Positions 1-64,000 of a stretch of DNA of 64,000 nt are shown here, one piece after another. The DNA is taken from IMG/VR virus record IMGVR_UViG_2574180019_000006. One strand, 5' to 3'. How positions within the stretch are numbered: position 1 is the stretch's first letter; each line of letters starts with the position of its first letter. Source of the stretch: a virus. Its lineage: Duplodnaviria; Heunggongvirae; Uroviricota; Caudoviricetes. The notes beneath the pieces are model-generated. The model made no database searches. It saw only the letters and a list, made by a program, of their open reading frames with translations, and was not told where the DNA came from. Both the position numbers and the translations under genes were made by a program.

Positions 1-43
1 TTTTTCAAAATCGTTACAAAAAGAAGTCGATCCTGAGCAGTAC

Positions 44-1177
44 TTGGCGCTAAAGAATTTAGATGACAGCTCGGTTCATGCTATTGCCCGTGACGATATC
101 ATCTGCCCCATTTGCAAAGTTGGAGGTGGTTCGTTCGTTAGAGCCACTAGGAATGGTGGCTATCACAAGAAGGCGCATTTCAGATTTACCGGTGAAGATG
201 GTCAAGGCCATCATCCATCATGTGATTTCTATGGAGATAGATTAACATCTGAGGTGAAGCAGCACCTTGTCTCATTCACAAAAGATCGAACAAAGTATTC
301 GCAGGTAATACGAAAGCTGGTCTGTGCCGGCATACAGGAAGGGATATTTACTCAAGAAAAAATGTGGCAGATGAGGGAATGGTTCTTCAATAAGCGAAAG
401 GATTCCACATTTGAAATATGGTTAGAAAGCGAGCATTTAGACTGGCTTTATTATATTAGTGGGTTACGTGATGCATATCTAGCATGGACAACTCCTGATA
501 TTCTACCTTTCGCGCCCATTCAGGTTACTGTCCCTGGTTTTTCTTGGAGGCGTGCGATTGACAAAGAGGTGCTAAGAGTTCACATCAAGACTCTCCAGCA
601 ATTGCGTGAAATTTCAGTCTCACATAGTGACATTGCTGTAATCTTAGAACACATAAACAATAATCGTGACCGCACAATTCTCGATCCATCGCATTTGGAG
701 GACGAGATAAGTAAGACCTATAAGCTTACTAGTTTTGTGATGGGCAATTACATTGAGTTTCAGACAAAAACGGTTAGCGACAGAGCATACGGGGAAGCTA
801 AGTTTCTGGCATTTGCAGCACTTTTGTTGTTCGTGTCAGATTGGGACCTCAACATTGCTATTGGTAAGTTTTCTAAGATTGCCAGAGTGAAGGAGGTTGA
901 TGACATGCTGGCTGGTAATTTCATTGGTCTTAATCCTTACTTCCGATACGACCTGGCTAATGCAGTGAAGAGATTGCAGGATAACTGGCCGATTGAATAC
1001 CAAGAGTTGGAGCATTGGAATGTTGAGAAATCCATGCGTGACGCATATGAAAAGTGGCGTGCGACAGAGCCTGAATTCGCTCCACCCCTATTGCCAGACT
1101 TGTATATTGCCAAACATGAGAAAGAAGTCGCACAAGACGAGCAAGTCAGGCAGTGGATTAAGAACGGGGATGTTTGA
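44..1177 (+). CDS. hypothetical protein, Cys/His-rich N-terminus (CPICK...HHPSCDF); may be 5'-truncated by the window edge
   Basis: Long ORF; track start at 44 is a TTG and the frame is open back to position 2. No motif I can assign. Confidence 0.5.
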   Translation: MALKNLDDSSVHAIARDDIICPICKVGGGSFVRATRNGGYHKKAHFRFTGEDGQGHHPSCDFYGDRLTSEVKQHLVSFTKDRTKYSQVIRKLVCAGIQEGIFTQEKMWQMREWFFNKRKDSTFEIWLESEHLDWLYYISGLRDAYLAWTTPDILPFAPIQVTVPGFSWRRAIDKEVLRVHIKTLQQLREISVSHSDIAVILEHINNNRDRTILDPSHLEDEISKTYKLTSFVMGNYIEFQTKTVSDRAYGEAKFLAFAALLLFVSDWDLNIAIGKFSKIARVKEVDDMLAGNFIGLNPYFRYDLANAVKRLQDNWPIEYQELEHWNVEKSMRDAYEKWRATEPEFAPPLLPDLYIAKHEKEVAQDEQVRQWIKNGDV

Positions 1178-1319
1178 GTGTAATTAGCTTAATCAATCAG
1201 TTGATAATGGCGGTCACAATTTGATTCTTTTCTATAAGAATCCGTTGATCGCCACTACTCCCCTTCCATAGCTGCAATCATACCCTTAAATATCAATAGG
1301 TTATGGTTGTTTATACAAA

Positions 1320-2060
1320 TAAGAAAACAACTAAATAACAGATCAACGAAACGTCAACGCTTTCACCCGATTTGGTCTAAAAAATTGACGTTTTCACACA
1401 TCACTTCTTATACCCGTAACTCTACGCAGCAGACAGCGCCACAGCGTCCAATTTTCACCACAGACGACCCAACACACTACCAACAAAAACACACGCTCAA
1501 AATCGCTCCCGTTGCGTTACACAACCATATAAACAACTTATTTTCAGGCATAACAAAACAACTAAATAACACACATGCCATTCCCAAAAACAACCAACCT
1601 CTTTATGGCAGGCTACCGAAAAGACCCACCTCTTCTCCCCAGGCTACCGGACAACCAACCTAACTTTCACAGGCAATCCGAAAACATTCATACGCGCAAT
1701 ACCCACGACACGCCATTCCCCAAACAGCGAAGAAACACCAGAATCACTGAAACCCCAACGAAGCCTGTAACCGCAAGGATTCTCTCAATCCCAAAAGACA
1801 CGAAACATAACAATCACGGGAAATACCATTACCCAATACACGAATAACTACAAAAGCCTTTCACACACTCCAGACAAACAACTCAAACACAATAACGAAA
1901 GGAATCGCCCACCTGCCATTACTCCATACACGGAGAAGAACAATCACCAAAACGACGAGAACACCCCATAGAAGAACCACCGCAAAACGAACGAAACCAC
2001 ATACACCGACAGAGAGAACAACACACCCAATTCACCAACAGAAATAGTCGCCGTATAGAA
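1320..2060. other. A+C-rich, G- and T-depleted non-coding tract
   Basis: Sampled 60-nt lines contain about 5-9 G each by eye; track ORFs here translate to low-complexity T/P/Q/N/H strings with no RBS. Confidence 0.6.
1590..1695. repeat. three tandem ~30-bp direct repeats (AGGCTACCG...CCACCT family), copy 1
   Basis: Units caggctaccgaaaagacccacct / aggctaccggacaaccaacct / aggcaatccgaaaac; same family recurs at 5119-5207. Confidence 0.6.
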
Positions 2061-2246
2061 CGTTCTGGAAGGAGTGAGCATTAACGCCTATAGAGAGGTT
2101 GAGACAGATAAAAACAACATGTATAGCGAAGAAGCCAGGTATGTATAAGTGGGGAGGGAAGGAGGGGTGTCGCCTCCTTTTTCGTATTTATTCAACTCCT
2201 GATTTTATCCCCCCGTAACACCCCTACGGTCAGCCTTCGGTCCATA

Positions 2247-2390
2247 CAGGGAAAAGGTTGCATCCCGCTACAGAAACGGCTGGGTTGCCTTCGGGGAACG
2301 GCTGGGGATTTTCAGGGAAACGGTCGAGTTGCCTGTGTGGATTTCGGGAAAAGGCTCGATGCCGGTTCAGGAACGGCGGCGTACCGGTAT
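2247..2390. repeat. six tandem ~22-bp iteron-like direct repeats (C[A/G]GGGAAACGGCT family), copy 1
   Basis: Units cagggaaaaggttgc / cagaaacggctggg / cggggaacggctgggg / cagggaaacggtcgag / cgggaaaaggctcg / caggaacggcggcg; related array at 5770-5897. Confidence 0.65.
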
Positions 2391-2711
2391 AGCGAGAGGG
2401 AGAGTTGCGGCTACCCACCTGTAATGTGCGGGAAGAAGAGAGGCGCTCACGTAGGCGGACTTGCTTACCGCTGGATTCCCTCTGAATGCCCAGCTACAGC
2501 GTAATTGTGCCAGACAGCCAACGGGGCACAATCGATTTCAGTAGGTTTTTGGGGAGAGGATTACTCTGCCACCAGCCACTTTCGGCCACTAAATCAGAAT
2601 AATGTAAAAAGTGTACTCGGTACTGAACCTGAAAACTCACTGCCAAAACCACATTCACCGGAATAAAATCCTTTTTCGCCTGTGCGTTATTGCGATAATA
2701 ACACCAACAAG

Positions 2712-2726
2712 TAAACAACATGTTTA
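2712..2726. promoter_or_regulatory. AAACA-N3-TGTTT palindrome (operator-like) upstream of the 2758 gene
   Basis: taaacaacatgttta; member of a recurring motif family. Confidence 0.4.
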
Positions 2727-2757
2727 GACGTTATATAAACGAAGTGAGGATGAAGAG

Positions 2758-2976
2758 ATGATTAAGATGCCTGTGACGGTTGAGGTGTGGGGCGTGGATT
2801 CCCTGGCTGAGTGTCTGGATGCAGTGGGGCCGGAGTTGTACCGCAAGTTGTGGTCGTTCGTCCCGGCAGAAGGGGAATCGCCCAAAGGGAAGGATATCTG
2901 GCACCTGCTGAGTGAAGATGAAAAGCGGGAGCTGGTGGACGCGGTACACAGCGAGTTCCCGGGCGACGAAGATTAA
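2758..2976 (+). CDS. hypothetical small acidic protein
   Basis: ORF with a purine-rich stretch (aagtgaggatgaagag) ahead of the ATG. Confidence 0.45.
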   Translation: MIKMPVTVEVWGVDSLAECLDAVGPELYRKLWSFVPAEGESPKGKDIWHLLSEDEKRELVDAVHSEFPGDED

Positions 2977-3114
2977 GAGTGAGGCCACCAGCACGGTGGC
3001 TTTTGTCGCTATTAACCTCCGGGCAGCGCAGCACCGTAACGATATACTTTGTGGCCGTTTTCTTACTGGTATTATTTACGCAATTCAGAAAACAACATGT
3101 TTAAGGATTGCGTT

Positions 3115-3444
3115 ATGTTTGCAAATATCGACATCAACCAAATCAAGAAAATGACTCAAAAAGAGTTTGACCAGTTTTATGAGTTAGAAGGTTGGTCTTC
3201 CACGCTGATCAATTCGCGCTGGGTGCTTGAGCTGATGACTCGTGATGATGCTCCTGCTTTGATTATTTGCGACCTGGGTGAAGATGCTGACTTTATGGAT
3301 ATGAGCGAATTTTGTGTGGACACATACAACCGCAGCCAGAAGTACTACTTCACATGCGATAGCGAGAATGACGTTATTTCTAAGGTCTATCTTCACCTCG
3401 TCCAGCATTGGGACGTTCAGGAGTTTCTTGAAGTATTCGAGTAA
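3115..3444 (+). CDS. hypothetical protein
   Basis: In-frame ATG at 3115 with AAGGA 7 nt upstream; the track start 3049 lies inside a repeated upstream element. Confidence 0.55.
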   Translation: MFANIDINQIKKMTQKEFDQFYELEGWSSTLINSRWVLELMTRDDAPALIICDLGEDADFMDMSEFCVDTYNRSQKYYFTCDSENDVISKVYLHLVQHWDVQEFLEVFE

Positions 3445-3572
3445 CCCCAACCAAAGCCAGCATTGCTGGCTTAATTTCTCTATAGCCGCAGGGAAGAACC
3501 TGCATATCGCTCATGCGCCTGATCAATATGCTTTGTAGCCGTTTTCTTACTGGTATTATTTACGCCATTGAG

Positions 3573-3587
3573 AAAACAAGTTGTTTA
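3573..3587. promoter_or_regulatory. AAACAA-G-TTGTTT palindrome (operator-like)
   Basis: aaaacaagttgttta, 11 nt ahead of the 3598 start, inside a ~50-bp element duplicated at 3040-3110 and 3530-3597. Confidence 0.45.
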
Positions 3588-3597
3588 CGGAGTTGTA

Positions 3598-3909
3598 ATG
3601 AAAAAATCATTGGTTCTTGGTCTGGACAAAGACCAGAAGAGAAAAGAGAAGCCTGCGCTGGTTGCTCAATTAACTTTGCTGGACATCGTTGCCAATGGAA
3701 CCTCTATTCGTCTGTTCCGTGAAACAGCGGTGTCTTTCGATAAAAACACCTTTACTCGTTATGTAATGAATGTTCGTCGCCAGCGTGGAAAAGGCTGGGT
3801 GGCATTTCAAAGAATGTGGCCGGAACATCAGCTCGAACTGGCTTTGATGGAAGTTAACCGCGTGGCCCAGCAAGAGATTCAGAGAGCATCAGTGATGGCA
3901 ATAGCCTGA
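3598..3909 (+). CDS. hypothetical protein
   Basis: ATG at 3598 preceded by GGAG; track start 3568 is less likely. Confidence 0.55.
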   Translation: MKKSLVLGLDKDQKRKEKPALVAQLTLLDIVANGTSIRLFRETAVSFDKNTFTRYVMNVRRQRGKGWVAFQRMWPEHQLELALMEVNRVAQQEIQRASVMAIA

Positions 3910-3944
3910 TAATGTGCAAGTGGCAATTAGTCGACAGTACGACA

Positions 3945-3972
3945 GCCCCGCCATCCTTACGGGGCTTTTTTG
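3945..3972 (+). terminator. rho-independent terminator
   Basis: gccccg-ccatcctta-cggggc followed by a T run. Confidence 0.6.
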
Positions 3973-3976
3973 TATT

Positions 3977-3992
3977 GTAAGTATATACTTAC
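3977..3992. promoter_or_regulatory. perfect 16-bp palindrome GTAAGTATATACTTAC
   Basis: Identical 16-mer recurs at 24623-24638; about 45 bp ahead of the 4036 start. Confidence 0.5.
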
Positions 3993-4035
3993 GATCATAG
4001 AATATAAAAATAACCAAAACACTACGGAGAGTGAA

Positions 4036-4431
4036 ATGACCGTTAAACGCGAAAAACTGACAGTTGATGTTTACTATGCCTCTGAAACCGCCGAAGGTAA
4101 GAATGTGGCAAAAATTACCGTTGTTACGTACAACACCGAAACTGGTGCCGAAGTCCAGGCCAGTACGATCGTTCGTAAAGGTGATGCCTCCGGCGGCGAG
4201 TACGCGACTCAATACCAGTCCATTCTCGATGCAACTGACCCGCTGCTGCTGAAAATCGAGAACTACTTCCGCCAGGTTGATGAAGAGGTGTTTGAAACCA
4301 TGATGAATATGGTTAACACCGTATTCGCCTCCAGCCTGAATACCAACACTACCTGGATTGGTCAGTACGGCCTGCGCATTACCTCTGGCATTCCTGCCGA
4401 CACCTTAATCCCTGAAAGCGTATTCGCTTAA
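4036..4431 (+). CDS. hypothetical protein
   Basis: ATG at 4036 preceded by GGAGAG; followed by a terminator. Confidence 0.6.
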   Translation: MTVKREKLTVDVYYASETAEGKNVAKITVVTYNTETGAEVQASTIVRKGDASGGEYATQYQSILDATDPLLLKIENYFRQVDEEVFETMMNMVNTVFASSLNTNTTWIGQYGLRITSGIPADTLIPESVFA

Positions 4432-4440
4432 TCCTCTTTA

Positions 4441-4468
4441 AATGGCGCGTAAACCGCGCCATTTTATT
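4441..4468 (+). terminator. rho-independent terminator
   Basis: aatggcgcg-taaa-ccgcgccatt then ttatt. Confidence 0.6.
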
Positions 4469-4548
4469 AAGCCCGATAACAATTTGTTTTCTGCCTTATC
4501 TGATTTGTGAAAATGATTTCACTGAAGCAACTTAATAAGGAAACCATC

Positions 4549-4923
4549 ATGGGACTTGATATCTATATCGAGACACAGCCTAAAAACGATCTGAATAACG
4601 AGGCATCCAGAAAGCAGGTTGCTTACTTCCGTAAGTTCAATGCGCTCGTTGGGTGGATGGAGCGCAACGTAGGTGAAGTCGAAAATTGTGAGCTTTTAGA
4701 ATTAACGATGAATGACATTTGTTTTCTGAAGGCTCATTTGATGCACATAAACGAAAGTAATTGCGAAGAGTACTTGCCTACCCGGGAAGGTTTTTTCTTC
4801 GGCAGTCAGGAGTACGATGAAGGTTACTGGCATGATGTGGGGCAGTTGAAAGAGCTTGTGGAAGATCTGATTAAGAACCACGACTTTCACAATAACAGAC
4901 TGACCTTCTGCGCCTGGTGGTAA
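4549..4923 (+). CDS. hypothetical protein
   Basis: ATG at 4549 preceded by AAGGAAACC; track start 4507 lacks an RBS. Confidence 0.55.
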   Translation: MGLDIYIETQPKNDLNNEASRKQVAYFRKFNALVGWMERNVGEVENCELLELTMNDICFLKAHLMHINESNCEEYLPTREGFFFGSQEYDEGYWHDVGQLKELVEDLIKNHDFHNNRLTFCAWW

Positions 4924-4925
4924 AT

Positions 4926-5069
4926 ATGGGCGATTTCAAGAAACGCCTGAAGGAAAGAGCCGAGATGGTCAGAAAGCAAAACGCCTCTTCTGTCATCAGA
5001 TACGCAAGGCAGTTTAGTCGCAACAACAAATCAGTTGAGGAAAAGATCCTTAGCGTAATCGTGCGATAA
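4926..5069 (+). CDS. hypothetical small basic protein (47 aa)
   Basis: ATG overlapping the upstream stop (taaATGg); translated by hand; below the track length cutoff. Confidence 0.3.
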   Translation: MGDFKKRLKERAEMVRKQNASSVIRYARQFSRNNKSVEEKILSVIVR

Positions 5070-5118
5070 TTATTAAGGCCATCAGCATTGGTGGCCTTAA
5101 ATGACCATCTTGTTTCCC

Positions 5119-5207
5119 GCAGGCTAAAAACACCAACCTCTTACCTCCAGGCAACCGACAAACCCACCTGTTCCCGTCCGGCTACCGCAACTTTCCACTT
5201 TGACGCC
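5119..5207. repeat. three tandem ~30-bp direct repeats (AGGCTACCG...CCACCT family), copy 2
   Basis: caggctaaaaacaccaacct / caggcaaccgacaaacccacct / cggctaccgcaactttccac. Confidence 0.6.
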
Positions 5208-5273
5208 TTATTCGTACAACGATAATTAACACCAACAAGAAAACAATTTGTTATTTACGATAAGGAATTAATC

Positions 5274-5756
5274 ATGAATTTTATCGCTACTGTAAACGCA
5301 CCCGCACATGGCAATATCGCTGTAACGTTCTCTGACATTGAAAAACGAGTACTTGGTGCATGGCGCGACAATGAGACGGTAGAACTGTCAGCACAAGAAA
5401 AATGCATTATTGCACGCGACATCATTGGCAATCGTCGTTACTCGCGGGTATTTGAGAAAGCGTATGTGGTAAATTCTGGATTCGGAACGTTCGTCTTTCC
5501 GGTGCGCTCCGGGCGATTCTGCCAGTCCAAGCTGATTGAGTTCGCTACGCAGATTTCTTTCTGGATTAAAACTCAATCGTCGTTCAAATTTTCCGACGAT
5601 GAAGCAGTATCGCAGGGGATGCGGATCGCCAACAATGCAATTAAATGCAAAAACATTACGTATACCGCTGGCGTTGATACATGGAAACTGTTTTGCGCTA
5701 ACTTTATGCTGAATGTATACGCAAGCAACCGCATCCACATCCTTGATGGCGTGTAA
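5274..5756 (+). CDS. hypothetical protein (160 aa) lying between the two repeat arrays of locus 2
   Basis: ATG with AAGGA RBS; AAACAA-T-TTGTT palindrome 20 nt upstream. Confidence 0.6.
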   Translation: MNFIATVNAPAHGNIAVTFSDIEKRVLGAWRDNETVELSAQEKCIIARDIIGNRRYSRVFEKAYVVNSGFGTFVFPVRSGRFCQSKLIEFATQISFWIKTQSSFKFSDDEAVSQGMRIANNAIKCKNITYTAGVDTWKLFCANFMLNVYASNRIHILDGV

Positions 5757-5769
5757 CTGAGAAGAGGGC

Positions 5770-5897
5770 CAGAAACGGCCCTTTCTCTATAGCCACCAGC
5801 TGCCGCAGGGAAATTTTCAGAAACGGCGAGGAACGTATTCATGAGCCGACGGGGAACGGCCAGGATTTTTTCGGGAAACGGCTGCATTTGCCTTTGT
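5770..5897. repeat. iteron-like direct repeats (GGGAAACGGC family), copy 2
   Basis: cagggaaattttcagaaacggcgagg / cggggaacggccagg / cgggaaacggctgcatttgcc. Confidence 0.55.
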
Positions 5898-6362
5898 GTA
5901 GAAAAAACATCGGGAAGCTGGTGGAATCCAACCAGCGGTTGTCGGACAGGTGAGCGGGGAAAATTATGATGACTTTCGTCACCTGAGACATCCAGATTTC
6001 TTTCGTAGCATAATCACATACGTGATTAAGTGGTGTGATTATGTGAAAAATCACGCGCACATAATACGCGAGCGGATACGGAACAAAACAAAATGCCGAT
6101 CCGCGCCGACAAATAAACGCGGATCATAAAGCAAGACTAAAAGCCAATGATTAACTATGCGCTATAACGCGTTTTAAGCGCGTTAATGTGTTAAGTAATG
6201 GGTATGTACTGGCAAGGATATAAAAGCGCGTCTATGGCGTTATTTTGGCGCTTATTTTTATGTTGTTGGAGTGAGTTAAAGACAATAAAAAACGCGCCAT
6301 CAATGGCGCGTTATTGTGGAAGTATTGGAAACGAAAAAAGCGCCCATAGTGGGCGCTCGATT

Positions 6363-6593
6363 TTATTTGTGTAAACTGATTTTAAATCCCATTTCTACGA
6401 ACGCTTTTAACATTAAAAATATATCAGCGTCGTTCACGTCTGCTTTTTTTCGCTCCTGGTCGCTCAATAAGTCAATTTTGCGCGTCGTTTCATCTATAAG
6501 CTCGACTACACGCCCAGCGTAACCAGCGATCCCAGCGATGCGATTAACATAATATTCATTATGGACGTTAACGCCAGCGATAAGAACAAACAT
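6363..6593 (-). CDS. hypothetical protein
   Basis: ORF in an AT-rich minus-strand block; no motif. Confidence 0.4.
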   Translation of the reverse strand: MFVLIAGVNVHNEYYVNRIAGIAGYAGRVVELIDETTRKIDLLSDQERKKADVNDADIFLMLKAFVEMGFKISLHK

Positions 6594-6614
6594 GATTAAG
6601 CTCCTTAAAAAAAA

Positions 6615-6818
6615 TTAAATAGAATTTTGAAGTTTTCCGATTAATGCGCTTAAGCGTAAGTATTCACGTTTGCGCTTGCAATCTCGCTTGCTGTTAAGCA
6701 AATCAGAAAACGTAAAATTTAATTGGTCGCGTTGCGCGATCAAATCGTCGATTAATTCCAGTTTATAAGCGCGATAATTTGCGCGATATTCTGCGCGGAT
6801 CTTGTCATAGCTGACCAT
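6615..6818 (-). CDS. hypothetical protein
   Basis: ATG at 6818 with AAAGGAG RBS; the track start 6863 would place a hairpin inside the ORF. Confidence 0.45.
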   Translation of the reverse strand: MVSYDKIRAEYRANYRAYKLELIDDLIAQRDQLNFTFSDLLNSKRDCKRKREYLRLSALIGKLQNSI

Positions 6819-6866
6819 CTTTAAAGCTCCTTTAAAGCGCCCATTGTGGGCGCTTGATTCCATTAA

Positions 6867-7526
6867 TTACGCTTTAAAAGCATCAGCTAAATAATTGTAG
6901 AAATCATTCTTGATAAAGCGATATTGCTGTGTACCAGCTTTGGCGCTCCCAGCTCCTTTGACTTTTTCAACAAGTCCGAGACGTTCGCAAAGATTGATCA
7001 ACTGGTTGGCTTGAGTATAGCCAGCGTCCAATTTAATTTCACACGCTTTTTTAGCTTCATTCATTAAATCGAAAACAGCGCCATTGGTGAACGTGTCGAT
7101 CTCGTCGTTAATCATATCGATTAAAGCGAATACACGAGATCCAGACATATCAGCGATGGAATAAATGCATTTACCAGATTTAATTGATTTAACCAGATAA
7201 ACCAGTTTTTCCAGAGAATAACTATTAGTCATTGCATCACGAAAAAATACTTCTGGCGCTTGTTTGCTTGCTTTAATCGCATAGTAGAAAACAGAGCACA
7301 ATTTTTCGTCTTCTACAGCGTTTACAACGTTGTTGATGAAGTAAGCTAGTTTAGTGGTCGCAGCTTGCATATTTGCTTTGTCTGCTTTGGTGTGCGTACC
7401 ATTTTTATAATGTTCGTTATATGTTTGAGTTGCCAGATCTGCTTTTTCGCGCAGCTCGTCGGATACAATAGATGCAGCTTCAATGATGGACTTTTTAGAA
7501 ATGATAATGTTAGCCATGATGGACAT
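6867..7526 (-). CDS. hypothetical protein (219 aa)
   Basis: ORF, AT-rich, no motif. Confidence 0.55.
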   Translation of the reverse strand: MSIMANIIISKKSIIEAASIVSDELREKADLATQTYNEHYKNGTHTKADKANMQAATTKLAYFINNVVNAVEDEKLCSVFYYAIKASKQAPEVFFRDAMTNSYSLEKLVYLVKSIKSGKCIYSIADMSGSRVFALIDMINDEIDTFTNGAVFDLMNEAKKACEIKLDAGYTQANQLINLCERLGLVEKVKGAGSAKAGTQQYRFIKNDFYNYLADAFKA

Positions 7527-7812
7527 CCTTACGAAAAATTAAAATGAATTTATTTTTTACTGTCGTTAGCTAGCTCGCTTTCGACGAGTTCAATTATCGA
7601 TACGTGAAAAAAGATTGCAAGTATTTTTTTTAAATTTTCTGCAGGGATGAAAGTCCTAGAAATAAAAGCGAGATCGTCGAAGGTGTTCCCTAAATAAATA
7701 ATCAATTCGGGCCTTTAACCTTATATATTTATACGGAGTGGCATCGAAAGAGTTTTAAATGAATGGCATGTAAAATAATAACCGGACTTAGCCGGTTATT
7801 ACCCTTATAGAT

Positions 7813-8337
7813 TTAAAATGGAAGGATTCGTTCAACCCAATCGAAGAAAACAAGTATTTTTCTGCCGTCTTCTAACTTAAGAGTGACCTGGCAAGCATCA
7901 ACGCCTCTTGACACCCCTTCTATTTCACGACCGTCTGTCATGTAGACCCTTATAGATTGGTCGTTTTGATAAGCCTTGCGACATATCGCAAAAAAGTCAC
8001 GGCGTGATGGCTGATTGTCAACATAGTCTGGATGTATTGTTAGCCTACCTTTGAACTCGCGAGCAATGTCATCGATTACACCTGATTCAATTGTGCTAAT
8101 GCGCTCAAGTGGGAGTCTTATACGATTTTCTTTATCATATGGAATCGGGCATAAATCTAGCTTATTGCGTGAAGGCATTGTCCCCTGAACGTACATGCAA
8201 AACACCTGACCGTCTTCAAGCGTGACTCTTACAGGAATGTTGTTCTTCCGCCAGAACATAAGTATGTTCTCAGCATGTTCGTAGTCTCGCGGCCAGACTT
8301 CAGCCGGTATGCCGTAGGTGATGTCCAATGTTCTCAT
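7813..8337 (-). CDS. hypothetical protein (174 aa)
   Basis: ORF whose start overlaps the upstream gene end (8334-8337). Confidence 0.55.
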   Translation of the reverse strand: MRTLDITYGIPAEVWPRDYEHAENILMFWRKNNIPVRVTLEDGQVFCMYVQGTMPSRNKLDLCPIPYDKENRIRLPLERISTIESGVIDDIAREFKGRLTIHPDYVDNQPSRRDFFAICRKAYQNDQSIRVYMTDGREIEGVSRGVDACQVTLKLEDGRKILVFFDWVERILPF

Positions 8338-8933
8338 TCTGATACTCTTAGAGGTGTTTTCAGCAATCCAAATTTAAATTCTTTATTACCAACGACCAAG
8401 AAGGGGACTTCAACATAGATTTTTTTATCGACGGATTTAGAGTTCGCTGTTTTCTTGATGTCGCGAACGATACGTTTTGTTGTGTTTTCATCAATAAACA
8501 ATACCTTCCCACTGGTATTCCCTTCAGTCTTAGCATAAGTGACAATAGGTTCTTCATTGCCAACTCTGATGTTCACTTGGCAACCCGTTGTAGCCATTTC
8601 ATCACAATAGAGTGTACCGTCTTGAATTTCTAAAACAATTCCAGATGGCTTCATGGCCTCGTTAGAGCTTACATTAGCGTTTTCTGGTACTGCGGTCCCG
8701 TTAATTTGCAACCGTAATCTTTCTGTTCCTGCATGAAGTATTGTTTCTTCTGCGTTATCTGAGAATCTATACCAGACTGGTTGAATCAGACCTCGTGATT
8801 TGTATTTTAGTACGTCTTCAGAAGTATACATGCTGTACGTTTTTTGCATGTCAGAGACGAAATCTGATAATGCGTTGGCGGAAAACGCCGGGAGGCATAT
8901 ACAAGCAAGGAGTAACGAAAGTTTCATTTTCAT
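8334..8933 (-). CDS. hypothetical secreted protein (signal peptide MKMKLSLLLACICLPAFSANA)
   Basis: N-terminal signal-peptide-like segment; track start 8948 is TTG, so I chose the in-frame ATG at 8933. Confidence 0.55.
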   Translation of the reverse strand: MKMKLSLLLACICLPAFSANALSDFVSDMQKTYSMYTSEDVLKYKSRGLIQPVWYRFSDNAEETILHAGTERLRLQINGTAVPENANVSSNEAMKPSGIVLEIQDGTLYCDEMATTGCQVNIRVGNEEPIVTYAKTEGNTSGKVLFIDENTTKRIVRDIKKTANSKSVDKKIYVEVPFLVVGNKEFKFGLLKTPLRVSE

Positions 8934-8948
8934 ATCATGATAATCCAA

Positions 8949-9437
8949 TTATTTAACATCACACTTTCTAAGTTTTTCTATTTGTTCTAATTTTTCATGA
9001 TCATCATTTAGATTTCCTTTGACTATCTCCGTTTCAAGTTTGCTGATTAGCATGTTAAGTGCGTTGTAGTTATTGCATTTTACTTTGTAGGCGTAGTATG
9101 ACCTTGTCCCTGGTTTTTGTACACCCATATCATTAAAGTTAGAGCTTAAAGTATAACCTTCAAGTTCAACCCCTTTTATTGTTGGAAGAATTATATTTAA
9201 TGGTTCTAATTTAAATGGGTAGATATAAATATGTGATATGAAGTACTCTTCTGAAGAGATTTTCTTCATGTCTTTTGTGATTGAAACTGAATATTTACGG
9301 TCCCGAGCGATATAAAATTTTGTACATTTGTACGGCTCTAAGTTGAATAGATAATATCTGTCTTTAAAAAGAACATCTTTTCCATGTGATATTTTATGTC
9401 GTAAAGAGTTAATTATTTTGTTTATAGAAATACTCAT
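8949..9437 (-). CDS. hypothetical protein (162 aa)
   Basis: ORF, AT-rich. Confidence 0.5.
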   Translation of the reverse strand: MSISINKIINSLRHKISHGKDVLFKDRYYLFNLEPYKCTKFYIARDRKYSVSITKDMKKISSEEYFISHIYIYPFKLEPLNIILPTIKGVELEGYTLSSNFNDMGVQKPGTRSYYAYKVKCNNYNALNMLISKLETEIVKGNLNDDHEKLEQIEKLRKCDVK

Positions 9438-9582
9438 CTACAGTATCCGACCTTAGTTATCAATTGAAAAGCCTACAAATATCGTTCAGCCAATCAAGAA
9501 ATTTTTTCAGCCGGAGGTATGTACTTCAAAAAATGTGATGAATGTCACATGCAGGTGCTCTCATACACCTGCATGTAGACTA

Positions 9583-10149
9583 TTAATCATTCAATAATCT
9601 ATATTTTCTTTTGATTAAATCTTCACCTTTTTTGGTGAACACAAAACCAAATTGCGATTTTTTGTTCAGCCTAAGGACTCTGTTATCCAACGCATCGGTT
9701 GATGGAATCAATGTTTGATCATCTATCCAATTAAGTAGCGTAAGAAAGTTCAGCAGCCTCAACGTTGTTGTGCGAAGCTCTTTCGATATATTTTCAATGC
9801 TGGCAATTCGTCTTTCTTTTTTCTCAGGTGGTACAGATAATTGTTCTTGAGGTTTCGTGGGTAGATAATCAATTTCGTTTGCTGAATCGAATGATATGTG
9901 TGGCGTAATTTTGCTAAAAAAGCCTTTCGCTGACTCACTTGATAATAAACCAGACCTATTCATATCGTTTGTTATTCTGTACAGGAGTGGACTGTGTTTC
10001 ATTTCAGGATAACGTTGATAAAAGTTAAGCAATTCAAAAGCAGCATTAGCACCAACAAGAAAATCAGAAGGATCGCTGACTTTCCAGAAAGAATGATTTT
10101 TCTTAGCGCCAGTGGTGTCAACAAATGATAATTCTTTTAACCAACTCAT
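9583..10149 (-). CDS. hypothetical protein
   Basis: ATG at 10149 with AAAGGAG RBS; the RBS is flanked by an 11-bp perfect inverted repeat. Confidence 0.5.
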   Translation of the reverse strand: MSWLKELSFVDTTGAKKNHSFWKVSDPSDFLVGANAAFELLNFYQRYPEMKHSPLLYRITNDMNRSGLLSSESAKGFFSKITPHISFDSANEIDYLPTKPQEQLSVPPEKKERRIASIENISKELRTTTLRLLNFLTLLNWIDDQTLIPSTDALDNRVLRLNKKSQFGFVFTKKGEDLIKRKYRLLND

Positions 10150-10214
10150 GATGTGCTCCTTTCTAACAAGTGAGCACATCATAGAATTAGTAGATAGGGG
10201 GTAAATATGAAATG

Positions 10215-10493
10215 TTACGGCAACCTGCTCAGTATTTCCTCTAGATCTTTTTTTGTCATATTGGAGTTCTCATAGATGCGCATGATTTTCTCACGCGTCT
10301 TAGCGGAAACCCCAACGGCAGATGTGACTTTGTCAAATTCAGCCATAGTCATCGTCTCCAGAATGGCATTGATAACTTCAGCCTTAGACATCTTGATTTT
10401 TTTCTCTTTGAGTTTTATTTGAAATTTTCCAAGTTTTTCATTGGCCTTATCAGACAATGCCACTTGGCAATAAGTTGTTTTCTTTTCGCTCAT
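10215..10493 (-). CDS. hypothetical small protein (92 aa)
   Basis: ORF immediately upstream of, and co-oriented with, the helicase. Confidence 0.5.
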   Translation of the reverse strand: MSEKKTTYCQVALSDKANEKLGKFQIKLKEKKIKMSKAEVINAILETMTMAEFDKVTSAVGVSAKTREKIMRIYENSNMTKKDLEEILSRLP

Positions 10494-10495
10494 AA

Positions 10496-12055
10496 CTAAT
10501 CTCGTTTCAGAACTCCAAAATCGAATGCGCCATCAACAGGCAATACACCTTCTGCAAAGCCAGGTGTGGTGTCGATGATGTGTTTTCGCTCATAAGAGTG
10601 AGACAACAGGTATTTGTTGCTAATGTCAATGAAATCAGTGATAAAACACACGTTTGCCTGATTCTTCTTGGCTCGTAAGCCACGACCGACACGTTGTCTC
10701 ATTTCAACTTCTGCTTTCCCACCACCAGCAAGAATGACCGCACCAACGCTTGGCACATCAACACCGACATCCAGAATAGTCGAGCCTATTAAAACATCTA
10801 TGTCGCCAGACGCTAAACTGTTCAGCTTTGCTTGCCTTGTCGACTGGTTCGATTCCCCATAAATGAAGTCAACTCTAAGGCCGGACTCTTTCATCATTTC
10901 CATCAGGATTTGCCCGTGGCGTTTAAGACGAACCAGAGTCATACAATTGAGAGAATGTTGCTTATAGAGCAATGCTTCGCGAACAATGGCCTCATTACGT
11001 CCCAAATTATACACGATCCCCAACTGATAAGCCTTTTGGTAGGCAGTGCTCATACCTACTCTAAAATTGAGGTGTTTGTTGGCAAGTTCTGCCTTGATTC
11101 TGGTCTCGTCCGGCTTGTAGGCAACTTTATGATAAAGGAAGTATGGCTTTGCCAGAATGCCTCTATCAATCAGGTACTTTTCCGTGACTTTTATTTCAAT
11201 TCGCCCGGCCACTGCCATCAGACGCATGTTGGCTTCCGTAGAATCCTTCATGAACGGCGTTGCCGTAAGCGCCAGGCGATAGTCTGCGTTCGCACATAAT
11301 CTGGCAATGTCATAGAAATTAGAGCCTGAAGACTCATGCGCCTCTTCCAGAATAAGAAGAGAGACACTTGAAAGGAAGCGTTTCACCAAGTCCCGACGTT
11401 TGAGGTGGTAGCTCTTCTTATCTGGAGTTGCATCGCGTGGTGGTTCTTCAAGGAAACTTGCCAGAGTTTGAACTGTAGCGACGTTGATATGTCGTGATAC
11501 CTGGAACTCACCCGAGCCAATGACTCCAACCTTTTGGTCTTTTAACCACGGTTCGCCATTTTCGGCGCGGTAGTCGATGGATCTCTGGAAGTTTTCGGCC
11601 ATCTGAAACATCAGAACAGAGCGGGTTGTTAAAAATAATGTCATTCGACCGATACGTGCAGCTGCTTTGCAGGCAACATTAGATTTCCCGCCACCAGTAG
11701 CGATCTGCGCAATCATCATTCCCTCTCGAACCAGTGTTTCCACAGTCTGATCCTGATATGCATAATCAGGATTGTATGGGAATGGGTTGACCGCCGGATT
11801 TGGCTTTCCAAGCGCCGGAGCTTTGTCTTTGCGGATATGAACACATTTGATGCCCGCCTTGTTCAAGTTCGCCGCTACAGGCTTGGCAAAGCCAGCAGGG
11901 AACGAGTTTTTACTCCAGTTGAACATCGTGCTTGTGCCCTTCCAGTCGCCAGTCTCGACTTCGTAGCTCAACATCTGTTGCACCAGTTGCTTTACCTTGT
12001 CATCTGCGCCAGAAATAAGTGCATTTACTGCGTTAGATACAATCCGAACAGTCAT
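10496..12055 (-). CDS. superfamily 2 (DEAD/DEAH-type) helicase
   Basis: Walker A ATGGGKS, motif II LILEEAHE, motif VI QRVGRGLR. Confidence 0.8.
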   Translation of the reverse strand: MTVRIVSNAVNALISGADDKVKQLVQQMLSYEVETGDWKGTSTMFNWSKNSFPAGFAKPVAANLNKAGIKCVHIRKDKAPALGKPNPAVNPFPYNPDYAYQDQTVETLVREGMMIAQIATGGGKSNVACKAAARIGRMTLFLTTRSVLMFQMAENFQRSIDYRAENGEPWLKDQKVGVIGSGEFQVSRHINVATVQTLASFLEEPPRDATPDKKSYHLKRRDLVKRFLSSVSLLILEEAHESSGSNFYDIARLCANADYRLALTATPFMKDSTEANMRLMAVAGRIEIKVTEKYLIDRGILAKPYFLYHKVAYKPDETRIKAELANKHLNFRVGMSTAYQKAYQLGIVYNLGRNEAIVREALLYKQHSLNCMTLVRLKRHGQILMEMMKESGLRVDFIYGESNQSTRQAKLNSLASGDIDVLIGSTILDVGVDVPSVGAVILAGGGKAEVEMRQRVGRGLRAKKNQANVCFITDFIDISNKYLLSHSYERKHIIDTTPGFAEGVLPVDGAFDFGVLKRD

Positions 12056-12101
12056 AAACCTCTTTCCTTAGTGCCTTTTGTATGTTATTTGGCTATTATA
12101 A

Positions 12102-12119
12102 TAAGTAAGTGATTACTTA
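12102..12119. promoter_or_regulatory. palindrome TAAGTA-agtgat-TACTTA in a divergent promoter region
   Basis: Sits between the helicase (minus) and ParB-like gene (plus) starts. Confidence 0.45.
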
Positions 12120-12818
12120 ATGGATTGTAGCAATAAAATGGATGTAAAAATCACGATTTTGCAGGTTGATGTTGCCAACCTTCGCCCGAATACCTGGAAC
12201 ACCAATTCGGTTGGTGCGCAGAATTTTGAAAAACTGAAAGGTTCTATCGAAAAATTGGGCTTTTTTAAGCCAATTTTGGCTCGTGAACTTGAAGATGGAT
12301 TTTTTGAAATCCTCGGCGGCGAACATCGCTGGCGTGCCGCTATTGAGCAAGGAATTTCAACGGTTCCGGTGCTTTCTGTGGGCAAAATTAGCGATGTCGT
12401 AGCTAAACAGATGTCACTGGTGGACAACGAGCGATACGGTGAAGACGACCAAATCGCATTGCAACGCTTCATTGAAGAAATTCAGTCAGAGCTTGACTAT
12501 CAACTGTCTGAAATCGCCCCGTATGACGACGAAATCTCGATGGTTTTAGCAAAAGAGGCGGCAATCGACCTTGAAGCACTGGAGGCGTTGTCTCGTGGTA
12601 GTGATGAGCCTGTCGATACCGACAAACGAGAGAAAACCGAACGTGTGGGTGCGGAACATCAGACCATGCGCTTCAAAGTAACTTTCGATGCGTCAGATCG
12701 TGTTGCAGAAACCATAAAAAACATCATCAAAGAGCAGGCTATTAACACCGGTAATGAAATGGAGAACGCTGGTGAGGCTCTGGTGTGGCTGGTTGACTAC
12801 TACAAGGAGCGTATGTAA
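12120..12818 (+). CDS. ParB N-terminal-domain protein
   Basis: ILGGEHRWRAAIEQGISTVPV resembles the ParB/Srx arginine-rich box; start uncertain (12120 or 12138). Confidence 0.65.
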   Translation: MDCSNKMDVKITILQVDVANLRPNTWNTNSVGAQNFEKLKGSIEKLGFFKPILARELEDGFFEILGGEHRWRAAIEQGISTVPVLSVGKISDVVAKQMSLVDNERYGEDDQIALQRFIEEIQSELDYQLSEIAPYDDEISMVLAKEAAIDLEALEALSRGSDEPVDTDKREKTERVGAEHQTMRFKVTFDASDRVAETIKNIIKEQAINTGNEMENAGEALVWLVDYYKERM

Positions 12819-13486
12819 TGACCAAAAAGTTTGAAATCGTATATCGCGACCCGGCAGATCTTATTCCCTATGAGATGAATGCCAAAAAGCATGATGAACA
12901 GCAGATCCGAGATCTAGCCGCAGCCATTAAAAAGCGCGGATTTGACCAGCCAATTACGGTCGATAAGAACGACGTAATTATTACTGGCCACGGCCGCCGT
13001 GAGGCTGCAATTTTTGCTGGACTTGAGCGCGTACCGGTTATTGTTCGCGATGATCTCAGTGATGACGAGGTTCGTGCGAAGCGCCTTGAAGATAACCGAC
13101 TTGCCAGCATTGATTACGATGCAATTAAGCTACAGAAAGAGCTTGAGTCGCTTGTTCTGGACGATATCGAGGTTTTCGGCTTTGAAGAGCGTGAGTTGAA
13201 TGTTCTCGTTGGCAGTATGACAGAAGAAATGGACACCGACTCGCTAGTTATCGATCTTGGCGAAGAAACTAAACGACAGAAGGATGAACACACCGAGATC
13301 AGTCGTGAAGTTGCAGCGGAAGAAGTACGTGTTGTCGACGTATTGGGCTTTAAAACGCTCCCTGCTGGCTCTGCCATTGTTGTTGGTGATTTGCTTGCCC
13401 ACATGGAAGAAATGACGGGAGAAAGCGGGGTAGACGCATTTGTGGCATATGCGGAGAAGATCTCTTCCGGGGAGATGGCTGCATGA
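12818..13486 (+). CDS. ParB N-terminal-domain protein (second copy)
   Basis: ITGHGRREAAIFAGLERVPV; start overlaps the upstream stop. Confidence 0.65.
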   Translation: MTKKFEIVYRDPADLIPYEMNAKKHDEQQIRDLAAAIKKRGFDQPITVDKNDVIITGHGRREAAIFAGLERVPVIVRDDLSDDEVRAKRLEDNRLASIDYDAIKLQKELESLVLDDIEVFGFEERELNVLVGSMTEEMDTDSLVIDLGEETKRQKDEHTEISREVAAEEVRVVDVLGFKTLPAGSAIVVGDLLAHMEEMTGESGVDAFVAYAEKISSGEMAA

Positions 13487-14121
13487 GCAAATACATCATC
13501 AACGTATCGTTTCAGACACGCGTAAATAAAACCACGCGCACGTTGGAAATCGCTGAGTCGTTCGGGCTTGGCCTGGACGAAAAAGAGTGGACGCTTTACG
13601 ACAATCTGGAGCTGGAAGTGAAGCAGGGCGATGTGGTGTACATTACCGGCCAATCCGGTTCCGGCAAATCCGTTGTGCTGCGCGAGCTGCAACACCAGAT
13701 GAAGGATGAAGGGCTATCTGTGGCCTCCATCGATGATTTTACCTTCGATAATGAGGTTAACGTCATTGACCAACTGGGCAAAACTACCAGTGATGCGCTT
13801 GGGTTGTTATCTATGGCTGGTCTGAACGATGCATATCTGTTTGTTCGCAAGCCTTCTGAAATGTCAGACGGTCAGAAATATCGTCTCAAGATTGCCAAAC
13901 TGATTGAGTCAGGCGCTAAAGTGTGGGCTGCTGACGAGTTCGGCGCTGTTCTCGACCGTGTAACCGCTCAGGTTGTGGCATCTAACCTCCAGCGTGCCGC
14001 TCGAAAGGTTGGTGCGACGGTAATGGTGGCGACGACTCACGAAGACCTGAAGAACGCGCTGCGCCCGGATATGCAGATCACCAAGCACTACAAAGAACGC
14101 GTGAAGGTGGAATATGCCTGA
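13483..14121 (+). CDS. small ABC-type ATPase
   Basis: Walker A GQSGSGKSV, signature-like SDGQKYRL, Walker B VWAADEF. Confidence 0.7.
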   Translation: MSKYIINVSFQTRVNKTTRTLEIAESFGLGLDEKEWTLYDNLELEVKQGDVVYITGQSGSGKSVVLRELQHQMKDEGLSVASIDDFTFDNEVNVIDQLGKTTSDALGLLSMAGLNDAYLFVRKPSEMSDGQKYRLKIAKLIESGAKVWAADEFGAVLDRVTAQVVASNLQRAARKVGATVMVATTHEDLKNALRPDMQITKHYKERVKVEYA

Positions 14122-14368
14122 TTTGAAGATCGTAGAGCTGAAGCCATCGAAAGAGACTGATAACAACAACGTGGAAGTCATCCGCCTGCTGGAAGAAGCA
14201 CTTCAGCACGCCAGAGAAGGAAAAAGCCAGAGCCTGGCGCTGTTGATGATCAACAACGACGGCAGTGTTCTTGATTGCTGGCATAACGGCGGGCGCCCGT
14301 ATGTCATGGTAGGGGCGATGGAGTCTCTTCGCCTGGATTTCATCAATGCCAATATCGAGCGCAGGTGA
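14114..14368 (+). CDS. hypothetical protein (84 aa)
   Basis: Start overlaps upstream stop (translational coupling). Confidence 0.5.
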   Translation: MPDLKIVELKPSKETDNNNVEVIRLLEEALQHAREGKSQSLALLMINNDGSVLDCWHNGGRPYVMVGAMESLRLDFINANIERR

Positions 14369-15264
14369 TCGAGATGGCAGATATCATCATCAAACGCTAC
14401 CGCCCTGAAGAGTTTCCGCGTCATCTGGACTTTCTGGAGCGAATGACTGTCACAAAGGGAACTGTAGAGGACTGGCACGCTCTTAAATCGCTTCACTACA
14501 AAACAGACGGCAAACCTTTCGCGCCAACATACTATCGCTGCGAACTGGATGACCGTCTGGTGGGCGTCGTGGTTATGGCTTACCCGAAACTTCTGCTGGC
14601 ACCTCGCCATCGCATGTTTCCTAAGTTGAAACCAACTACCAATACCACCGTGGCTAACCAGTACTGGGGCCGGTACGTGAATAACAACTTTGCGGTGATC
14701 AGCCGCTCAGTTGTGGATACTCAGTACCGTGGCGTAGGCGTCTCTTATCGAATGATTAACCTGGTTAGCAGGATGCATGACCGGCCAATCATTGAGATCC
14801 AGTCATCGATGAGCAAATACAATCCCTTCGCCATGAAAGCAGGGTTTAAGTTCATCCGCCCTGAGCGACCGAAGAGCTATGAAAGTGCACTGCGTGTGTT
14901 CCAGCGCCATTTCCGCTCCGACCCGGGTGATAACGAGGCGATCGTCAAAGAGTTGTTCGCTATGAGCGAGTCTCGTCGTCGCCGTGCACTGCGTGATCTG
15001 GTGGCGGACTACCACAAGAACAGTTCCCTGGCAAAAGCTGGGCGGAATCGTGGCACGACGATTCAGGACATTGCCGACAGTCTGGTGGACGAGGCCAGCA
15101 TTGTGAAGCTGCTCAAGGACATTCACAACCTGAGCTTTACGTCTCCGTTGTATGGTGTGTATCGAAACCCTGACTTTGGTCGTCGACTGCCTGACACGCT
15201 GCCACTGCTGGCATTCGACAAACAACCTTTGGATAAACCGTTAGAAATTGCTTTACCGGCATAA
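14365..15264 (+). CDS. hypothetical protein, possibly GNAT-fold acyltransferase
   Basis: YRGVGVS fits the R/Q-x-x-G-x-G/A acyl-CoA motif; assignment is weak. Confidence 0.4.
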   Translation: MIEMADIIIKRYRPEEFPRHLDFLERMTVTKGTVEDWHALKSLHYKTDGKPFAPTYYRCELDDRLVGVVVMAYPKLLLAPRHRMFPKLKPTTNTTVANQYWGRYVNNNFAVISRSVVDTQYRGVGVSYRMINLVSRMHDRPIIEIQSSMSKYNPFAMKAGFKFIRPERPKSYESALRVFQRHFRSDPGDNEAIVKELFAMSESRRRRALRDLVADYHKNSSLAKAGRNRGTTIQDIADSLVDEASIVKLLKDIHNLSFTSPLYGVYRNPDFGRRLPDTLPLLAFDKQPLDKPLEIALPA

Positions 15265-15273
15265 GGATTTGCC

Positions 15274-15540
15274 ATGACGTTAACCGATAAACAAAAGGAC
15301 ATCATCAAAACGCTCAATCTCGGTTATGAGCGAGGTCATCTACTTGACCTGGACGAATTGCTTGAAGTTTTGCCGTACAAGACAACCAAGCAAAGTATCC
15401 AGTTCTCAATTCGCGCTCTGATAAAAAAGGGGCTGGTGGAGAAAGGGCATACGCGCCAACGCAGTGACAATCGCTATCACCGCCGAACTCTTGGGTTAAC
15501 TACTTTAGGTCGAGCCAAAGCGAAGTTACTGGTGATGTAA
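15274..15540 (+). CDS. small basic protein, possibly winged-helix DNA-binding
   Basis: 88 aa with a helix-turn-like segment (QSIQFSIRALIKKGLVEK) and basic C-terminus. Confidence 0.4.
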   Translation: MTLTDKQKDIIKTLNLGYERGHLLDLDELLEVLPYKTTKQSIQFSIRALIKKGLVEKGHTRQRSDNRYHRRTLGLTTLGRAKAKLLVM

Positions 15541-15564
15541 TCGGTCTGGGAGCTTATTTAAAGA

Positions 15565-15619
15565 CCTGTTTCTGTATATATAAATAATAAGTAACTTATT
15601 AAATATATACGGAAGCAGG
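15565..15619. repeat. 55-bp element, copy 1 (exact duplicate at 51287-51341), containing near-palindrome ATAAGT-A-ACTTAT
   Basis: cctgtttctgtatatataaataataagtaacttattaaatatatacggaagcagg occurs identically at both loci. Confidence 0.7.
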
Positions 15620-15681
15620 CTTCGTAAGACATGCCAGACCTAATTAAACACCCCAGAAAACAAGTTGGTTAGCAGATGCAG

Positions 15682-15697
15682 TAAACAAGTTGTTTTA
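15682..15697. promoter_or_regulatory. AAACAA-G-TTGTTT palindrome upstream of terminase small subunit
   Basis: taaacaagttgtttta, 39 nt ahead of the 15736 ATG. Confidence 0.45.
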
Positions 15698-15735
15698 GAG
15701 CGCATGGACGCGCTCTGTGTGTTTTAGAGGGATCT

Positions 15736-16368
15736 ATGACGGTCGAAAAAGACGAGGTAAAAACTCGCCTGACACCAGCGGAGTGGGCCGAAGCTGAAGC
15801 CAAATGGACGTCAGGCGAATATACACTCTCAAAGCTGGAGGAAGAGTACGGCATTCGTCGTGAAACACTCTCCAGACATTTCAAAAAGCGAGGATTAGAG
15901 AAAGGCGCGGACTCTGTTGGGAAGATGGTTCGTGAGTCTCTTAAATCTGACGCAGAGCTTCGCGCTAAAGCCCGTGCGGAAAAGATAGAAGAACGTCGTA
16001 CACGTTATGACGGCTGGGCGTATGCGTTGGGGCAGATGGTGATGGTCGAAGTCACTACGGCCAAACGTGAGGGTAAGCCTTTAGGGGCGATTGAGGATTC
16101 TCTCAAGAGCTTACAGAGAGCCAGTAATACCCTTGCAAAATGCTTTGAAGTTTCGTCCAAAGCATTGGGCATGGATCATGCGGAAAATGACGAGGAAGAA
16201 ATTCCGAACCTGGTATTTGGTGAGCTTACGCCTTCCCAGGTGGCGAAATTACGTCAGGAAGACGACGAGCCTGAAATCATCGATGACGAATTGCTTGAGA
16301 CGTTGGAAGAAGAAGCTCTAAGCGAATTTGATGCGACAGATGATGGAAGTGAAGGGGAGGACGAATAA
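15736..16368 (+). CDS. terS: terminase small subunit (putative)
   Basis: Directly upstream of the large subunit; N-terminal HTH-like segment and acidic C-terminus. Confidence 0.6.
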   Translation: MTVEKDEVKTRLTPAEWAEAEAKWTSGEYTLSKLEEEYGIRRETLSRHFKKRGLEKGADSVGKMVRESLKSDAELRAKARAEKIEERRTRYDGWAYALGQMVMVEVTTAKREGKPLGAIEDSLKSLQRASNTLAKCFEVSSKALGMDHAENDEEEIPNLVFGELTPSQVAKLRQEDDEPEIIDDELLETLEEEALSEFDATDDGSEGEDE

Positions 16369-17624
16369 TGGCAATCCCGTCCTCGCTCAGTCTTGTGCAA
16401 CTGCATTCTGGACAGATGAAAGTCTTCCAGTCTCCGCATCGATTTAAAGTTGTTTGTGCTGGTCGACGCTGGGGAAAATCCCGGTTGTCGATCTCCACTA
16501 TTATTCGTGCGGCGGCAAAGGAAAAAAAGCAAAGGGTCTGGTATGTCGCTCCTACTTACCAGATGGCTCGCCAGATTTTGTGGGACGATCTACAGGAAGT
16601 TCTGCCTCGTAAGTGGGTTAGGAAAAAGAACGACACCACGATGACAATCGTGTTGAAGAACGGTTCGGAGATCGCCCTCAAAGGTGCTGATAAGCCTGAC
16701 ACTCTGCGCGGCGTAGCGTTGCATTTTGTAGTGCTTGATGAATTTCAGGATATGAAGGCTGACACCTGGTACAAGGTGTTACGACCTACTCTTTCATCGA
16801 CACGCGGCGGTGCACTGATCATTGGTACGCCAAAAGGCTTCTCGGAATTTCACAAACTGTGGACTATAGGCCAGAACGTAGAGCTGCAAAGAAAGGGACA
16901 GTGGAAGAGCTGGCAGTTTGTAACTGCCGATTCTCCGTTTGTGCCTACGGCGGAAATTGAAGCTGCTAAGAACGATATGGACCCCAAATCGTTCGCTCAG
17001 GAGTACCTGGCCAGCTTTGAGAACATGTCCGGGCGCGTTTACTACCCGTTCGATCGTAACGTGCATGTAAAACCGCTTCAGTTCAACCCTCGGTTGCCTA
17101 TATGGGTAGGGCAGGACTTCAACATTGACCCGATGTCTTCAGTAATTTTGCAACCTCAGCCAAATGGTGAGCTATGGGCAATTGATGAATTGGTGCTCTT
17201 TTCCTCTAACACGGCAGAAGTTTGTGATGAGCTTGAGAGACGCTTCTGGCGCTGGAAATCACAGGTAACGGTATTTCCAGATCCGGCAGGTGCTTATCGC
17301 CAACATGCTCGTGGGGAGTCTGACGTAGACATATTCAAAGAGAAGGGATTCTTACGTGTCGATTATTCGAAAAAGCACCCGCCAATTGCGGATCGTGTTA
17401 ATGCTGTTAACCGAATGCTGATGTCCGCATCTGGAGATATCCGGCTGTATATCGATCCGAAGTGCAAGCATTTGATTGATTCACTGGAAAAAGTCATCTA
17501 CAAGCCTGGAACACGAGATATGGATAAGACAGGTGGCATTGAGCATAGTGCAGACGCATTGGGCTATCCAGTACATCGTAGGTATCCAGTCAAAAACCGT
17601 GTTATTCTTGGTGGTTCTCGATAG
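16368..17624 (+). CDS. terL: terminase large subunit
   Basis: Walker A CAGRRWGKS, Walker B HFVVLDEFQDM. Confidence 0.9.
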   Translation: MAIPSSLSLVQLHSGQMKVFQSPHRFKVVCAGRRWGKSRLSISTIIRAAAKEKKQRVWYVAPTYQMARQILWDDLQEVLPRKWVRKKNDTTMTIVLKNGSEIALKGADKPDTLRGVALHFVVLDEFQDMKADTWYKVLRPTLSSTRGGALIIGTPKGFSEFHKLWTIGQNVELQRKGQWKSWQFVTADSPFVPTAEIEAAKNDMDPKSFAQEYLASFENMSGRVYYPFDRNVHVKPLQFNPRLPIWVGQDFNIDPMSSVILQPQPNGELWAIDELVLFSSNTAEVCDELERRFWRWKSQVTVFPDPAGAYRQHARGESDVDIFKEKGFLRVDYSKKHPPIADRVNAVNRMLMSASGDIRLYIDPKCKHLIDSLEKVIYKPGTRDMDKTGGIEHSADALGYPVHRRYPVKNRVILGGSR

Positions 17625-17650
17625 GTAAGTAGTTATCTAAGGTTATTCAA

Positions 17651-19225
17651 ATGGAATTGAACGACAAACAAATTAAGGATCTGGTGGCGCGACGCCACCC
17701 GGAATACGAAAAGAAAAAAGAACATTGGGACTTCCTCGCCAGCACTTACGCTGGCGGGCGTGGTTGGTTTACAGACAATATCTTTCGTTACTTTAAAGAG
17801 GGAGATCAGGAGTTTAAGGAGCGAGTTGAACGTGCTTATCGCTTCAACCACACTCGTGAGGTGGTAAACCTCATCAACAAATATCTCTTTAAAGAAGACA
17901 TTCATAGAAATATCGAAGAGGCACCAGAGCAGATCCGCAATTTCTGGAAACGTGCGACTCGCCAGAATGCCTCTATTGACTCATTTATGGCCGCTATTGA
18001 TTTGCAGTCGTCTATTTACGGTCGCATATGGGTTGTTGTCGATAGCACGATGAGTGGTGATGTTGAGTCAGTAGCTGACGAGAAAAAGAAAGATGCTCGC
18101 GCCTACGCCTACTGGATTTCACCTCAGCAAATGCTGGATGTGGCATGGGACGACGACGGGAATATGTTGTGGGCGTTAATTGTGGAAGTCGCTCGTGATG
18201 ACGCAGATCCTTTTACTTCTACAGGTCAGGAATACCAACGTTATCGTCTGTGGGCACAAAACGAGTGGTATCTGTTCCGTGAGGAAGTGAAGAAGGGCGC
18301 TGGTGGAGCAGGTCGCCGTCAGGCAAAAGTTATTTTAGAGGATAGCGGTGAGCATAATCTCGGCGTAGTTCCTGTGTTTCCTGTTGATTGTATTGGAGAA
18401 AGTGAATCACCGTATTTCAGCCCATCGTTGATCGATGATATCGCTTATCTTGATCGTGCGGTTGCAAACTATCTGTCAAACCTTGATGCCATTATTCAGG
18501 ATCAGACATTTAGCCAGTTGGCTATACCGGTACAGTCGCTTTTACCTGGTGATGAAAACCACACTAAAGTGCTTGAAATGGGCACAAAGCGAGTCTTCAC
18601 CTACGATTCTGAAGGTGGAAACCAGCCGTTTTATCTGTCACCAGACCCGAAACAAGCTCAGATGATCATCACTACGATTAAGACGGTGATTAACGAAATC
18701 TACCATTCAGTTGGTGTAGCTGGTGAGCGAACGAAGCAGGACAACGCACAGGGAATCGATAATTCATCTGGTGCCGCAAAAATGTATGACTTCCAGCGTG
18801 TAAATAGCTTGCTTGTCACAAAAGCAGAGCGTCTGGAAAGGGCTGAACGCCAAATCATGCTACTGGTTGCGAAATGGATGGGGGCAGATCTGGACGAAGA
18901 CCACTCTTTAATTGCGTATCCAGAAAGTTTCGATATTCGTGGCCTTACTGATGAATTTTCTGTTGCCGAGAAACTGTCATTACTTCAGGCACCGGACTCT
19001 GTACGTCGTCACCAGATGGAAATGCTTATTGAGAAGATTTTCCCGAACATTACTGAGGCGATGAAAAAGGAATTTGATAAAGATCTCTTGAATTTTCCTC
19101 CAAAAAATGATCTAAATACCCTTGAAAATAAGTCAGTACTTACTTATGATCGTGGTACAGCCCAAGAAAGCGGGCAAGATCAACCCCGAGGGAATGGGGA
19201 CTCATCTACTCAAGAGAACGAGTGA
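17651..19225 (+). CDS. portal protein
   Basis: 524-aa protein immediately after terL; call by position and size. Confidence 0.75.
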   Translation: MELNDKQIKDLVARRHPEYEKKKEHWDFLASTYAGGRGWFTDNIFRYFKEGDQEFKERVERAYRFNHTREVVNLINKYLFKEDIHRNIEEAPEQIRNFWKRATRQNASIDSFMAAIDLQSSIYGRIWVVVDSTMSGDVESVADEKKKDARAYAYWISPQQMLDVAWDDDGNMLWALIVEVARDDADPFTSTGQEYQRYRLWAQNEWYLFREEVKKGAGGAGRRQAKVILEDSGEHNLGVVPVFPVDCIGESESPYFSPSLIDDIAYLDRAVANYLSNLDAIIQDQTFSQLAIPVQSLLPGDENHTKVLEMGTKRVFTYDSEGGNQPFYLSPDPKQAQMIITTIKTVINEIYHSVGVAGERTKQDNAQGIDNSSGAAKMYDFQRVNSLLVTKAERLERAERQIMLLVAKWMGADLDEDHSLIAYPESFDIRGLTDEFSVAEKLSLLQAPDSVRRHQMEMLIEKIFPNITEAMKKEFDKDLLNFPPKNDLNTLENKSVLTYDRGTAQESGQDQPRGNGDSSTQENE

Positions 19226-19246
19226 TAAGTAACAAAAGGAATTTTT

Positions 19247-20134
19247 ATGAATCTGTGGCAAATGCTTTTGGCCCGTCGTGGTCTGATGGATGTCGCTGAA
19301 GCGCATGAGCGTGGAGGCGCTGGCGGTGTAGCTGCTGATAATGAGCAGAGCACACAAGATCCTGACAAACAGGGTGAACAAAAAGAGCAGCCGAAGGGCG
19401 ATGACGAATACGCTGGCATGACTCAGGAAGAGTTACTGGCCGAACTTCGTAAAACCAAGAAAGCTGGTGCTGAACTGCTGAAGGAGAACATGAAGCGCAA
19501 AGAGAAAGAGCGCACATTGGCCGATCAGCTTGCTCAGTACGGTGATATCGACCCGGCGCGTGCTCGCCAGCTTTTAGAAGCTGAACAGGCCGCAGAAAAT
19601 GCACGTCGTGAGGCGGAGCAAGCTGAACTGGAGCGTCGTGGTGAGTTCGATGCTGTTAAAAAACAGATGATCGAAGCACACCAGGCAGAGCTGGCACAGC
19701 GTGACGAACGTTATACAGCACTGGAAAGTGAAAACGCATCACTGAAATCTCAATTAGTCGAGATGACCGTGGGCGCTTCCTTCAGTAACTCTCTCTTCCT
19801 ACGTGACAAAGTTCTGATGACCCCGGCAAAAGCCCGCGTGATCTACGGTTCTCATTTTGAAGTGGGTGAAGACGGTAGCGTAGTGGGTTATGACAAACCG
19901 GCAGGTCATAAAGAACGAGCTGTTCTGGTTGACGGTGAAGGTAAGCCGTTGCCGTTTGAATCCGCGATTGAACGCATTGTGCGGGCAGATCCGGAAGCTG
20001 ACGCATTGATGCGTAGCGAAGCCAAGCAGGGTGTAGGCTCACATTCCAAATCGACCTACACAATATCCCAACCGAAGAACAAGTCGACTATGGATAAGTT
20101 GGCCTCCGGTCTGGGGAAAATTGGACTTAAGTAA
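19247..20134 (+). CDS. scaffolding protein
   Basis: Charged, Ala/Glu-rich coiled-coil protein between portal and capsid. Confidence 0.65.
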   Translation: MNLWQMLLARRGLMDVAEAHERGGAGGVAADNEQSTQDPDKQGEQKEQPKGDDEYAGMTQEELLAELRKTKKAGAELLKENMKRKEKERTLADQLAQYGDIDPARARQLLEAEQAAENARREAEQAELERRGEFDAVKKQMIEAHQAELAQRDERYTALESENASLKSQLVEMTVGASFSNSLFLRDKVLMTPAKARVIYGSHFEVGEDGSVVGYDKPAGHKERAVLVDGEGKPLPFESAIERIVRADPEADALMRSEAKQGVGSHSKSTYTISQPKNKSTMDKLASGLGKIGLK

Positions 20135-20159
20135 CATCTAAATCAAAGGGAATTGATAG

Positions 20160-21035
20160 ATGCCATTACTGCGTGAAGAAGCTGAAAAGCTGTCTAACAA
20201 CGAACTCGAACAGGGTGTGATCGAAACCATCATTGATCGCGATGACCTGTTTGCCATCCTGCCTTTTATGAAAATTAATTCAAAGGCATATCTGTACAAC
20301 CGTGAAAAAACGCTGAGCGAAGCTACTTTCATTGATGTGAACGACACCATCACCGAAGGTGCAGCAACCTTCGAAGAGAAAGTTGCGAAGCTGCGCATTC
20401 TGGCTGGCGACGTTGACGTCGACAAATTCCTGGCTACCACTATGGCTGATACCAACAACCAGCTGGCTATCCAGGTTCGTCAGAAAGTCAAAGGTCTGGC
20501 TCGTGCCTTCCGTCGCAATCTGATTGTTGGCGACTCCACCACTAACAACAAAGCCTTCGACGGCATTCCACGCCTGATGCACGCAGATCAGAAGATCGAC
20601 ATTGCAGGTGCATCTATGACTTTCTCCATGTTCGACGAACTGGTCGATGCGGTGAAAGATCTTGGTGCTGACTGCATCATGATGCGTTCTGAGCATCTTC
20701 GCGCATATCGTGCGCTGCTGCGAACTGTAAACGTAGGCCCGTCCGAAATCATGATGGAAAACTTCGGTCGACCAATGCTGTGCCATAACGGCGTTCCGTT
20801 TATCGTAAACGACTTCATTCCGACCGATGCTGGCAAAGCAAGCATCTACTGCCTGCATCTGTCAGAAGAGAACGGCGTTACTGGTCTGTATGGCGGCGAC
20901 AACGCAGGTATCGTTGTTGAAAACATTGGTACTGTACAGAACAAAGATGCAGTACGTACCCGTGTGAAGTGGTACTGCTCTCTGGCGAATAAGCACGATA
21001 AGGCTATCGCTGCACTGACCAATGTAAAAATTTAA
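20160..21035 (+). CDS. major capsid protein
   Basis: Position after scaffold and followed by a strong terminator; call by position and size. Confidence 0.7.
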   Translation: MPLLREEAEKLSNNELEQGVIETIIDRDDLFAILPFMKINSKAYLYNREKTLSEATFIDVNDTITEGAATFEEKVAKLRILAGDVDVDKFLATTMADTNNQLAIQVRQKVKGLARAFRRNLIVGDSTTNNKAFDGIPRLMHADQKIDIAGASMTFSMFDELVDAVKDLGADCIMMRSEHLRAYRALLRTVNVGPSEIMMENFGRPMLCHNGVPFIVNDFIPTDAGKASIYCLHLSEENGVTGLYGGDNAGIVVENIGTVQNKDAVRTRVKWYCSLANKHDKAIAALTNVKI

Positions 21036-21069
21036 TCAGTGTTGTAGATAAGTAATTATCTATGTTTAA

Positions 21070-21095
21070 GGGTGGGCTATACGCCCACCCTTTTT
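21070..21095 (+). terminator. rho-independent terminator after the capsid gene
   Basis: gggtgggc-tatac-gcccaccc then ttttt. Confidence 0.65.
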
Positions 21096-21108
21096 GTAGG
21101 AGCAAGAA

Positions 21109-22029
21109 ATGCCAGAACAAAAGATGAAGATTACGGAAGAGGCATTTTCGGATTTTACGGGGCATATGTGCCGCGCCGGATTTACCAATTCTATCTCCGA
21201 TGAACCTTTAACCGAGCGGCAACAAAGTCAGCTATCTGCTTGTTTGCAGGCGGTTCCCTTCTCCCAATCCGTAAACATAACTCCGGCTTCACCATCAGTT
21301 TTGGTTGGGAAAACTGTTCAACTTAGTGCAGGTATTAGTATGGGTAAGAGTGCCAGTTCATTTACCTGGAAGTCAGCCAATGATCAAATTGCAACCGTTA
21401 ACGGCACTGGATTAGTAACTGGCGTAGCCCCAGGCAAAGTAAAAATTACTGCAACTGATCAGGAAACCCAGCTTTCCGCTTCAGTGGAAGTCACCGTAAA
21501 TCCGGTAGCCGTTAAATCCGTAACGGTAACGCCAGACTCAACCTCTGTTGAGAAAGGGAAATCAGTCAGTCTGAAAGCGAATGTTCAGCCGTCAAATGCG
21601 ACGAATAAGGCAGTTACCTGGTCTTCCAAAAATGAAGACAAGGCAACGGTAGACCAGAGCGGGAACGTTACTGGTGTAGAAGTTGGCACTGCGACGATTG
21701 AGATCGTTTCCCAAGATGGCAGCAAAAAGGCAACTGCAACGGTGGAAGTAACTGCGCCTGTTGTGGCTGTTACCGGCGTCGAAATCGACCCAAATAGCAC
21801 AACCGTTGAGGCAAACAAAACTGTTCAGCTGACCGCAAATGTCGAGCCGGCAGGAGCCACAAATAAAACCGTTACTTGGGAATCCAAAAATACCGAGTTT
21901 GCAACGGTGGACAGCGAAACCGGTGTTGTAACTGGTGTTGCGGCTGGTACTGCCACAATCGAGGTTACTACCCAAGATGGTAGCCACAAAGCGACAGCGA
22001 CCGTAGAGGTCACTGCCGCACAGGAATAA
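21109..22029 (+). CDS. Ig-like (BIG2-type) repeat protein, likely head decoration
   Basis: Three tandem ~80-aa repeats (...VTPDSTSVEKGKSVSLKANVQP...ATVDQSGNVTGV...). Confidence 0.75.
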   Translation: MPEQKMKITEEAFSDFTGHMCRAGFTNSISDEPLTERQQSQLSACLQAVPFSQSVNITPASPSVLVGKTVQLSAGISMGKSASSFTWKSANDQIATVNGTGLVTGVAPGKVKITATDQETQLSASVEVTVNPVAVKSVTVTPDSTSVEKGKSVSLKANVQPSNATNKAVTWSSKNEDKATVDQSGNVTGVEVGTATIEIVSQDGSKKATATVEVTAPVVAVTGVEIDPNSTTVEANKTVQLTANVEPAGATNKTVTWESKNTEFATVDSETGVVTGVAAGTATIEVTTQDGSHKATATVEVTAAQE

Positions 22030-22073
22030 CCGATATTGGGCGGCGAAAGCCGCCCAAGAGGAGAGAAAGCGTT

Positions 22074-22508
22074 ATGAAACCAGCAAAAATTGTTTTATTA
22101 GAACCGCAATTTTCCGGTTATTCGGGAATGCTGTGTGGCGTTCAGTTCGAGAACGGGGTATCCGTAGCGGAGTTGCCTTTTATCGATCAGCAAAGGATTT
22201 GTGCCTCAATGCGAGCATCAACAGTCGAGGGCAAAAATGTTTCTCCGTCTGCCGCATACAGTGATCGTGGCGAGTTGACCGCAGACCTGATTACCGAGCC
22301 AGCAGCACCTGGCATTGTGCCAATGAAACGTGGGACACCAGATGAACCGGCCAAACAGATCCAGACTTTCACACGAGAAGAGTTGGAGTCAATTGCAGAC
22401 AATGAAGGCATTGCCGGTCTACGTGTGATTGGTAATCAGGTTGGTGTCAAAGCGAAAGGAATTGTCGAGATGATTGAAGGCATCCTGAAAGCACAAGGCG
22501 GTGAGTAA
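22074..22508 (+). CDS. head-associated hypothetical protein
   Basis: ORF with RBS in the head module. Confidence 0.5.
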   Translation: MKPAKIVLLEPQFSGYSGMLCGVQFENGVSVAELPFIDQQRICASMRASTVEGKNVSPSAAYSDRGELTADLITEPAAPGIVPMKRGTPDEPAKQIQTFTREELESIADNEGIAGLRVIGNQVGVKAKGIVEMIEGILKAQGGE

Positions 22509-23341
22509 TGGCGCAGATCGACTCGTATCGTAGCGGTGAAGCTGTTTCCCTTTCATTTGCCTTCAACGTGCTGGATATCGAATCTGCTACCTACACAGTA
22601 AAGGACAGCACCGGGGCTATTCTCGTTGATGGCGAGCCGCTAGAAATTACCAGCGGTCAAATGTCGATTCCGGTTGTCGTGTCGGCTGAATATAACCAGC
22701 TCTCTGAGAAAGAGCGAGATCTGCGGTACGTCATTGTGAAGGCTGTTGCATCGGGTCTGACGCATGAAGAGCGGCAAATGTATGTTCTGCTGAATAGTTT
22801 TGAACTGTCGATACCAGAACAGTCGTTTGCAACTGTCGCTGATGCTCAAATGCAGGCGATCGATATGCTGAATGGGGACACTTTGCTGTCGGATGGTGAA
22901 GGCTTAATGCGCAAGCGTCTCATTGAGGCTACCAGACGAATTAAAACTTTACCGTTCTCAATCCGCAAAATTCTACGTATCGACTTTGACCGATACGATC
23001 GCCCTCAAAATATGCTGAATGTGTATGACATTCCGTGGGGAGCAGATGGAGCGTACCGGCATGATTTAGTCGATTGGGAAAAGATGACGCAGGAGAAGTT
23101 TGAAGAGTTCCCTGACTACTTCAAAGAAGCGTTGATGCTTGCCGTTGTCAACGAAGCGTGTGAGATCGCAAATGGCAATGATGTAGCCGCAGCACGAGAG
23201 GATGGCATTTTGTCAGAGTCCATCGGTGAAACAACCAACATGTACCGTACCGGTAAAGCTGCAAACGTGCATGTGGCTCGTAGTACCTGGCGCTTGCTGG
23301 TCAGTTACATCAACAACCGTATGATTGTTCGCCGTGCGTAA
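22508..23341 (+). CDS. head completion hypothetical protein
   Basis: ORF coupled to the upstream stop. Confidence 0.5.
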   Translation: MAQIDSYRSGEAVSLSFAFNVLDIESATYTVKDSTGAILVDGEPLEITSGQMSIPVVVSAEYNQLSEKERDLRYVIVKAVASGLTHEERQMYVLLNSFELSIPEQSFATVADAQMQAIDMLNGDTLLSDGEGLMRKRLIEATRRIKTLPFSIRKILRIDFDRYDRPQNMLNVYDIPWGADGAYRHDLVDWEKMTQEKFEEFPDYFKEALMLAVVNEACEIANGNDVAAAREDGILSESIGETTNMYRTGKAANVHVARSTWRLLVSYINNRMIVRRA

Positions 23342-23420
23342 CGCCAGTCGCATTATTTACTTTTGGTCGAAAGGGTTTTTGGCCAGTAATGAGAGCGACC
23401 GACAACAACAGGGAGAGAGC

Positions 23421-23765
23421 ATGAATATTTCATGGCAAACAGAAATTGCGATCTACCGCTTTGGCGCAAAGAACGTTTACGGCGAGGCGCAATTACAATT
23501 CGTCAGGAAGACGAATGTCGGCGTGGTTAAGTTCGAACAGAGTAATGAGAAATCGTCAGTTCGTGCTGATAGCTCTGGTAGTCGTGGTAAGGCGAGTCTG
23601 GAGCTGTTTGATGCTGTGTTAGTTGTCCCTTTAGAAGCGGCTGTACAACTTGATGATGTGCTGATCCTTGAAGGTCAAAAATTAAAGGTGTCCAGTGTTC
23701 ATCGCCGCTGGGGGCTACGAGGAAGACCTGGGCATCTTGAAGTGGGGGCGAATATATGGGTCTGA
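23421..23765 (+). CDS. head-tail connector hypothetical protein
   Basis: ATG at 23421 with GGGAGAG RBS; the longer track ORF from 23325 is less likely. Confidence 0.5.
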   Translation: MNISWQTEIAIYRFGAKNVYGEAQLQFVRKTNVGVVKFEQSNEKSSVRADSSGSRGKASLELFDAVLVVPLEAAVQLDDVLILEGQKLKVSSVHRRWGLRGRPGHLEVGANIWV

Positions 23766-24229
23766 AATACGATGCGCATCAGTTCAAACGTGCGGGGAAT
23801 AGACTCAATAACAGCCAGAAAGCATTTAAGCGATATCTTATTCGGGACATGGAAAAGCTGGCGCGTTTGGTTGAGCGTCTCAGCCGTGCAATGGCCCCGC
23901 TGGAAACCGGATCTCTGGAGACAGCCATCTTTGCCAGGGTGATTAAAGAAGGTTATTCAGGGCTGCGCATTGAGCTTTCTGTGTCTGGAGCAAAACCACG
24001 TCAGGGGCATCCGGGCGTAGAAGTCGGTGACTATGCTAAGTACATGGAGCTGGGTAAATACCGACTCGGTTATCTTTCTCGAATGAAGAACGTGACAAAC
24101 CCACCAATTGCCGGTGTTAAACCTCGTGTTGGGCCACACTTTCTGGAAAGAGCGGTGGAAATTAGCGAGAAGCAGTTCTCAGAAGCGATTCTTGAGGCTG
24201 CAAGAAAAGCCGGTTTTACGAGAGGTTAA
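23756..24229 (+). CDS. head-tail joining hypothetical protein
   Basis: ORF in conserved module position. Confidence 0.5.
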   Translation: MGLKYDAHQFKRAGNRLNNSQKAFKRYLIRDMEKLARLVERLSRAMAPLETGSLETAIFARVIKEGYSGLRIELSVSGAKPRQGHPGVEVGDYAKYMELGKYRLGYLSRMKNVTNPPIAGVKPRVGPHFLERAVEISEKQFSEAILEAARKAGFTRG

Positions 24230-24230
24230 T

Positions 24231-24614
24231 GTGTTTATCGAAGCGTTTGCAAGTTTGATGCAGAAGGCAAAGATTGGCACGGTCGGGACTGACATTTTCT
24301 GTCACTACTTGCCTGCCAATGTGAAATCTGGCGTCCTGCTTATTAACCCAAATACCGGTATCAGCATCGATCATGAGCTACAGGGCTTTTATCACGAATC
24401 ATTCACAATCATTGTGCGTGGTTCGTCAATTACTACGACGGTTGAGAAAGCCAATAAAATCATTGAGATGTTTCCAGTAGAGGAAACGGAATCTGGTGGT
24501 GTTTATTTTCGACTTGTACGACCGATGGCGATGCCAATCATTTATCCCAAAAATGATGGGGCATTAATAGAAGCAGGCATTCCTGTTGAATTTGCTGGCT
24601 ATTTATTGAATTAA
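24231..24614 (+). CDS. tail completion hypothetical protein
   Basis: GTG at 24231 preceded by GAGAGG; the track ATG at 24108 overlaps the upstream gene. Confidence 0.45.
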   Translation: MFIEAFASLMQKAKIGTVGTDIFCHYLPANVKSGVLLINPNTGISIDHELQGFYHESFTIIVRGSSITTTVEKANKIIEMFPVEETESGGVYFRLVRPMAMPIIYPKNDGALIEAGIPVEFAGYLLN

Positions 24615-24622
24615 CTCAATTG

Positions 24623-24638
24623 GTAAGTATATACTTAC
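24623..24638. promoter_or_regulatory. perfect 16-bp palindrome GTAAGTATATACTTAC upstream of the major tail gene
   Basis: Identical to the 3977-3992 copy. Confidence 0.5.
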
Positions 24639-24688
24639 TATTAGCGCAATGAATGCGTAGAATTAACGGAAAAAGGAGTTTTCCATCA

Positions 24689-25435
24689 ATGTCTAATACC
24701 CATGTAAAAAACATCAAACTTGGTGCCTGTAAGGTGTCGTTTGGTGGTGTGGATTTGGGTTACACCAAAGGTGGTGTTCAGGTTGAAATCGCAACCGAAA
24801 CGCTGAAAGTGACCGTAGACCAGCTGGGCCAGACCACGATCTCCGAGCTGATCCAGGGCCGCAACATCACCATTACTGCGCCGCTGGCTGAATCCGTGTT
24901 GAAAAACATGGTCGATCTGATGCCAGGTTCCACGCTGAGTTCTGGCGAAGATACCGTAACCATCACGTCTGCGCAGGGAGTGAACCTGATCGACGTTGCG
25001 AAAGAGTTGGTGCTGACCCCGCAGGATGCGACGGATTATATTCTGACCATCCCTAAAGCAGCAACCGCGGGTAACTTCACCATGACCTACCAGTCTGACG
25101 ACGTTCGCGTGTTCTCAGTTGAGTTTTCCGCTTACCCGGACGACGCTGGCGTGTTGGGGAAAATGAGCCTCCCAAAGCCGGTTGAGAGCGTCACGCTGAC
25201 CCCGTCTTCACCGACCGTAAAAGTGGGCACTAAAGTTCAATTGAGCGCAACCTTCACCCCGGCCGATGCAACCAATAAGACTGGCGTGTGGAGCTCTGAT
25301 GCGACTGATAAAGCGACCGTAGATCAGAACGGACTGGTAACTGGTAAAGCTGTCGGTTCAGCCAATATCACCTTCACAACTAATGACGGTGCCAAGAAGG
25401 CGACCAAAGCCGTCTCTGTAACTGCCGCAAGCTAA
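24689..25435 (+). CDS. major tail protein (lambda V-like) with C-terminal Ig-like domain
   Basis: ATG at 24689 with AAAGGAG RBS; C-terminal BIG2-like segment; sits before the chaperone/tape-measure genes. Confidence 0.75.
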   Translation: MSNTHVKNIKLGACKVSFGGVDLGYTKGGVQVEIATETLKVTVDQLGQTTISELIQGRNITITAPLAESVLKNMVDLMPGSTLSSGEDTVTITSAQGVNLIDVAKELVLTPQDATDYILTIPKAATAGNFTMTYQSDDVRVFSVEFSAYPDDAGVLGKMSLPKPVESVTLTPSSPTVKVGTKVQLSATFTPADATNKTGVWSSDATDKATVDQNGLVTGKAVGSANITFTTNDGAKKATKAVSVTAAS

Positions 25436-25496
25436 ATTGTGATAACCCAAGAGGCCCATGGATGGGCCTCTGTATGAGTTTAAAAGGATTTAAACC

Positions 25497-25814
25497 ATGA
25501 CCAAATTACTCGATCTCGACTCCATTCTGCCGCCGAAAAAAAGCATCAAATTTGGTGGCAAAGAATATCCCATCGTTGAAATGACCGTCGGCCTCTTTGT
25601 TTCCATCAAGCAGATGGAAGGCAAAGATCTCATGAACATGTCTCCTGTTGAGCAAGTGACAGCTTATGCAGATCTGGTTCGTAAGGTTATCCCTTCAGTA
25701 CCTGACGAAGTTCTTGAAAAACTGACTGTTCCGCAACTCCAGCAGATCTTCACCTTCGCTATGGAAGTGATTGATGAAGAAAACGAAAAAGCGGCTGGCG
25801 AAGGGGCAAAGTAA
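25497..25814 (+). CDS. tail assembly chaperone (lambda G-like)
   Basis: Small acidic protein directly upstream of the tape measure. Confidence 0.6.
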   Translation: MTKLLDLDSILPPKKSIKFGGKEYPIVEMTVGLFVSIKQMEGKDLMNMSPVEQVTAYADLVRKVIPSVPDEVLEKLTVPQLQQIFTFAMEVIDEENEKAAGEGAK

Positions 25815-26164
25815 TTTCCCGCGATGAATCCGGGACAAGGACCGTCTCAATAGATCTCGGATTCTATTTCAGTCGTGTAGTTGCTCACTACGCCGTGTCG
25901 CCATTAGAGCTACTGAACGTTCCTCTCACGATGTTCTGGATGCTCAGTCGCAATATAGACCGTCTGCGTGCGGAAGAGGATGTCCGCAACTTACAAGTCG
26001 CTCGTGCGTCCCAGGCGGATGGCGAGGCTGTGAAGGCGTTCATGGAGGGTTTGCAACTCAGGATTGGAAGACCAGTCGTAACAGATAAAGTCTACGATCC
26101 AAGCCAGGATAAGGCAGACCCTGACGCCAAAGAGCAACTGATGCAAATATTTGGCAGAGGATGA
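25778..26164 (+). CDS. candidate frameshift extension of the tail chaperone (lambda GT-like)
   Basis: The -1 frame is open from 25778 to 26164, overlaps the G-like 3' end and stops just before the tape measure start; no slippery site confirmed. Confidence 0.45.
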   Translation, partial: RKRKSGWRRGKVISRDESGTRTVSIDLGFYFSRVVAHYAVSPLELLNVPLTMFWMLSRNIDRLRAEEDVRNLQVARASQADGEAVKAFMEGLQLRIGRPVVTDKVYDPSQDKADPDAKEQLMQIFGRG

Positions 26165-26171
26165 CAAGGGA

Positions 26172-29100
26172 ATGTCACAAAACGTAGAGTTTATCCTGTC
26201 GCTGGAAGACAAACAGTTTACAGCGTCAATCGATCGTGCGGGGAAACTGCTTACTCGATTTGGTGAGCAGGTAACAAAGCCTGCTCAAAAAATCCAAACC
26301 TTTGAACGCTCTTTGGGTTCGGTCGCCCGTATCATTGGCGTTCTGGAAAGCAAGCTCGATTCTACGGCAGATAAACTACAGGATGTAGCTGCCGGTTTTG
26401 AGCTTGCTTCAGATGCTACGCGTAAAATGCGTGGCAACATCACCAGCCTCAATTCTGGTCTTAAAGCCCTGATTGAGCGCGTCGATACGACAACTTCTTC
26501 AGTAGATAAACTCACCGCGTCATTACGTAAAGTGCAATCAGAGCTAAATGATTTCTCTGATTGGGCGACCTATGCAAGCAAAAGCGCAAGCCGCTTTGGT
26601 ACGGAGGTCAAAGAAGCCTCTGCGTCCGTGAGTGGCATGAATACGCGCCTTAATACCACGACGAAGCGACTCAGTAATTGGGGTGTCACAACGAGTCAGG
26701 CTGCCGAGGGACTGAAAAAGGTTCGTGAGCAGATGGACGAAGTTATCGGACGTCAGCAACTGATTAGCAAGCCGGTACGCGTTCGTACATCTGGAAGTGG
26801 CGATGGTGGTAGCGGGCGGCGTAGCGGCGCTTCTGGCCATAGCGGTAAAAGTAACGAAGGAGGTATGTTCTCTGGCCTTCGTGGCAACATTTTCCTGCTT
26901 GGCGAGATCGGAGATGCAGCCAGAACGGTTACTGACATCATGTTTGGGTGGCAGAAGCCTATTGTTGAAGCTGCGGCCGAAATGGAACGTATGCGGGTGA
27001 TGCTTCGAGGGTTGAATAAGGAGAAGTCCAACCCTGGCCAGGCTGCCGCCGATGACATGAAGTACATCGTAGACATGGCTCAAAATGCGCCGTTCGCGAT
27101 GCAGGCGTTAACAGATTCCTTCGTGAAGTTTCGTTCTGCTGGCTTAGATCCAACCGATGGTTCTCTGAAGGCGCTGGTGGACTCCGTTGCTCGTTTTGGT
27201 GGTGATAGTGAGCTGTTGAAACGTGCGGCTGTGGCCGTTCAGCAGATGTCCGGTAAGGGCGTTGTGTCAATGGAAGAGCTACGTCAGCAATTAGGTGAAG
27301 CCGTTCCTAACGCGATGCAGGCAATGGCAGACGCCGCAGGCATCACTATGGGGGAACTGACTAAAGCCGTTGCCAGCGGTACGGTTGAGGCAAAACAGGC
27401 GTTGTCTCTGATGTTTGTTGGTCTGCGTGCGGAGAATGAGAACGCAGCGAAAGACATGATGCAAACCTACACAGGTGCGCTGGCGCAACTTCAGACGTCA
27501 TTCACGTTATTTGCTGATCGGGTTGGTCAGGCCGGATATCTGGATTCTCTATCGAAGGGGATGAAAGAACTGGCTTCAATCATGAATAGCGCCGAAGGGA
27601 TTTCGTTTGCCAATTCTTTAGGTTCGGGGTTAACAACGGCAATCGATGGGTTGCGTCAGCTTGCTCAATGGTTAGCAAAGAACCAAGAGCTGGTAATTAA
27701 TCTCGGTAAGATCGTGGCCGCGATGGTTGCGTTCAAACTGATGCGAGCAGGGATCATGGGGGTAGTTGGCGCTGGGAGCCAGATGGTTAGCACCTTTGCC
27801 ACGATGGCGACCGCCATACAGACTCCATTTAACCTCGGCGCTACAGCAGTAACTCGATTCAATCGTGCGGCACGTATGGGGCTGGCTCCGATCCCCTCTC
27901 TTATTTTCGCCATCCGTGGGGCGATTACGGGGCTTAAAGGCGCTTTTGCTGGATTAACGGCGTTCATTGCAGCAAACCCTATAGGGGCAGCATTTACAGT
28001 TGCCACAGTAGCTGTTGCTGGCCTAATCACGTACATGACCATGCTCCGCAGCGAAACTTCAAAGGTCGTTGACGAGATTAGGAAAATACCAGAGGCGATG
28101 ACGGCGGCCAAACGTGCACAGATGGCGGAGTATAAAGCGCGTCTTGAGCAACAAATCACGCAAAAGGAACAAGAGTTAAAATCTGGCGAAAAGGTGGTTT
28201 ATGGGCCGGGTATGGCCGGAACTACAGTAAAGATTAATCAGGATGAACGTAAGCGTATAGAAAATGAGCTAAATGACCTTCGTAAGAAACGCGATAAAAC
28301 TACTGGGGCAATTGAACGCGGAGACATTGCCGTAGCCAAACGTCTTGCAAAAGATGCGGCAGAATCACAGATAGAGAAAATACGGGAAGAGAATAGAGAC
28401 TTTGCGGCAACATTCGCTAAAGCTCGTCAAGAGGCTCTGGAGAAGATCCAAAAAATCAATGATGACGATTCACTTTCTGATGACGAAAAGAACAAGCTAT
28501 TGGCACCGTTACGTGAAACGGTAAACAAAAGCTATCTGGAGCCTGCGCAAAAACTGGTTGATTCACTTTCTTCTCGTAAGAATGCGACCGAGAAGCAAAT
28601 TGCGACTCTTAATGATCAGCTTGAAAAAGCCAAAAAGGATGGAAATACCGAGCAGATCCAGAAACTGCAAGGCAGTATTCGTGGTTATCAGGAGCATTTG
28701 GAAGCCGTTGCTCAGGAGCTGACTCAGGCAGAGTTCGAGAGAGATAACGCGGCCAAAACTGGTAAGGGCGTAATGTCAAACCAGGGGACTGTTCTTGGGT
28801 TAGGTACAACTGATAAAGCTGCTCAGAAGGCGTTGGCGCAATATATGCGAAACCAGATGGATTCTGCGACTTATCAGCGTACTTTGCCTGACGGCACTCC
28901 GATGATGGACTTCGAAGGTAAGCCGATTATTGGGCCTAAACAACTCAAGACGCAGCTTAATTTGCAGAAAGCATCCAGTGCCAGCTCTCTGGAGAAAATG
29001 AGCGATGAAGAGCGTGCCGCAGCCATTGCTGCACTGACTAAAGCTCGTGAACAGGATGCAGCAGCTGCCGAGAAAGCAGCCCAACGATCAGCTAACGCCT

Positions 29101-30749
29101 CGCAGCGTGCGGCCAAGAAGGAACAGGCAGCGCAACAGAAACTGGCAGCCGGATACCAGAAGGCTCTGGACAAAGCCGATCAGCTTATGGGGCAAATGGG
29201 TGAAAGCTCTAAGGCTACGGTATCGTTTGATCAGTCTCTTCGTGATACAACGAAATCGCTGACAGATTTGGCTAATGCGGTTCCTAACGAGTTCATCACT
29301 CAAGAGATGATCGACAAGGCGAAAAAACGTCTTGAAGACCTCAAAAATGCGACACCTGAATATCGCGAGATGTTTAATCGCCGCAATGTTGAGCAGATGA
29401 TCTCCACTTGGGCACCGGAGGCGGATTCCATTATTAGTGCTGGCTATACGCCGTCTCGCGAAGAGAAAGTTGCTGATTTCGAAGACACCTACAACCGCAA
29501 TCTCAAAGCGTTGATAGAACTTCGTGATAAGGCGTCTGATCCTAAAGTTGTGGCGCTTTATACAAAGAAAATCAATCAACTGATTGCTGCTGGCAATACC
29601 GCGCTTATTAAAGAGACGGGGACTGCGACGCAGAAGTTGGCACTGGAATACGAAAACCTGGCAGAGCAGATCGAAAGCACCTGGACTGATTTGTTTAGTG
29701 GCTTAACTGATGTCCTGACTGATTTCGTTATTAACGGGAAGATGAGCTTCTCCAGCCTATCTCAGTCCATTTTGAAAGATATCACCAATATGGTCGTGAA
29801 GTCGCAGATCACGCTGCCTCTAATGAACATGTTGGGGATGGGAACCACCGCAGCTGGTAGTTCACAGAGTGGTAATTTGCTGACCGGGGTTGCTTCCGCC
29901 GTTGCCAATCAAGGGGTACGAATGGGCAACACTGTTAACGGCGACAAGTCGGTAGGAGAAGCCACGAAGGAGACGTCCAGTTCGGTAACTGGATTGGGGC
30001 AAACAACACAGCAGACCACCAGCGCAATTGGCACAGCAACAAATGCGATTGGTAGCTGGGTATCGGGGCTATTTGATAGCACCGAAGCCAAAGATGCTGA
30101 GACAAAAGCCGTGAAGGACTCCATCTTCTCGATGCAGAACCTCAGCTCTGTTACCGGCGCGCTGTCTGCCGCGTTTGCAATGCTTGGAGCTAATGCTTCC
30201 GGCTCTGGTAATAAGTGGTTGAGTTTTGGAGCAACGGTTGCATCTGGTCTTGTTTCAGCTTGGGCTGGCGGTGGATTCGATGGATTGATGTCCGGTTCTT
30301 CTGGCTCAACTTCCGGGTTCAACAATCTGACCAGTTCTGCTGCCGATGGCACGAATGGTATTCCTGCAATTCCGAAGTTTGCAAATGGTGGCATATTCGG
30401 AAAAGACGGCGTGATCCCGCTCCGGGCATACCAGAAAGGCGGTATTGCTAACTCGCCTCAATTAGCGTTGTTTGGGGAAGGTTCTATGAATGAGGCGTAT
30501 GTTCCATTGCCTGATGGCCGAACAATCCCTGTAACGCTCAGTACCGATGGTATGAGTGGAGGCGGAAATGTTCTTTCTCCTGTATCAATTGAGATCAACG
30601 TCCATAGTGACGGTAGCACGACAGAATCCGGCGATACAGAAAGCATATGGAACAATGCCGCTCAACGGATGAAAGCAATCGCGCTTGAGACTATCGCTCA
30701 AGAGAAACGCCCTGGCGGATCACTCAACCCAAACACTCAACGTAACTAA
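26172..30749 (+). CDS. tail tape measure protein
   Basis: About 1525 aa, long helical Ala/Gln/Lys-rich regions; ATG at 26172 with AAGGGA RBS. Confidence 0.9.
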   Translation: MSQNVEFILSLEDKQFTASIDRAGKLLTRFGEQVTKPAQKIQTFERSLGSVARIIGVLESKLDSTADKLQDVAAGFELASDATRKMRGNITSLNSGLKALIERVDTTTSSVDKLTASLRKVQSELNDFSDWATYASKSASRFGTEVKEASASVSGMNTRLNTTTKRLSNWGVTTSQAAEGLKKVREQMDEVIGRQQLISKPVRVRTSGSGDGGSGRRSGASGHSGKSNEGGMFSGLRGNIFLLGEIGDAARTVTDIMFGWQKPIVEAAAEMERMRVMLRGLNKEKSNPGQAAADDMKYIVDMAQNAPFAMQALTDSFVKFRSAGLDPTDGSLKALVDSVARFGGDSELLKRAAVAVQQMSGKGVVSMEELRQQLGEAVPNAMQAMADAAGITMGELTKAVASGTVEAKQALSLMFVGLRAENENAAKDMMQTYTGALAQLQTSFTLFADRVGQAGYLDSLSKGMKELASIMNSAEGISFANSLGSGLTTAIDGLRQLAQWLAKNQELVINLGKIVAAMVAFKLMRAGIMGVVGAGSQMVSTFATMATAIQTPFNLGATAVTRFNRAARMGLAPIPSLIFAIRGAITGLKGAFAGLTAFIAANPIGAAFTVATVAVAGLITYMTMLRSETSKVVDEIRKIPEAMTAAKRAQMAEYKARLEQQITQKEQELKSGEKVVYGPGMAGTTVKINQDERKRIENELNDLRKKRDKTTGAIERGDIAVAKRLAKDAAESQIEKIREENRDFAATFAKARQEALEKIQKINDDDSLSDDEKNKLLAPLRETVNKSYLEPAQKLVDSLSSRKNATEKQIATLNDQLEKAKKDGNTEQIQKLQGSIRGYQEHLEAVAQELTQAEFERDNAAKTGKGVMSNQGTVLGLGTTDKAAQKALAQYMRNQMDSATYQRTLPDGTPMMDFEGKPIIGPKQLKTQLNLQKASSASSLEKMSDEERAAAIAALTKAREQDAAAAEKAAQRSANASQRAAKKEQAAQQKLAAGYQKALDKADQLMGQMGESSKATVSFDQSLRDTTKSLTDLANAVPNEFITQEMIDKAKKRLEDLKNATPEYREMFNRRNVEQMISTWAPEADSIISAGYTPSREEKVADFEDTYNRNLKALIELRDKASDPKVVALYTKKINQLIAAGNTALIKETGTATQKLALEYENLAEQIESTWTDLFSGLTDVLTDFVINGKMSFSSLSQSILKDITNMVVKSQITLPLMNMLGMGTTAAGSSQSGNLLTGVASAVANQGVRMGNTVNGDKSVGEATKETSSSVTGLGQTTQQTTSAIGTATNAIGSWVSGLFDSTEAKDAETKAVKDSIFSMQNLSSVTGALSAAFAMLGANASGSGNKWLSFGATVASGLVSAWAGGGFDGLMSGSSGSTSGFNNLTSSAADGTNGIPAIPKFANGGIFGKDGVIPLRAYQKGGIANSPQLALFGEGSMNEAYVPLPDGRTIPVTLSTDGMSGGGNVLSPVSIEINVHSDGSTTESGDTESIWNNAAQRMKAIALETIAQEKRPGGSLNPNTQRN

Positions 30750-30791
30750 CTATCGACTGCCCCGACCGGGGCGGTCTCACAAGGATGTGAG

Positions 30792-31127
30792 ATGGAAAGA
30801 CAAACGTTTAATTGGTATCCAGATTACGAATCTGAAAAGAGCGTAAAACCGAATGTAACGGTACTTAATTTTGGTGATGACTACGAGCAGCGACAGGCTC
30901 AAGGTCTTAATCGTATTAAAGAAGAATGGTCGTTAACCTTTACCAGATCATACAACGAAATTAATGCAATCGATGACTTCCTGACTGAGCGAGCAGGCGT
31001 TGAGTCGTTCTATTGGGTTAATCCAAGAGGAAAACGGATTGTAGTTGTATGTGACAGTCATACGGTCAAGCGATATCAGGGGTACTGTGTCTTAACTGCT
31101 ACATTCAGACAAGTATTTGAGGCTTAA
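30792..31127 (+). CDS. minor tail protein (lambda M-like)
   Basis: 111 aa, immediately after the tape measure. Confidence 0.6.
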   Translation: MERQTFNWYPDYESEKSVKPNVTVLNFGDDYEQRQAQGLNRIKEEWSLTFTRSYNEINAIDDFLTERAGVESFYWVNPRGKRIVVVCDSHTVKRYQGYCVLTATFRQVFEA

Positions 31128-31176
31128 GCATCTGGATAAGTAAGTACTAATTTACTATCATTGTGGCGTTGACAGG

Positions 31177-31908
31177 ATGTTAGCGCCTACTTATTTCAAG
31201 GATGAAACAATGGGAATTAAAGCTGATATTCAGAGCTTATCTCCCTCTGCACTCATTGAGTTGTTCGTACTGGATATGTCGAACACAACTTCAGGGGGGA
31301 AGCTATTCTTCCACGCCGGAACAAACGAACTGATGCAACCGGTCGTCTGGCAAGGAGTGACATACGAGCCGTGGCCAATCAAAGCATCAGGCTTTGACAA
31401 AACTGGCCAGGGAACGTTGCCACGTCCAAAAATTCAGGTATCGAACTTTGCCGGAACCGTCTCTGCGGAAGTTCAGGCGAACGACGATCTTGTTGGCTGC
31501 CGCATTATTCGCAAGATGACGCTGGCTCGCTTCCTCGATGCCGTTAATTTTAAAGACGGTAATCCAACAGCAGATCCAAACCAACATTTCCCGGATGAAA
31601 TGTGGTTTATCGAACAGAAAACGCTCGAAACTCATCAGGTTGTCGAGTTTGAGTTGTCCAGTGTGTTCGATTTGATGGGGGTGCAACTGCCGTATCGTCA
31701 GATCATTAAAAACACCTGCCCGTGGAAATACCGAGGGCCAGAATGCGGCTATACCGGTCCATATTTCGACAAAAATAACCAGCAGACGTCTATGTCTGGT
31801 GCTGATTACTGCACAAAACGTTATGACGCCTGTAATGCGCGTCGGAATTATTTTGCCAACGGAGTGATCCATTTTGGCGGGTTTATTGGAGCTACGCGAT
31901 ATGGGTAA
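31177..31908 (+). CDS. minor tail protein (lambda L-like)
   Basis: C-terminal cysteine cluster (CPWKYRGPECGY...C...C), as in the lambda L Fe-S motif. Confidence 0.65.
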   Translation: MLAPTYFKDETMGIKADIQSLSPSALIELFVLDMSNTTSGGKLFFHAGTNELMQPVVWQGVTYEPWPIKASGFDKTGQGTLPRPKIQVSNFAGTVSAEVQANDDLVGCRIIRKMTLARFLDAVNFKDGNPTADPNQHFPDEMWFIEQKTLETHQVVEFELSSVFDLMGVQLPYRQIIKNTCPWKYRGPECGYTGPYFDKNNQQTSMSGADYCTKRYDACNARRNYFANGVIHFGGFIGATRYG

Positions 31909-32698
31909 TAAAGCAATCCCTGAGCTTGGCTCTGATGTTATGCAGCAAATCTATCTCTGCGCCATAAATCGCTACCCTAATGAAGCGTGTGGCTTTCTGG
32001 TGAGAACTAATGGCGACAAATATCGCTTTATGGAAGCGCGAAATGTTTCGGAGAACCCGCAGAACACTTTTGTAATGCACGTTGACGACATTATGGCGGC
32101 AGAGGATGCGGGTGATGTTATCGCAATCTGGCATTCACATACTGATGAATCAGCAGAAGCATCTGATGCCGATCGTGCAGGCTGTGAAGCGACGGAAGTT
32201 CCGTGGATGATTCTGGCTATTCGCAAGAATGTTGAGGGAGATGCCCCTTTCCATTTTAGCGAGATGAATGTGATCACACCTGATGGTTTCGAAATGCCAT
32301 ACCTGGGTAGACCGTATGTATTTGGCGTATTCGATTGCTGGATGTTGTGTCGGGACTATTTGAAGCGTGAGTTTAACGTCGAACTGAACCCGAACGCACA
32401 CCTGCATATTCCATCGTGGTACACCGGCGATAACGACATTCTCGACCAGAACTACCGAAACGAAGGATTGGTACGGCTTGCGCCTGGAACAGAACCTCAA
32501 CGTGGGGACGTCTTCTTTATCCAATACGGAAAAATGCCTGACCACTGTGCGGTTTATATCGGCGATGGAATGATTCTTCATCACCAGATCGACCGCCTTA
32601 GTTGTCGTGCTTATTACGGCGGGATGTATCAGAAACATACGACGCATCACTTGCGTCACAGAGACTTGCTCAAGGGAGATGAGACGTGTCTGAGTTAG
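31901..32698 (+). CDS. tail assembly protein (lambda K-like; MPN/JAB plus NlpC/P60 domains)
   Basis: JAMM-like HSHTDES...S..D and NlpC/P60-like Cys (FDCW) and His; ATG at 31901. Confidence 0.7.
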   Translation: MGNKAIPELGSDVMQQIYLCAINRYPNEACGFLVRTNGDKYRFMEARNVSENPQNTFVMHVDDIMAAEDAGDVIAIWHSHTDESAEASDADRAGCEATEVPWMILAIRKNVEGDAPFHFSEMNVITPDGFEMPYLGRPYVFGVFDCWMLCRDYLKREFNVELNPNAHLHIPSWYTGDNDILDQNYRNEGLVRLAPGTEPQRGDVFFIQYGKMPDHCAVYIGDGMILHHQIDRLSCRAYYGGMYQKHTTHHLRHRDLLKGDETCLS

Positions 32699-33279
32699 TT
32701 CATGTGCAGCTTGGCGGCCCTATGGCCAAACATTTTGGCCGCCACTGGCATCTAAAGGTGCGCAATACAAAACAGGCTCTGGATTTAATTGAGGCCAACA
32801 AGCCTGGGTTTAAAGCATGGATGAAGCGCAACATCAAAACCTATGACAGATACCACATCCAGATCACCAATAAACAGGGCCACAAGTGGTCTGTGGACGA
32901 GAGTGAATATCAGATGATGGGGCAGTCTGACAACATAGCCAAAATCCGCATTACCCCTGTTCCGCGAGGAAGCGGCGGTTCTGCTTTTGGGTGGTTTCAG
33001 ACGGTAGTAGGAGCCGCTTTGTTGGTTGTATCGGCGGTAATGATGCCCGCTCTTGCGCCTCTCGGTTTGTCACTGATGATGGGCGGTATAGCGCAAATCA
33101 TATCTCCGCAAGCCACTAACGAAAGTGTGAGGCAGGCGGATAACTCGAACTCTTATTACTTTGATGGACCTCAAAACACAACAAACCAGGGGAACCCTGT
33201 ACAGCTTATCTATGGCGAGGAAATTTTAGTTGGCTCACAGGTCGTGAGTTCTTCTATCACCATCGACCAGCTTATGTAA
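32686..33279 (+). CDS. tail assembly protein (lambda I-like)
   Basis: C-terminal hydrophobic segment; position between K and J homologues. Confidence 0.65.
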   Translation: MSELVHVQLGGPMAKHFGRHWHLKVRNTKQALDLIEANKPGFKAWMKRNIKTYDRYHIQITNKQGHKWSVDESEYQMMGQSDNIAKIRITPVPRGSGGSAFGWFQTVVGAALLVVSAVMMPALAPLGLSLMMGGIAQIISPQATNESVRQADNSNSYYFDGPQNTTNQGNPVQLIYGEEILVGSQVVSSSITIDQLM

Positions 33280-33296
33280 TCAAGGATTTTTTGGAC

Positions 33297-36200
33297 ATGG
33301 AACAGTTCAAGAAGAAAAAATTACCGCTTCTTATTGCCGGTGCTGGAGGCAAGAAAAGTAAAAGCTCCAGCCGTACCCCGGTTGAAGCTGATGATACTGT
33401 CAATTCTCGTGCTATGGCAGCCATCCTCGACCTTCTTGGCGAGGGGGTTATCGGTGGCCTGGTAAATGGCGCAAAGTCGATCTTCATCGACGATTTACCG
33501 ATCTTGAATGAAGATGGCTCTTCCAACTTCAGCGGTATTACATGGGATTTTCGTGACGGCTCACAAGACCAGACGCCAATGGCTGGTTTTGATTTTGTCG
33601 AAACGCCTAAGTCCGTAAATATTCAGCTTAAAAAAACACACGACGTTACGGTTTCAATCGATAACGATGAAGCTGATCGCGTTCGTGTCATCATGAAATT
33701 CCCCTCTTTACGTAGCGTTGATAAAAGCTCTGGCGATACAAATGGCACTACGGTGAAGTACAAATTCCAGATCGCCAACGGAGACGCAACATTTTCTGAT
33801 GTAGTGGCAGAAGGTGAGAAAAGCGTTGATATCACGCTAACGGCAAAGAAAACCGGCGTGTATTACCGTAGCTATGAGCTGAAACTGCCTAAACCTGGCC
33901 GTGCATACAAGGTTCGGGTGATTCGTCTTACGGATGATAACAGTAGCCAGTACCTCTACAACGATACCTGGGTTGATTCCATCGGTGAGATTGTAGATAC
34001 CCCCATGAACTACCCTAACTCTGCACTTGTTGGCTTAAAGGTCAATTCAGAGCAGTTTGGTAGCACAATGCCTTCCCGTTCGTATTTGGTGCGCGGTATC
34101 AAAATTCGAGTGCCGTCAAACTACAACGAATACACCAATACTTATGTCGGCGTATGGGACGGTACTTTTAAGCTGTTGTCTTCTTCAAACCCTGCGTGGA
34201 TTCTCTACGATTTGCTTACCAATACTCGGTATGGTCTTGGGCAATTTGTGTCGGAATCCATGATTGACCTCGGCCAGCTCTACCAGATTGGTCGATATTG
34301 TGACGAAGAGGTCGATGATGGCTTTGGGGGTAAAGAGAAACGCTTTGCAATCAATACGCAGATCACCAGTCGACAAGACGCATACCGATTAATTCAGGAT
34401 ATTGCCGGTGCATTCCGCGGCATGGTGTTTTGGGCTGGTGGCATGGTTAACATCATGCAGGATAGCCCATCAGATCCGGTAATGATGTTTACCAACTCCA
34501 ACGTCAAAGATGGACTGTTTACCTATAAAGGTTCTGCGCGTAAAGATCGCCCATCCGTTGCGCTCGTAACCTACAACAACAAGGAGGACGGTTATAAGCA
34601 AAACATCGAGTACGTTGAAGATCAGGACGCAATGCGCCGTTATGGTGAGCGTAAAACAGAAGTCGTAGCATTTGGATGTACAAGCCGAGGCCAGGCTCAC
34701 CGAGTTGGTTTGTGGCTTTTGTATACCGCCAGAATGGAGTCGGATGTAATTACATTTACTGCCGGCTTAGACGCCTCATTTCTGATGCCCGGTGAAACCG
34801 TTCTGATTCAGAACAAATATCGTGCAGGTAAACGTAACTCCGGTCGAATTGTGGAGTTTACCAAAAACAGCATCACTCTCGATGCGCCTGTGTCGTTAGC
34901 TAAAAGCGGCAGCTTTATTCGGATATTGAATCAGGAAGGCAAAATCGTTGAACGCGATGTTCTTGAAACTGGCGAAAACATAACAAAGGTTACGTTTTCA
35001 AAAGCCCTGTCGTCAGCGGAAACGCCTGTTTTGAACGGTGTCTGGACAATTACAGAACCAGATCTCGAACCTATGCGCGTTCGCATCGTTAACATCGCAC
35101 AGGGGGAAACGTCGGGTAGCTTTGACATCACCGCTGTTGAGAACAATCCGTCTAAATATGAGGCAATCGACAATGGTGCAACGCTGATCCCGCAGAATAC
35201 GACGGTATTGGACCCAACTTACTCCAAGCCATCTAATCTGCAAATCACTGAAGGGACTTATCTCTCAAGCCCGGGCAACCTGTCAGTAAAACTGACTGCA
35301 ACATGGGAAGGGAAATCTCCAGAGTATTGGATCAGTTGGCGACGTTCTGATGAAAACAATGTATCGAACTGGCAATCGGCGCGTGTAACCGAAGAGCAAT
35401 ACGAAATCGTTAATGTCGCGGAGAATGGACGCTACGACTTCCAGCTGTATGCGGTTTCATTCAACGGTAAAAAAACAGAGATTATCAGTACCGTTTATCA
35501 GGTGTTGGGCACAATGACACCGCCTGATGCCCCAACGTCATTAACGGCCGTTGGAGACTATCGTAATGTGATACTGAATTGGGTTAATCCAGATTCGGTA
35601 GACCTTGATCACATTAATGTTTACGCATCCCAGACCAACAATCTGGATACGGCGAAACTGATCGCAGAGTCTGCAAGCACCACCTTTACACATGCTGGTC
35701 TTGGGGATAGCGAAACGTGGTATTACTGGGTTCGAGCATCGAACAAGCGAGGTATGTTAAGTCCTCCGAACTCAAACTTGGGTACAGAGGCGACAACTCG
35801 CGATGTACTGTCGTTCCTGACTGGCAAAATTACATCTTCCGAGCTTGGTCAGGCTCTGCTTGAAGACATCAACAGCAAAGTCTCTCAAGAAGCAGTTGAC
35901 GAGTTAAATGAGCATATCAACCAGAGCGTCGAATCTTTAGAGGGGGCGGTAAACGACGTTAAGGAAGATATAGCTGAATTAGATAAGCAGTTCAGCGATA
36001 ACCTCGCGGGTTTTGAAATAAAATTCAACGAGCGTAGCGATGCTTTGGAGAACGCACAAACCGAGCTTAAAGGTGAGGTTTCGGCAACGATTGACAAGGT
36101 CAATGAAGCGTTTGAAAAAATTGATGCTACTGATGCTGCAATTGTTGAAATCGAAAACACCGTATCTGAACACGATAAAGCTCTCGCTAATACAGTCGAG

Positions 36201-38021
36201 GCAATAAAGGCTGCAAGAGATGAAGCGGCGGCTCTTATTGCTAAGGAAAGCGAGGCTCGTGTTGAAGGCGATGCTGCAAACGCTAAACAACTGGAAGTGT
36301 TGCAGTCAACGGTAGAGGAAAGTTCCGCAGCCGTTGAAGAAATGAAAAAGACGGTTGCAGAGGTCGATCGTGCCAGTGCAGAACTGACTACGAACATTGA
36401 AGCGTTAGCTAAAACAAATATTGACCTGGCTCTTCGTCAAGATGAAGACCAGCACAAGCAGATGGTCAATAACGCGAAGATCGCAACAACACAGAAAACC
36501 TTTGCTGATGATATGTCTGCAATGGCCACGAAGGTTGAGGAAATTCGCGTAGAAATTGGCGAAGACATTAAGGCCAGTATTCTGGAAGAGTCCACCGCTC
36601 GTGCCGATGGCGATGAAGCGTTGGCAAAGCGTGTCACTCAGCTGCAATCTAAGTTTGAAGGAGATATCAGCGCGGCGATTAGTACAGAACAGGAGGCTCG
36701 TACATCTGCCGATGAAGCTTTGACGAAACAAATAACTCAGCTTGAGTCGAAAGTAAGCAACGATATTGTCGCAGCCATTAAGGAAGAGCAAGAAGCCCGA
36801 GCAACGGAAGATTCGGCTCTGGCAAGCCAGATCACCCAACTTCAGGCAAAAGTTGATGATGATATTTCTGCTGCAATACGCAGTGAGCAGGAGGCCCGAG
36901 CAAGCGGGGACTCTGCGTTAGCCAAACAAATAAACCAGCTTCAGTCAAAGGTTGACGGTGATATATCCGCTGCCATCACTCAGGAGCAGGAGGCCAGAGC
37001 AAGTGCTGACCAGGCGCTCTCACGAGAAATTAACAGCCTGCGAGCACAAACCGGAACTGATATTGCCGCAGCGGTTGCTGTAGAGACAAAAGCAAGGACT
37101 GATGCCGATAGTGCATTGTCTACCCAGATTACGTCTCTTACAGCAAAAGCTAATGATCTCAAGGCGTCTCTTGCCAGAGAAACAACGGCTCGTGCAGATG
37201 GTGATACCGCTTTAACAAAAGAGGTTTCAAGTTTAAAAGCACAGACAGCGAAAGATATTAGTGCGGCCGTTGCAGTTGAAACGCAGGCTCGAACTGATGC
37301 TGACTCGGCGTTGTCGTCTCAGATCACCAAGCTGACCTCTCAATACAAAGAGGATATTAAAGCGGCTGTAGTAACCGAAACGAAAACGCGTACAGAGCAA
37401 GATGCTGCATTGGCGACTCAAATCACAAACTTAGAGTCTCAAACGGCAGCCAACATTTCCGCGGCGGTCACAACTGAAACGACAGCGAGAACGCGGGCAG
37501 ATAATGCTCTGAGTGGGCGAATCGATACTCTGAAAGCAGAGGTGAATGGAAATACCGCGACAATTCAACAGCAGGCAACAGCTATTGCTGATACCAACAA
37601 AAAAGTGTCAACCGCGTGGACGTTGAAAATGGAGACTTCAACGAGCGGAGGGCAGAAGTATGTTGCCGGTATTGCGCTTGGTATTGACACCACTGGGCTA
37701 TCTCAGTTTTTGGTTCAGGCGGACAGGTTTGGTTTGGTCAACTCTGTTAACGGGAAGATCACAACGCCATTTGTTATCGAAAACAGTATCGCCTATATGA
37801 ATGGAGCGTATATCAAGGATGGCACAATCACCAATGCAAAAGTAGGCGATCTGCAATCTACCAATTTTGTTAGCGGTAGATCTGGATGGCGATTCGGCAA
37901 AAATGGAACGCTTGAGATCAACGGTAATAGCGGCGGCAATGGGCGATTGGTTATAAATGGTCAGCGGATTGACGTTTATGACGATAACAACGTCCTACGA
38001 GTAAGAATTGGCCGTCTGTGA
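33297..38021 (+). CDS. central tail fibre / host specificity protein (lambda J-like) with internal coiled-coil repeat insertion
   Basis: Segments recalled from lambda J (YPNSALVG..SEQFGS, AFGCTSRGQAHRVGLWL, GKITSSELG); ATG at 33297. Confidence 0.9.
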   Translation: MEQFKKKKLPLLIAGAGGKKSKSSSRTPVEADDTVNSRAMAAILDLLGEGVIGGLVNGAKSIFIDDLPILNEDGSSNFSGITWDFRDGSQDQTPMAGFDFVETPKSVNIQLKKTHDVTVSIDNDEADRVRVIMKFPSLRSVDKSSGDTNGTTVKYKFQIANGDATFSDVVAEGEKSVDITLTAKKTGVYYRSYELKLPKPGRAYKVRVIRLTDDNSSQYLYNDTWVDSIGEIVDTPMNYPNSALVGLKVNSEQFGSTMPSRSYLVRGIKIRVPSNYNEYTNTYVGVWDGTFKLLSSSNPAWILYDLLTNTRYGLGQFVSESMIDLGQLYQIGRYCDEEVDDGFGGKEKRFAINTQITSRQDAYRLIQDIAGAFRGMVFWAGGMVNIMQDSPSDPVMMFTNSNVKDGLFTYKGSARKDRPSVALVTYNNKEDGYKQNIEYVEDQDAMRRYGERKTEVVAFGCTSRGQAHRVGLWLLYTARMESDVITFTAGLDASFLMPGETVLIQNKYRAGKRNSGRIVEFTKNSITLDAPVSLAKSGSFIRILNQEGKIVERDVLETGENITKVTFSKALSSAETPVLNGVWTITEPDLEPMRVRIVNIAQGETSGSFDITAVENNPSKYEAIDNGATLIPQNTTVLDPTYSKPSNLQITEGTYLSSPGNLSVKLTATWEGKSPEYWISWRRSDENNVSNWQSARVTEEQYEIVNVAENGRYDFQLYAVSFNGKKTEIISTVYQVLGTMTPPDAPTSLTAVGDYRNVILNWVNPDSVDLDHINVYASQTNNLDTAKLIAESASTTFTHAGLGDSETWYYWVRASNKRGMLSPPNSNLGTEATTRDVLSFLTGKITSSELGQALLEDINSKVSQEAVDELNEHINQSVESLEGAVNDVKEDIAELDKQFSDNLAGFEIKFNERSDALENAQTELKGEVSATIDKVNEAFEKIDATDAAIVEIENTVSEHDKALANTVEAIKAARDEAAALIAKESEARVEGDAANAKQLEVLQSTVEESSAAVEEMKKTVAEVDRASAELTTNIEALAKTNIDLALRQDEDQHKQMVNNAKIATTQKTFADDMSAMATKVEEIRVEIGEDIKASILEESTARADGDEALAKRVTQLQSKFEGDISAAISTEQEARTSADEALTKQITQLESKVSNDIVAAIKEEQEARATEDSALASQITQLQAKVDDDISAAIRSEQEARASGDSALAKQINQLQSKVDGDISAAITQEQEARASADQALSREINSLRAQTGTDIAAAVAVETKARTDADSALSTQITSLTAKANDLKASLARETTARADGDTALTKEVSSLKAQTAKDISAAVAVETQARTDADSALSSQITKLTSQYKEDIKAAVVTETKTRTEQDAALATQITNLESQTAANISAAVTTETTARTRADNALSGRIDTLKAEVNGNTATIQQQATAIADTNKKVSTAWTLKMETSTSGGQKYVAGIALGIDTTGLSQFLVQADRFGLVNSVNGKITTPFVIENSIAYMNGAYIKDGTITNAKVGDLQSTNFVSGRSGWRFGKNGTLEINGNSGGNGRLVINGQRIDVYDDNNVLRVRIGRL

Positions 38022-38114
38022 TGGTGGAAAAAAAATTTTATATCGGTAAAAATAGGTAGGTATATACTTAATGGCGGGCAAGGATAGCCCGCCAAATCAA
38101 GGAGCATATTCAAC

Positions 38115-41100
38115 ATGTGGTACAGGGAAGGTACTATCACATTTACACAGGGCAGCAATACTCTGGTTGGGGCAGGGACAGCCTGGAACGTAACAGCTAA
38201 TGGTGTGTTGCCGGGGATGATCGTCATTGGCCCCGACAATAAGCTGTATGAGATCAAGCGCGTAACCAGTGATACGAACATTGTTCTCTCAGAACCTTAT
38301 ACCGGCGAAACTCAGTCTGAAGTTCCGTGCCGAATCATTACGACCTATGAAGGCGACTTAACACAGTTTAGCGCGCGCTTTACTGCGCTAATGTCGCGTA
38401 TGTCGGCTGATTCCAAGTCCATACGCAGTTGGTTGACTGCGCTGGATGAGGTGACAATCGAGCGTGAAGACGGTACAGAAGTGACCGTTAAGCCGCTAAT
38501 GCAGATCGTCAACGAGCACAACGAAAACGTTGAGTGGTATAAAAATAACACTGACGCGATTGATGCTGCTGGCGACAAAGCTCGTGAGGCGGCGGCCAGT
38601 GCTGCCGCAGCAGCAAAAAGCGCCAATGCCGCTGGAGAAAAAGCCTCTCAAGCGTCTCAAAGTGCATCCGCTGCGGCATCCTCACAAAGTGCCGCAAGTG
38701 CGAGTGCAACTGCTGCGAAAAAATCTGAAACGAATGCCGCAGCATCACAAAAATCTGCGGCCACTTCTGCATCCACCGCGACCACGAAAGCGTCAGAAGC
38801 TGCCACCTCAGCCCGGGATGCGTCGGCTTCAAAAGTGGCGGCAAAATCATCAGAAACGAGCGCAGCCTCGAGCGCCGGCAGTGCAGCTTCCTCGGCAACG
38901 GCGGCAGGAAATTCCGCGAAGGCCGCAAAAACGTCTGAGACGAATGCGGATAACAGCGCACAGGCGGCAGCAGACTCACAAACTGCATCGGCAAATTCCG
39001 CGACAGCAGCCAAAAAATCAGAAACCAACGCGAAAAATAGTGAGTCAGCAGCAAAGGTCAGCGAAACCAACGCTAAAGCGTCAGAGAACAAGGCGAAAGA
39101 ATATCTCGACAAGGTCGGGGGACTCGTCAGCCCGATGACGCAATACGATTGGCCCGTTGTTACTGGTAATGAGTCTTTTTACATCAAGATCGCGAAACTT
39201 TCCGATCCCGGAAGCAACAATTGCCATGTAACGCTAATGGTTACTAATGCCGGTAACTACGGCTCCACTTACGGAAACATTGACTTTATCGAGATCTCGG
39301 CGCGCGGTCTACCTTCTTCGCTTACTGCTGATAATGTATCCCGTTACCTGAGTATACGCCGTTTAGGGGCAACCGGGCTGACCGATGACAACCAGATGCG
39401 TTACGGCCTGGTTAAAGGTGATGGCTTTATTGAGGTTTGGGCCCTCCAGCGTGCATTTATCAACGGCGCAAAGGTTGCGGTACTGGCGCAGACGGCACGC
39501 ACGGAATTATACATTCCAGACGGATTTGTTAAGCAAACCGCCGCGCCTTCTGGATATGTTGAAGGCAACGTTGTAAGGATTTACGACCAGGTAAACAAGC
39601 CGACTAAAGCAGATTTGGGTCTTTCTAATGCTATGCTTACAGGCGCTTTCGGTCTTGGCGGTAGCGGGATAGCAACAACCGGCAAGATGAGCGATGTAGA
39701 GATCTTAAAAGCTCTGCGTGACAAAGGTGGTCATTTCTGGCGCGGTGATAAGCCGACCGGAAGTACGGCGACCATTTATAGCCACGGTTCTGGTATATTC
39801 TCGCGGTGCGGCGATACGTGGTCAGCGATCAATATCGACTACTCAAGCGGGAATGTTAAGGTATACGCTGGAAATGATAGAGGTCTTGACGGCGGGACTT
39901 TTAAAGTTAATCAGCTATACGGCTCGGCAAACAAGCCGTCGAAATCGGATGTTGGACTTGGCAACGTAACGAACGATGCGCAGGTAAAAAAAACCGGCGA
40001 TACAATGACCGGTGGGCTTACTTTTGCAAACGACTCAATCCTTGCCTGGATTCGGAATACTGACTGGGCGAAGATTGGATTTAAAAATGATGCCGATGGT
40101 GACACTGATTCATACATGTGGTTTGAAACAGGCGACAACGGCAATGAATATTTCAAATGGAGAAGCCGCCAGAGCACCACAACAAAAGACCTGATGAATC
40201 TTAAATGGGATGCTTTGTCTGTTCTTGTTAAAGCCCTTTTCAGCAGTGAAGTAAAAATATCGACAGTCAATGCACTGAGGATTTTTAATTCATCCTTTGG
40301 TGCTATTTTTCGCCGTTCTGAAGAAAGCCTGTATATCATCCCTACACGAGAAAATGAGGGTGAAAATGGAGATATTGGGCCATTAAGGCCATTCAACATC
40401 AACTTAAGAACAGGAGTTGTGTCTGTTGGTCATGGACTAAATGTTACTGGTGGCGTTAATGGTAGTTTGAACGGTAATGCTTCAACAGCTACGAAGTTGC
40501 AGACTGCGCGTACTATTAATGGGGTGTCGTTTGACGGTTCTAAAAACATTGAGCTAACTCCAAGGTCTATAGGAACGATCAACTCAGCAACAATGTCTTT
40601 TAGTGGTGGTGCCGGATGGTTCAAGCTGGCAACTGTAACCATGCCACAGGCCAGTTCCGTGGTTTACATAAGCCTGATTGGTGGTGCAGGGTATAACGTT
40701 GGCTCCCCGCAGCAAGCAGGCATCTCTGAGCTGGTTCTGCGTGCCGGAAATGGAAATCCAAAGGGTATTACTGGTGCATTATGGCGACGGACATCGGTTG
40801 GATTTACTAATTTTGCATGGGTGAATACATCCGGTGATACCTATGACATTTATGTAGAAATAGGTAATTACGCCACAGGTGTTAATATCCAGTGGGATTA
40901 TACAAAGGATGCAACTGTACAAATTCATACATCACCAACTTATACAGCGAATAAACCAACTGGTCTTACTGATGGAACGGTATATGTCATTTACAGTTCG
41001 CACATTAAACCGACCGCCACGGATGTCGGCGCATTACCAATAACCGGAGGAAATCTCAACGGCGGTTTAACGGCTACTGGTGAGATCATTTCAAAATCGG

Positions 41101-42473
41101 CGAATGGTCTGCGCATTGCCTACGGAAACTACGGATTCTTTATCCGAAACGATGGTTCAAACACATACTTCATGTTGACCGATTCGGGTAACAGCCTGGG
41201 AACCTATAATAGGTTAAGGCCGCTTATCATTAACAATGCCAATGGTGCTGTTACGATCGGTAATGGACTCAATGTTACTGGCGGCATCAATGGTAGTTTG
41301 AACGGTAATGCTGCAACTGCAACAAAACTGCAAACAGCACGCACAATAGGCGGCGTGTCATTCGATGGCTCCGCCAATATCAACCTGCCGGGTGTAAACA
41401 TTGCTGGTAACCAGAACACAACCGGTAATGCAGCGACAGCGACCAAGTTACAAACTGCTAGAACTATAAATGGGGTGTCGTTTGATGGTTCTAAAAATAT
41501 TGAGCTAACGGCGGAAGATTTAAATCTTGAGCAAACTGTAGAATTAGCCGCAGGAGCATTGCAGAAAAACCAGAACGGCGCAGATATACCGGGAAAAGAT
41601 ACCTTCACAAAAAATATTGGTGCATGTCGCGCTTTTCACAGTGCTATTAGTACAGGGGCAGGGAACTGGACAACGGCACAATTGATTGAATGGCTGGATT
41701 CTCAAGGGGCATTCAATCACCCATACTGGATGTGCAAATGTTCATGGTCATACGGCAATAATAAAATTATTACCGATACTGGCTGTGGAACTATTCATCT
41801 TGCAGGTTGCGTTATTGAGGTTATGGGTAATAAAGGTGCCATGACCATCCGTGTAACCACCCCGAGCACTTCCAGCGGTGGCGGAACTACTAATGCACAA
41901 TTCACTTATATTAATCATGGTGATGCTTATGCTCCTGGCTGGCGACGAGACTACAACACGAAAAACCAGCAGCCTGCATTTGCTTTAGGGAAAACAGGAG
42001 GCACTGTCGGAAATGATAAAGCTGTTGGCTGGAACTGGAATAGCGGGGTCTATAACGCAAATATTGGTGGCGCAACGACATTAATCCTCCATTTCAATAT
42101 GAGCGAGGGGAGTTGCCCTGCCGTACAGTTCCGTGTGAATTATAAGAACGGCGGTATTTTTTATCGTTCAGCACGTGATGGTTATGGCTTTGAAGCTAAC
42201 TGGTCAGAGTTTTACACCACAACACGCAAACCCTCTGCGGGAGATGTTGGTGCATATACGCAGGCAGAATGTAACTCAAGGTTTATTACAGGTATTCGCC
42301 TTGGCGGTCTGTCATCTGTTCAGACATGGAATGGTCCTGGCTGGTCTGACAGGTCAGGTTATGTCGTTACAGGTTCAGTTAACGGAAACCGTGATGAATT
42401 AATTGATACAACTCAGGCAAGGCCAATTCAGTATTGCATTAATGGAACGTGGTATAACGCGGGGAGTATTTAA
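38115..42473 (+). CDS. side tail fibre protein
   Basis: N-terminal Ala/Ser/Thr repeats (KKSETNA...), internally duplicated Ig-like segments, followed by an assembly-chaperone gene. Confidence 0.85.
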
Positions 42474-42475
42474 TT

Positions 42476-43003
42476 ATGATGCACTTAAAAAATATTACTG
42501 CTGGCAACCCTAAAACAAAAGAGCAATACCAGCTAACGAAACGATTTAACATCAAATGGCTTTATACAGAGGATGGGAAGAACTGGTATGAGGAACAAAA
42601 GAACTTTCAGCCTGATACGTTGAAAATGGTATATGACCACAACGACGTTATTATTTGTATTGAAAAGGATGTTTCAGCAATTAATCCAGAAGGCGCAAGC
42701 GTCGTTGAATTACCTGATATTACAGCAAATCGCCGGGCTGATATTTCGGGTAAATGGATGTTCAAGGACGGAGCTGTGGTTAAACGGATTTATACGGCAG
42801 ACGAGCAACAACAACAGGCCGAATCACAAAAGGCCGCGTTGCTTTCTGAAGCTGAAAGCGTTATTCAGCCACTGGAACGCGCTGTCAGGCTGAATATGGC
42901 GACGGATGAGGAGCGTACACGACTGGAGTCATGGGAACGCTACAGCGTTCTGGTCAACCGTGTGGATACAGCAAAGCCCGAATGGCCACAAAAGCCTGAA
43001 TAA
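42476..43003 (+). CDS. tail fibre assembly protein
   Basis: About 175 aa immediately downstream of the fibre gene. Confidence 0.7.
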
Positions 43004-43165
43004 AAATTAAGGCCCGCTATCGGGCCTTGTCTCATTCATCATATTCAGCAATTGACCAAAAGGGTTGAGGAGCTTGAAACGAAGTTAAATTCACCTAAAG
43101 AATAAACAACTTCAATCGGGGCTGGAGCTAAACCAGCCCCTGCTTAAAAGTATAAGGATATATTT

Positions 43166-43420
43166 ATGAGCTATGGTGCACAGGTTTGGTCGCCATCAAG
43201 ACAGGAGATGGTCAATGCGTTGGCCCCTGTTTATTACCTCGATTATTTTACTCCCTCTGGTTCAGGAAGTAGAACATATGAGGTTGAGGCGGGATTGGGA
43301 ATCGACTATTACATAATGGACGTAACCAATGGAAAATACACAAGTCTTACGGTTTCTGGAAATACCATTTCGTGGTCTGGAGCTAGTGGCAATTTAAACA
43401 TATTGGTTTTTCAAAAATAA
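43166..43420 (+). CDS. hypothetical protein
   Basis: ORF after two terminator-like hairpins. Confidence 0.45.
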   Translation: MSYGAQVWSPSRQEMVNALAPVYYLDYFTPSGSGSRTYEVEAGLGIDYYIMDVTNGKYTSLTVSGNTISWSGASGNLNILVFQK

Positions 43421-44028
43421 TGTACGGAAGCAAGATATATCGATCTGACGGGAAGGTCTGGATGTCTCCTTCTTTGTCTCCTATCGTTTTTCAGAGAAAG
43501 CAGGTTGTTTCTTTGTCTGGCGGGACAGAGTTTAACACCCAAATATCTCCAGATCGTTCACCGATGATTTTTGTTGCCTATTCGAAAGCTGTTTCATTAA
43601 TAGCCAACAGAATAGTGCGTAATAACCAGGTGATTTACAGTTTCGGAGGTCGGGGTAGCGACTCTAGTGCCACGATATACGTATTTTCGAAAGGTATAGC
43701 CAAAAAAGAAACTTGGGGCATGAGTTTTTTCAATGCACAAGGGGAGGAAATCTATAATACGGCAAATATCCCACTTTCATTTACCTTTCTTAATAATACG
43801 GAGTGGAACAGCTCTGGAGGGCATGTTTTTGATTACCCTCCAGCGATAATCCCAACATATGCGAATGTGTCCGCTGTTCCAGTACCGGGCGGAGCCATGA
43901 CAATGGTTTATGGATATGCGGCATATGGAAATACTGTTAGCTCGATATTCGTAAACCAACTTAATGGCGGCCATAGTTTTAGCGTAAATGGCAGAGTACC
44001 GGTAATAAATAGAAATCTGTATAACTGA
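43420..44028 (+). CDS. hypothetical protein (202 aa, Gly/Ser/Asn-rich)
   Basis: ORF coupled to the upstream stop. Confidence 0.5.
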   Translation: MYGSKIYRSDGKVWMSPSLSPIVFQRKQVVSLSGGTEFNTQISPDRSPMIFVAYSKAVSLIANRIVRNNQVIYSFGGRGSDSSATIYVFSKGIAKKETWGMSFFNAQGEEIYNTANIPLSFTFLNNTEWNSSGGHVFDYPPAIIPTYANVSAVPVPGGAMTMVYGYAAYGNTVSSIFVNQLNGGHSFSVNGRVPVINRNLYN

Positions 44029-44035
44029 TGAGTAA

Positions 44036-44269
44036 ATGATGAAAAGATTATTTCTAACAATAGCTGTTGTTCTCTCTCTTACTGGCTGCCAGAAATTGCC
44101 GACACCTATATGTTACGGTGAGGCTATCATTGGTGGACAGGAGACAGTCATACCCATATATGCTGTTAAAAAAGTGAACAACTATACCTTATACAAAGCG
44201 GGTAGCATCTATAACTGGCGATGGGTAGGAGTAGGTGCTTTCTCATCAGTCCGTTGCAATGCTGAATGA
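44036..44269 (+). CDS. putative lipoprotein
   Basis: Signal peptide with lipobox LTGC. Confidence 0.5.
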   Translation: MMKRLFLTIAVVLSLTGCQKLPTPICYGEAIIGGQETVIPIYAVKKVNNYTLYKAGSIYNWRWVGVGAFSSVRCNAE

Positions 44270-44350
44270 TAGGTAAGTACACACCTACAACAAAAGGGTG
44301 AAATGTGATATAAATCCGCCATCCCGATTTGACTTTTCATGGAGGAAAAC

Positions 44351-44674
44351 ATGTCGAACGAGATGGCGGGCGTTACAACAGAGCAAGTTGAGCGTATTGC
44401 CGCGATCGTTGCTCGGGAGGTTGTTGGCAAATTAGGTAAAGAGCTACGTGAAGAAATTGGCCAGGAGGTCAACGATCAGCTGAAAACCTACTTTGGTGAT
44501 ATGACCCCGGCGCAACATAGTATTCAACACTCCAACCTGGACAAACTCCTTAACCGGTTAGATTCCATCTCAAGTGGGTTCTTTGGCGGCATTGTTTCTA
44601 AAATAACGTCGTTCATTATTACCGCACTGCTTTTGGGGTTAGCCGCGTATGGCGTAAAAAATGGACTGCAATAA
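44351..44674 (+). CDS. putative holin-like membrane protein
   Basis: ATG at 44351 with GGAGGA RBS; C-terminal transmembrane segment; sits before lysis genes. Confidence 0.4.
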   Translation: MSNEMAGVTTEQVERIAAIVAREVVGKLGKELREEIGQEVNDQLKTYFGDMTPAQHSIQHSNLDKLLNRLDSISSGFFGGIVSKITSFIITALLLGLAAYGVKNGLQ

Positions 44675-44687
44675 CAGGAGATCAAGG

Positions 44688-45380
44688 ATGAAGACTCCGA
44701 GAGGTATTCGTAATAATAACCCCGGTAATCTTGATAAAGGATCACCGTGGCAAGGTCTGGTTGCGAATCCAGACGAACCGCGCTTTTGCACGTTTAAAGA
44801 CCCTGTTTGGGGGATTCGTGCACTGGCGGTGACTCTAATTACCTACCACGACAAGCGTCGCGCAAAAGACGGCTCAAGTATCGATACCATTCGTGAAGTT
44901 ATTGAACGTTGGGCACCGCCGAATGAAAACAATACTGACGCCTACATTAATGAGGTGTCTAAAGCCGTTGGTGTAACCGCAGACATGATTATCGATCTGC
45001 ATGATTACGACATTCTTCGACCTTTGGTTGAGGCAATCATTCGCCATGAGAATGGGCGAGGTCCGCTAAAAACGCTGAACACCTGGTATGCGGCAGAAGT
45101 TATTGAGGAAGGTCTGCGTCGAGCTGGCGTTGTTAAGCCGGTGAAAACCGTGAAGGCTGTTCCTGTAACTAAAGAAACCGCAGGCGCAACTGTTACAGCA
45201 GGTATTGGTCTGGCGCAGCTGGCCGATGTTATGCCGCAGGTTTCCGCTGCTATGGATAAAGCACAAGGTCATATCTCTAGCGGGGATACAGTACGCATCA
45301 TCTTCGGTATTGCCACTATTGTTGTGGCAGGATTCATTGCCTGGTCGCAGGTAAGAAAACACCAGAAAGGGATGGTCTAA
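44688..45380 (+). CDS. putative lysis protein with C-terminal membrane anchor (possible peptidoglycan hydrolase)
   Basis: ATG at 44688 with AGGAG RBS; followed by a spanin pair; enzymatic class not assignable by eye. Confidence 0.4.
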   Translation: MKTPRGIRNNNPGNLDKGSPWQGLVANPDEPRFCTFKDPVWGIRALAVTLITYHDKRRAKDGSSIDTIREVIERWAPPNENNTDAYINEVSKAVGVTADMIIDLHDYDILRPLVEAIIRHENGRGPLKTLNTWYAAEVIEEGLRRAGVVKPVKTVKAVPVTKETAGATVTAGIGLAQLADVMPQVSAAMDKAQGHISSGDTVRIIFGIATIVVAGFIAWSQVRKHQKGMV

Positions 45381-45381
45381 T

Positions 45382-45633
45382 ATGCTAGGCAGCCTGATGA
45401 CAAAGCTAAAAGTTGCTTTGATTACGCTGGCTGCCGTTCTTTTCGTTCTTGTCGGCGCTTACACGATGGGCGGGAATGCGGCGCGACGAGCAATGGAAGA
45501 GAAGGCAAAACAGGAAGACAGAAAACGACTTCAAAGCACAGTGGAAGTGGTGAATGAGACGAGCAATAAAATACGTCAGAAAGATGCTTCTGCCGTTCAT
45601 CGTGAGTTGTATGATAAGTGGGTGCGTCATTAA
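45382..45633 (+). CDS. inner-membrane spanin component (Rz-like)
   Basis: N-terminal TM segment then charged coiled coil; overlapped by a lipoprotein ORF in another frame. Confidence 0.6.
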   Translation: MLGSLMTKLKVALITLAAVLFVLVGAYTMGGNAARRAMEEKAKQEDRKRLQSTVEVVNETSNKIRQKDASAVHRELYDKWVRH

Positions 45634-45769
45634 ACCACAAACCGCCAGCGTATTGTTCTGCGATGGAGCTGGGCCTATCTATATCAGCAATAATGATGTG
45701 ATGACCGAAGAAACCGAACGCCAAATCCTTTTTCACAATACGATGGGAGAGAGAGTTTGCGGTTGGTGA
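45554..45769 (+). CDS. outer-membrane spanin component (Rz1-like lipoprotein)
   Basis: Signal peptide with lipobox (MISGC); overlaps the 3' end of the Rz-like gene. Confidence 0.55.
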   Translation: MRRAIKYVRKMLLPFIVSCMISGCVIKPQTASVLFCDGAGPIYISNNDVMTEETERQILFHNTMGERVCGW

Positions 45770-45800
45770 TGCGAAGTTCCCCTCACTTGAGGGGAGTACA

Positions 45801-46322
45801 TTATTCTTCGAACAATTTTTCGATAGATTTTGTAGGATAGAACAAAGAACGCTCGTTGTTACCAACCAGCTGGATAAAGTCTAAACTTTTATAAAACGCC
45901 TTGGCTTTGTCATTTAACGCCTCAACGAAAAGTCCATGAATGCCTACAGCAAGAGATGCATTGTACACAACGCGCATTGCATGTGTTACAAGCATTGAGC
46001 CAAATCCTTGACCTTGAAGGGACTTGTCCAAAGCCAGCCTACCCAAAGTAACACTTGGAACATTCCGATAAGGTACCTTCTTTTGCTGGCTTCTTGAAGG
46101 TAAGGACTCCTTTTCAAAGCAGCTACCTGACAAAGTGTAATACCCTAACACTTTTGGTCTGCCTTCTTTCGTGCAAAGCACATAAGCGCGAAGAATTTTT
46201 CCCTCATGCTGCCTTTTTAAGTGGTTGGTTAAAAAGGCATTTAGTGATTCTTCACCGCAATCAAAACCATTCAAATCATAATGTTTCTCTCCAGAGAAAA
46301 TTTCTATCTTTATATTATCCAC
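45801..46322 (-). CDS. GNAT-family toxin of a type II toxin-antitoxin pair (TacT/KacT-like)
   Basis: FDCGEE, HLKRQ, GYYTLS, VTLGRLA, LQGQGFG, GLFVEALNDKA, LFYPTKSIE match the TacT/KacT family as I recall it. Confidence 0.8.
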   Translation of the reverse strand: MDNIKIEIFSGEKHYDLNGFDCGEESLNAFLTNHLKRQHEGKILRAYVLCTKEGRPKVLGYYTLSGSCFEKESLPSRSQQKKVPYRNVPSVTLGRLALDKSLQGQGFGSMLVTHAMRVVYNASLAVGIHGLFVEALNDKAKAFYKSLDFIQLVGNNERSLFYPTKSIEKLFEE

Positions 46323-46329
46323 GAGTAAA

Positions 46330-46599
46330 CTACTCCATGCTTTTCAGACGATCAGCAGCTCGTTTCAGCTTGTCGTTCGGTGCCGGAGGATTGCTTATAG
46401 CGTCCATAACCAGATTCCAGGATTCTTCATTCAGAACTAGTCTACGGTGTTGCTCTATAACTTTCACGGCACGTTCAGATGCACTGCTAACCATAAACTG
46501 AGTAATGCTCTGGTTAGACATTGCGGCAGCTTCCTCGATGATGCTTTTATCGTCATCGGTTAATCTCAAATCGATGCGCTGCTTTTTTAGTGCTGACAT
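46330..46599 (-). CDS. DUF1778-type antitoxin (TacA/KacA-like)
   Basis: ATG at 46599 with AGGAGGA RBS; directly upstream of and co-oriented with the GNAT toxin. Confidence 0.7.
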   Translation of the reverse strand: MSALKKQRIDLRLTDDDKSIIEEAAAMSNQSITQFMVSSASERAVKVIEQHRRLVLNEESWNLVMDAISNPPAPNDKLKRAADRLKSME

Positions 46600-46867
46600 G
46601 TATTCCTCCTGATGGCCGTGATGTAGGAAGGCCATCAATCTCCTCTGTTCAAACTGAGTTTTCGACTCAAAAATTACTTTAAAAGGCTATAGCCCATTAC
46701 GTGTGCATTATCAAATTGTGTACGGCATATCACCGTACTTGTAATATAGATGTCATTGTTACTTTTTTCAACAGACAAATACAAGCTATGTTTGCCAATT
46801 GTTAATCACAACCTACCATTTAACCTTTACACCGCAGCCGTAGGCATTTAGGCTATATCACATATAA

Positions 46868-46883
46868 GAAAACAAGTTGTTTC
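46868..46883. promoter_or_regulatory. AAACAA-G-TTGTTT palindrome upstream of parA
   Basis: gaaaacaagttgtttc, 35 nt ahead of the parA ATG. Confidence 0.45.
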
Positions 46884-46917
46884 AGACGATAATTATATAC
46901 GCAAAGGGAACTCTCCA

Positions 46918-47586
46918 ATGACCAAGATCTTTGTGGTTGGCGGCACAAAGGGCGGGCCTGGCAAATCCACCGTTGCCCAGCAAATTGCCGTTTGCCTGAA
47001 AGTCAAAAAGAAGAAGAAGGTTTATATTACCGATATAGATATTCAGCGCACGACAACGAGCTGGTGTGAAGACCGTCGACAGAACGAAGACCTTGAGCTG
47101 ATTCCTTTTGCATACGTTCAGGATGACATCATTAAGCATCTAAAATCGCTTCAGGGTAGAGCTGAGTTTGTAGTGGTAGATGCTGGTGGCTTCGACTCCG
47201 AAATTCAGCGACAAGCGATGCTGATGGCTGACGTTATCATTATCCCGCTGCGTCCTAAGCGTCGTGATTTGAAATCTTTACGTGACATCGATCCTATTAT
47301 CGACAATGTTCGCAATGTAAACGATAAAGTGAAGGTCCGCGCGGTCATGAACCAGTGCCCGGCTTTGCCATCACAAGTGTCTCGCATTCTGGCGGCTAAA
47401 GAGATTGTTGAGACGTTTGGAATCGAGTCTGCGCCAGTCAATCTATATAACCGCAACGTCTATGATGATGCGGAAGAGTCTGGTCGTTCTATCTTTGAAA
47501 TGACCGGTAGCGAGCGCGACAAAAAGGCGGAAGCCGAGTTTGAAGAATTTGTAGATTATCTGTTGAGTCTGGAGGAAGAAGAATAA
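46918..47586 (+). CDS. parA: ParA-family partition ATPase
   Basis: Deviant Walker A GGTKGGPGKST; small ParF/SopA-like size. Confidence 0.85.
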   Translation: MTKIFVVGGTKGGPGKSTVAQQIAVCLKVKKKKKVYITDIDIQRTTTSWCEDRRQNEDLELIPFAYVQDDIIKHLKSLQGRAEFVVVDAGGFDSEIQRQAMLMADVIIIPLRPKRRDLKSLRDIDPIIDNVRNVNDKVKVRAVMNQCPALPSQVSRILAAKEIVETFGIESAPVNLYNRNVYDDAEESGRSIFEMTGSERDKKAEAEFEEFVDYLLSLEEEE

Positions 47587-47945
47587 TGTCCATGAAAATG
47601 GGTGACCTAGCAAAGCGCAAAGAGCCTGATGCACCGGCTAAGAACACAACTCCTTTGCGCCAACCAGTCAGACCACAGGGACGCCCGACTCGTGGCAAAG
47701 AGAAAATTAAAAGCCGCACAATGTCACTGGAGGACGAATACTTCGAACTGCTGGAGATGATGAAGTTCATCCCTCGCTTCGAGAAGTTCACTCGTTCTGA
47801 CGTGATTCGAGCAGCCATTTTCCATCTGGCAGAGAAGTCACCGCAGGAAATCGAGGACATCGTGAAATTGAATGAGGCGATCACCGCTGCCGATGTCACG
47901 ATGCGTACCGATGAAATCAAACGAGAGTTGATGAAGAAAGGTTAA
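47586..47945 (+). CDS. partition centromere-binding protein (ParG/ParB-like, small)
   Basis: Basic disordered N-terminus and helical C-terminus; coupled to parA. Confidence 0.55.
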   Translation: MSMKMGDLAKRKEPDAPAKNTTPLRQPVRPQGRPTRGKEKIKSRTMSLEDEYFELLEMMKFIPRFEKFTRSDVIRAAIFHLAEKSPQEIEDIVKLNEAITAADVTMRTDEIKRELMKKG

Positions 47946-47950
47946 AAATC

Positions 47951-47981
47951 ATGCATTGGCGCGTACATTGCGCCAATGCAT
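47951..47981. promoter_or_regulatory. 31-bp palindrome (12-bp arms ATGCATTGGCGC / GCGCCAATGCAT)
   Basis: Immediately after the partition operon; no T run follows. Confidence 0.5.
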
Positions 47982-48075
47982 AACTACAGTGTCAGCTTTA
48001 TGCCGCGCTAACACTATGTTCAGTCCTAACCACCCCAACCTTCACAAAAGGGCTACCGTAGCTTGGTGGCTTCTT

Positions 48076-50655
<2,580 letters not shown>

Positions 50656-50701
50656 TAGCGGAAACGGAATGGGGAAACTCATTCCGTTTTTGTTTATCGC
50701 C

Positions 50702-51046
50702 TTAGACGGCAAAAGTGCTGTCGCCCACCTGCGCTTGCGCATACCAGGCCATAAGCTCCGTGGTTCCTGGTTCTCCTTCCGCTGGAGCCCAGTGCGCATA
50801 GTCATCGGCAGCCACGGGTTGATAGCCACCGTGTTTTACTTCAAAAATTATGCCACCGGTATCCAGCGACAGCACGGCATGCCAGGTTCCTGCGGCCATC
50901 TCCAGCACCGTACAGGTTTCCCCCAATATCGCCCGATGGGTGACGGTACCCCGATCGTCAAAATTCAGCACCACGAAACGACCCCTTAATGGCAACAGTA
51001 GCTCGAAGGTGTGAGGGTGTCGGTGCGGGCGCACGTAGGTCCCAGG
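50702..51046 (-). CDS. orf477 fragment (cupin-like), 5'-truncated at the unit boundary
   Basis: Minus-strand frame stays open up to 51046, where the unit ends. Confidence 0.75.
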   Translation of the reverse strand, partial: PGTYVRPHRHPHTFELLLPLRGRFVVLNFDDRGTVTHRAILGETCTVLEMAAGTWHAVLSLDTGGIIFEVKHGGYQPVAADDYAHWAPAEGEPGTTELMAWYAQAQVGDSTFAV

Positions 51047-51286
51047 TCATATTCCTTCCGGCGTCCGGCATTTTACCGCCAGACAGCTCGGGATTCGTGA
51101 TATCACCGTTCTTGCAGAATACGGTTAGTATTTAGCCTTATCCAATGATCTCGCGTATACCGATAAATCGTCCATTATTGCATCTCTTTGCTACTGACTA
51201 ATGCGTTCTATTTTACACATAAGTTTTTAATCAATTTAACAGGCTCAAAGTGTAGAGCTTCTGGGCGTCTAAGACGACAAGTTATG

Positions 51287-51341
51287 CCTGTTTCTGTATA
51301 TATAAATAATAAGTAACTTATTAAATATATACGGAAGCAGG
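51287..51341. repeat. 55-bp element, copy 2 (exact duplicate of 15565-15619)
   Basis: Identical sequence upstream of the 51458 gene. Confidence 0.7.
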
Positions 51342-51457
51342 TCTTTTAAAAGACACCACCAGAACAACTCCCTTCCGTTTCCACTTCCAAAAACTGCCAC
51401 CAGTCGCTATCATCCGCTCATTGTGATAAGTAAGTAACTACCTACCAGGTGAGCCAC

Positions 51458-52198
51458 ATGAGCCAAATCTTTTTCGATACCATCGACAACGACCAGTACG
51501 ACTTCATGACAGAGTGGAATACCGCTGTTATGGACAAGTGGGTCGCTGAAAACATTGGTTTGTCGCGCTGTAAAGACGAGGCTGAACTCTTCGAGACGAA
51601 GTGGTTTGATTACCGCGACATGCATCCTCTCATGGCCACCTGTCTTTTTACGGAGGCATACAAACGTCAGTACTCAAATATCATGCTGACGCACGGTCGC
51701 GAACACTTTGAAACAGCTCCGTTCACCACCGGGTTAAAACGCCTGCCTTATCAGGAGTTGTCGACTGCCAATAAAACGTCGCTATGGAAAGCACGCCAGT
51801 TTGCGGATCGCTATTGCTGCTCATACGACTACTTTATCTCCACCGTTCTTTCCGCAGCTGCACGACGGCTGTGGGACAAGCTGCCGCGCCCACAGCATTT
51901 GTGGCAGCCAGAACTGATTGAGATATTTGAAGAGAAATTAGCCAGACGCGCAACAACCCGTCTGGATGACTCTCTGGTTAGCTTTAAGCATATGGGAGAC
52001 ATGCAGTTCAACCCGATTCAGGAAAGCTATTTTGAGTGGATTCTGGAGCGTTTGCGCACCATCCCTCGCAGCAAGCGCATACGCGCAATTTTCTCCGCTA
52101 TCTGGCTAATGGAAATCGTTCCAGAGCGCCTTATTTCCGCCCACTTTCCAGAAGAACTGGAAGAAGCACGGCGGTTTATTGATCCCCTATCTAATTAA
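51458..52198 (+). CDS. hypothetical protein (about 246 aa)
   Basis: ATG at 51458 after AGGTGA; track start 51449 is GTG. Confidence 0.55.
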   Translation: MSQIFFDTIDNDQYDFMTEWNTAVMDKWVAENIGLSRCKDEAELFETKWFDYRDMHPLMATCLFTEAYKRQYSNIMLTHGREHFETAPFTTGLKRLPYQELSTANKTSLWKARQFADRYCCSYDYFISTVLSAAARRLWDKLPRPQHLWQPELIEIFEEKLARRATTRLDDSLVSFKHMGDMQFNPIQESYFEWILERLRTIPRSKRIRAIFSAIWLMEIVPERLISAHFPEELEEARRFIDPLSN

Positions 52199-52207
52199 CT
52201 AATACTA

Positions 52208-52224
52208 GAAAACAATTTGTTTAA
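52208..52224. promoter_or_regulatory. AAACAA-T-TTGTTT palindrome upstream of the replicative helicase
   Basis: gaaaacaatttgtttaa, 28 nt ahead of the 52242 ATG. Confidence 0.45.
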
Positions 52225-52241
52225 AAAACAAAGGAAAGCAC

Positions 52242-53582
52242 ATGACCGAACTTTGCCATACAGGACGCGGGCTGTCCGAAGAGTTTGATGAAGATTTCCA
52301 GAACAGACTGACGGCATATTTTTGTCGTGATCACGAGTTTCTTACTCGTGCGGGAGATCTGGTTGTGCCTAGCCAGTTTGCCAATGCGGCCAATGCCATA
52401 TTGGTTAATATGGTTTCGGGCTATTACCGTATGTACAAGAGCGCGCCCTCTTCATCTGCAATTCTGGATATGCTTAAGCGTGCGAAACGCGATAAGACTA
52501 TCCGTGAGGAACTATTCGCCGATGTTGTTGCTGCGTTTAAGCGCATTCTTGCAGAAAAATTGTCTGATACCTCGTACATGGTTGACCAGGTATCCACATT
52601 CGCAAAAAGTGTAGCGTTTGATGATGCTCTGATTAAAGCTGCTGAACTGAAAGAGAAGGGCGACTTTCAGGGGGCGATGGCAATCATGGCCAAGGTTCAG
52701 CAGATAGGCTCGAACGAAGCGACCGGAATCTATGACTACTACACCTCCGCAAGTGAGCGATTGAAAGCGCGTGAATATGAGGCTTCAGAGGAGTATGTAC
52801 CAAACAGTATTACAACTGGACTCCCTCTTCTCGATAGGTTGCTGTACCAAAAAGGCTGGGCAAAGCGCGAAATGGTGCTCTTCATGGGGTTCGCTAAATC
52901 CGGTAAATCGACCGCAATGGGTGAGTTTTCCATAAACGCAACGCTTGCTGGCTACAATGTTCTGTATCTCTCGCTGGAGGTTCACACCACCATTTTATCC
53001 GACCGTTTTGATGCAAGATTGTCGGAGACAGAAATGTCCAAGCTGGTGGAACGGCGCGATGAGGTTCATCGTAAGTTGGCAGAGTTGGGAGCCACGAAGG
53101 GGATTGGTAGTTTGTGGGTGGTTGAGCGTCCGTCAGGAAGTATGTCACCGGCAGATCTGGACCGTATGCTTAACAGCATGAAAGCCAACGGCATGGTACC
53201 TGACATGGTTGTTGTCGACTACGCAGATTTGATGCGTGCCAGTTATGACCTTCGTGATGATCGCGCCAACATTCGTAGTATCTACACCGATTTACGTGCT
53301 CTTTATGACAAGCATAACGTTGCTGGGATCACGGCATCGCAGACAAACCGTGAAGGTGGCGCGTCAGAAGTTGCCACAATGATGCACGCTGCCGACAACA
53401 TCGAAAAAGTACGTATTGCTGACCTGGTAATAACGATCAACAAAACCGAAGAAGAAGAAGCGAAAGGAGAGGCTCGTCTCTACTTTGCCGGTTCACGTAA
53501 CCAGCAGGGAGGGATCAGCATTCGCGTTAAACAAAACCTCGAACAAATGCGCTTCATTGAGCGAATCTTAGACGTTACCTAA
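52242..53582 (+). CDS. DnaB-like replicative helicase
   Basis: RecA-fold C-terminal domain with Walker A GFAKSGKST. Confidence 0.75.
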   Translation: MTELCHTGRGLSEEFDEDFQNRLTAYFCRDHEFLTRAGDLVVPSQFANAANAILVNMVSGYYRMYKSAPSSSAILDMLKRAKRDKTIREELFADVVAAFKRILAEKLSDTSYMVDQVSTFAKSVAFDDALIKAAELKEKGDFQGAMAIMAKVQQIGSNEATGIYDYYTSASERLKAREYEASEEYVPNSITTGLPLLDRLLYQKGWAKREMVLFMGFAKSGKSTAMGEFSINATLAGYNVLYLSLEVHTTILSDRFDARLSETEMSKLVERRDEVHRKLAELGATKGIGSLWVVERPSGSMSPADLDRMLNSMKANGMVPDMVVVDYADLMRASYDLRDDRANIRSIYTDLRALYDKHNVAGITASQTNREGGASEVATMMHAADNIEKVRIADLVITINKTEEEEAKGEARLYFAGSRNQQGGISIRVKQNLEQMRFIERILDVT

Positions 53583-53663
53583 AAAATAAGCGTGGAGAAC
53601 ACCTCCACGCTTGATTCATTGGTGAAACAACTTTTCTTTTGCCAAACCACAAAAGAAAAACAC

Positions 53664-54842
53664 ATGAGCCTTTATGTTATATCAACATTTAGGTTGGTCA
53701 CAATATTGCCTGTTAAAAGTGGAATTATCGTGAGCGAGCTGAAAGAGCTAATTACCGAATTAGATTTTGAACAATGGTTGGATACTGAAGGTATCGTTTA
53801 TCGACGTGGAGGCGTGAGTACTCGCGGTCGTGAAGTGAATATCAAGGAGTGTCCGGTATGTGGCAGCTCCAACTGGAAGGTATATTTCAATCTGACCAGT
53901 GGCGTCGGTAAATGCTTCGCTGGTGATCATCCCGAAGAGATTCAGTTCAATAAGCTGGTCTTCCTCAAGCACTACAGCGGCAAATCACGACGACAGTTCG
54001 AGGAATATGTGCAGAACGCCCTTCTTTCCCAGGGGTGGGCACCAAAGAAAGAAGAGCTAGTGCTTGCAAGCACAGTCGAGTTAGAGGGGCCAGTTGCACT
54101 CCCTCGTCATTACGAGCTTCCTATAGATGGTCGTCTTCCAGACTATCTGGTTGAACGAAACATATCGCCTGAAATGGCAAAGTATTTTGACCTACGATAC
54201 TGCGTCGAAGGCAAGCACGCCTATGTAGATCCGTATACAGATCAGGTTAAAGGACAGATATTCGATATGCGAATACTGATACCGGTTTACGATCTGGATG
54301 GGGTAATGAAGACATTTCAGGGACGAGACATTACCGGTACAGCAGAACGCCGCTACCTCTTTCCTATGCAACTTCCAGCTTCAGGTAAGTTTCTCTACAA
54401 CGGCCATAATGCAGTCGGCAAACAGACTGTAGTTGTCTGTGAGGGGGCGTTCGATGTTATGGGGGTTAAACGAGCTATTTTTGACGAAGAAACATTACGT
54501 GATTACGTGGAACCAATAGGAACGTTCGGGATGCATCTATCTGGTAACACCACTCAGGATGCAGAAGATCAGTTAGGCGCGTTCCTGACGCTCAAGGCGC
54601 GTGGATTACGTAATGTGATCATGATGTGGGATAGTGAAAAGCAAGCTATACGCAACACGATGGCCGCAGCCAGGCGACTGACCAGTATTGGTCTTAATGT
54701 CAAAGTGGCGTGTTTGGGCGAGGAAGGACTCGACCCGGGCGATGCAACGCCAGAGCAAATCATCAAAGCCTATTATCGGGCAAAACCGTATACCAAGCAG
54801 TTGGAGTTACAAAGCAAGGTTTTGGGCATTAAGGCTCTATGA
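53664..54842 (+). CDS. DNA primase (zinc finger plus Toprim-like)
   Basis: CPVCGSSNW...GKCFAGDH zinc ribbon and acidic VVVCEGAFDVMG; start uncertain (53664 or GTG 53730). Confidence 0.7.
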   Translation: MSLYVISTFRLVTILPVKSGIIVSELKELITELDFEQWLDTEGIVYRRGGVSTRGREVNIKECPVCGSSNWKVYFNLTSGVGKCFAGDHPEEIQFNKLVFLKHYSGKSRRQFEEYVQNALLSQGWAPKKEELVLASTVELEGPVALPRHYELPIDGRLPDYLVERNISPEMAKYFDLRYCVEGKHAYVDPYTDQVKGQIFDMRILIPVYDLDGVMKTFQGRDITGTAERRYLFPMQLPASGKFLYNGHNAVGKQTVVVCEGAFDVMGVKRAIFDEETLRDYVEPIGTFGMHLSGNTTQDAEDQLGAFLTLKARGLRNVIMMWDSEKQAIRNTMAAARRLTSIGLNVKVACLGEEGLDPGDATPEQIIKAYYRAKPYTKQLELQSKVLGIKAL

Positions 54843-54859
54843 TAACTATCACCTTTAAA

Positions 54860-54879
54860 ATAAGTAGATGATTACTTAT
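54860..54879. promoter_or_regulatory. palindrome ATAAGTA-gatgat-TACTTAT
   Basis: Same family as the 12102-12119 motif. Confidence 0.45.
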
Positions 54880-54920
54880 CTTTCTGTGAGAATACTTTCA
54901 TCTGTTAGCTAGGAGTTGGT

Positions 54921-55697
54921 ATGAAAGACGAAATTCAGAAATTAGCCTGCGACATCATTGATAAAACTGGTTTAGAAATCAGCGAGAGCAATCGGCTAGA
55001 CATCATTGAAAAAGCCGTAAAAACAGCAATGGATCATATCGCCACTCGTTTGGTCGAGATCCCGCTACCGGGGCTACCTTATCTGAAGGTTAAGTTACAC
55101 GTATGGGGTGAACCTTCTTGTGCACGACGTTCTGCATTAGTTGTTTTTATTAGCAAAGAAAACCCGCTCAGTCTTAAAGTGCAGGTTGGAGCATGGCTTG
55201 ATGGCAGAGTGATCTACACAAATACCGTTTTTTGTCTTTCAAACGACGAAACTATTGAAGCGGCCATTCAAGAAGCAGTTCTAGCAATGCGCAGCAGCGG
55301 TTTGATGAAGAATAACTACGAAGAGTACTTGCGTTCGATAAGTGGTGAAAAGACATTATCTCTGAAAGCAGATTTCGTTACCCCGAAAAATCTGTTGGAA
55401 GTCTTGCTTAATAAAGGGGCTAATGATGCCGTAAATGTAATCAGAGAGAGTGAGTATGCGTCTCTTTGCGACATGTGCAAAAGCCAGTTGGATCTGGTGC
55501 ATATCGTTATTGATGCTGGGAAGGCATGTGATGGCGTAATGGCGGAGTTTGCTGGGAAGATGGTCAGGATTGCTAATGAATTACCGATGATAGAGCAAGA
55601 GGCTAAATCATACGCCACCAATCATGTCACAGAGCTTCTTGTCCCCTATCGCTTAGAAAGCGATCAGCGCAAGATGATTAGCTGGGGAAGTTGGTAA
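54921..55697 (+). CDS. hypothetical protein (258 aa)
   Basis: ORF with RBS; no motif. Confidence 0.5.
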   Translation: MKDEIQKLACDIIDKTGLEISESNRLDIIEKAVKTAMDHIATRLVEIPLPGLPYLKVKLHVWGEPSCARRSALVVFISKENPLSLKVQVGAWLDGRVIYTNTVFCLSNDETIEAAIQEAVLAMRSSGLMKNNYEEYLRSISGEKTLSLKADFVTPKNLLEVLLNKGANDAVNVIRESEYASLCDMCKSQLDLVHIVIDAGKACDGVMAEFAGKMVRIANELPMIEQEAKSYATNHVTELLVPYRLESDQRKMISWGSW

Positions 55698-55752
55698 GCT
55701 CTCAGTGTGTCGTTTTTTACGCAAATAATGATAGGTAAGCACAAGATTATTT

Positions 55753-56235
55753 TTGGCGGTAATTGTGAAAGCTGATTTGTCAAAAATCCCCTCTATTTCA
55801 GGAAATAATGGTTATTCACTTCGTTGTGAGGAAGTAAAGATAAACGGTGAGTCGGCATATTGCAGCTACTCCGTTTGCCAGCACACCATTCTTGCCTTCA
55901 AAGAAAACCGTCTTCCTCGAACTTCATTCCAGTCGTGCGCAACCGCTATCAAAGCAGGCAAATGCAAGGCGTTAAAAATGATGGTTGAAGAGATTCGTAA
56001 AGGAGAATCTCTGTATTTCGAAGATATGACCGCGCTCATTAAGGAGGTTGAAGAACGGAATAAACAAGCCAGAACTTTAAAACGAAAACGTGACAGTGTA
56101 ACGATTAATAGCATGGTTAAGAAGAGCACCACATCACAAACAGCGATCACTGACGTGTATGCGGCGTTGCTTGAAGAAACAACAAAAGAAACACATGGGC
56201 AAATCGATCAACATATGGAGGTAAAACAACAATGA
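55753..56235 (+). CDS. hypothetical protein
   Basis: ORF; start uncertain (TTG 55753 or GTG 55756). Confidence 0.45.
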   Translation: MAVIVKADLSKIPSISGNNGYSLRCEEVKINGESAYCSYSVCQHTILAFKENRLPRTSFQSCATAIKAGKCKALKMMVEEIRKGESLYFEDMTALIKEVEERNKQARTLKRKRDSVTINSMVKKSTTSQTAITDVYAALLEETTKETHGQIDQHMEVKQQ

Positions 56236-57554
56236 AAAAGTTGATCGCACTTAAACATAAGCTGGACGAAATGAAAGCTATGGGAACCAATGCAAAAAAA
56301 GAGGCATTGGCCAACATGGATGACTTTGAACAAAGCATGGTTTCATTGATGCTCAACCCTTTCATCCGTTTTGGGGTAAAGAAATACAAAGTGGCAGAGC
56401 CGCTTAGTGAGTCCATCCCAAGTGACGAAAAAGCCATTGATGTACTGAATAAGCTGGCCTCTCGCGAGCTAACGGGGAACGCAGCAATAACAGCTGTTGA
56501 GTCTATCGTGGCGTCAATGTGCGCCGATGGGCAGGACGTGTTCCGTCGTTTCCTCTTAAAAGACCCGAAAGCAGGTGTTGGGATTAGCCTATGCAACAAG
56601 GTTTTTGAAAATCCCATTCCGAAATTCGAGGTGCAGCTGGCGTCACCGTATAAAGAAAAAGGCGACAAATACCCCTTCAAGCCAAATCCTAAAGCAAAAT
56701 GGCCGATGATTGGCAGTCTTAAGCTCGATGGTTTGCGAGTAATTTGCGAGGTTATTGTTGACGAGGAAGAGGTTAACTTCCTTTCTCGTACTGGTAATCC
56801 AATCACGTCTCTCGATCACCTAAAGCCAGCAATGCTCGAATTAGGCAAACTTTCAGGCCACAAACACATCTTCTTCGATGGTGAAGGAACTGCCGGTTCA
56901 TTTAACCAGTCCGTATCTGCATTGCGCAAAAAGAACGTGCAGGCAATTGGCGCTATTTATCATGTTTTCGACTTCTTCCTACCGGAATGGCGAGCACAGG
57001 CTAAATCCAAAGAGTATGCAAAGACAGGTATGAAGCTGAAAGAGCGCCTGGCTATTCTCGTGGCGTTGTTCAAAAACGATCGCAGTGAAGGCTACACACA
57101 AGACATTCACCTGCATCCGTTCTATATCATCCATAGCCACGAAGACTTCATCGAACGCTTCATGAAACGCCTGGACGATAACGAAGAAGGGGAGATGGGC
57201 AAAGATCCGAACTCTGTTTACGAGTTTAAACGTACCCGCAGCTGGTGGAAGTTAAAAGACGAAGATTCAGAAGATGGTGAAATTATCGACTTTGAGCCGG
57301 GCGACCCGGACTCTGGTTTTGCCAACACACTTGGAAAAATTGTTATTCGTCTTGAAAACGGCGTCATCGTTCGTGCGAGCGGCATTAAGCATAAATATCT
57401 GGATGAGATCTGGAACAACAAAGAGAAGTACCGTGGTCGTATTGTCGAGGTTCATTGTCACGAGAAAACACCGGACGGCAGCTTACGCCACCCACGACTG
57501 AAATGGCCGCGTTGCTTACGCGATACAGAAGATCGAATCGGAGATAAAGAATGA
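56232..57554 (+). CDS. ATP-dependent DNA ligase
   Basis: Motif I KxDG (SLKLDGLR). Confidence 0.7.
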   Translation: MKKLIALKHKLDEMKAMGTNAKKEALANMDDFEQSMVSLMLNPFIRFGVKKYKVAEPLSESIPSDEKAIDVLNKLASRELTGNAAITAVESIVASMCADGQDVFRRFLLKDPKAGVGISLCNKVFENPIPKFEVQLASPYKEKGDKYPFKPNPKAKWPMIGSLKLDGLRVICEVIVDEEEVNFLSRTGNPITSLDHLKPAMLELGKLSGHKHIFFDGEGTAGSFNQSVSALRKKNVQAIGAIYHVFDFFLPEWRAQAKSKEYAKTGMKLKERLAILVALFKNDRSEGYTQDIHLHPFYIIHSHEDFIERFMKRLDDNEEGEMGKDPNSVYEFKRTRSWWKLKDEDSEDGEIIDFEPGDPDSGFANTLGKIVIRLENGVIVRASGIKHKYLDEIWNNKEKYRGRIVEVHCHEKTPDGSLRHPRLKWPRCLRDTEDRIGDKE

Positions 57555-57730
57555 TGCTCGGCTGGATGATTGCATTTTTAGCAGTTGGTTTTTTCATAGG
57601 TATTGTGGTGATGTCCAGTTGCATCAATGACTACATTAAAAGCGGTGTTATAGAAAGACGCGGTCGTATTTATCGCATTGTAGAAATAACCAACACCCTG
57701 AAGGAGATTAAGGATGATCGTATTAAGTAA
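57551..57730 (+). CDS. small membrane protein (59 aa)
   Basis: Hand-translated; ATG overlaps the ligase stop; TM helix then GRIYRIVEIT. Confidence 0.35.
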   Translation: MMLGWMIAFLAVGFFIGIVVMSSCINDYIKSGVIERRGRIYRIVEITNTLKEIKDDRIK

Positions 57731-57929
57731 ACGGGAGAAGGAAACGCTTCATGAAATCAGTAAGTGGCCGGAGTTCCCTGAGTACTGGAAGCCTAAAACG
57801 CGAGCTAAGTTAGAGCGTTTAGGGTTGGTTGCAAACGTTTCTGAAACGTGGTGTTCGGCCAACTACCAGTTAACTGATAAAGGGAAAGTATTGCTACAGC
57901 AATTAGTAGAATCAGGAGCGTTAAAATGA
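57714..57929 (+). CDS. hypothetical protein (71 aa)
   Basis: ATG with AAGGAG RBS. Confidence 0.45.
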   Translation: MIVLSKREKETLHEISKWPEFPEYWKPKTRAKLERLGLVANVSETWCSANYQLTDKGKVLLQQLVESGALK

Positions 57930-58078
57930 TTCCATACATCTCATTAGCTTTTATGGGTGGCTTCCTTATCGGCTTCGGCATCTGTCGTGATTTAATTAAG
58001 CAGGAACTTAAAACCAAAACACTGTGCATCGGAAAGCGTGTGTATCGGGTAGTTCATGAAACAAAGGTGAAAAAATGA
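57926..58078 (+). CDS. small membrane protein (50 aa), paralogous to 57551-57730
   Basis: Hand-translated; TM helix then KRVYRVVHET. Confidence 0.35.
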   Translation: MIPYISLAFMGGFLIGFGICRDLIKQELKTKTLCIGKRVYRVVHETKVKK

Positions 58079-58365
58079 GCAATTTAACTTCTTGGGAATG
58101 GTGGTTGGCCACCTATTTCTTAGCGGCCGGAGTCGCATTCGCCTTTTACGTAGGTCAGTTAGTCGTAAAACTGTTGCTGATTAAATTTGCTAGTCATAAA
58201 CGTATCGATGATGGTCTGTGGCGTCTTGGCACCCTGGTGGAAACTCGCTACGGGCAACTTAAGGAGAACGAAACCATTACTATCCAAGCGAAACGATTCA
58301 CTGCCACCATTACAAGAACACCTAGTCGTAGAGTGGCCTTGATCAAAAAAGTCACAACCGAATAA
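58075..58365 (+). CDS. membrane protein (96 aa)
   Basis: ATG overlapping the upstream stop; N-terminal TM helix. Confidence 0.45.
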   Translation: MSNLTSWEWWLATYFLAAGVAFAFYVGQLVVKLLLIKFASHKRIDDGLWRLGTLVETRYGQLKENETITIQAKRFTATITRTPSRRVALIKKVTTE

Positions 58366-59141
58366 AAACATATTGATAAGTATTTACTTACTTATCTTTT
58401 GTGTATAAGATGACTTTGTTTTCGTTGAGACGCGACTGTTTGAACTTAAATACAAGTGCAAACGAAGAAGTCTATCTGGCAGTAGCCTAATAAGCCAAAC
58501 ACCAGCGAGGTCAGTTTCCAGCCTCGTTACCGAAATGGGACACACTGAGCGAGTGTGATTGCAGAACGCAGGAGGGAACATGAATGTTCCCTCCGATGAA
58601 GTAACAGAATGGGCGGTTGGTATATTTTCAACTCCATATGACTCCCGGATTCTTAGCCACTGACCGCCCATCCTGTTACGTCATTTTGTTCAATTATGTC
58701 GTTTATACTGGGTTAAAAAGCGGCGACGTAGCCCGGCTGGTATGGTTAGCCAGCACACAACGTTGAGGCCATTACATTTTTATCAATTCTAAGGTTCTAT
58801 TCACAGAGATACCGGCGAGCGTTGATATGTAACATGTTGGGCAAACATTCAATCGGAGTAGTGGCCTCAACGTTGTGAAGACAGGATTGTTGTGTAGGTT
58901 TAACCACTGTTGCCATTGGTGCCTGTTTTCACAACAAATGATTCCATACATCACATTGTATAAATTACAAAGTAGGTGCTGTCCTCAGAAACATCATCTA
59001 CTTAAAGATTTAGCCTTCTATTGAGCGAAGTCGAAAACGTCTGGCACTAACGAAAAGTGCAAGTAGCGGTGCGTTTCCTGGCAGAAACTAACACCGCCGC
59101 GATTGGCACTGTTGAGTAATAAATACTGTCAGTGCTGAATT

Positions 59142-59216
59142 GATGGTGTAGCTCAGCGGTAGAGCAGTTGGCTGTTAACCAACTGGTCGGTGGTTCGAAT
59201 CCACCCACCATCGCCA
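59142..59216 (+). tRNA. tRNA-Asn (anticodon GTT)
   Basis: Cloverleaf folded by hand: 7-bp acceptor GATGGTG/CACCATC, anticodon loop CTGTTAA, T loop TTCGAAT, encoded CCA. Confidence 0.85.
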
Positions 59217-59218
59217 AT

Positions 59219-59294
59219 GCCGGTTTAGCTCAGTTGGTAGAGCGCCTGCCTTGTAAGCAGGATGTCAGCGGTTCGATCCCGTTAACCGGCACCA
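59219..59294 (+). tRNA. tRNA-Thr (anticodon TGT)
   Basis: Acceptor GCCGGTT/AACCGGC, anticodon stem CCTGC/GCAGG with loop CTTGTAA, T loop TTCGATC, encoded CCA. Confidence 0.85.
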
Positions 59295-59614
59295 ACACAA
59301 CAGGTAAGAGCATTGGGCGAATCGGCGATACTGACCCACAAGGCCGTAAATCGATAGAGTCAGACCAGTGCTCTTACCGTTGTGAGGAAGTGCAGCTCTT
59401 TGAAGCAACCAGAAGATAAGCATCTGGCTTCACAACACAACGATAAGATCATTACGGTTAATCGTCGTTCATGTGCACAATGACTGGTCGAAAGGTAGTG
59501 ATCTTACCGTTGTGATGAATGCACAGGCTGATGTGCCGCAACTACAGTAGTGCGCGCTTTGCGGGGCTTGCTACAACCCTGTGTCGGAGTTCAGCACCGA
59601 CCATCACAATAGCT

Positions 59615-59701
59615 GGAGAGTAGGGAGCATGGTGCTCAAGCGGTCTTGAAAACCGTCCCATTGCGCAAGCGATGATGGTTCGATTCCATTACTCTCCGCC
59701 A
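59615..59701 (+). tRNA. tRNA-Ser (anticodon TGA), class II with long variable arm
   Basis: Acceptor GGAGAGT/ACTCTCC, anticodon arm CGGT-CTTGAAA-ACCG close to the E. coli tRNA-Ser arm I recall, T loop TTCGATT; D-arm is irregular. Confidence 0.6.
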
Positions 59702-59850
59702 GACACAGCGTTGAGCGGTTTGGCCTTTTAATCAACTCGATTAAGACTCCGCTAACATAAACCAGACCGCTCAACGCTGTGATAGACAATTACGGCAGAC
59801 GTTCTTAACCATAGCTTGCTAACATCCTAGCAACACTTTTTTCAGCGCAA

Positions 59851-59878
59851 AATCCAAAGGGGCTTCGGCCCCTTTTTT
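59851..59878. terminator. terminator hairpin flanked by A and T runs
   Basis: aaaggggc-ttcg-gcccctttttt at the 3' end of the minus-strand gene 59881-60771. Confidence 0.6.
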
Positions 59879-59880
59879 GG

Positions 59881-60771
59881 TTACTGATTATCTAGGTATG
59901 CTGTTAACTCATTTTTAATGATCAGTGAATATTCTAAAATCTCACCTAGTAAATACTCTGCTTTTTTAAAATGCCACCCCATAGAGCCTAATTTTTCTGA
60001 AGGTCTTTCTAACAACATTATAATATCGCTGTCTTGCTCTTTGGCAATGTATTGTCTTATTTCTCTCTCCCAATTATTTCTTGTCTTTCCACTTATTGAT
60101 GATTCATCCAAAACTTTGTTTATAAACTTTTCCGTGTCGGCGAACTTTCCTGCATTATGCACAATTGTATGTCTTAGCAACTCAATTAGAGTGATCTCGA
60201 AACGATAGTTTTTACCTATCTTGTTATTTATTTCTACGTCTCTGAAATTGGGTAATTTTCTTCTAAATACTTTCAGGAATGTTTTTAGTGATTTATTTTT
60301 TATCGCCTCGTAATAGGTTTCCATAGCTCCATTTTTATCAATCTGAACCTTTGGAAATTCACTAGGTGACCAAAAATGGTAATGTATGCTCACTGTATGG
60401 GCATATATTTTCTTAATATAATCTTCAAACAATTCAAAAGCTTCAGTTATAACCCATTGATATTGTTTGTTTTTTAACGCTTCGCATAATTTTATCTTCT
60501 CTGAGATATCTATTGTGCTATGCCCAATTCCAAATGTTGAACCTGTATATGGATTTGAGCATGTATGGTTTGTTAACGTTGTCCCGCATGTTATTGGGGG
60601 GGTATTATTAGCATCTAGAGTTTGTGCGTTTTCAAGTGTATGCTTAAATCGCTTTATGTTGTCTTTCGTTGTAACATTTATATGACCTAACAAGTCACAA
60701 CGCAAAATTATTTCGTTTCTTAATTCAGTGAATATGTTTTCAACAAAAGAACCTAGCGGGTTTTCAATCAT
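59881..60771 (-). CDS. hypothetical protein (296 aa), possibly HEPN-like
   Basis: AT-rich compared with flanking DNA; single Rx4H motif (LLRHTIVHNAG); no recombinase motifs. Confidence 0.5.
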   Translation of the reverse strand: MIENPLGSFVENIFTELRNEIILRCDLLGHINVTTKDNIKRFKHTLENAQTLDANNTPPITCGTTLTNHTCSNPYTGSTFGIGHSTIDISEKIKLCEALKNKQYQWVITEAFELFEDYIKKIYAHTVSIHYHFWSPSEFPKVQIDKNGAMETYYEAIKNKSLKTFLKVFRRKLPNFRDVEINNKIGKNYRFEITLIELLRHTIVHNAGKFADTEKFINKVLDESSISGKTRNNWEREIRQYIAKEQDSDIIMLLERPSEKLGSMGWHFKKAEYLLGEILEYSLIIKNELTAYLDNQ

Positions 60772-60946
60772 CTAAACCTCAACGAAAATCTTACCTATAA
60801 GACAGTCCTTAATGTAATCTATTTTCTCCACTACTTCAAATTACCTCACAATCTACCGATAGGTGACTACCTACTTACATACAAAGTTGATTTATAGTAT
60901 AGTCCCTCTGTTGCGTATTAGTATTTTTAAAGGCATTTGTTAAGTT

Positions 60947-61192
60947 ATGACGATCACTATCTACGGACGAGATAACTGCTCATACTGCAAACGTGCGGTC
61001 GAGCTGGCGAAGCAACTAAAGGGACATGGCTACGGTGATTATGAGTACATCGACATCACCACTGCCGGTATCGACAAGGAAAAACTAAGTGAAATTGTTG
61101 GTAAACCGGTAGAGACTATCCCCCAGGTGCTGATCGATGGCCAGCCGATTGGCGGATACACAGAACTGGCTGCATACGTCAGCACCCTCTGA
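60947..61192 (+). CDS. glutaredoxin
   Basis: CSYC active site in an 81-aa thioredoxin-fold-sized protein. Confidence 0.8.
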   Translation: MTITIYGRDNCSYCKRAVELAKQLKGHGYGDYEYIDITTAGIDKEKLSEIVGKPVETIPQVLIDGQPIGGYTELAAYVSTL

Positions 61193-61195
61193 TTT

Positions 61196-61225
61196 TAACG
61201 GCTCACAGGAGCCGTTTTTATTCCC
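61196..61225 (+). terminator. rho-independent terminator
   Basis: acggctc-acag-gagccgt then ttttatt. Confidence 0.55.
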
Positions 61226-61402
61226 ACCAAACTCACTCCCATTTCCCTTAAAATTCAAAAAACAACGTCAAAATGATTCCATACCTACTATGTATGGAAT
61301 CATTGCTGAAAATGAGTTACTTTTACTCTTGATCCTATAAGAATCTATGCCTAATATACTGTTTACTTATACAGTACATCGGCGTAACTCGGTGATTGTC
61401 AT

Positions 61403-62506
61403 ATGAAAAATAGCTTTGACAGAGCACGCGCTGCGGAGAACACCTCAAAAGAGGCGATAGAGTATCTCGAAAGAGCATCTCAAATGCAGGCCGTTATGAT
61501 CTCGCAGGTTAGCAATGACATGAGATTCTCGGACGCATTCATGTTATTCACTCGCTTATCTCTGCTGATAACCAGACGTCGGCCAGAGATCGCTGTTCAT
61601 TGTATTTTGATACATGTTTTGCCGCACATTGCCGATGTAAAAGTAAGTGACATTAATAGGTTCATGGTGAACCAACTGGTCAACCCACTAATACTGGATG
61701 GCAAAATTGTTATGGGCCGCCGCGTTTTCTCTCTGATGAAGCAGTTCCTTAGCTGGTGCGCCTTCCAGGGGATGATAGACGTGTCACCGTTAAACGATAT
61801 GTCACTTAACAAAGTTGCCGGTGGCGCAAAGCCCACACCTCGCGAGCGGAAGCTGACCGACGCAGAGGTATGGGTGTTCTGGAATATATGGGACTACTTC
61901 AATGTGTGCGCTGGTACAAAATGGGCGGCCAGGCTGTGTCTTGTATCAGCAAGACGACCTGACGAAGTACTGCGGGCTAAAAAAAGTGAGTTCAATCTTA
62001 AGCGTGGAGTTTGGAATCAAGGCAAGAGAAACAAGTCAGCACGTGAGCATTCGCTGCCTTTAAGCACATTAATGCGCACATGTATTGAAGAGTTGTTCGA
62101 ATACGGTAAAGGCAGCCAGTGGCTCGTGCCTTCGAATAAAAAAATCGGGAAAGACCTTCCTATGTCTAAAGTGGCAATAGCCCAGGCATTACGTCGTATT
62201 CTGGAACGACCAGAACTGATGGAGCTTGAGCCATTTACACCCCGAGACTTGCGCCGTACTGCGCGTAGTTACTTCCCAGCTTTAGGCATAAGCCAGGAGG
62301 TATCACGCAAAATCATGAACCACAGTCTTGAGGGGATAGATCGAGTCTACGACCGGCACGATTATATGGACGAGATGCGAGACGCCTTAGAAAGTTTCTC
62401 GACGTACATCGCATCAATCGTAGAGCAACCGGATTTAGACGAAATTGACCACAAATTCAAGGGAGATCGTCTATCAACAGAGCTTATTCGTGTAAATTTT
62501 TCATAG
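61403..62506 (+). CDS. tyrosine site-specific recombinase
   Basis: C-terminal RDLRRT...NHSLEG...VYDRHDY fits the R..HxxR..Y catalytic pattern. Confidence 0.7.
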   Translation: MKNSFDRARAAENTSKEAIEYLERASQMQAVMISQVSNDMRFSDAFMLFTRLSLLITRRRPEIAVHCILIHVLPHIADVKVSDINRFMVNQLVNPLILDGKIVMGRRVFSLMKQFLSWCAFQGMIDVSPLNDMSLNKVAGGAKPTPRERKLTDAEVWVFWNIWDYFNVCAGTKWAARLCLVSARRPDEVLRAKKSEFNLKRGVWNQGKRNKSAREHSLPLSTLMRTCIEELFEYGKGSQWLVPSNKKIGKDLPMSKVAIAQALRRILERPELMELEPFTPRDLRRTARSYFPALGISQEVSRKIMNHSLEGIDRVYDRHDYMDEMRDALESFSTYIASIVEQPDLDEIDHKFKGDRLSTELIRVNFS

Positions 62507-62887
62507 AGACTTTATGGCCTCAACAACCTTTTGTGATGCGCCTTTCTCTTTACCGAATCGCTCGTTATATGCAGCAAGAACCTGTTTTTCGTCCTCGTTA
62601 AGAGGAGCGGTGCCTTCTTTGTATAAAAATGCTGCGAGTTCAGGTTGGCGTTCTTCCAGCACCATCATCATAAGACGACTTGGCTCAATACCCAGCGCCA
62701 GCGCCAACGGACGAACCTTATCGATAGGCAAAGGAATTTTGCCACTTTTAATTAAAGAAAGGTTGTTGGCATTTTTATAACCAATAAGTCTGGCTATTTG
62801 GGCCTGACTCATAGGTGAGGATTCAATCAGCCCTGCGATAAAAGCAGCATAGCGACTTTCTATAAATTCAATCTTGTTGTCAGACAT
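62501..62887 (-). CDS. XRE-family helix-turn-helix regulator
   Basis: HTH segment SQAQIARLIGYKNANNLSLIKSG. Confidence 0.7.
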   Translation of the reverse strand: MSDNKIEFIESRYAAFIAGLIESSPMSQAQIARLIGYKNANNLSLIKSGKIPLPIDKVRPLALALGIEPSRLMMMVLEERQPELAAFLYKEGTAPLNEDEKQVLAAYNERFGKEKGASQKVVEAIKSL

Positions 62888-63137
62888 TGTTACAACCTTT
62901 GCGCGTTCAATTCTCTCTGGTAAGTGCTTACCGATATTACATCAAAGGTTAGGGTTGTAAAGCTATTATCATTTTTTCGATAGGCACTTAAAAGACCGGT
63001 TAAAGGCCATTGCACGGAGAAAAATTAGCCCAAAACAGGTAAGAAAATTAACTTGCATATGATATGAATGTATTCAGTATTGATATAAATTTTAGTAGTA
63101 TTCCTTACCATAGTATAAGTTAGAATGGATTGATTGA

Positions 63138-63350
63138 ATGAACACCACTATTTCCAGCCTAATCGCTCTTGAGATCGGACACGTACAGAAATTAGCTGAT
63201 GAGTGTGTAGCTGACATCCTCACCGATCTACCGAATGAGCAGATTCAGGTTGGTGTGAATGACACAACTGGCTTTATATTCGAACTTAACAACAAACGCT
63301 TCACGCTTCTCAATATCGGCTCCGGGTCTTTAGCCGTCAGAATCTGTTAA
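63138..63350 (+). CDS. hypothetical small protein
   Basis: ORF divergent from the XRE regulator. Confidence 0.4.
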   Translation: MNTTISSLIALEIGHVQKLADECVADILTDLPNEQIQVGVNDTTGFIFELNNKRFTLLNIGSGSLAVRIC

Positions 63351-63449
63351 CCCCTCTTCTCCCTGCGCGAATGGCTTAGTTCCCTGTTCGCGCAGTGCTA
63401 CATTAAACACACTAGTAAATAATTTGTTTTCATAACAAAGGATTAGCCA

Positions 63450-64000
63450 TGTCTAAAAAACGTTCCATCAAAGAGGTTCAGGACTTCCGTGACAGTGTAA
63501 AACGAGTAGTCGCTCTCCTTTCAGGTAAAAACATCCCTGTTGCAGAACGAGGGGACGACGCTTATGTACGCTATAACGATGATGGAGAGCCAATTCTCGT
63601 AAACATCCCATCAATCCCGGATAACGCAACACCGGCATTGATGAATGCTGTGCGCGGATTTCTCGATCATGAGGTTGCTCACATTTTGTTTACCGATATT
63701 CGTGTGTCCAACAAAATGAGAGAAAAAGGACGCGTTCCTTCCTGGTCGCTATGGAATGCCTTAGAAGACGTGTTCATCGAGCGAAAAATGGGTCAGGTCT
63801 TTAACGGAACAAGACGTAATCTGATGGCAACTCAGCGCCTTATAATCGAAAAAGTCTTTAAACCAAAGGCTTCAGAGGCTATTGCTTATTGTGGCAAAGA
63901 TCAGCGCGCGCTTTTTCTAAACTTCTTTCTCTGTCCGGTTGTAAGAGCCTGGGATGGCCAAGCACCGTTCGTAGATTTCATGGATGAACATTGGCCTGTC
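63450..64000 (+). CDS. hypothetical protein, 3'-partial at window edge (contains HEVAH)
   Basis: ATG at 63450 after aaaggattagcc; frame open to the window end. Confidence 0.5.

Follow-up and report, generated by a model that had tools for sequence, protein, structure and literature searches.

In the window, by which we mean the whole stretch of 64,000 nucleotides analysed here, an 88-aa gene is followed by a gene in the terS position and by the TerL gene, and far downstream an insertion with ISEcp1 and blaCTX-M is followed by a 249-aa gene that heads an operon for a DnaB-like helicase and a primase (Table 1). Each of the two gaps, between the 88-aa gene and terS and between the insertion and the 249-aa gene, contains a copy of the same 55-bp element. 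The core of the first copy (site A) begins 24 bp past the stop codon of the 88-aa gene and ends 116 bp ahead of terS (15736). The second copy (site B) is located 160 bp past the end of the ISEcp1-blaCTX-M-orf477-Tn3-remnant insertion and 107 bp ahead of the 249-aa gene (51449), in direct orientation to the first and at a spacing of 35,722 bp. The copies agree at 55 of 55 positions, as found by direct reading, by a repeat search and by blastn-short, and the identity is confined exactly to the element, which is flanked by AAAGA and CTTCG at site A and by TTATG and TCTTT at site B. Since only about 1e-24 exact 55-bp repeat pairs are expected in 64 kb of random sequence (own arithmetic), the duplicate cannot be attributed to chance. 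A sequence-only reading of this DNA had pointed out the exact duplicate, its position upstream of terS and of the gene beside the resistance insertion, and its near-palindromic character; the alignments, the gene coordinates and the arms described below confirm all three. What it had missed are a third conserved site, the spread of the element through a whole family, and an enclosing hairpin of about 105–115 nt.

Table 1 Features around the two copies of the element in the window
Feature	Position	Strand	Remarks
88-aa gene	15274..15540	+	PHROG 900; weak winged-helix matches
Site A outer stem, 5' half, GGTCTGGGAG	15543..15552	+	Starts 3 nt past the stop codon of the 88-aa gene
Site A core, 55-bp imperfect palindrome, arms CCTGTTTCTGTATATAT / ATATATACGGAAGCAGG, AT-only centre	15565..15619	+	Orthologues in relatives
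Site A outer stem, 3' half, CCAGACC	15634..15640	+	Pairs with the 5' half
Small GC hairpin with T-run in the terS leader, canonical terminator-like	15696..15727	+	Downstream of site A; kept in relatives
terS-position gene	15736..16368	+	PHROG 867, 'DNA binding domain'
TerL	16368..17624	+	Directly follows the terS-position gene
ISEcp1 transposase, blaCTX-M, orf477, Tn3 remnant	48262..51126	+	Transcribed toward site B
Site B outer stem, 5' half, TTCTGG	51259..51264	+	G-to-T compared with site A
Site B core, identical to site A over 55 bp	51287..51341	+	Orthologues in relatives
T-tract TCTTTTAA, directly 3' of the site B hairpin	51342..51349	+	Tail score 2.57
Site B outer stem, 3' half, CCAGAA	51359..51364	+	Pairs with TTCTGG
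249-aa gene, heads the DnaB-like helicase-primase operon	51449..52198	+	All-alpha fold

The flanks of the element match Escherichia phages CMS-2020a, PhiR41_1 and Cyrano (pLF82), Salmonella phage SSU5 and Klebsiella relatives, as well as 798 plasmid records from Klebsiella, Escherichia, Enterobacter, Yersinia (pMT1), Salmonella and others. These matches identify the window as an SSU5/pHCM2-type phage-plasmid of E. coli with ISEcp1-blaCTX-M. Of the complete E. coli genomes, about 5% have an SSU5-like phage-plasmid; such phage-plasmids, which carry ESBL genes, are also frequent in Klebsiella, Enterobacter, Salmonella and Yersinia pestis (pMT1). All known resistance-gene insertions in these elements share one locus (PMC9600943), and in the window the insertion adjoins site B on the upstream side. 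The insertion (48262–51126) comprises ISEcp1, which is of the IS1380 family, and a Tn3 remnant of 82 bp, and truncates a backbone gene on the minus strand; the phage backbone resumes at 51126.

In complete E. coli genomes the element was found in 258 of 5,426, at 403 places, all of them on plasmids and with one to three copies per genome. A dispersed repeat of the REP or MITE type was rejected on account of this low copy number and because none of the 403 places is chromosomal. Among the matches listed for these 5,426 genomes there is no annotated feature under the element, and neither a description nor an annotation of it was found in the records and papers searched. Rfam gave no match to the element at the gathering score; two adjacent tRNA genes at 59142–59291 (75.5 and 73.1 bits) were the only Rfam families found in the window. 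The element offers a precise and easily searched marker of three module borders, one that is unannotated in every record examined.

The third site emerged when IMG/VR was scanned with a pattern for the arms and the contexts of the resulting 120 loci were sorted by tblastn of the neighbouring proteins. Three contexts were present: site A, in the gap that separates the 88-aa gene from terS; site B, ahead of the 249-aa gene, helicase and primase and downstream of the par/cargo region; and site C, which is outside the window and is located 27 bp past the stop codon of dam, with a small gene following after about 119 bp. The structure of sites A and C starts 3–27 nt after a stop codon and ends 107–120 nt before the next start. 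A complete Enterobacter plasmid carries exactly these three copies, and in NZ_CP070135.1, the closest complete relative, site C is about 31 kb from site A. The synteny of the three sites is constant, and the asymmetric centre of the element has the same orientation relative to transcription at all of them. On the IncY plasmids pLAO59 and pD228 (L157, L158), site B travels together with the 249-aa gene, helicase and primase. These plasmids have a P1-type replicon and a single copy of the element, within a block of toxin-antitoxin genes, parAB, site B, the 249-aa gene, helicase and primase; the block is a hybrid between phage-plasmid families.

In this imperfect palindrome, GC-rich arms (CCTGYTTCYG) surround an AT-only centre of about 35 nt, and a weaker outer stem encloses the whole element. 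Its parts follow each other in the order CCTGTTTCTGTATATAT-AAA-TAATAAGT-A-ACTTATTA-A-ATATATACGGAAGCAGG. The outer arms of the window copies are 17 bp long, with two imperfect positions that are both T·G on the + strand, and the inner palindrome TAATAAGT/ACTTATTA measures 7–8 bp. The centres of the two copies are the sole 35-nt stretches with a GC content of 9% or less in the whole window, the mean of which is 45.8%. As RNA, the core is predicted to fold on the + strand with −28 kcal/mol (z = −6.3 to −7.0); the value for the − strand is about −19 to −20.

Inclusion of the outer stem extends the structure to about 105–115 nt in the window. The extended fold on the + strand then reaches −46 kcal/mol at site A (108 nt; z = −9.85) and −40.1 kcal/mol at site B (z = −6.5), with −34.1 and −35.6, respectively, on the − strand. 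Most copies at sites A and C have GGTCTGGGAG upstream and CTCCCAGACC downstream of the core, motifs that are not common elsewhere in the window, and the flank-to-flank duplex energies of −18.5 at site A and −19.1 at site C are to be compared with about −11 when the partners are shuffled. Site B copies have often lost their upstream partner. Complementarity is kept despite sequence change: in the window the G-to-T exchange in the stem of site B is offset by C-to-A in its partner (GTCTGG/CCAGAC vs TTCTGG/CCAGAA), and outer stems within the same genome may differ and still be complementary (AACTGGAGT/ACTCAGTT in L028_A vs GTCTGGG/CCCAGAC in L082_C). Lineage-specific inner segments are likewise symmetric, and the linkers between core and outer stem are unequal, with lengths of 9–26 nt. 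Covariation of the outer stem in combination with unequal linkers favours a hairpin formed by a single strand over a duplex binding site or a cruciform. RNAalifold, applied to a MAFFT alignment of all sites, recovered the lower stem alone because the linkers misalign. Regarding strand preference, the + strand gives the better fold at sites A and B, the − strand often does so for variants of site C (11 vs 2), and a comparison of sites A, B and C gave no consistent G·U asymmetry between the strands.

The IMG/VR set was chosen by the arms and can be no proof of their conservation, for which relatives retrieved via flanks or proteins were used instead. In relatives obtained independently of the arms, including those with 76–82% flank identity, the arms are unchanged. 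The same arms are present at site A in Klebsiella at 76–78% flank identity, in Kluyvera and Yersinia relatives, and in a relative with 64% identity in the 249-aa protein, while a relative with 90% TerL identity has kept the lower stem CCTGCTTCC/GGAAGCAGG together with a CTTTT tail. The variation that is found in the arms is restricted to positions 5, 6 and 9 and occurs regardless of pairing; what is repeated from site to site and from genus to genus is the arm sequence, and not pairing alone, and there is tolerance of C·A mismatches on the + strand. The centre is free in sequence but remains AT-only, with 31–37 nt and 6.7–7.7% GC in 45 distinct variants. Selection on the element, one of two alternatives in the sequence-only reading, is supported by the unchanged arms. 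In the comparison with relatives which that reading had called for, the element is kept throughout the family. Morganella relatives (82% TerL identity) have no copy at site A or site B, with the neighbouring genes kept, and a Xenorhabdus relative (82% TerL identity) has none at site A.

The exact identity of the two window copies is a more local phenomenon. Sites A and B are identical in several genomes of the E. coli lineage, and NZ_CP023851.1 and similar plasmids share this state with the window, whereas many other genomes have unlike types at the two sites, including mosaics of a 'Salmonella-type' and an 'E. coli-type'. Since the types differ in many genomes, identity of A and B is not required for function. 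Both window copies have a derived T at arm position 5, a variant that is otherwise seen at site B in relatives. The identity is best explained by gene conversion, or else by descent from a common ancestor, in the E. coli lineage, and the recent conversion that had been the other alternative of the sequence-only reading agrees with the shared derived T and with the restriction of the identity to this lineage.

The element can be described as a palindromic hairpin at the borders of gene modules, which most likely ends transcription rather than starting it. With moderate confidence we take it to be a boundary hairpin that acts at the level of the transcript, as a terminator or insulator. The lower stem, which has 10 bp and about 70% GC in the family consensus arm CCTGCTTCCG, is a stem of the kind that is found in intrinsic terminators. 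The second hallmark, a U-tract behind the stem, differs between the sites. At site B the mean tail score is 2.88, and a score of at least 2.5 is reached in 22 of 24 variants, compared with 2.9% of background positions. The mean at site C is intermediate (2.01), and at site A it is 1.40 (1.19 for the window copy), with a U-tract in 0 of 22 variants. A simple terminator scan flagged neither copy in the window.

Published RNA-seq data for a relative bear on the function of site B. In Cyrano (pLF82), the upstream and co-directional genes CYRAN_28-30 have log2 FPKM values of about 8–10.8 under induced and macrophage conditions, and CYRAN_31, the 249-aa gene downstream of site B, has values of 2.3–4.2 (PMC9928086 S1 Table). 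According to these numbers, which are per-gene values from a relative and not from the window and represent the lysogenic state only, the RNA level drops more than 100-fold across a co-directional gap of 193 bp. Folding identified site B as the sole strong structure in this gap, and we infer that its hairpin causes the drop. The data concern site B alone, since the genes upstream of sites A and C are silent in the lysogen.

In the mechanism that we propose, the RNA of the + strand would fold into a long hairpin with a GC-rich lower stem of 10 bp (CCUGYUUCYG / CRGAAGCAGG) and an AU-only upper part, to which the outer stem GGUCUGGGAG / CUCCCAGACC would usually be added. This hairpin would mark the 3' end of the upstream transcription unit and insulate the next module. 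At site B, hairpin and U-tract together would form an intrinsic terminator, which would keep transcription of maintenance and cargo genes, here ISEcp1-blaCTX-M, out of the lytic helicase-primase operon. If the site B terminator indeed shields this operon, that would help to explain how the strongly transcribed ISEcp1-blaCTX-M is tolerated. Site C, with its intermediate U-tract, would be a weaker terminator. Because there is no U-tract at site A, the hairpin there is more likely to serve in stabilisation of the 3' end, in pausing or in processing, and a separate small terminator would be available 77 nt downstream. Both this role of the site A hairpin and the notion that the RNA form of the element is active, and not the DNA form, are inferred from the folds and flanks described above. 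Several observations speak against a terminator or a 3'-end role: site A (15565–15619) has no U-tract, a strictly AT-only centre of 31–37 nt is atypical and looks prone to DNA unwinding or cruciform formation, the arm sequence recurs with C·A mismatches tolerated, G·U asymmetry is not consistent among the sites, and site B does not always mark a 3' end, its upstream neighbour being encoded on the opposite strand in some lineages.

Comparison with known systems shows likenesses as well as differences. Like intrinsic terminators, both the rho-independent type in general and bidirectional ones, the element combines a GC-rich stem with a U-tract (at site B) and a position after a stop codon, its A-rich 5' flank pairs with its T-rich 3' flank, and RNA drops across it in a relative. 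Unlike these, it is a 55-nt hairpin, or one of about 105–115 nt if the outer stem is counted, of which the upper part is AU-only, the same arms are found at three sites and across genera, and site A is without a U-tract. The lambda tI/sib and T7 intergenic RNase III sites are, like the element, multi-copy, similar-looking long intergenic hairpins of one phage, and in the predicted fold of the element, as in nesting of the tI/sib type, an inner hairpin is enclosed in a longer one that could be formed in read-through RNA alone. In the predicted fold, the element has a near-continuous helix of about 24 bp with an internal loop, a geometry that would be compatible with such RNase III hairpins, although there is no sequence similarity to the hairpins of lambda tI/sib or T7. 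By analogy, the element may well work like an intrinsic terminator and recalls the nested terminator/RNase III hairpins of lambda and T7, a view that we hold with about even confidence.

Other parallels are found at the DNA level. The herpes simplex virus (HSV) origins oriS and oriL consist of inverted initiator boxes around an AT spacer and are present in three copies per genome. The element shares with them the inverted conserved boxes, an AT-only spacer and the three copies per genome, but has a covarying outer stem and a U-tract, and no initiator was identified here. Phage-plasmid N15 has dispersed palindromic centromere sites near phage operons, and the few palindromes scattered near phage operons of the present phage-plasmids are similar in this respect; however, the partition proteins are of the small type Ib kind, and site B is the only one of the three sites that is near par. 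Resemblance to loxP exists in the arms, which contain CTTC(Y)GTATA, close to CTTCGTATA of loxP, and in the host, an enterobacterial phage-plasmid with a tyrosine recombinase as in the case of Cre/loxP. In contrast to loxP, the spacer has 21–27 bp instead of 8, and three direct copies are present without rearrangement. A lox- or dif-type site of a tyrosine recombinase was rejected in view of this spacer, which is not 6–8 bp, and in view of the finding of 0 recombinant junctions in the PLSDB records that match two test queries. An integron attC site (RYYYAAC ... GTTRRRY) was rejected as well, the arms CCTGYTTCYG/CRGAAGCAGG being without GTTRRRY.

Several other explanations can be weighed against a hairpin that acts in the transcript. 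The element could be a palindromic cis site that acts as DNA, with inverted protein-binding sites flanking an easily melted AT-only spacer, an explanation that is possible but that we consider unlikely. Within this explanation fall a lytic origin or helicase-loading site in three copies, as well as a hairpin or cruciform target of an SbcCD-like nuclease that starts recombination-dependent replication. In its favour, the arm sequence recurs even though pairing mismatches are tolerated, and the centre, variable in sequence, is limited to AT-only composition and 31–37 nt; the two centres are the most AT-rich spots of the window. Site B directly precedes the 249-aa gene, DnaB-like helicase and primase and moves with them into IncY plasmids, the family encodes DnaE, helicase, primase, SbcCD-like proteins and a recombinase, the three sites are distributed around the circle at intervals of roughly 28–44 kb, and the G·U pairs show no strand-consistent bias. 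Against such a role stand the covarying outer stem and the Morganella relatives, which do without the element at sites A and B while keeping the genes next to it. No recognisable initiator was identified, and the GC skew, which tracks gene orientation with no inflection at either copy, is uninformative. The more specific proposal that the elements are DNA-level lytic origins or programmed hairpin/cruciform break sites on a circle of about 108 kb, termination at site B being a side effect, appears rather doubtful. In any case, the element is a compact object for asking whether a conserved palindrome acts as RNA or as DNA. It seems improbable that the element is only a recombination substrate or a 'linker' at module boundaries, serving exchange between phage-plasmids or rearrangement between A and B. 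Homologous recombination could plausibly use 55 identical bp in direct orientation, and there are traces of exchange: the homology to relatives is interrupted at the left edge of site B, where matches start at window positions 51277–51284, A and B types are shuffled across genomes, half-element replacements give rise to arm mismatches (L018_C vs L011_C), and the cargo locus abuts site B. However, recombination would leave the palindrome, the AT-only centre, the outer stem, the fixed orientation and the U-tract unexplained, and the order of sites A, B and C is the same throughout. Moreover, neither chimera of an A×B junction was found as a single place in the PLSDB records that match the two queries (255 and 592 plasmid records, with 0 chimeric junctions), so that the recombination between the copies that the sequence-only reading had proposed is not supported at the level of these records.

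The position of site A directly upstream of terS, the usual place of pac and cos, raises the question of a packaging site used by the terminase that is encoded downstream, to which we attach only a slight chance. The GenBank record of SSU5 ends with ...ACTTATTA and begins with AATATATACGG..., that is, inside the site A element, and a headful mode of packaging would tolerate several pac sites. Yet there are three copies per genome, two of which are distant from the terminase genes, an assembler break at a repeated hairpin would yield the same start of the SSU5 record, and the start of the Cyrano record is not independent, having been re-oriented to match SSU5. None of the IMG/VR contig ends is located inside the element, and relatives with 80–82% TerL identity are without it. 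The TerL itself is of the T4-like/Terminase_6 (Terminase_6N) type, with P74-26 and Jersey-, T1- and T5-like enzymes, and not the cos terminases of lambda and HK97, as nearest neighbours; its relatives are from headful and direct-terminal-repeat phages. A cos site in particular is weakened by the copy number, the type of TerL and the non-independent Cyrano start. Least credible of all is a promoter or operator for the downstream operons, even though the element is AT-rich with TATAAA-like strings and both copies are upstream of operon starts. A consensus scan for sigma-70 promoters, with hexamers at a spacing of 16–18 nt, gave no match in 15200–15800 and none in 51000–51600, RNA in Cyrano falls and does not rise across site B, and the best −35/−10-like hexamers of the site B leader on visual inspection (TTCCAA/TATCAT) follow the end of the element at a distance of more than 40 nt. 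A different and much more frequent motif, AAACAAnTTGTT, marks gene starts. The promoter-like sequence that had been noted from the letters alone is thus not supported, in view of the absence of sigma-70 matches in these two regions and of the more than 100-fold drop in Cyrano RNA across site B.

Some further observations were made on the records and relatives. The SSU5 record NC_018843.1 (L001 1–18; L002 1964–2000) is cut inside the site A palindrome, which represents either a physical end or an assembly break, and the Cyrano record copies this start with an offset of 1 nt. In a Morganella psychrotolerans relative (L135 2850–2895, L141 1825–1845), which has the 55-bp element at neither site A nor site B, the leaders of terS and of the 249-aa gene share a different 18-nt motif, ATGGGAGCACGGCTTAGA, and this hints at cis elements that are shared by these two operons and specific to the lineage. 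Distant relatives have other hairpins in the gap between the 88-aa gene and terS, an observation in favour of a boundary hairpin. In Chitinibacter, this gap contains an ordinary GC hairpin with a T-run, an ordinary terminator. Faunimonas pinastri (L150 1733–1798), of which the TerL is 60% identical, has an unrelated palindrome of 66 bp upstream of terS, with perfect arms (CCGCGCGTTCAAATA...TATTTGAACGCGCGG) and an AT-rich centre, possibly the counterpart of the element in this distant phage-plasmid.

Within the window, the palindromic motif AAACAAnTTGKT is present in 11 copies, compared with 0.25 expected, and is found just upstream of gene starts. It occurs at 3574, 4478, 5241, 15658, 15683, 46870 and 52210, with a looser family at 2695, 3072, 3556 and 63399. 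Two of these motifs precede terS, one precedes parA and one the helicase gene, and several are placed before early genes; the motif is a candidate for the operator or promoter element recognised by a global phage regulator. The small hairpin at 15696–15727 (GAGCGC...GCGCTC) is located between AAACAAGTTGTT motifs and the ribosome-binding site of terS, and resembles an attenuator, or a target of antitermination, of the late operon. The tail and tail-fibre genes contain in-frame tandem repeats of 99 bp and diverged repeats of 87–128 bp (window 36687–37034 and 40413–41509). In Cyrano, CYRAN_81 (78657–78791), an open reading frame of 45 codons between the gene that follows site C and RNase H, is among the highest-expressed loci in the lysogen (about 117 FPKM vs a background of about 10) and may be a small RNA or a small protein.

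Follow-up and report, generated by a model that had tools for sequence, protein, structure and literature searches.

A tandem array of 33-residue units in the predicted helical shaft of the J-like central tail fibre of an SSU5-like Escherichia coli phage-plasmid

The J-like central tail fibre gene in a 64,000-nt stretch of Caudoviricetes DNA (IMG/VR record IMGVR_UViG_2574180019_000006; hereafter, the window) carries ten tandem units of 33 amino acids, which would constitute a repeat-built extension of the alpha-helical shaft in a lambda-J-type central tail fibre. The element is an E. coli phage-plasmid of the SSU5-like kind. We regard a trimeric coiled-coil shaft, with its length changed by rare unequal recombination, as the best explanation of the array, with a probability of about 0.78. 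A repeat-built shaft of this kind is an ordinary variation on a known phage part and involves no new mechanism. The repeats had been remarked on in an earlier note on this DNA, which is partly confirmed: the feature is real, with corrections to its particulars.

Results

The J-like gene spans 33297..38021 on the + strand, as do all features described here, and encodes 1574 amino acids counted from the ATG. Upstream of this ATG there is also an in-frame TTG, at 33291; J in the annotation of phage Cyrano starts at the same ATG as in the window. ORFs at 26151-33279 precede the gene, giving the order M-L-K-I-J after the tape measure gene, which is likewise annotated in Cyrano, PhiR41_1 and SSU5, and the J genes of phages Cyrano and CMS-2020a are 95% identical to that of the window. 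The Pfam domains in the protein are FNIII-A_GpJ, Phage-tail_3, fn3 and Phage_Tail_Tip, with PF13550 at E 7.5e-34 and PF24801 at E 1.1e-29 for the hub domains (Phage-tail_3, FNIII-A_GpJ), and the protein matches PHROG phrog_31, 'central tail fiber J'.

The hub and FNIII domains (33354..35870, aa 20-858) are collinear with lambda J 3-835 (32% identity, E 7e-119, blastp), and a second block, aa 1419-1507, aligns to lambda J 841-931 (34% identity, blastp), which bears out the earlier statement that the segments flanking the repeats track lambda J. Sequence matches in the PDB over the hub/FNIII span are lambda J 8IYK (E 1e-127), F2 pyocin 25VF and T1 9L9P. In lambda gpJ, the hub domains and a pair of FNIII domains lead to the alpha-helical shaft, beyond which come the central straight fibre, a beta-prism, and the receptor-binding domain (PMC11101478). 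The array occupies the position of this shaft (PDB 8IYK, 8XCJ/8XCI; PMC11101478), between FNIII-2 and the beta-prism, and the flanks are collinear at 32-34% identity. In lambda, however, the shaft is short, a bundle of three helices with a few dozen residues, and 5 residues lie between the aligned blocks versus 560 in the window; that is, the window J has about 560 extra helical residues. No 33-aa unit was found in lambda J (best match -5 bits).

Downstream of the array lies the Phage_Tail_Tip (PF09327) domain, the beta-prism 'central straight fibre' (37560..37964, aa 1422-1556; Pfam E 1.2e-41), which aligns to lambda J 840-971. AlphaFold2 predicts beta strands in this region, which Foldseek matches best to the fibre of SU10 (7Z4B) and the central fibre of lambda (8XCI). 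The protein closes with a conserved end module of about 62 aa (37833..38018, aa 1513-1574), which overlaps the end of PF09327, finishes in ...LRVRIGRL and aligns to the C-termini of T1 gp33 (9L9P) and DEV gp56 (9ZE4; 36 bits). Unlike lambda J, with its C-terminal Ig-like receptor-binding domain, the window J has no PF12421 match in Pfam, the lambda-type receptor-binding domain being absent, and it ends 18 aa beyond the PF09327 match. By sequence comparison, the end module occupies the place of that domain. The earlier description of a lambda-type C-terminus replaced by an unrelated tail is correct as to the missing domain, but the tail consists of PF09327 and the conserved module. Because PF12421 is not matched, the protein ends so soon after PF09327, and NCBIfam lambda_TipJ, which spans residues 20-900, scores 534 bits, below its cut-off of 1950, the window J is a J-family member of the type without a receptor-binding domain, like PyoF10 and T1 gp33, and no lambda equivalog. 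Since the lambda-type domain is absent, the conserved end module, or a partner encoded by another gene and docked on it, would probably make the terminal contact with the receptor; first host contact would come from the side fibre.

The array itself (36564..37550, aa 1090-1418) emerged from autocorrelation, 99-nt-spaced repeat families, a unit HMM and the unit alignment. The earlier note had placed about eight repeats of ~40 aa at 36570-37530; a tandem protein repeat does lie there, but its true bounds are 36564-37550, and it comprises ten units of 33 aa (99 nt), with unit 6 shorter at 32 aa. The units start at 36564, 36663, 36762, 36861, 36960, 37059 (96 nt), 37155, 37254, 37353 and 37452, and have the consensus DISAAIxxExxARxxADxALxxQITxLxxKxxx, of which A4, E9, R13, D17, A19, L20 and L27 are invariant across the unit alignment. 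Every unit is matched by the unit HMM at E 1e-15 to 1e-20. Along the protein, self-identity rises to peaks at offsets 33, 66 and 99, reaching 0.49 at offset 33 versus a maximum of 0.19 in 500 shuffles. Periodicity at the DNA level, on which the earlier note had made its reading depend, is also present, with a self-identity peak of 0.52 at offset 99 versus a maximum of 0.36 in 200 codon shuffles.

In DNA the units are only 39-66% identical to one another, and no exact match between them is longer than the 12 nt of GAGCAGGAGGCC (at 36885 and 36984). The same codon is used at only 36% of the residues that are identical between units; synonymous sites are therefore saturated. As judged from DNA identity, the length of exact runs and the diverged codon use, the units of the array are old. 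Tandem Repeats Finder, run on 34000-40000, did not report the array because its units are too diverged, and autocorrelation with the unit HMM was used in its place to delimit it.

Helix prediction and hydrophobic periodicity support the earlier claim that coiled-coil-type repeats are inserted in an otherwise lambda-J-like protein. There is not a single proline in aa 859-1418 (~560 residues), which include the upstream non-repetitive part of the helical shaft (35871..36563, aa 859-1089). The hydrophobic period determined by Fourier analysis is 3.65 in the array, near 33/9, and 3.56 in the upstream shaft, both within the 3.5-3.67 residues of a coiled-coil core, and the hydrophobic columns of the unit are 2, 4, 6, 12, 19, 20, 24, 27 and 31. 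The upstream shaft also contains a degenerate unit at aa 976-1008 (nt 36222-36320), with a weak unit-HMM match of 13.9 bits. Structure prediction, a check that had been proposed with the original observation, was performed with AlphaFold2 on the monomer, and yielded a single continuous helix across units 5-9 (pLDDT 90-97). A helix was also predicted over aa 834-1259, with one low-confidence break at aa 1048-1066 (nt 36438-36494), a possible hinge in the upstream shaft; confidence was low at unit 10 (pLDDT about 40).

J has diverged most in its shaft, with 58-69% amino acid identity, versus 89-97% for the hub and 88-100% for the prism and end module. Across the window, the SCU-175 element and SSU5, identity in the end module alone is 97-100%, while the shafts of the same three share only 58-69%. 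Such divergence suits a rod whose core pattern alone is under constraint.

We propose that J trimerises and that, after the hub and FNIII domains, each chain would contribute about 560 helical residues, the last 329 being the ten units. Each unit would place about nine hydrophobic residues in the core, equivalent to some three hendecads (11-residue repeats), and would also carry the invariant polar set E9, R13 and D17. The three chains would form a parallel coiled-coil rod, holding the beta-prism (PF09327) and the end module away from the mouth of the tail tube; its parallel three-stranded geometry is carried over, by homology, from the F2 pyocin protein PyoF10. At about 0.15 nm per residue, a unit would measure ~5 nm, the array ~49 nm and the whole shaft up to ~80 nm, the last value being an upper bound because the break at aa 1048-1066 could be a hinge or a fold-back. 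We infer these lengths, and any functional consequence that length would have.

The F2 pyocin protein PyoF10 (PDB 25VF; PMC13455828) is homologous to J and, as in the window, its greatly extended shaft leads into a lambda-like beta-prism. Its shaft is a three-stranded coiled coil by cryo-EM, and it likewise has no receptor-binding domain (PMC13455828). Window aa 1274-1546, corresponding to units 6-10 plus the prism, align to PyoF10 927-1193 (E 3e-24), and PyoF10 contains one recognisable unit directly before its prism. The PyoF10 shaft, however, has ~240 aa and no obvious tandem array, whereas that of the window has ~560 aa with ten clear units; the pyocin shaft also bears an insertion domain and a kink binding side fibres. 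In T1 gp33 (PDB 9L9P; PMC11945409), units of 33 aa with the same type of motif stand in tandem, two of them as identical copies; this protein also has in common with the window J the beta-prism and a C-terminal ...LRVQIGRL end, but T1 is a virulent Drexlerviridae phage and its protein has only about three units. The C-terminal 350 aa of gp33 are unresolved and were modelled as a ~37 nm fibre (PMC11945409).

In the Drexlerviridae, receptor-binding proteins are thought to be encoded beside the J homologue (PMC12892993). The receptor-binding-fibre scaffold gp56 of DEV (PDB 9ZE4; PMC12892993) has helical units resembling window units 1-3 and an end module that aligns to the last 62 aa of the window J, but DEV is a podovirus and gp56 is only 429 aa long, without a hub. 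In DEV, two products of other genes, gp55 and the LptD-binding protein gp54, are recruited by the end of gp56 (PMC12892993). Homologues of gp54 and gp55 were not seen in the window, and no T1/DEV-style small receptor-binding gene adjoins J there.

As PyoF13 binds the F2 pyocin shaft, the shaft might instead be a docking platform to which side fibres encoded downstream attach, with the units as periodic binding sites. The F2 pyocin shaft is homologous in sequence to window units 6-10, the predicted structure has a possible hinge or kink at aa 1048-1066, and a side tail fibre gene (38115..42473, 1452 aa; Pfam Gp34_trimer; the Cyrano equivalent is annotated as a tail fibre) lies directly downstream, beginning 93 nt after J. 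The C-terminal 334 aa of this side fibre match the Mu tail fibre S structure 8JU3 (E 4e-190), and the next gene encodes a tail fibre assembly protein (42476..43003; Pfam Caudo_TAP, E 1e-37; PHROG phrog_136). The side fibre, however, has no detectable similarity to the shaft-binding PyoF13, and the faint resemblance of its N-terminus to distal-tail/minor-tail proteins (E 0.14; phrog_9922 at 1e-4) suggests, if anything, that the fibre attaches close to the distal tail protein. In addition, the surface residues of the shaft are poorly conserved between lineages with a conserved fibre N-terminus, and unit number ranges from 4 to 21 without a visible matching change. On this evidence, we consider a docking platform improbable.

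Units were counted on full J genes from phage and plasmid collections; homologues of the C-terminal 506 aa were mostly short and partial. As the earlier note had anticipated, copy number varies among relatives, in whole 33-aa steps: ten units were found in the window, Cyrano, CMS-2020a and CP148383, nine in PhiR41_1 and CP027369, six in pMT1, a Citrobacter plasmid, an E. cloacae plasmid and S. Concord, five in SSU5, S. Tennessee and pP59A-2, four in pHCM2, and 21 in K. pneumoniae MCJ8600983.1. Among E. coli elements 9-10 units are usual, yet pP59A-2 has 5, and both C-terminal types were found with 5-6 units. The sample of 17 is too small for this comparison, and we claim no pattern relating unit number to host genus or C-terminal module.

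Junctions in natural variants define a zone of one-unit deletions in units 3-5 (36762..37058), which also holds the longest exact match between units. A fusion of units 3 and 4 is present in the 9-copy variants pPEC178_2 and 2013C-4991, and a chimera of units 4 and 5 in the 9-copy variant AH02; these plasmids are 96-97% identical to the window. A sister lineage is without unit 4, owing to a clean 99-nt indel at an 11-nt microhomology (GCTGCTATTAA) with near-identical flanks. At least three independent one-unit (99-nt, in-frame) deletions have thus occurred at short inter-unit homologies in units 3-5. Rare events of unequal recombination or slippage at short homologies shared by neighbouring units would change unit number, always in frame, and related phage-plasmids would hence carry shafts of differing length; the change in fibre length would follow from the repeat geometry.

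The earlier suggestion of a slippage-prone repeat would, taken further, make the array a contingency locus, where high-frequency changes in number switch host range within a population. The copy-number differences among relatives and the three independent deletions at short homologies would accord with this. Nearly all of the ~165 close E. coli relatives, however, have exactly ten units: the 10-unit length holds throughout the best 60 plasmid matches and the best 60 E. coli genome matches, bar three that are off by 1-2 nt, and nine units occur in only 3 of ~55 close relatives in a spread sample. The units are also too diverged for a slippage-prone repeat, as their low DNA identity, their short exact runs, their saturated codon use and the silence of Tandem Repeats Finder all attest, and unit changes cannot cause frameshifting because the unit length is a multiple of 3. 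With neither near-identical DNA units nor frequent copy-number differences among near-identical strains, a contingency locus is very unlikely, and a coiled-coil shaft with rare, in-frame changes in unit number is the reading that we retain.

Related units occur in ~2000 protein clusters from many host genera, with up to ~26 units per protein. The commonest spacing in this wider family is 32 aa, followed by 36, 39 and 33. Since these spacings differ, the hendecad reading of the 33-aa unit is not general; the equation of a unit with three hendecads as a general rule is weakened by a wider family found mostly at 32-aa spacing. No Pfam model exists for the unit, and we found no specific description of these repeats in the literature searched. 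It is hardly credible that the repeats act as a lectin- or adhesin-like array for multivalent binding to the host surface, with unit number setting avidity and not length. The invariant charged residues E9, R13 and D17 in every unit and the missing lambda-type receptor-binding domain would suit such a role, but these residues lie at or beside positions predicted to be in the core and are consistent with salt bridges between helices, and the segment of F2 pyocin homologous to the units serves as a simple structural coiled coil. The ~2000 clusters from many genera argue against a specific ligand, and in SSU5 the binding of LPS core was assigned to the side-fibre protein gp22, the only SSU5 adhesin with an experimental assignment (cited in PMC12312913).

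Discussion

The array in the window J adds a clear, sequence-defined example to the recent structural finding of extended shafts in F-type pyocins and phage T1. Trimeric rods built from short repeats are also known from the adenovirus fibre shaft and the stalks of trimeric autotransporter adhesins, in which a type-specific repeat number sets the reach of the distal head. These are functional analogues only, since the adenovirus shaft is a triple beta-spiral, the adhesins have different coiled-coil and neck motifs, and their folds and sequences are unrelated to the window units.

More tentatively, the 33-residue unit and its 32-, 36- and 39-residue cousins might together be an undescribed, very widespread building block of phage central fibres that acts as a molecular ruler, its number, set by unequal recombination, tuning the reach of the tip and co-determining hosts; we find this conceivable, but doubtful. 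If it were true, the reach of the tip, whether across O-antigen or capsule or with respect to the side fibres, would be tuned, and the hosts of phage-plasmids would be co-determined, including those of the relatives pMT1 (Yersinia pestis) and pHCM2 (S. Typhi).

SSU5-like phage-plasmids are common in clinical Enterobacteriaceae and can carry resistance genes (PMC9600943), and the present J allele is found in 180 of the 5426 complete E. coli genomes in the collection (about 3%). Because ~5-nm units appear to be naturally gained and lost without breaking the protein, the array may offer an engineering handle by which fibre length could be set in defined steps, and such stepwise changes in length could show how reach affects adsorption through O-antigen or capsule.

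The J gene and its elongated shaft

J lies in a single long ORF on the plus strand (33291/33297-38021), which holds the repeat array and whose product comprises 1574 aa counted from the ATG at 33297; the same start is annotated in the Cyrano phage, whose J is 95% identical. PHROGs assigned the gene to central tail fibre J, and it is preceded by a tape measure gene and then M, L, K and I homologues, and followed by a large side fibre gene. Pfam identified FNIII-A_GpJ (residues 101-235), Phage-tail_3 (357-520), fn3 (744-823) and Phage_Tail_Tip (PF09327; 1422-1556, E 1e-41), with residues 824-1421 covered by no model. The window is a portion of an SSU5-like E. coli phage-plasmid. A plasmid, NZ_JBSTRI010000003.1, is 100% identical to it over a searched 1620-nt stretch, which 180 of 5426 complete E. 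coli genomes carry, always on plasmids and never on a chromosome. Several antisense ORFs of 100-170 aa on the minus strand over the J shaft (35885-36839, e.g. 36405-36839) most likely arise as artefacts from the sense strand's codon composition, which is rich in Ala, Glu and Gln.

In blastp, residues 20-858 of J aligned with lambda J 3-835 (32% identity) and residues 1419-1507 with 841-931 (34%), and the gap between the two blocks spans 560 residues in the window versus 5 in lambda. Since lambda gpJ begins with hub domains, followed by two FNIII domains and an alpha-helical shaft, and then by the beta-prism "central straight fibre" and the receptor-binding domain (PMC11101478), the extra residues take the place of lambda's short shaft. 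Proline is absent from the whole 560-residue segment, and its hydrophobic periodicity is 3.65 in the array and 3.56 upstream of it (33/9 = 3.67). AlphaFold2 predicted units 5-9 as one unbroken helix (pLDDT 90-97), and residues 834-1259 as helix with one low-confidence break at 1048-1066.

The closest solved shaft homologue is PyoF10 of the F2 pyocin (window 1274-1546 versus PyoF10 927-1193, E 3e-24), which has a predicted lambda-like prism after the shaft, without a receptor-binding domain, and whose side fibres dock at a shaft kink (PMC13455828). The predicted break in J (window 36438-36494, sequence RQDEDQHKQMVNNAKIATT) is the sole non-helical shaft stretch in the AlphaFold2 model, and may be a hinge or kink placed like this docking kink. 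In T1 gp33, the chain past residue 820 is unresolved and was modelled as a ~37 nm fibre (PMC11945409). By homology, we infer that the J shaft forms a parallel trimeric rod.

A tandem array of ten 33-aa units

Over J residues 1090-1418, protein self-identity peaked at offsets of 33, 66 and 99, with 0.49 at offset 33 and no more than 0.19 in any of 500 shuffles. The array occupies 36564-37550 (plus strand) and comprises ten 33-aa units, of which unit 6 has 32 aa, with the consensus DISAAIxxExxARxxADxALxxQITxLxxKxxx and invariant A4, E9, R13, D17, A19, L20 and L27. The earlier note had thus placed the repeats correctly, but its estimate of about eight copies of ~40 aa was wrong in both number and period. 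At the DNA level, identity at offset 99 was 0.52 versus at most 0.36 in codon shuffles, a clear but weak 99-nt period; a DNA repeat search recovered families spaced 99 nt and 60-73% identical, and Tandem Repeats Finder did not report the array. Units are 39-66% identical to one another in DNA, the longest exact run common to two of them, GAGCAGGAGGCC (36885 and 36984), has 12 nt, and the same codon is used at only 36% of identical residues, indicating that the duplications are old and that the motif is kept at the protein level. Just before unit 1, Tandem Repeats Finder reported a 12-nt repeat, GAAATTCGCGAA x2.5 (36540-36569, encoding EEIRVEIGE), which looks like a trivial local duplication inside the helical region.

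Searching 1.84 billion representative proteins with a profile built from the ten units gave 2041 clusters with E <= 1e-3, 198 of them with E <= 1e-30. Among 138 newly fetched top matches, the unit HMM counted a median of 10 units per protein (range 5 to 26), and four of six top matches examined carried the PF09327 prism. We found no description of the repeat in the literature searched. Across the family, units are mostly spaced 32 aa apart, with spacings of 36, 39 and 33 also occurring; all are sums of 7s and 11s. The 33-aa unit is plausibly three hendecads, although the dominance of 32 aa means that this description is not general.

Unit number among relatives

We counted units in the J genes of phage and plasmid records with an HMM built from the ten window units. 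Ten units were found in the window, Cyrano, CMS-2020a (both records) and CP148383; nine in PhiR41_1 and CP027369; six in Y. pestis pMT1, Citrobacter CP056422, E. cloacae pG6809-1 and a S. Concord plasmid; five in SSU5, a S. Tennessee plasmid and E. coli pP59A-2; and four in S. Typhi pHCM2. The K. pneumoniae protein MCJ8600983.1 (P0121; 2138 aa, 102-kb contig) has 21 units at aa 1163-1851 in the same J architecture, with a different C-terminal module. The differences were whole units in every case. Variation in copy number, as the earlier note proposed, is therefore borne out (4, 5, 6, 9, 10 and 21 units), and since the array is also periodic in DNA, the core idea of that note survives the refuting condition it had set, namely repeats aperiodic in DNA with a constant copy number.

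The array is missing altogether in two relatives, with a 2201-aa Klebsiella J and a 3662-aa E. coli J. The latter, on an SSU5-like plasmid (NZ_CP062852.1, 35480-46468), has the same prism and ...LRVRIGRL end as the window, and its shaft alternates carbohydrate-binding-module-like domains with coiled-coil segments, so that modules appear to be inserted preferentially at the shaft position.

The C-terminal modules and the candidate receptor

The C-terminus, previously described as a short unrelated tail, contains the PF09327 prism; this region is beta-rich in the AlphaFold2 model, with the SU10 fibre and the lambda central fibre as best Foldseek matches. T1 gp33 (9L9P) and DEV gp56 (9ZE4) have C-termini that align with the final 62 residues of J, and the DEV gp56 end recruits two separately encoded proteins, the receptor-binding protein among them (PMC12892993). 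Pfam found no PF12421 in J, and the chain stops 18 residues past the prism domain. The lambda-type receptor-binding domain is thus absent, as had been proposed, but what stands there is prism and end module, not an unrelated replacement. PF12421 is present in some database homologues (P0012, P0015 and P0021).

Between the window, the SCU-175 element and SSU5, identity is 97-100% in the end module, only 58-69% in the shaft and 89-97% in the hub; the conservation of the end module suggests a conserved partner or receptor. Five relatives, Y. pestis pMT1 (L007), S. Typhi pHCM2 (L010), L011, L012 and L013, keep the prism and an array of 4-6 units, and carry longer, different C-terminal modules instead of the ...LRVRIGRL end. 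The type of C-terminal module varies independently of unit count, and such differing ends on array-bearing relatives indicate that unit number and tip module are swapped independently.

Downstream, a 77-aa lipoprotein homologous to the superinfection-exclusion protein Cor (44036-44269, plus strand; phrog_1119, E 2e-30) follows two small membrane-protein genes (43166-43420 and 43420-44028; phrog_557 and phrog_425). Cyrano is without this block between fibre gene and holin. Cor is tied to phages that use FhuA; given this tie, the homologue is a lead to FhuA as a possible terminal receptor rather than evidence for it. In SSU5, only one adhesin has been assigned by experiment, the side-fibre protein gp22, a binder of the LPS core (cited in PMC12312913). 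The window's side tail fibre (38115-42473, plus strand) is a 1452-aa mosaic: its N-terminal 300 aa are common to other SSU5-like elements, residues 962-1039 form a T4 gp34-type trimerisation domain, and over its final 334 aa it matches the fibre S structure of phage Mu (8JU3, E 4e-190). It is followed by a Caudo_TAP gene for tail fibre assembly (42476-43003, plus strand). Close relatives have side fibres of 1341 aa (Cyrano) and 1175 aa (CP148383).

Gain and loss of units

Among close E. coli relatives (>=96% identity), the stretch was nearly always exactly 1620 nt long, as in all of the best 60 plasmid and best 60 genome matches but three, which were off by 1-2 nt. A spread sample of ~55 contained three 9-unit variants: pPEC178_2 and 2013C-4991, in which units 3 and 4 are fused, and AH02, which has a chimera of units 4 and 5 immediately downstream of the shared 12-mer. 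PhiR41_1 and the SCU-175 element (sister lineage) differ by a clean 99-nt indel at an 11-nt homology, GCTGCTATTAA, with a single mismatch over ~500 nt of flank. Single units have been lost independently at least three times, always in frame, within units 3-5, the zone of highest inter-unit similarity, and in genes annotated as intact. T1 gp33 contains two identical units, and adjoining units in MCJ8600983.1 are up to 85% identical, which is evidence of recent unit duplication; gains therefore occur too. The process is therefore either unequal recombination or slippage between short homologies. Copy-number change is real but rare, and the array is not a contingency switch.

Taken together, the repeat array is real and the shaft evolves slowly. 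A shaft part was already known in lambda, T1 and F-type pyocin, whereas the window version is repeat-built and longer. At ~0.15 nm per residue, each unit would add ~5 nm, giving an array of ~49 nm and a shaft of at most ~80 nm, or less if the break at 1048-1066 is a fold-back; from this geometry, a change in unit number would change the length of the fibre.

Follow-up and report, generated by a model that had tools for sequence, protein, structure and literature searches.

An AtaT/KacT-type acetyltransferase toxin-antitoxin pair in a variable cargo slot of an SSU5-like phage-plasmid of Escherichia coli

Main Findings

The 64,000-nucleotide stretch of DNA analysed here, referred to below as the window, carries two adjacent minus-strand genes which almost certainly, to judge by their sequence, form an intact type II toxin-antitoxin operon that regulates itself and is of the AtaRT/KacAT kind. 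The pair reads as a self-contained, autonomous cassette, complete with promoter and operator, and by analogy with characterised systems it probably helps to keep the plasmid in the cell. In itself the pair is ordinary, its family, structures, operator, chemistry and even the annotation of the locus being already known. It adds nothing new to toxin-antitoxin biology, and the observation that it occupies a slot with changing cargo is the only part possibly leading somewhere new.

Identification of the Toxin and Antitoxin Genes

Reading of the open frames on the minus strand places a GNAT toxin gene of the AtaT/KacT type at 45801–46322 (173 aa, GTG start at 46322, TAA stop at 45803–45801) and the gene of a DUF1778/TacA1 ribbon-helix-helix antitoxin at 46330–46599 (89 aa, ATG at 46599–46597, TAG stop). 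The order is bicistronic, with the antitoxin first, the toxin following on the same strand after a 7-nt gap and one promoter-like site upstream, and a Shine-Dalgarno sequence AGGAGG is read on the minus strand at 46605–46610, 5 nt before the antitoxin ATG. The antitoxin matches the Pfam family PF08681 (TacA1/DUF1778) with an E-value of 5.7e-26, and the toxin matches the GNAT families PF13508 and PF00583, both above the gathering cut-offs. The preliminary description of this DNA had proposed a GNAT/DUF1778 pair at this place, and the reading frames, the Pfam families and the matches to solved structures agree on it. Both proteins are already contained in RefSeq as WP_023908317.1 and WP_001351987.1.

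Comparison with solved structures revealed AtaT as the nearest relative of the toxin (6gts, E 7.5e-78, gapless across residues 1–172), followed by KacT (5zgn_C, E 4.9e-74), and the antitoxin was matched to KacA (E 6.6e-42) and AtaR (E 1.3e-40). The toxin shares 68.6% identity with AtaT, and the antitoxin shares 80% with KacA and 76% with AtaR. The matches to TacT-type structures were far weaker (TacT 5fvj, E 5.4e-11; 6g96 and 7ak7, 1e-18 to 1e-19), and membership in the TacT branch is ruled out, since AtaT and KacT score better by over 60 orders of magnitude in E-value. These alignments place the pair in the AtaT/KacT branch, designated clade A by Bikmetov et al. (PMC9177977). The earlier label of a TacT/KacT-like toxin was correct, with the refinement that TacT is a distant relative and that the alignment puts AtaT closest of all; the view that the family is a known one was confirmed by the characterised AtaT and KacT homologues with their solved structures.

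A longer antitoxin reading frame, extending to 46638, was considered and rejected. The start at 46638 is probably not real, because residue 1 of the 89-aa form is where the alignments with KacA and AtaR begin, because PGAP annotated 270 nt for this gene in a plasmid whose toxin-antitoxin cassette (45790–46780) is 100% identical, and because of the strong Shine-Dalgarno sequence at 46610–46605.

The gapless alignment allows the AtaT numbering, used here for the toxin residues, to be carried over directly. The toxin keeps G108, needed for acetyl-CoA binding, and the catalytic tyrosine Y144, and it also keeps most of the residues that AtaT mutagenesis identified as needed for toxicity (PMC7595197), namely F30, H34, R37, S76, S78, K81, K82, Y85, R95, and L27; K77R and R71K are conservative changes. 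The tRNA-contact and pocket positions differ at R40E, N41G, and K79Q and at the pocket residue A26S, and therefore the target range may not equal that of AtaT, so that the exact tRNA targets predicted from the sequence are possibly different ones. In KacA the residues R8, D10, and R12 contact DNA, and M65 and I68 are required for neutralisation (PMC6698736); all five are kept in the aligned antitoxin of the window, which at the positions Q70N and R77K relative to KacA has the AtaR states.

Relation to Characterised Systems

The closest precedents are two chromosomal systems. AtaR-AtaT of E. coli O157:H7 (PDB 6GTS, 6AJM, 6GTP) shares with the window pair the antitoxin-first operon and the operator sequence next to the −10 element; however, it is located between livJ and panM, starts with ATG, and keeps a distance of 45 nt between operator and start codon, whereas the window pair lies on a phage-plasmid, its toxin gene begins with GTG, and its leader is about 135 nt long. 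KacA-KacT of Klebsiella pneumoniae (PDB 5ZGN, 5XUN) has identical operator half-sites and differs in its chromosomal location and in the sequence of the operator spacer. Repression of the operon in this system is exerted by a toxin2-antitoxin4 (T2A4) complex and shows conditional cooperativity (PMC6698736). [quoted passage not shown] TacA-TacT of Salmonella (PDB 5FVJ, 7AK7-9) is alike in the combination of GNAT and DUF1778 proteins and, as far as the analogy goes, in the chemistry of aminoacyl-tRNA acetylation; nevertheless, TacT is a Gly-tRNA-specific toxin of clade D, unlike the broad-specificity clade A toxins AtaT and KacT (PMC9177977).

Two further systems are relevant to the way of life of the host element. 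GmvA-GmvT of the Shigella plasmid pINV is a plasmid-borne pair of the GNAT type and serves as the functional model for the window pair, as it stabilises both pINV and a test vector by Lon-dependent post-segregational killing (PMC6519299), but its toxin belongs to clade D and is mainly active at 21 °C, and its carrier is a virulence plasmid of conjugative type rather than a phage-plasmid. Phd-Doc of the phage-plasmid P1 is likewise a type II addiction module on a plasmid-prophage; its proteins and chemistry are unrelated, however, and it belongs to the persistent gene set of the P1-like elements, whereas the window pair is accessory in the SSU5-like ones.

A near-identical locus is found in the phage Cyrano from strain LF82, whose toxin is 94% and antitoxin 100% identical to those of the window. 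There the genes are annotated as “KacT acetyltransferase-type toxin” and “putative antitoxin”, the locus having been named in a 2023 paper already, and in the lysogen their transcription exceeds the background 35- and 60-fold (PMC9928086).

Regulatory Region

A sigma-70-like promoter is predicted on the minus strand at 46743–46771 (−35 TTGAAA, 17-nt spacer, −10 TATATT; 10 of 12 matches in a consensus scan). Starting 4 nt downstream of the −10 element, the palindrome GTACGG-N7-CCGTAC at 46720–46738, symmetrical on both strands, is predicted to be an operator of the AtaR/KacA type, and with the spacer it reads GTACGG-tgatatg-CCGTAC from 46738 to 46720. This palindrome occurs once in the 64-kb window, where 0.05 occurrences are expected. 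Its half-sites and 7-bp spacing are the same in the 27-bp kacAT operator of the KacAT-DNA crystal, TGTACGGTTATTAACCGTACA (PMC6698736), and in the DNA that precedes ataR in O157:H7, TGTACGGTGACATACCGTACA.

The regulatory region was compared in 47 phage-plasmid copies of the pair, that is, 46 relatives and the window. In 45 copies both half-sites of the operator agree exactly, in the other two there is one mismatch, and the spacer sequence varies. The distance of the operator to the ATG codon is −139 in the window, ranges from −139 to −241 among the phage-plasmid copies and is −45 in chromosomal ataRT. Half-sites that are kept, along with a spacer and an ATG distance that drift, make up the pattern expected for a protein-binding site under selection, and even in the diverged alleles of group C the same layout of −35, −10, and operator can be read.

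The leader, about 135 nt from a predicted start near 46736 to the ATG, lies for the most part at 46611–46719 on the minus strand. A structured RNA was sought in it, and the fold z-score of −0.42 was not significant; the only Rfam match of the leader and intergenic region was a miRNA at chance level, and the reading as a regulatory RNA was dropped. A search of 46560–46960 for large repeats or iterons returned just short repeats at chance level. At the other end of the operon a scan for terminator-like sequences found a GC-rich hairpin with a weak T-run at 45776–45797; it lies between Rz1 and the toxin gene, which converge here, and is possibly a two-way terminator.

The Host Element and Its Cargo Slot

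The window is part of an SSU5-like phage-plasmid of the pECOH89 type bearing ISEcp1-blaCTX-M-15; the pECOH89 family has been described as CTX-M-15 phage-like plasmids (PMC3999498). Positions 1–63875 are 99.95–100% identical to 47421–111954 of the circular plasmid pPRO_A-1374-6M-A_2 (111,954 bp), except for a 645-bp deletion beside ISEcp1. Matches to the 3.7 kb surrounding the pair came from 737 plasmid records, for the most part non-mobilizable, and from the phages Cyrano, CMS-2020a, PhiR41_1, and SSU5. The host element is a non-mobilizable, IncFIB-typed phage-plasmid of E. coli.

The placement between the lysis cassette and the partition operon, indicated in the preliminary description, was borne out. 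Upstream lie the plus-strand genes cor, holin, endolysin, and Rz/Rz1 (named as they are annotated in Cyrano, in SSU5, and in the RefSeq plasmid), and on the other side, divergent to the pair, is the ParA gene at 46918–47586, whose 222-aa product has ParF of TP228 as its best PDB match (E 1.2e-10). After parA comes a gene of 119 aa. In the Cyrano record it has the label “RelE/ParE toxin”, which found no backing in Pfam, NCBIfam, or PDB and was rejected; its position would fit a ParG-like partner of the ParF-like ParA. The second toxin-antitoxin system of Cyrano, hicAB, was looked for inside the window and is absent from it.

What the neighbourhood means for the pair became apparent from the relatives. 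A total of 80 IMG/VR loci with ParA 89–100% identical were collected, and the interval from Rz to parA was classified in the 79 that were informative. The DUF1778/GNAT pair is present in 42 of them (53%), with a toxin at least 93% identical to that of the window in 19 loci, about 91% identical in 9, and 61–64% identical in 14, the antitoxins of the last group being 83–88% identical. The pair is absent from the remaining 37 loci, which contain a two-gene plus-strand module of the SSU5_031/032 type (30 loci), a single gene of about 400 aa (3 loci), a single 183-aa gene (2 loci), or nothing at all (2 loci, interval of 0.31 kb); SSU5 and PhiR41_1 also lack the pair. As about half of the close relatives lack it, the pair is accessory and not core, which is consistent with the assignment of toxin-antitoxin systems to the “shell” genome in the SSU5 supergroup (PMC7969092).

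Homology with the pair-less relatives ends at about 45751–45766 and restarts at 46811–46820, and therefore the mobile unit corresponds to about 45767–46810, a variable cassette of hairpin, toxin, antitoxin, leader, operator, and promoter, while the 107 bp upstream of parA are conserved backbone. Among elements whose ParA is 100% identical some contain the pair and others an entirely different cargo, such as the SSU5_031/032-type module, or no cargo, so that the slot is a site of recombinational swap. It follows that adjacency to parA is weak evidence of function, since the cargo of the slot changes among relatives. The previous argument that the placement ties the pair to maintenance rather than to lysis is consequently weak: a role in lysis is unlikely, but the location beside parA is that of a generic cargo slot where the late/lysis and plasmid modules join. 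That this adjacency reflects a swap slot is a useful by-product of the analysis.

Selection, Alleles, and Distribution

The toxin reading frame is intact in all 47 phage-plasmid copies and starts with GTG in every one of them, and the dN/dS values are 0.05–0.16 for both genes in nine representative pairs. Both genes are thus under strong purifying selection, which argues for maintained activity. Three allele groups of the pair are found among the phage-plasmids. Between the window and the Cyrano-type allele 26 of 27 nucleotide differences fall within nt 4–249 of the toxin gene and none in the antitoxin gene; since the differences are confined to a patch at the 5′ part of the toxin gene, exchange also happens inside the operon.

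Outside the phage-plasmids, conjugative plasmids account for 285 of the 574 records matching the pair, and the related enterobacterial pairs have about 68–70% DNA identity. On the chromosome an annotated ataRT locus is present in 1626 of 5426 complete E. coli genomes (~30%). It has the same operator half-sites as the window, and its antitoxin is 76% identical, which makes cross-repression and cross-neutralisation (anti-addiction) between chromosomal ataRT and the pair conceivable from the sequence; chromosome-plasmid cross-interaction was demonstrated for other GNAT pairs (PMC9431474). Genomes with both the plasmid copy and chromosomal ataRT number at most 71, against about 90 expected if the two were independent, but these are rough totals that are too crude to interpret.

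Proposed Mechanism and Role of the Pair

By analogy, the mechanism is almost certainly that of the characterised homologues. The operon would be driven by its own sigma-70-type promoter with the antitoxin gene leading, and the antitoxin would probably be produced in excess of the toxin, because the toxin gene comes second after the 7-nt gap and with a weak GTG start. The ribbon-helix-helix dimer formed by the antitoxin N-terminus would occupy the GTACGG-N7-CCGTAC operator, which overlaps the predicted transcription start, and the C-terminus would wrap the toxin, giving a toxin2-antitoxin4 complex in which the operon is repressed and the toxin is inactive. Once antitoxin synthesis ceases, proteolysis of the Lon type would clear the antitoxin, and the released toxin dimer would use acetyl-CoA for alpha-amino acetylation of charged tRNAs, the targets expected for the clade being Gly-tRNA and hydrophobic aminoacyl-tRNAs, including the initiator Met-tRNA, so that translation and growth would stop. 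Segregants that lose the low-copy plasmid-prophage would thus be arrested, that is, subjected to post-segregational killing, which would act alongside the ParF-like partition system.

Plasmid stabilisation by this post-segregational killing, which the preliminary description had suggested, is plausible and is the main role that we favour for the pair on the analogy with its relatives, with a confidence somewhat above even. The pair is indeed carried on an extrachromosomal low-copy element, as can be seen from the near-identical circular plasmid and from the transcription of the Cyrano orthologues in the lysogen. Several points weigh against it, however: the 37 of 79 relatives that do without the pair; the universal GTG start, which recalls KacT4 of a plasmid-borne clade, where the native GUG start gives too little toxin for growth arrest (PMC9431474); and the precedent of GmvT, which is a toxin of another clade. 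In the ~30% of complete E. coli genomes with chromosomal ataRT, the antitoxin of this locus could, in view of the sequence likeness, blunt the killing. The question has practical importance, since the blaCTX-M-15 phage-plasmid is non-conjugative and clinically relevant, and a working addiction module would help explain its persistence without antibiotic selection.

A rather unlikely alternative is that the cassette serves mainly in mobile-element conflict, either as an abortive-infection defence or in the exclusion or displacement of related phage-plasmids, with stabilisation as a secondary effect. Its attraction lies in the swap slot itself, which has at least five alternative contents next to ParA proteins 89–100% identical, as well as in the three allele groups with toxins down to 62% identity and the recombination patch confined to the 5′-terminal 250 nt of the toxin gene; in addition, expression of the pair in the lysogen is that of a moron and the Cor exclusion gene lies just upstream. 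Nevertheless, neither protein matches any PADLOC defence model (E ≤ 0.1), the literature search turned up no title or abstract in which anti-phage activity is reported for a DUF1778/GNAT pair, and the alternative cargos of the slot are also without known defence function. The low dN/dS values point in the same direction, as diversifying selection is not seen in the pairs compared.

Less probable still is a reading in which the pair amounts to selfish or near-neutral cargo, or to a moron that benefits the host in stress or antibiotic tolerance by a transient arrest of growth, with little effect on retention owing to a low output of the GTG toxin. Strong purifying selection on both genes, the operator kept across diverged alleles, and the intact catalytic residues speak against this, despite the GTG codon in all phage-plasmid toxin genes, the lack of toxicity of KacT4 when translated from its native GUG, and the accessory status of the pair, carried by 53% of relatives; the widespread chromosomal ataRT likewise indicates that such a module persists without a plasmid role, and KacT is mentioned in the introduction of one paper as inducing antibiotic tolerance (PMC9431474). 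Finally, a part in the lytic programme, in which late antisense transcription from the convergent lysis genes would free the toxin and shut off host translation, is scarcely credible even though the toxin gene converges on Rz/Rz1 with only the hairpin and its weak T-run in between, because the same lysis genes occur in relatives without the pair, the cassette has its own promoter and operator, the Cyrano pair is expressed during lysogeny, and an arrest of translation would block the phage late proteins too.

The Alternative Module of the Slot

The commonest alternative cargo, the SSU5_031/032-type module, is not present in the window. It encodes proteins of about 130 and 250 aa from reading frames overlapping by about 16 nt, had no Pfam or PADLOC match, and falls into PHROG families without known function; the PADLOC search of all alternative slot cargos also gave no match. 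A sequence link of the ~250-aa protein to the GNAT toxins was rejected (hhalign probability 0.2%; empty PDB profile search), and the predicted fold is the sole link between them. For the ~130-aa partner the reading as an antitoxin of the ribbon-helix-helix type was unsupported, and its model also resembles part of the GNAT/Hat1 fold. A further by-product of this work is therefore an uncharacterised module, the most frequent substitute for the pair, with acetyltransferase-like folds in the predicted models.

That the lysis-partition junction of the SSU5-like phage-plasmids is a dedicated exchange site for two-gene modules of acetyltransferase fold is a tentative idea, which we regard as doubtful on present evidence. 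If the SSU5_031/032-type pair were a novel module for addiction or conflict, based on acetyltransferases, the cassette of the window would be one of two solutions equivalent in function, and the content of the slot, together with chromosomal ataRT, could decide which phage-plasmids displace each other or get lost.

Beyond the SSU5-like elements the two genes of the SSU5_031/032 type are also adjacent in Pectobacterium, Pantoea, and Erwinia, and in Dickeya the pair forms an isolated islet among housekeeping genes.

Allelic variation of the toxin-antitoxin locus

The comparison with the common allele of the Cyrano phage type indicated that the toxin gene of the window is a mosaic, in which a patch at 46073-46319, corresponding to toxin nucleotides 4-249, accounts for nearly all divergence. 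Of 27 nucleotide differences between the two alleles 26 are located in the toxin gene, within its first 250 nt, and eight of the nine amino-acid changes also fall in this part, while the final 270 nt contain 1 differing site and the antitoxin gene does not differ from the Cyrano-type allele at a single base.

Another variable element is the 5' leader. In the diverged alleles of the relatives' loci L084, L086, L083, L077, and L075 tandemly repeated short units of (GAAAACT)n type, variable in copy number, are found between the predicted operator and the Shine-Dalgarno sequence, and because the repeat number varies the distance from operator to ATG spans -140 to -241. The leader of the window possesses one copy of this type, which lies within a small hairpin.

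Among 5426 complete E. coli genomes 1626 chromosomes carry annotated ataRT (e.g., chromosomal locus L004, 1477-2277). The chromosomal and phage-plasmid pairs have operator half-sites in common, and their antitoxins are 76% identical. It is possible that ataRT-bearing hosts exert cross-repression or anti-addiction against the phage-plasmid pair.

The preferred aminoacyl-tRNA substrates of AtaT/KacT toxins were reported to be Gly, Trp, Tyr, Phe, and Met (PMC9177977). The element itself encodes three tRNAs on the plus strand (Asn-GTT, Thr-TGT, and Ser-TGA; 59142-59701), none of which matches this set.

Cargo and neighbours of the exchange site

In some relatives the site between the lysis genes and parA is occupied by other cargo or is empty. 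At loci L054 and L056 it includes a single minus-strand gene for a protein of about 400 aa (397-403 aa) with an R-x4-H motif near the C-terminus (YQLRSKLVHGR), for which the family search returned no match; L076 and L080 contain an acidic 183 aa protein (phrog_28020, function unknown), and at L074 and L078 the empty site measures 0.31 kb. Just ahead of the site a superinfection-exclusion function is already present, since a Cor-type phage-exclusion lipoprotein gene (44036-44269, plus strand) is located directly upstream of the holin gene.

On the opposite side parA is directly followed by a 119-aa gene (47586-47945, plus strand), designated in the Cyrano record as "RelE/ParE putative toxin", a label that receives no support from Pfam and PDB. 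The sole NCBIfam match of its product is weak and ribbon-helix-helix-like (residues 54-79); judged by position, the gene more likely encodes the small protein that binds the centromere and partners the ParF-like ParA.

Soon after the par genes the region 47946-50700 contains the ISEcp1 transposase (48262-49524) and blaCTX-M-15 (49720-50655). In comparison with the otherwise identical plasmid pPRO_A-1374-6M-A_2 the window lacks 645 bp adjoining ISEcp1 (junction 48075/48076), a loss that takes away the greater part of a GIY-YIG (LEM-3-like) gene.

Follow-up and report, generated by a model that had tools for sequence, protein, structure and literature searches.

The stretch of DNA analysed here (the window, 64,000 nucleotides) belongs to an E. 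coli SSU5-like phage-plasmid, with 98.6% identity to phage Cyrano. Genes for a helicase, a primase, two unknowns and an ATP-dependent DNA ligase stand in that order, and four small genes, P59, P71, P50 and P96, follow 3' of the ligase gene:

56232..57554, plus strand: ATP-dependent DNA ligase, 440 aa (Pfam DNA_ligase_A_M, E 3e-13; phrog_114, E 1e-125)
57540..57555, plus strand: direct repeat 1, GGAGATAAAGAATGAT, at the Shine-Dalgarno and start region of P59
57551..57730, plus strand: P59, predicted small bitopic membrane protein, 59 aa (phrog_4381, E 1e-39; Kyte-Doolittle hydropathy 2.55)
57703..57718, plus strand: direct repeat 2, GGAGATTAAGGATGAT, at the Shine-Dalgarno and start region of P71, inside the 3' end of P59
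57714..57929, plus strand: P71, soluble protein of 71 aa, not hydrophobic (phrog_4054, E 1e-45)
57926..58078, plus strand: P50, predicted small bitopic membrane protein, 50 aa (phrog_6302, E 1e-36)
58075..58365, plus strand: P96, predicted bitopic membrane protein, 96 aa (phrog_4507, E 2e-58)

The run is coupled to the ligase gene on its 5' side, whose TGA overlaps the start of P59 (ATGA/TGATG). ATGA overlaps recur at P71/P50 and P50/P96, P59 and P71 overlap by 17 nt, and a Shine-Dalgarno sequence (GGAG, AGGAG, AAGGAG or GGTG) lies 6-8 nt 5' of each of the four small-gene starts. As starts overlap the preceding stops, translation is most likely ribosome-coupled from the ligase onward. An initial annotation had described three coupled membrane-protein genes; it placed their frames correctly (57551-57730, 59 aa; 57926-58078, 50 aa; 58075-58365, 96 aa), and two of the peptides were, as it said, absent from the track of open reading frames, being shorter than its default 60-aa cut-off. 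The coupling stands, but the genes number four: the soluble P71 had been left out, and it lies between P59 and P50, so those two are not directly coupled.

In sequence comparisons the four frames are genuine protein-coding genes under purifying selection, conserved in relatives through dN/dS, PHROG family and synteny alike. Measured against SSU5, Y. pestis pMT1 and Klebsiella and Cronobacter relatives, dN/dS is 0.07-0.29 across the four genes, with third-position changes dominant: 0.09-0.16 for P59, 0.17-0.29 for P50 and 0.08-0.10 for P96; P71 gives 0.07 against SSU5, dS being saturated in the other three comparisons. Each protein matches its own PHROG over its full length, and all four PHROGs are labelled ‘unknown function’. 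The genes were already known in that relatives list all four as hypothetical proteins; all are annotated in Salmonella phage SSU5, as SSU5_045 to SSU5_048, and P59 is unannotated in Cyrano. The run is the 3' tail of a lytic DNA-replication operon and a conserved accessory module of SSU5-like phage-plasmids.

Just downstream of the cluster, from 58376 to about 58950, lies a structured RNA that shows covariation and contains a tmRNA-like tag frame. No tRNA-like domain was found in it by ARAGORN (default and -ps), by Rfam or by blastn against E. coli ssrA. This RNA is probably a more interesting lead than the small-gene cluster itself.

Three predicted membrane proteins and a soluble protein

The initial annotation gave one transmembrane helix to each of P59, P50 and P96, and hydropathy bears this out: each has one strongly hydrophobic N-terminal segment, with best 19-residue Kyte-Doolittle means of 2.55, 1.84 and 2.00, respectively. 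None has a lysine or arginine before the helix; 9-13 follow it, leaving the tail net-basic. Because an uncharged N-terminal helix precedes a basic tail, the positive-inside rule predicts N-out/C-in, single-pass inner-membrane proteins. The helices span about residues 3-25 in P59, 2-20 in P50 and 9-36 in P96, and all carry small-xxx-small packing motifs: G13xxxG17 in P59, G12xxxG16 in P50 and G19xxxA23xxxG27 in P96. Across the P59 and P50 families G13 and G17 hardly vary; in a 15-sequence P96 alignment G19 and G27 do not vary at all and A23 hardly does, conservation of all three falling to about 90% with distant members included. Pfam, NCBIfam, PADLOC and PDB-sequence searches returned no significant family for P59, P50 or P96.

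P59 and P50 are probably paralogues. They align with each other by BLASTP (E 3e-5) and by profile-profile comparison (hhalign E 8e-6, probability 84%), and the single-copy orthologue of a distant lineage matches both, P50 at E 2e-12 and P59 at E 1e-5. No shuffle of the whole sequences reached the observed score (0/20000); 25 of 20000 did when helix and tail were shuffled separately, and 372 of 20000 for the tails alone, which is moderate support. The relatedness claimed earlier is thus upheld, with ‘clearly’ paralogous a little strong. Similarly, the proposed shared motif G(R/K)(I/V)YR(I/V)V(E/H)(I/E)T describes P59 (GRIYRIVEIT) but not quite P50 (GKRVYRVVHET), which has one extra residue; the block common to both is R-[IV]-Y-R-[IV]-V-x-x-T. 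In P59 it is R39-I-Y-R-I-V-E-I-T47 (nt 57665-57691), in the predicted cytoplasmic tail; the P50 tail reads K37-R-V-Y-R-V-V-H-E-T46 (motif nt 58037-58063). K37, R38, V39, Y40, R41, V43, H44 and E45 of P50 are invariant across 19 homologues, and R39, Y41 and R42 across the P59 and P50 families together.

The first ATG of P59 is CTG in relatives; the conserved start is therefore probably at 57554, giving 58 aa. Near the other end, E52, D55 and D56 are invariant, and since these last residues overlap the Shine-Dalgarno sequence and start of P71, their invariance may reflect dual coding. AlphaFold2, run for P59 with a merged paralogue alignment, returned a single long helix at low confidence (pLDDT 71). 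A reading of P59 as a lipoprotein with a periplasmic tail starts from V-M-S-S-C24, which fits the PROSITE lipobox pattern and of which S22, S23 and C24 are conserved in at least 90% of the family. Yet the N-terminal region has no lysine or arginine and a strongly basic flank follows the helix; the Cronobacter orthologue has no cysteine at the site (IMTDRISDY), and the paralogous P50 family has no conserved lipobox. The lipoprotein reading was rejected as most improbable.

P96 stands apart. Its transmembrane segment leads into a conserved helix (F38...E56); a beta-hairpin is predicted at residues 67-80, and the end of the protein is basic and disordered. The AlphaFold2 model, of low confidence (pLDDT 63), has a helix at 6-61 and a hairpin at 67-71/76-80. 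An exhaustive profile search found just 18 representatives among 1.84 billion proteins. As a third paralogue P96 was rejected: BLASTP gave no alignment with P59 or P50, hhalign probabilities were only 0.5% and 1.5%, and tail alignments scored no better than shuffles. The resemblance of its KRFTATITRT to GRIYRIVEIT and KRVYRVVHET is by eye only, without statistical support. RefSeq names the protein ‘C-type natriuretic protein’; P96 matches no natriuretic peptide family in Pfam (E up to 1) or NCBIfam, the literature searched has nothing on these genes or on such a protein on plasmids, and the name looks like an artefact carried over from one annotation to the next.

A weak P96 match to a holin PHROG (phrog_2359, E 0.027) raises the idea of lysis-timing regulators or of a holin/antiholin-like activity, and size and single helix do resemble those of some holins and antiholins. 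The match is not significant, however, and covers the hydrophobic segment only; the predicted N-out/C-in topology with a cytoplasmic domain does not suit the role, and neither does the setting: the genes sit in a replication operon, among replication genes and tRNAs, and neither an endolysin nor a spanin gene occurs in the part of the window examined, about 48-64 kb. Such an activity is very unlikely.

The soluble member, P71, is probably a minimal, DNA-binding winged helix-turn-helix (wHTH) protein, to judge from four independent weak matches over residues ~31-66, all to wHTH domains and all below the curated cut-offs: Pfam HTH_45 (E 0.16), NCBIfam SSO5209_fam (E 0.012), the PADLOC Csa3 C-terminal domain (E 0.0015) and PDB 2f2e, PA1607 (E 0.51). 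Matches in PADLOC are confined to the wHTH end of Csa3/CARF models (E 0.0015-0.03). Invariant residues cluster at W25-E34 and N50-G57, and the Cyrano annotation reads ‘putative transcriptional regulator’. The only homologue outside SSU5-like elements lies in an early operon of the unrelated Klebsiella phage VLCpiS13f (37% identity; phrog_4054, E 6e-9), where it adjoins an anti-restriction gene, a ParB-like gene and a DNA methyltransferase and where the next gene, coupled to it, encodes a mini membrane protein of 38 aa. This pairing hints at what could be a more general two-part device.

Conserved core and exchangeable parts

SSU5-, pHCM2-, pMT1- and Cyrano-type phage-plasmids share the gene order, the overlaps and the position behind the ligase, with nothing substantive differing; the proteins are 71-78% identical to those of SSU5 and 97-100% to those of Cyrano. 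The PLSDB partial gene table lists no P50 for pG8786. Synteny of the region is kept in 55 of 75 IMG/VR loci, and 802 plasmid records match it (478 of them over most of its length), from Escherichia, Klebsiella, Salmonella, Enterobacter, Yersinia and Cronobacter.

A P50-like gene stands directly 3' of the ligase in all lineages seen. A distant lineage has only the ligase (75% identical) and orthologues of P50 (42%, E 2e-12) and P96 (35%), the last two still adjacent and overlapping, directly behind the ligase. By these comparisons P50 and P96 are the conserved core, an ancestral and always-adjacent pair, and their adjacency despite such divergence points to a functional linkage between them; P59 and the wHTH-like P71 appear as a lineage-specific addition.

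Parts of the module come and go. P59 is cleanly deleted in 13 of the 75 loci. The two direct repeats, identical at 14 of 16 positions, lie 163 nt apart, the natural P59-less variants (L003, for example) are fused exactly at these repeats, and the spacing of 163 bp is the size of the deletion (938 versus 1101 nt matched). One Klebsiella lineage carries an unrelated tail-anchored protein of 138 aa in place of the P50 C-terminus and most of P96 (roughly the first 70 residues of the latter). With such deletions and replacement, the small-gene module is dispensable and cassette-like. The small proteins also diverge at two to three times the rate of the ligase.

Outside this group of elements little was found. 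Word-index searches returned enterobacterial proteins only, mostly on contigs of ~100-110 kb and with at least 54% identity over the matched part; the P59 homologues form 40 clusters, from Enterobacteriaceae only and again mostly on contigs of that size. A species-genome scan gave Kluyvera and Buttiauxella contigs only, plus one doubtful Acidobacteria match, and among 50,697 phage records tblastn with P50 and P96 hit SSU5-like phages only. With the families confined to SSU5-like elements, there are therefore no informative relatives.

Candidate roles in lytic growth

Clinical Escherichia, Klebsiella and Salmonella commonly carry SSU5-like phage-plasmids, and so does Yersinia pestis (pMT1); a function is known for almost none of their small genes. 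What is added to the annotation is that four genes here are under selection, that P50 and P96 are the core and P59 and P71 the add-ons, and that the set is part of the lytic programme, not of lysogenic conversion. The finding is modest; phage small membrane proteins with no assigned function are commonplace.

The assignment to the lytic programme comes from RNA-seq of Cyrano in lysogenic LB cultures, which covers the three annotated genes of the run (P59 not being annotated there): P71, P50 and P96 stand at ~0-3 FPKM, like the capsid and terminase genes, against ~90 FPKM for the repressor (PMC9928086 S1 Table). Being silent in lysogeny, the genes count as accessory to the lytic cycle and not as exclusion genes expressed from a prophage, and a ‘moron’ role of that kind is unlikely. 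The same silence in the plasmid state weighs against toxic small membrane peptides for plasmid addiction, of the type I toxin sort. The peptides are comparable in size and hydrophobic, and the element is kept as a plasmid and bears several toxin-antitoxin pairs elsewhere (PMC9928086); yet the genes sit in a long sense operon, coupled and with strong Shine-Dalgarno sequences; neither an antisense RNA nor an antitoxin arrangement is seen, and no Pfam toxin family matches (E up to 1; Hok, Ldr, TisB and others). An addiction role is hardly credible.

Our leading proposal for the module, tentative and less likely than not, is a membrane tether for DNA or the replisome during lytic growth. P59, P50 and P96 would assemble through their small-xxx-small helices into a small hetero-oligomeric inner-membrane complex, and their short, basic, beta-strand-prone tails would face the cytoplasm, as the positive-inside rule and motif conservation suggest; it is the combination of packing motifs and cytoplasmic basic tails that makes such a complex probable. 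It would hold a cytoplasmic partner at the inner membrane: candidates are replicating phage DNA, part of the replisome or the ligase, or the co-encoded P71. In favour are the setting behind replication genes, the lytic timing, the linkage of P50 with P96, and the wHTH signals of P71, whose VLCpiS13f homologue likewise neighbours a mini membrane protein. Against the proposal stand the cassette-like dispensability of the module and the low confidence of both AlphaFold2 models. Rapid divergence of the small proteins, moreover, would be no less expected of host-interaction or exclusion genes than of genes with a replication role.

A second perspective supposes host takeover or anti-defence, in which the proteins, as many mini membrane proteins of bacteria and phages do, would bind and inhibit or redirect a host inner-membrane protein early in lytic growth; division, protease, transport or membrane-bound defence machinery are candidate targets. 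Very small bitopic proteins with tiny cytoplasmic tails would suit this, as would divergence faster than that of the neighbouring ligase, gain, loss or replacement at a fixed locus, and the company kept by the VLCpiS13f homologue of P71. But the membrane proteins match nothing in PADLOC, Pfam or NCBIfam, PADLOC defence models included, and the tight, lineage-wide coupling to the ligase is left unexplained. Takeover is conceivable, if somewhat improbable.

Superinfection exclusion, an idea raised by the initial annotation, could still operate early in the lytic cycle, the DNA of a second phage being blocked at the inner membrane as by T4 Imm and Sp or HK97 gp15. The predicted inner-membrane location and the accessory, rapidly evolving, replaceable character of the genes speak for this, and known exclusion proteins resemble these in size and type. 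It has several difficulties: silence during lysogeny or plasmid maintenance, when a phage-plasmid would gain most from exclusion; no similarity in Pfam (E up to 1) to Imm or to any other family known for exclusion; no role for the wHTH partner P71; and basic tails predicted to be cytoplasmic, not periplasmic. Early exclusion is unlikely.

A narrower form of the tethering proposal makes P50 and P96 (with P59 in some lineages) an inner-membrane docking complex whose beta-strand tails capture P71, replicating DNA or the ligase; a variant would have it act as a membrane-sequestration switch for a DNA-binding regulator. In so specific a form the reading is distinctly doubtful.

Known systems compared

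T4 Imm and Sp, HK97 gp15 and P22 SieA are, like the proteins described here, small phage inner-membrane proteins, accessory and fast-evolving. P59, P50 and P96 differ from them in having no homology to them in Pfam, in being silent in lysogeny and coupled to a ligase, and in the company of a wHTH-like P71.

MgrB, AcrZ, MgtS and SafA are mini membrane-protein regulators that bind larger membrane proteins, often via small-xxx-small motifs. They too are single-helix proteins of 30-100 aa; P59, P50 and P96 are unrelated to them in sequence and are genes of a phage-plasmid operon.

The tethering proposal has a precedent in the small membrane proteins p16.7 and p1 of the Bacillus phage phi29, organisers of membrane-associated DNA replication. 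There, as here, small proteins are encoded with replication genes; an N-terminal anchor leads to a helical stretch and then to a small C-terminal part in the cytoplasm, a layout that P96 has in its low-confidence model. In contrast, there is no sequence similarity (no Pfam match of any kind, at E up to 1, and no PDB match), the host of this element is Gram-negative, and the tails of P59 and P50, at ~30 aa, fall far short of the p16.7 DNA-binding domain in size. The likeness to phi29 is one of mechanism, by analogy, and not of family membership. Should the docking complex prove real, it would be a membrane-anchored replication/repair factory in a Gram-negative phage-plasmid, built from mini-proteins unrelated to phi29 p16.7 and p1.

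Four coupled genes behind the ligase

On sequence grounds, the window is an SSU5-like phage-plasmid, because over the stretch 57400-58500 its identity is 98.6% with Escherichia phage Cyrano, 77% with Salmonella phage SSU5 and 100% with an E. coli plasmid. The stretch has matches in 802 plasmid records, for the most part ~110-kb replicons typed as IncFIB and non-mobilizable; their hosts are Klebsiella, Escherichia, Enterobacter, Salmonella, Yersinia pestis (pMT1-type), Citrobacter and Cronobacter. Locally the order is helicase, primase, two unknown genes, ligase, a run of small genes, ~775 nt without ORFs, then tRNA-Asn, tRNA-Thr and tRNA-Ser. The initial annotation placed three coupled small membrane proteins at 57551-58365. 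The ORFs of 59, 50 and 96 aa (P59, P50 and P96) lie exactly where it put them, but a fourth, P71, was omitted between the first two. The small ORFs are absent from the ORF track solely because of its length cut-off.

56232-57554, ATP-dependent DNA ligase gene, directly 5' of the small-gene run
57540-57555, direct repeat 1, GGAGATAAAGAATGAT, 16 nt, 5' flank of P59
57703-57718, direct repeat 2, GGAGATTAAGGATGAT, 16 nt, 3' flank of P59
57714-57929, P71, 71 aa, between P59 and P50

Translational coupling, also proposed at the outset, is borne out as a prediction: every junction overlaps, and a Shine-Dalgarno sequence precedes each of the four starts by 6-8 nt. The P59 start overlaps the TGA of the ligase; P59 and P71 overlap by 17 nt; ATGA is shared by P71/P50 and again by P50/P96. 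The first ATG of P59 is CTG in relatives, so that the conserved start is 57554. Across 52000-59800, a consensus scan gave no sigma-70-like promoter matches (11.2 ± 2.8 in dinucleotide-preserving shuffles) and no convincing terminator 3' of P96; this suggests either that the operon is long and poor in promoters or that spurious promoters are strongly avoided.

The four coupled genes are real and are conserved in relatives. The complete order ligase-P59-P71-P50-P96 occurs in 55 of 75 IMG/VR loci anchored on P96. In comparisons with SSU5 and one plasmid each from Y. pestis, Klebsiella and Cronobacter, substitutions gather at third codon positions; the dN/dS values are 0.09-0.16 for P59, 0.07 for P71, 0.17-0.29 for P50 and 0.08-0.10 for P96, with the ligase at 0.02. 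Over their full lengths, the four proteins match four separate PHROGs (E 1e-36 to 2e-58), each carrying the label 'unknown function'. The SSU5 annotation has all four genes (SSU5_045 to SSU5_048), that of Cyrano three, P59 having been missed; existing catalogues have the genes as hypothetical proteins. In RefSeq, P96 homologues of 96-101 aa, SSU5_048 among them, widely bear the name 'C-type natriuretic protein'; as an identity for P96 it is unsupported, with no match in Pfam or NCBIfam. What is new is the paralogy of P59 and P50, the anatomy of core and add-ons, the deletion mechanism and the lytic timing.

Membrane proteins, paralogues and a conserved pair

P59, P50 and P96 are predicted to be bitopic membrane proteins with conserved helix-packing motifs. 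Hydropathy agrees with the one helix each that had been assigned to them: each has a single N-terminal hydrophobic stretch (best 19-residue Kyte-Doolittle means 2.55, 1.84 and 2.00), and P71 has none (0.33). By the positive-inside rule, the basic flank of a membrane helix faces the cytoplasm; as the three proteins have no K/R before the helix and 9-13 after it, an N-out/C-in topology with cytoplasmic tails is predicted. AlphaFold2 models P59, from the merged P59/P50 alignment, as a single long helix (pLDDT 71), and P96, from its own, as a helix (6-61) with a hairpin (67-71/76-80; pLDDT 63); both models are too low in confidence to warrant a fold search. A lipoprotein reading of P59, prompted by VMSSC24, is unlikely and was rejected: the basic n-region is absent, the Cronobacter orthologue has no Cys and the paralogue has no conserved lipobox.

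P59 and P50 are probably paralogues, a weaker grade than the 'clearly' of the initial annotation, although the relationship itself holds. BLASTP aligns them collinearly with one single-residue gap (31% identity, E 3e-5), and an hhalign comparison of their family profiles covers 48 columns (E 8e-6, probability 84%). The observed score was reached by none of 20000 whole-sequence shuffles, by 25 of 20000 when helix and tail were shuffled separately, and by 372 of 20000 for the tails alone. No sequence of the merged alignment departs from the start Met, R39, Y41 or R42, and G13, G17 and T47 are almost as constant; the common features are thus a helix containing GxxxG and a tail containing R-[IV]-Y-R-[IV]-V-x-x-T. 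The tail pattern first proposed, G(R/K)(I/V)YR(I/V)V(E/H)(I/E)T, fits P59, but P50 departs from it by one residue. A Salmonella Typhi variant of P59 has RIY duplicated. P96, whose helix has its own conserved GxxxAxxxG, shows no detectable relationship to P59 or P50 by BLASTP, hhalign or shuffle tests.

Among 1.84 billion proteins, an exhaustive search with the P96 profile yielded just 18 representatives. Two of these (P0121 and P0122) are ~31-33% identical to P96; their loci, with a plasmid of Cronobacter sp. JZ38, are SSU5-like elements with a ligase 75% identical to that of the window. In this distant lineage, a 56-aa protein lies directly 3' of the ligase, followed by a P96 orthologue (35% identity, E 2e-16). 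The 56-aa protein resembles P50 (42% identity, E 2e-12; phrog_6302, E 9e-11) and, at 29% identity and E 1e-5, P59; neither P59 nor P71 has a homologue within 5 kb. P50 and P96, coupled to the ligase, are therefore the conserved pair; P59 and P71 are specific to the SSU5/E. coli/Klebsiella branch.

Natural variants follow. The 163 nt between the direct repeats are exactly absent in 13 of the 75 loci, all close E. coli relatives, so that the ligase stop is fused to the P71 start. One Klebsiella plasmid retains P50 and P96, whereas most of the ligase, P59 and P71 is gone. Deletion products in some plasmids (such as P0118) join roughly the first 33 ligase residues to the C-terminal half of P96. 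Such fusions and the ligase-P59-P71 loss would fit a decay of lytic genes in derivatives that persist only as plasmids. In one Klebsiella lineage (K. pneumoniae pKPN1402_2, 2025-2592; also phage vB_Kpn_1825-KPC53), an unrelated 138-aa protein (phrog_34759) takes the place of the P50 C-terminus and of the bulk of P96 (~first 70 residues); it is tail-anchored by a C-terminal membrane helix and has a weak PADLOC LeoC match (E 0.008).

Timing and possible roles

The cluster presumably acts in the lytic cycle. A study of Cyrano in strain LF82 lists the phage genes whose transcription in lysogeny is at least five-fold above background, and CYRAN_37 to CYRAN_39 are absent from it (PMC9928086). In LB, the Cyrano ligase, P71, P50 and P96 have log2(FPKM+5) of 2.3-3.0, that is 0-3 FPKM, similar to the capsid and terminase genes, which places the cluster in a silent programme; the repressor stands at ~90 FPKM and CYRAN_43 at ~7000 (PMC9928086 S1 Table). 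CYRAN_43 is among the different genes that Cyrano has at a variable site occupied in the window by

59881-60771, minus strand, 296-aa ORF, phrog_35492 (unknown function), E 5e-113

which has no match in Pfam or PADLOC and may be a lysogeny-expressed accessory or defence gene.

Residues ~31-66 of P71 give four independent sub-threshold matches, all to winged-helix domains: Pfam HTH_45, NCBIfam SSO5209_fam, the PADLOC Csa3 C-terminal domain (E 0.0015) and PDB 2f2e; its invariant residues are grouped at W25-E34 and N50-G57. The sole homologue outside SSU5-like elements is gp75 of Klebsiella phage VLCpiS13f (37% identity, tblastn E 3e-5; phrog_4054, E 6e-9). There (2741-3326), the gene before gp75 encodes an acidic 'anti-restriction' protein, and the one after it, overlapping, encodes gp74, 38 aa and tail-anchored by a C-terminal membrane helix; the early operon that holds them also has a ParB-like gene and one for a DNA methyltransferase.

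Function can only be inferred. Ranked first, and still tentative, is that a P59/P50/P96 complex would tether DNA, the replisome or P71 to the membrane; this draws on the invariant ligase coupling, the replication-operon context, the basic tails predicted to face the cytoplasm and the fact that a P71-type protein is repeatedly found paired with a mini membrane protein. Two other readings are favoured by the rapid divergence of the genes and by their loss and replacement in the manner of a cassette: that the proteins modulate a host membrane target or act in anti-defence, a possibility ranked second, and that they effect early-lytic superinfection exclusion, ranked third and doubtful. Roles in lysis control or as an addiction toxin are unlikely.

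A structured RNA with a tag-like frame

Directly 3' of P96 lies a conserved, covarying RNA.

58376 to ~58950, plus strand, structured RNA
58376-58390, palindrome ATAAGTATTTACTTA, at its start, overlapping promoter-like TTTACT-N17-TAAGAT (58376-58411)
58458-58493, plus strand, tmRNA-like tag frame, GCA AAC GAA GAA GTC TAT CTG GCA GTA GCC TAA TAA, encoding ANEEVYLAVA and two stops

This stretch is better conserved than the gene cluster (78-81% identity across lineages, 72-74% in the distant lineage). Three genes separate it there from the P96-like gene, which sets it outside the membrane-protein module. The palindrome, kept in all lineages (the distant one has ATAGGTATTTACCTA), resembles an operator lying over a -35 box. 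The fold has 12 helices with 97.5% of cells paired; compensatory changes occur in 26 pairs, where shuffles gave 11.9 ± 2.2 and slid controls 1-7, a count favoured by prediction of the structure on the same alignment.

In the Y. pestis pMT1-type plasmid pG8786 (locus 2176-3901), caf1R, the F1 capsule operon regulator, starts ~500 nt 3' of the P96 homologue, where other elements hold the structured RNA and tRNAs. The tRNA-Thr to tRNA-Ser spacer (59295-59614) is ~320 nt in the window and 8 nt in Cyrano; it contains a direct repeat of 23 nt (copies at 59367-59389 and 59497-59519) and an inverted repeat (arms 59303-59316 and 59365-59378), and may be an insertion or tRNA remnants.

The RNA has no entry in Rfam 15, and the papers searched have nothing on it and nothing linking tmRNA to SSU5-like elements. 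Across lineages the tag reads AN[DE]xxYLAVA; the YLAVA codon changes are all synonymous, and the middle positions are variable. The tag stop codon lies in a hairpin loop, as in helix 5 of tmRNA. A tRNA-like domain was not detected by ARAGORN, Rfam or comparison with E. coli ssrA. In SSU5-like phage-plasmids this RNA may be a tmRNA, divergent or partial, or else a mimic of one.
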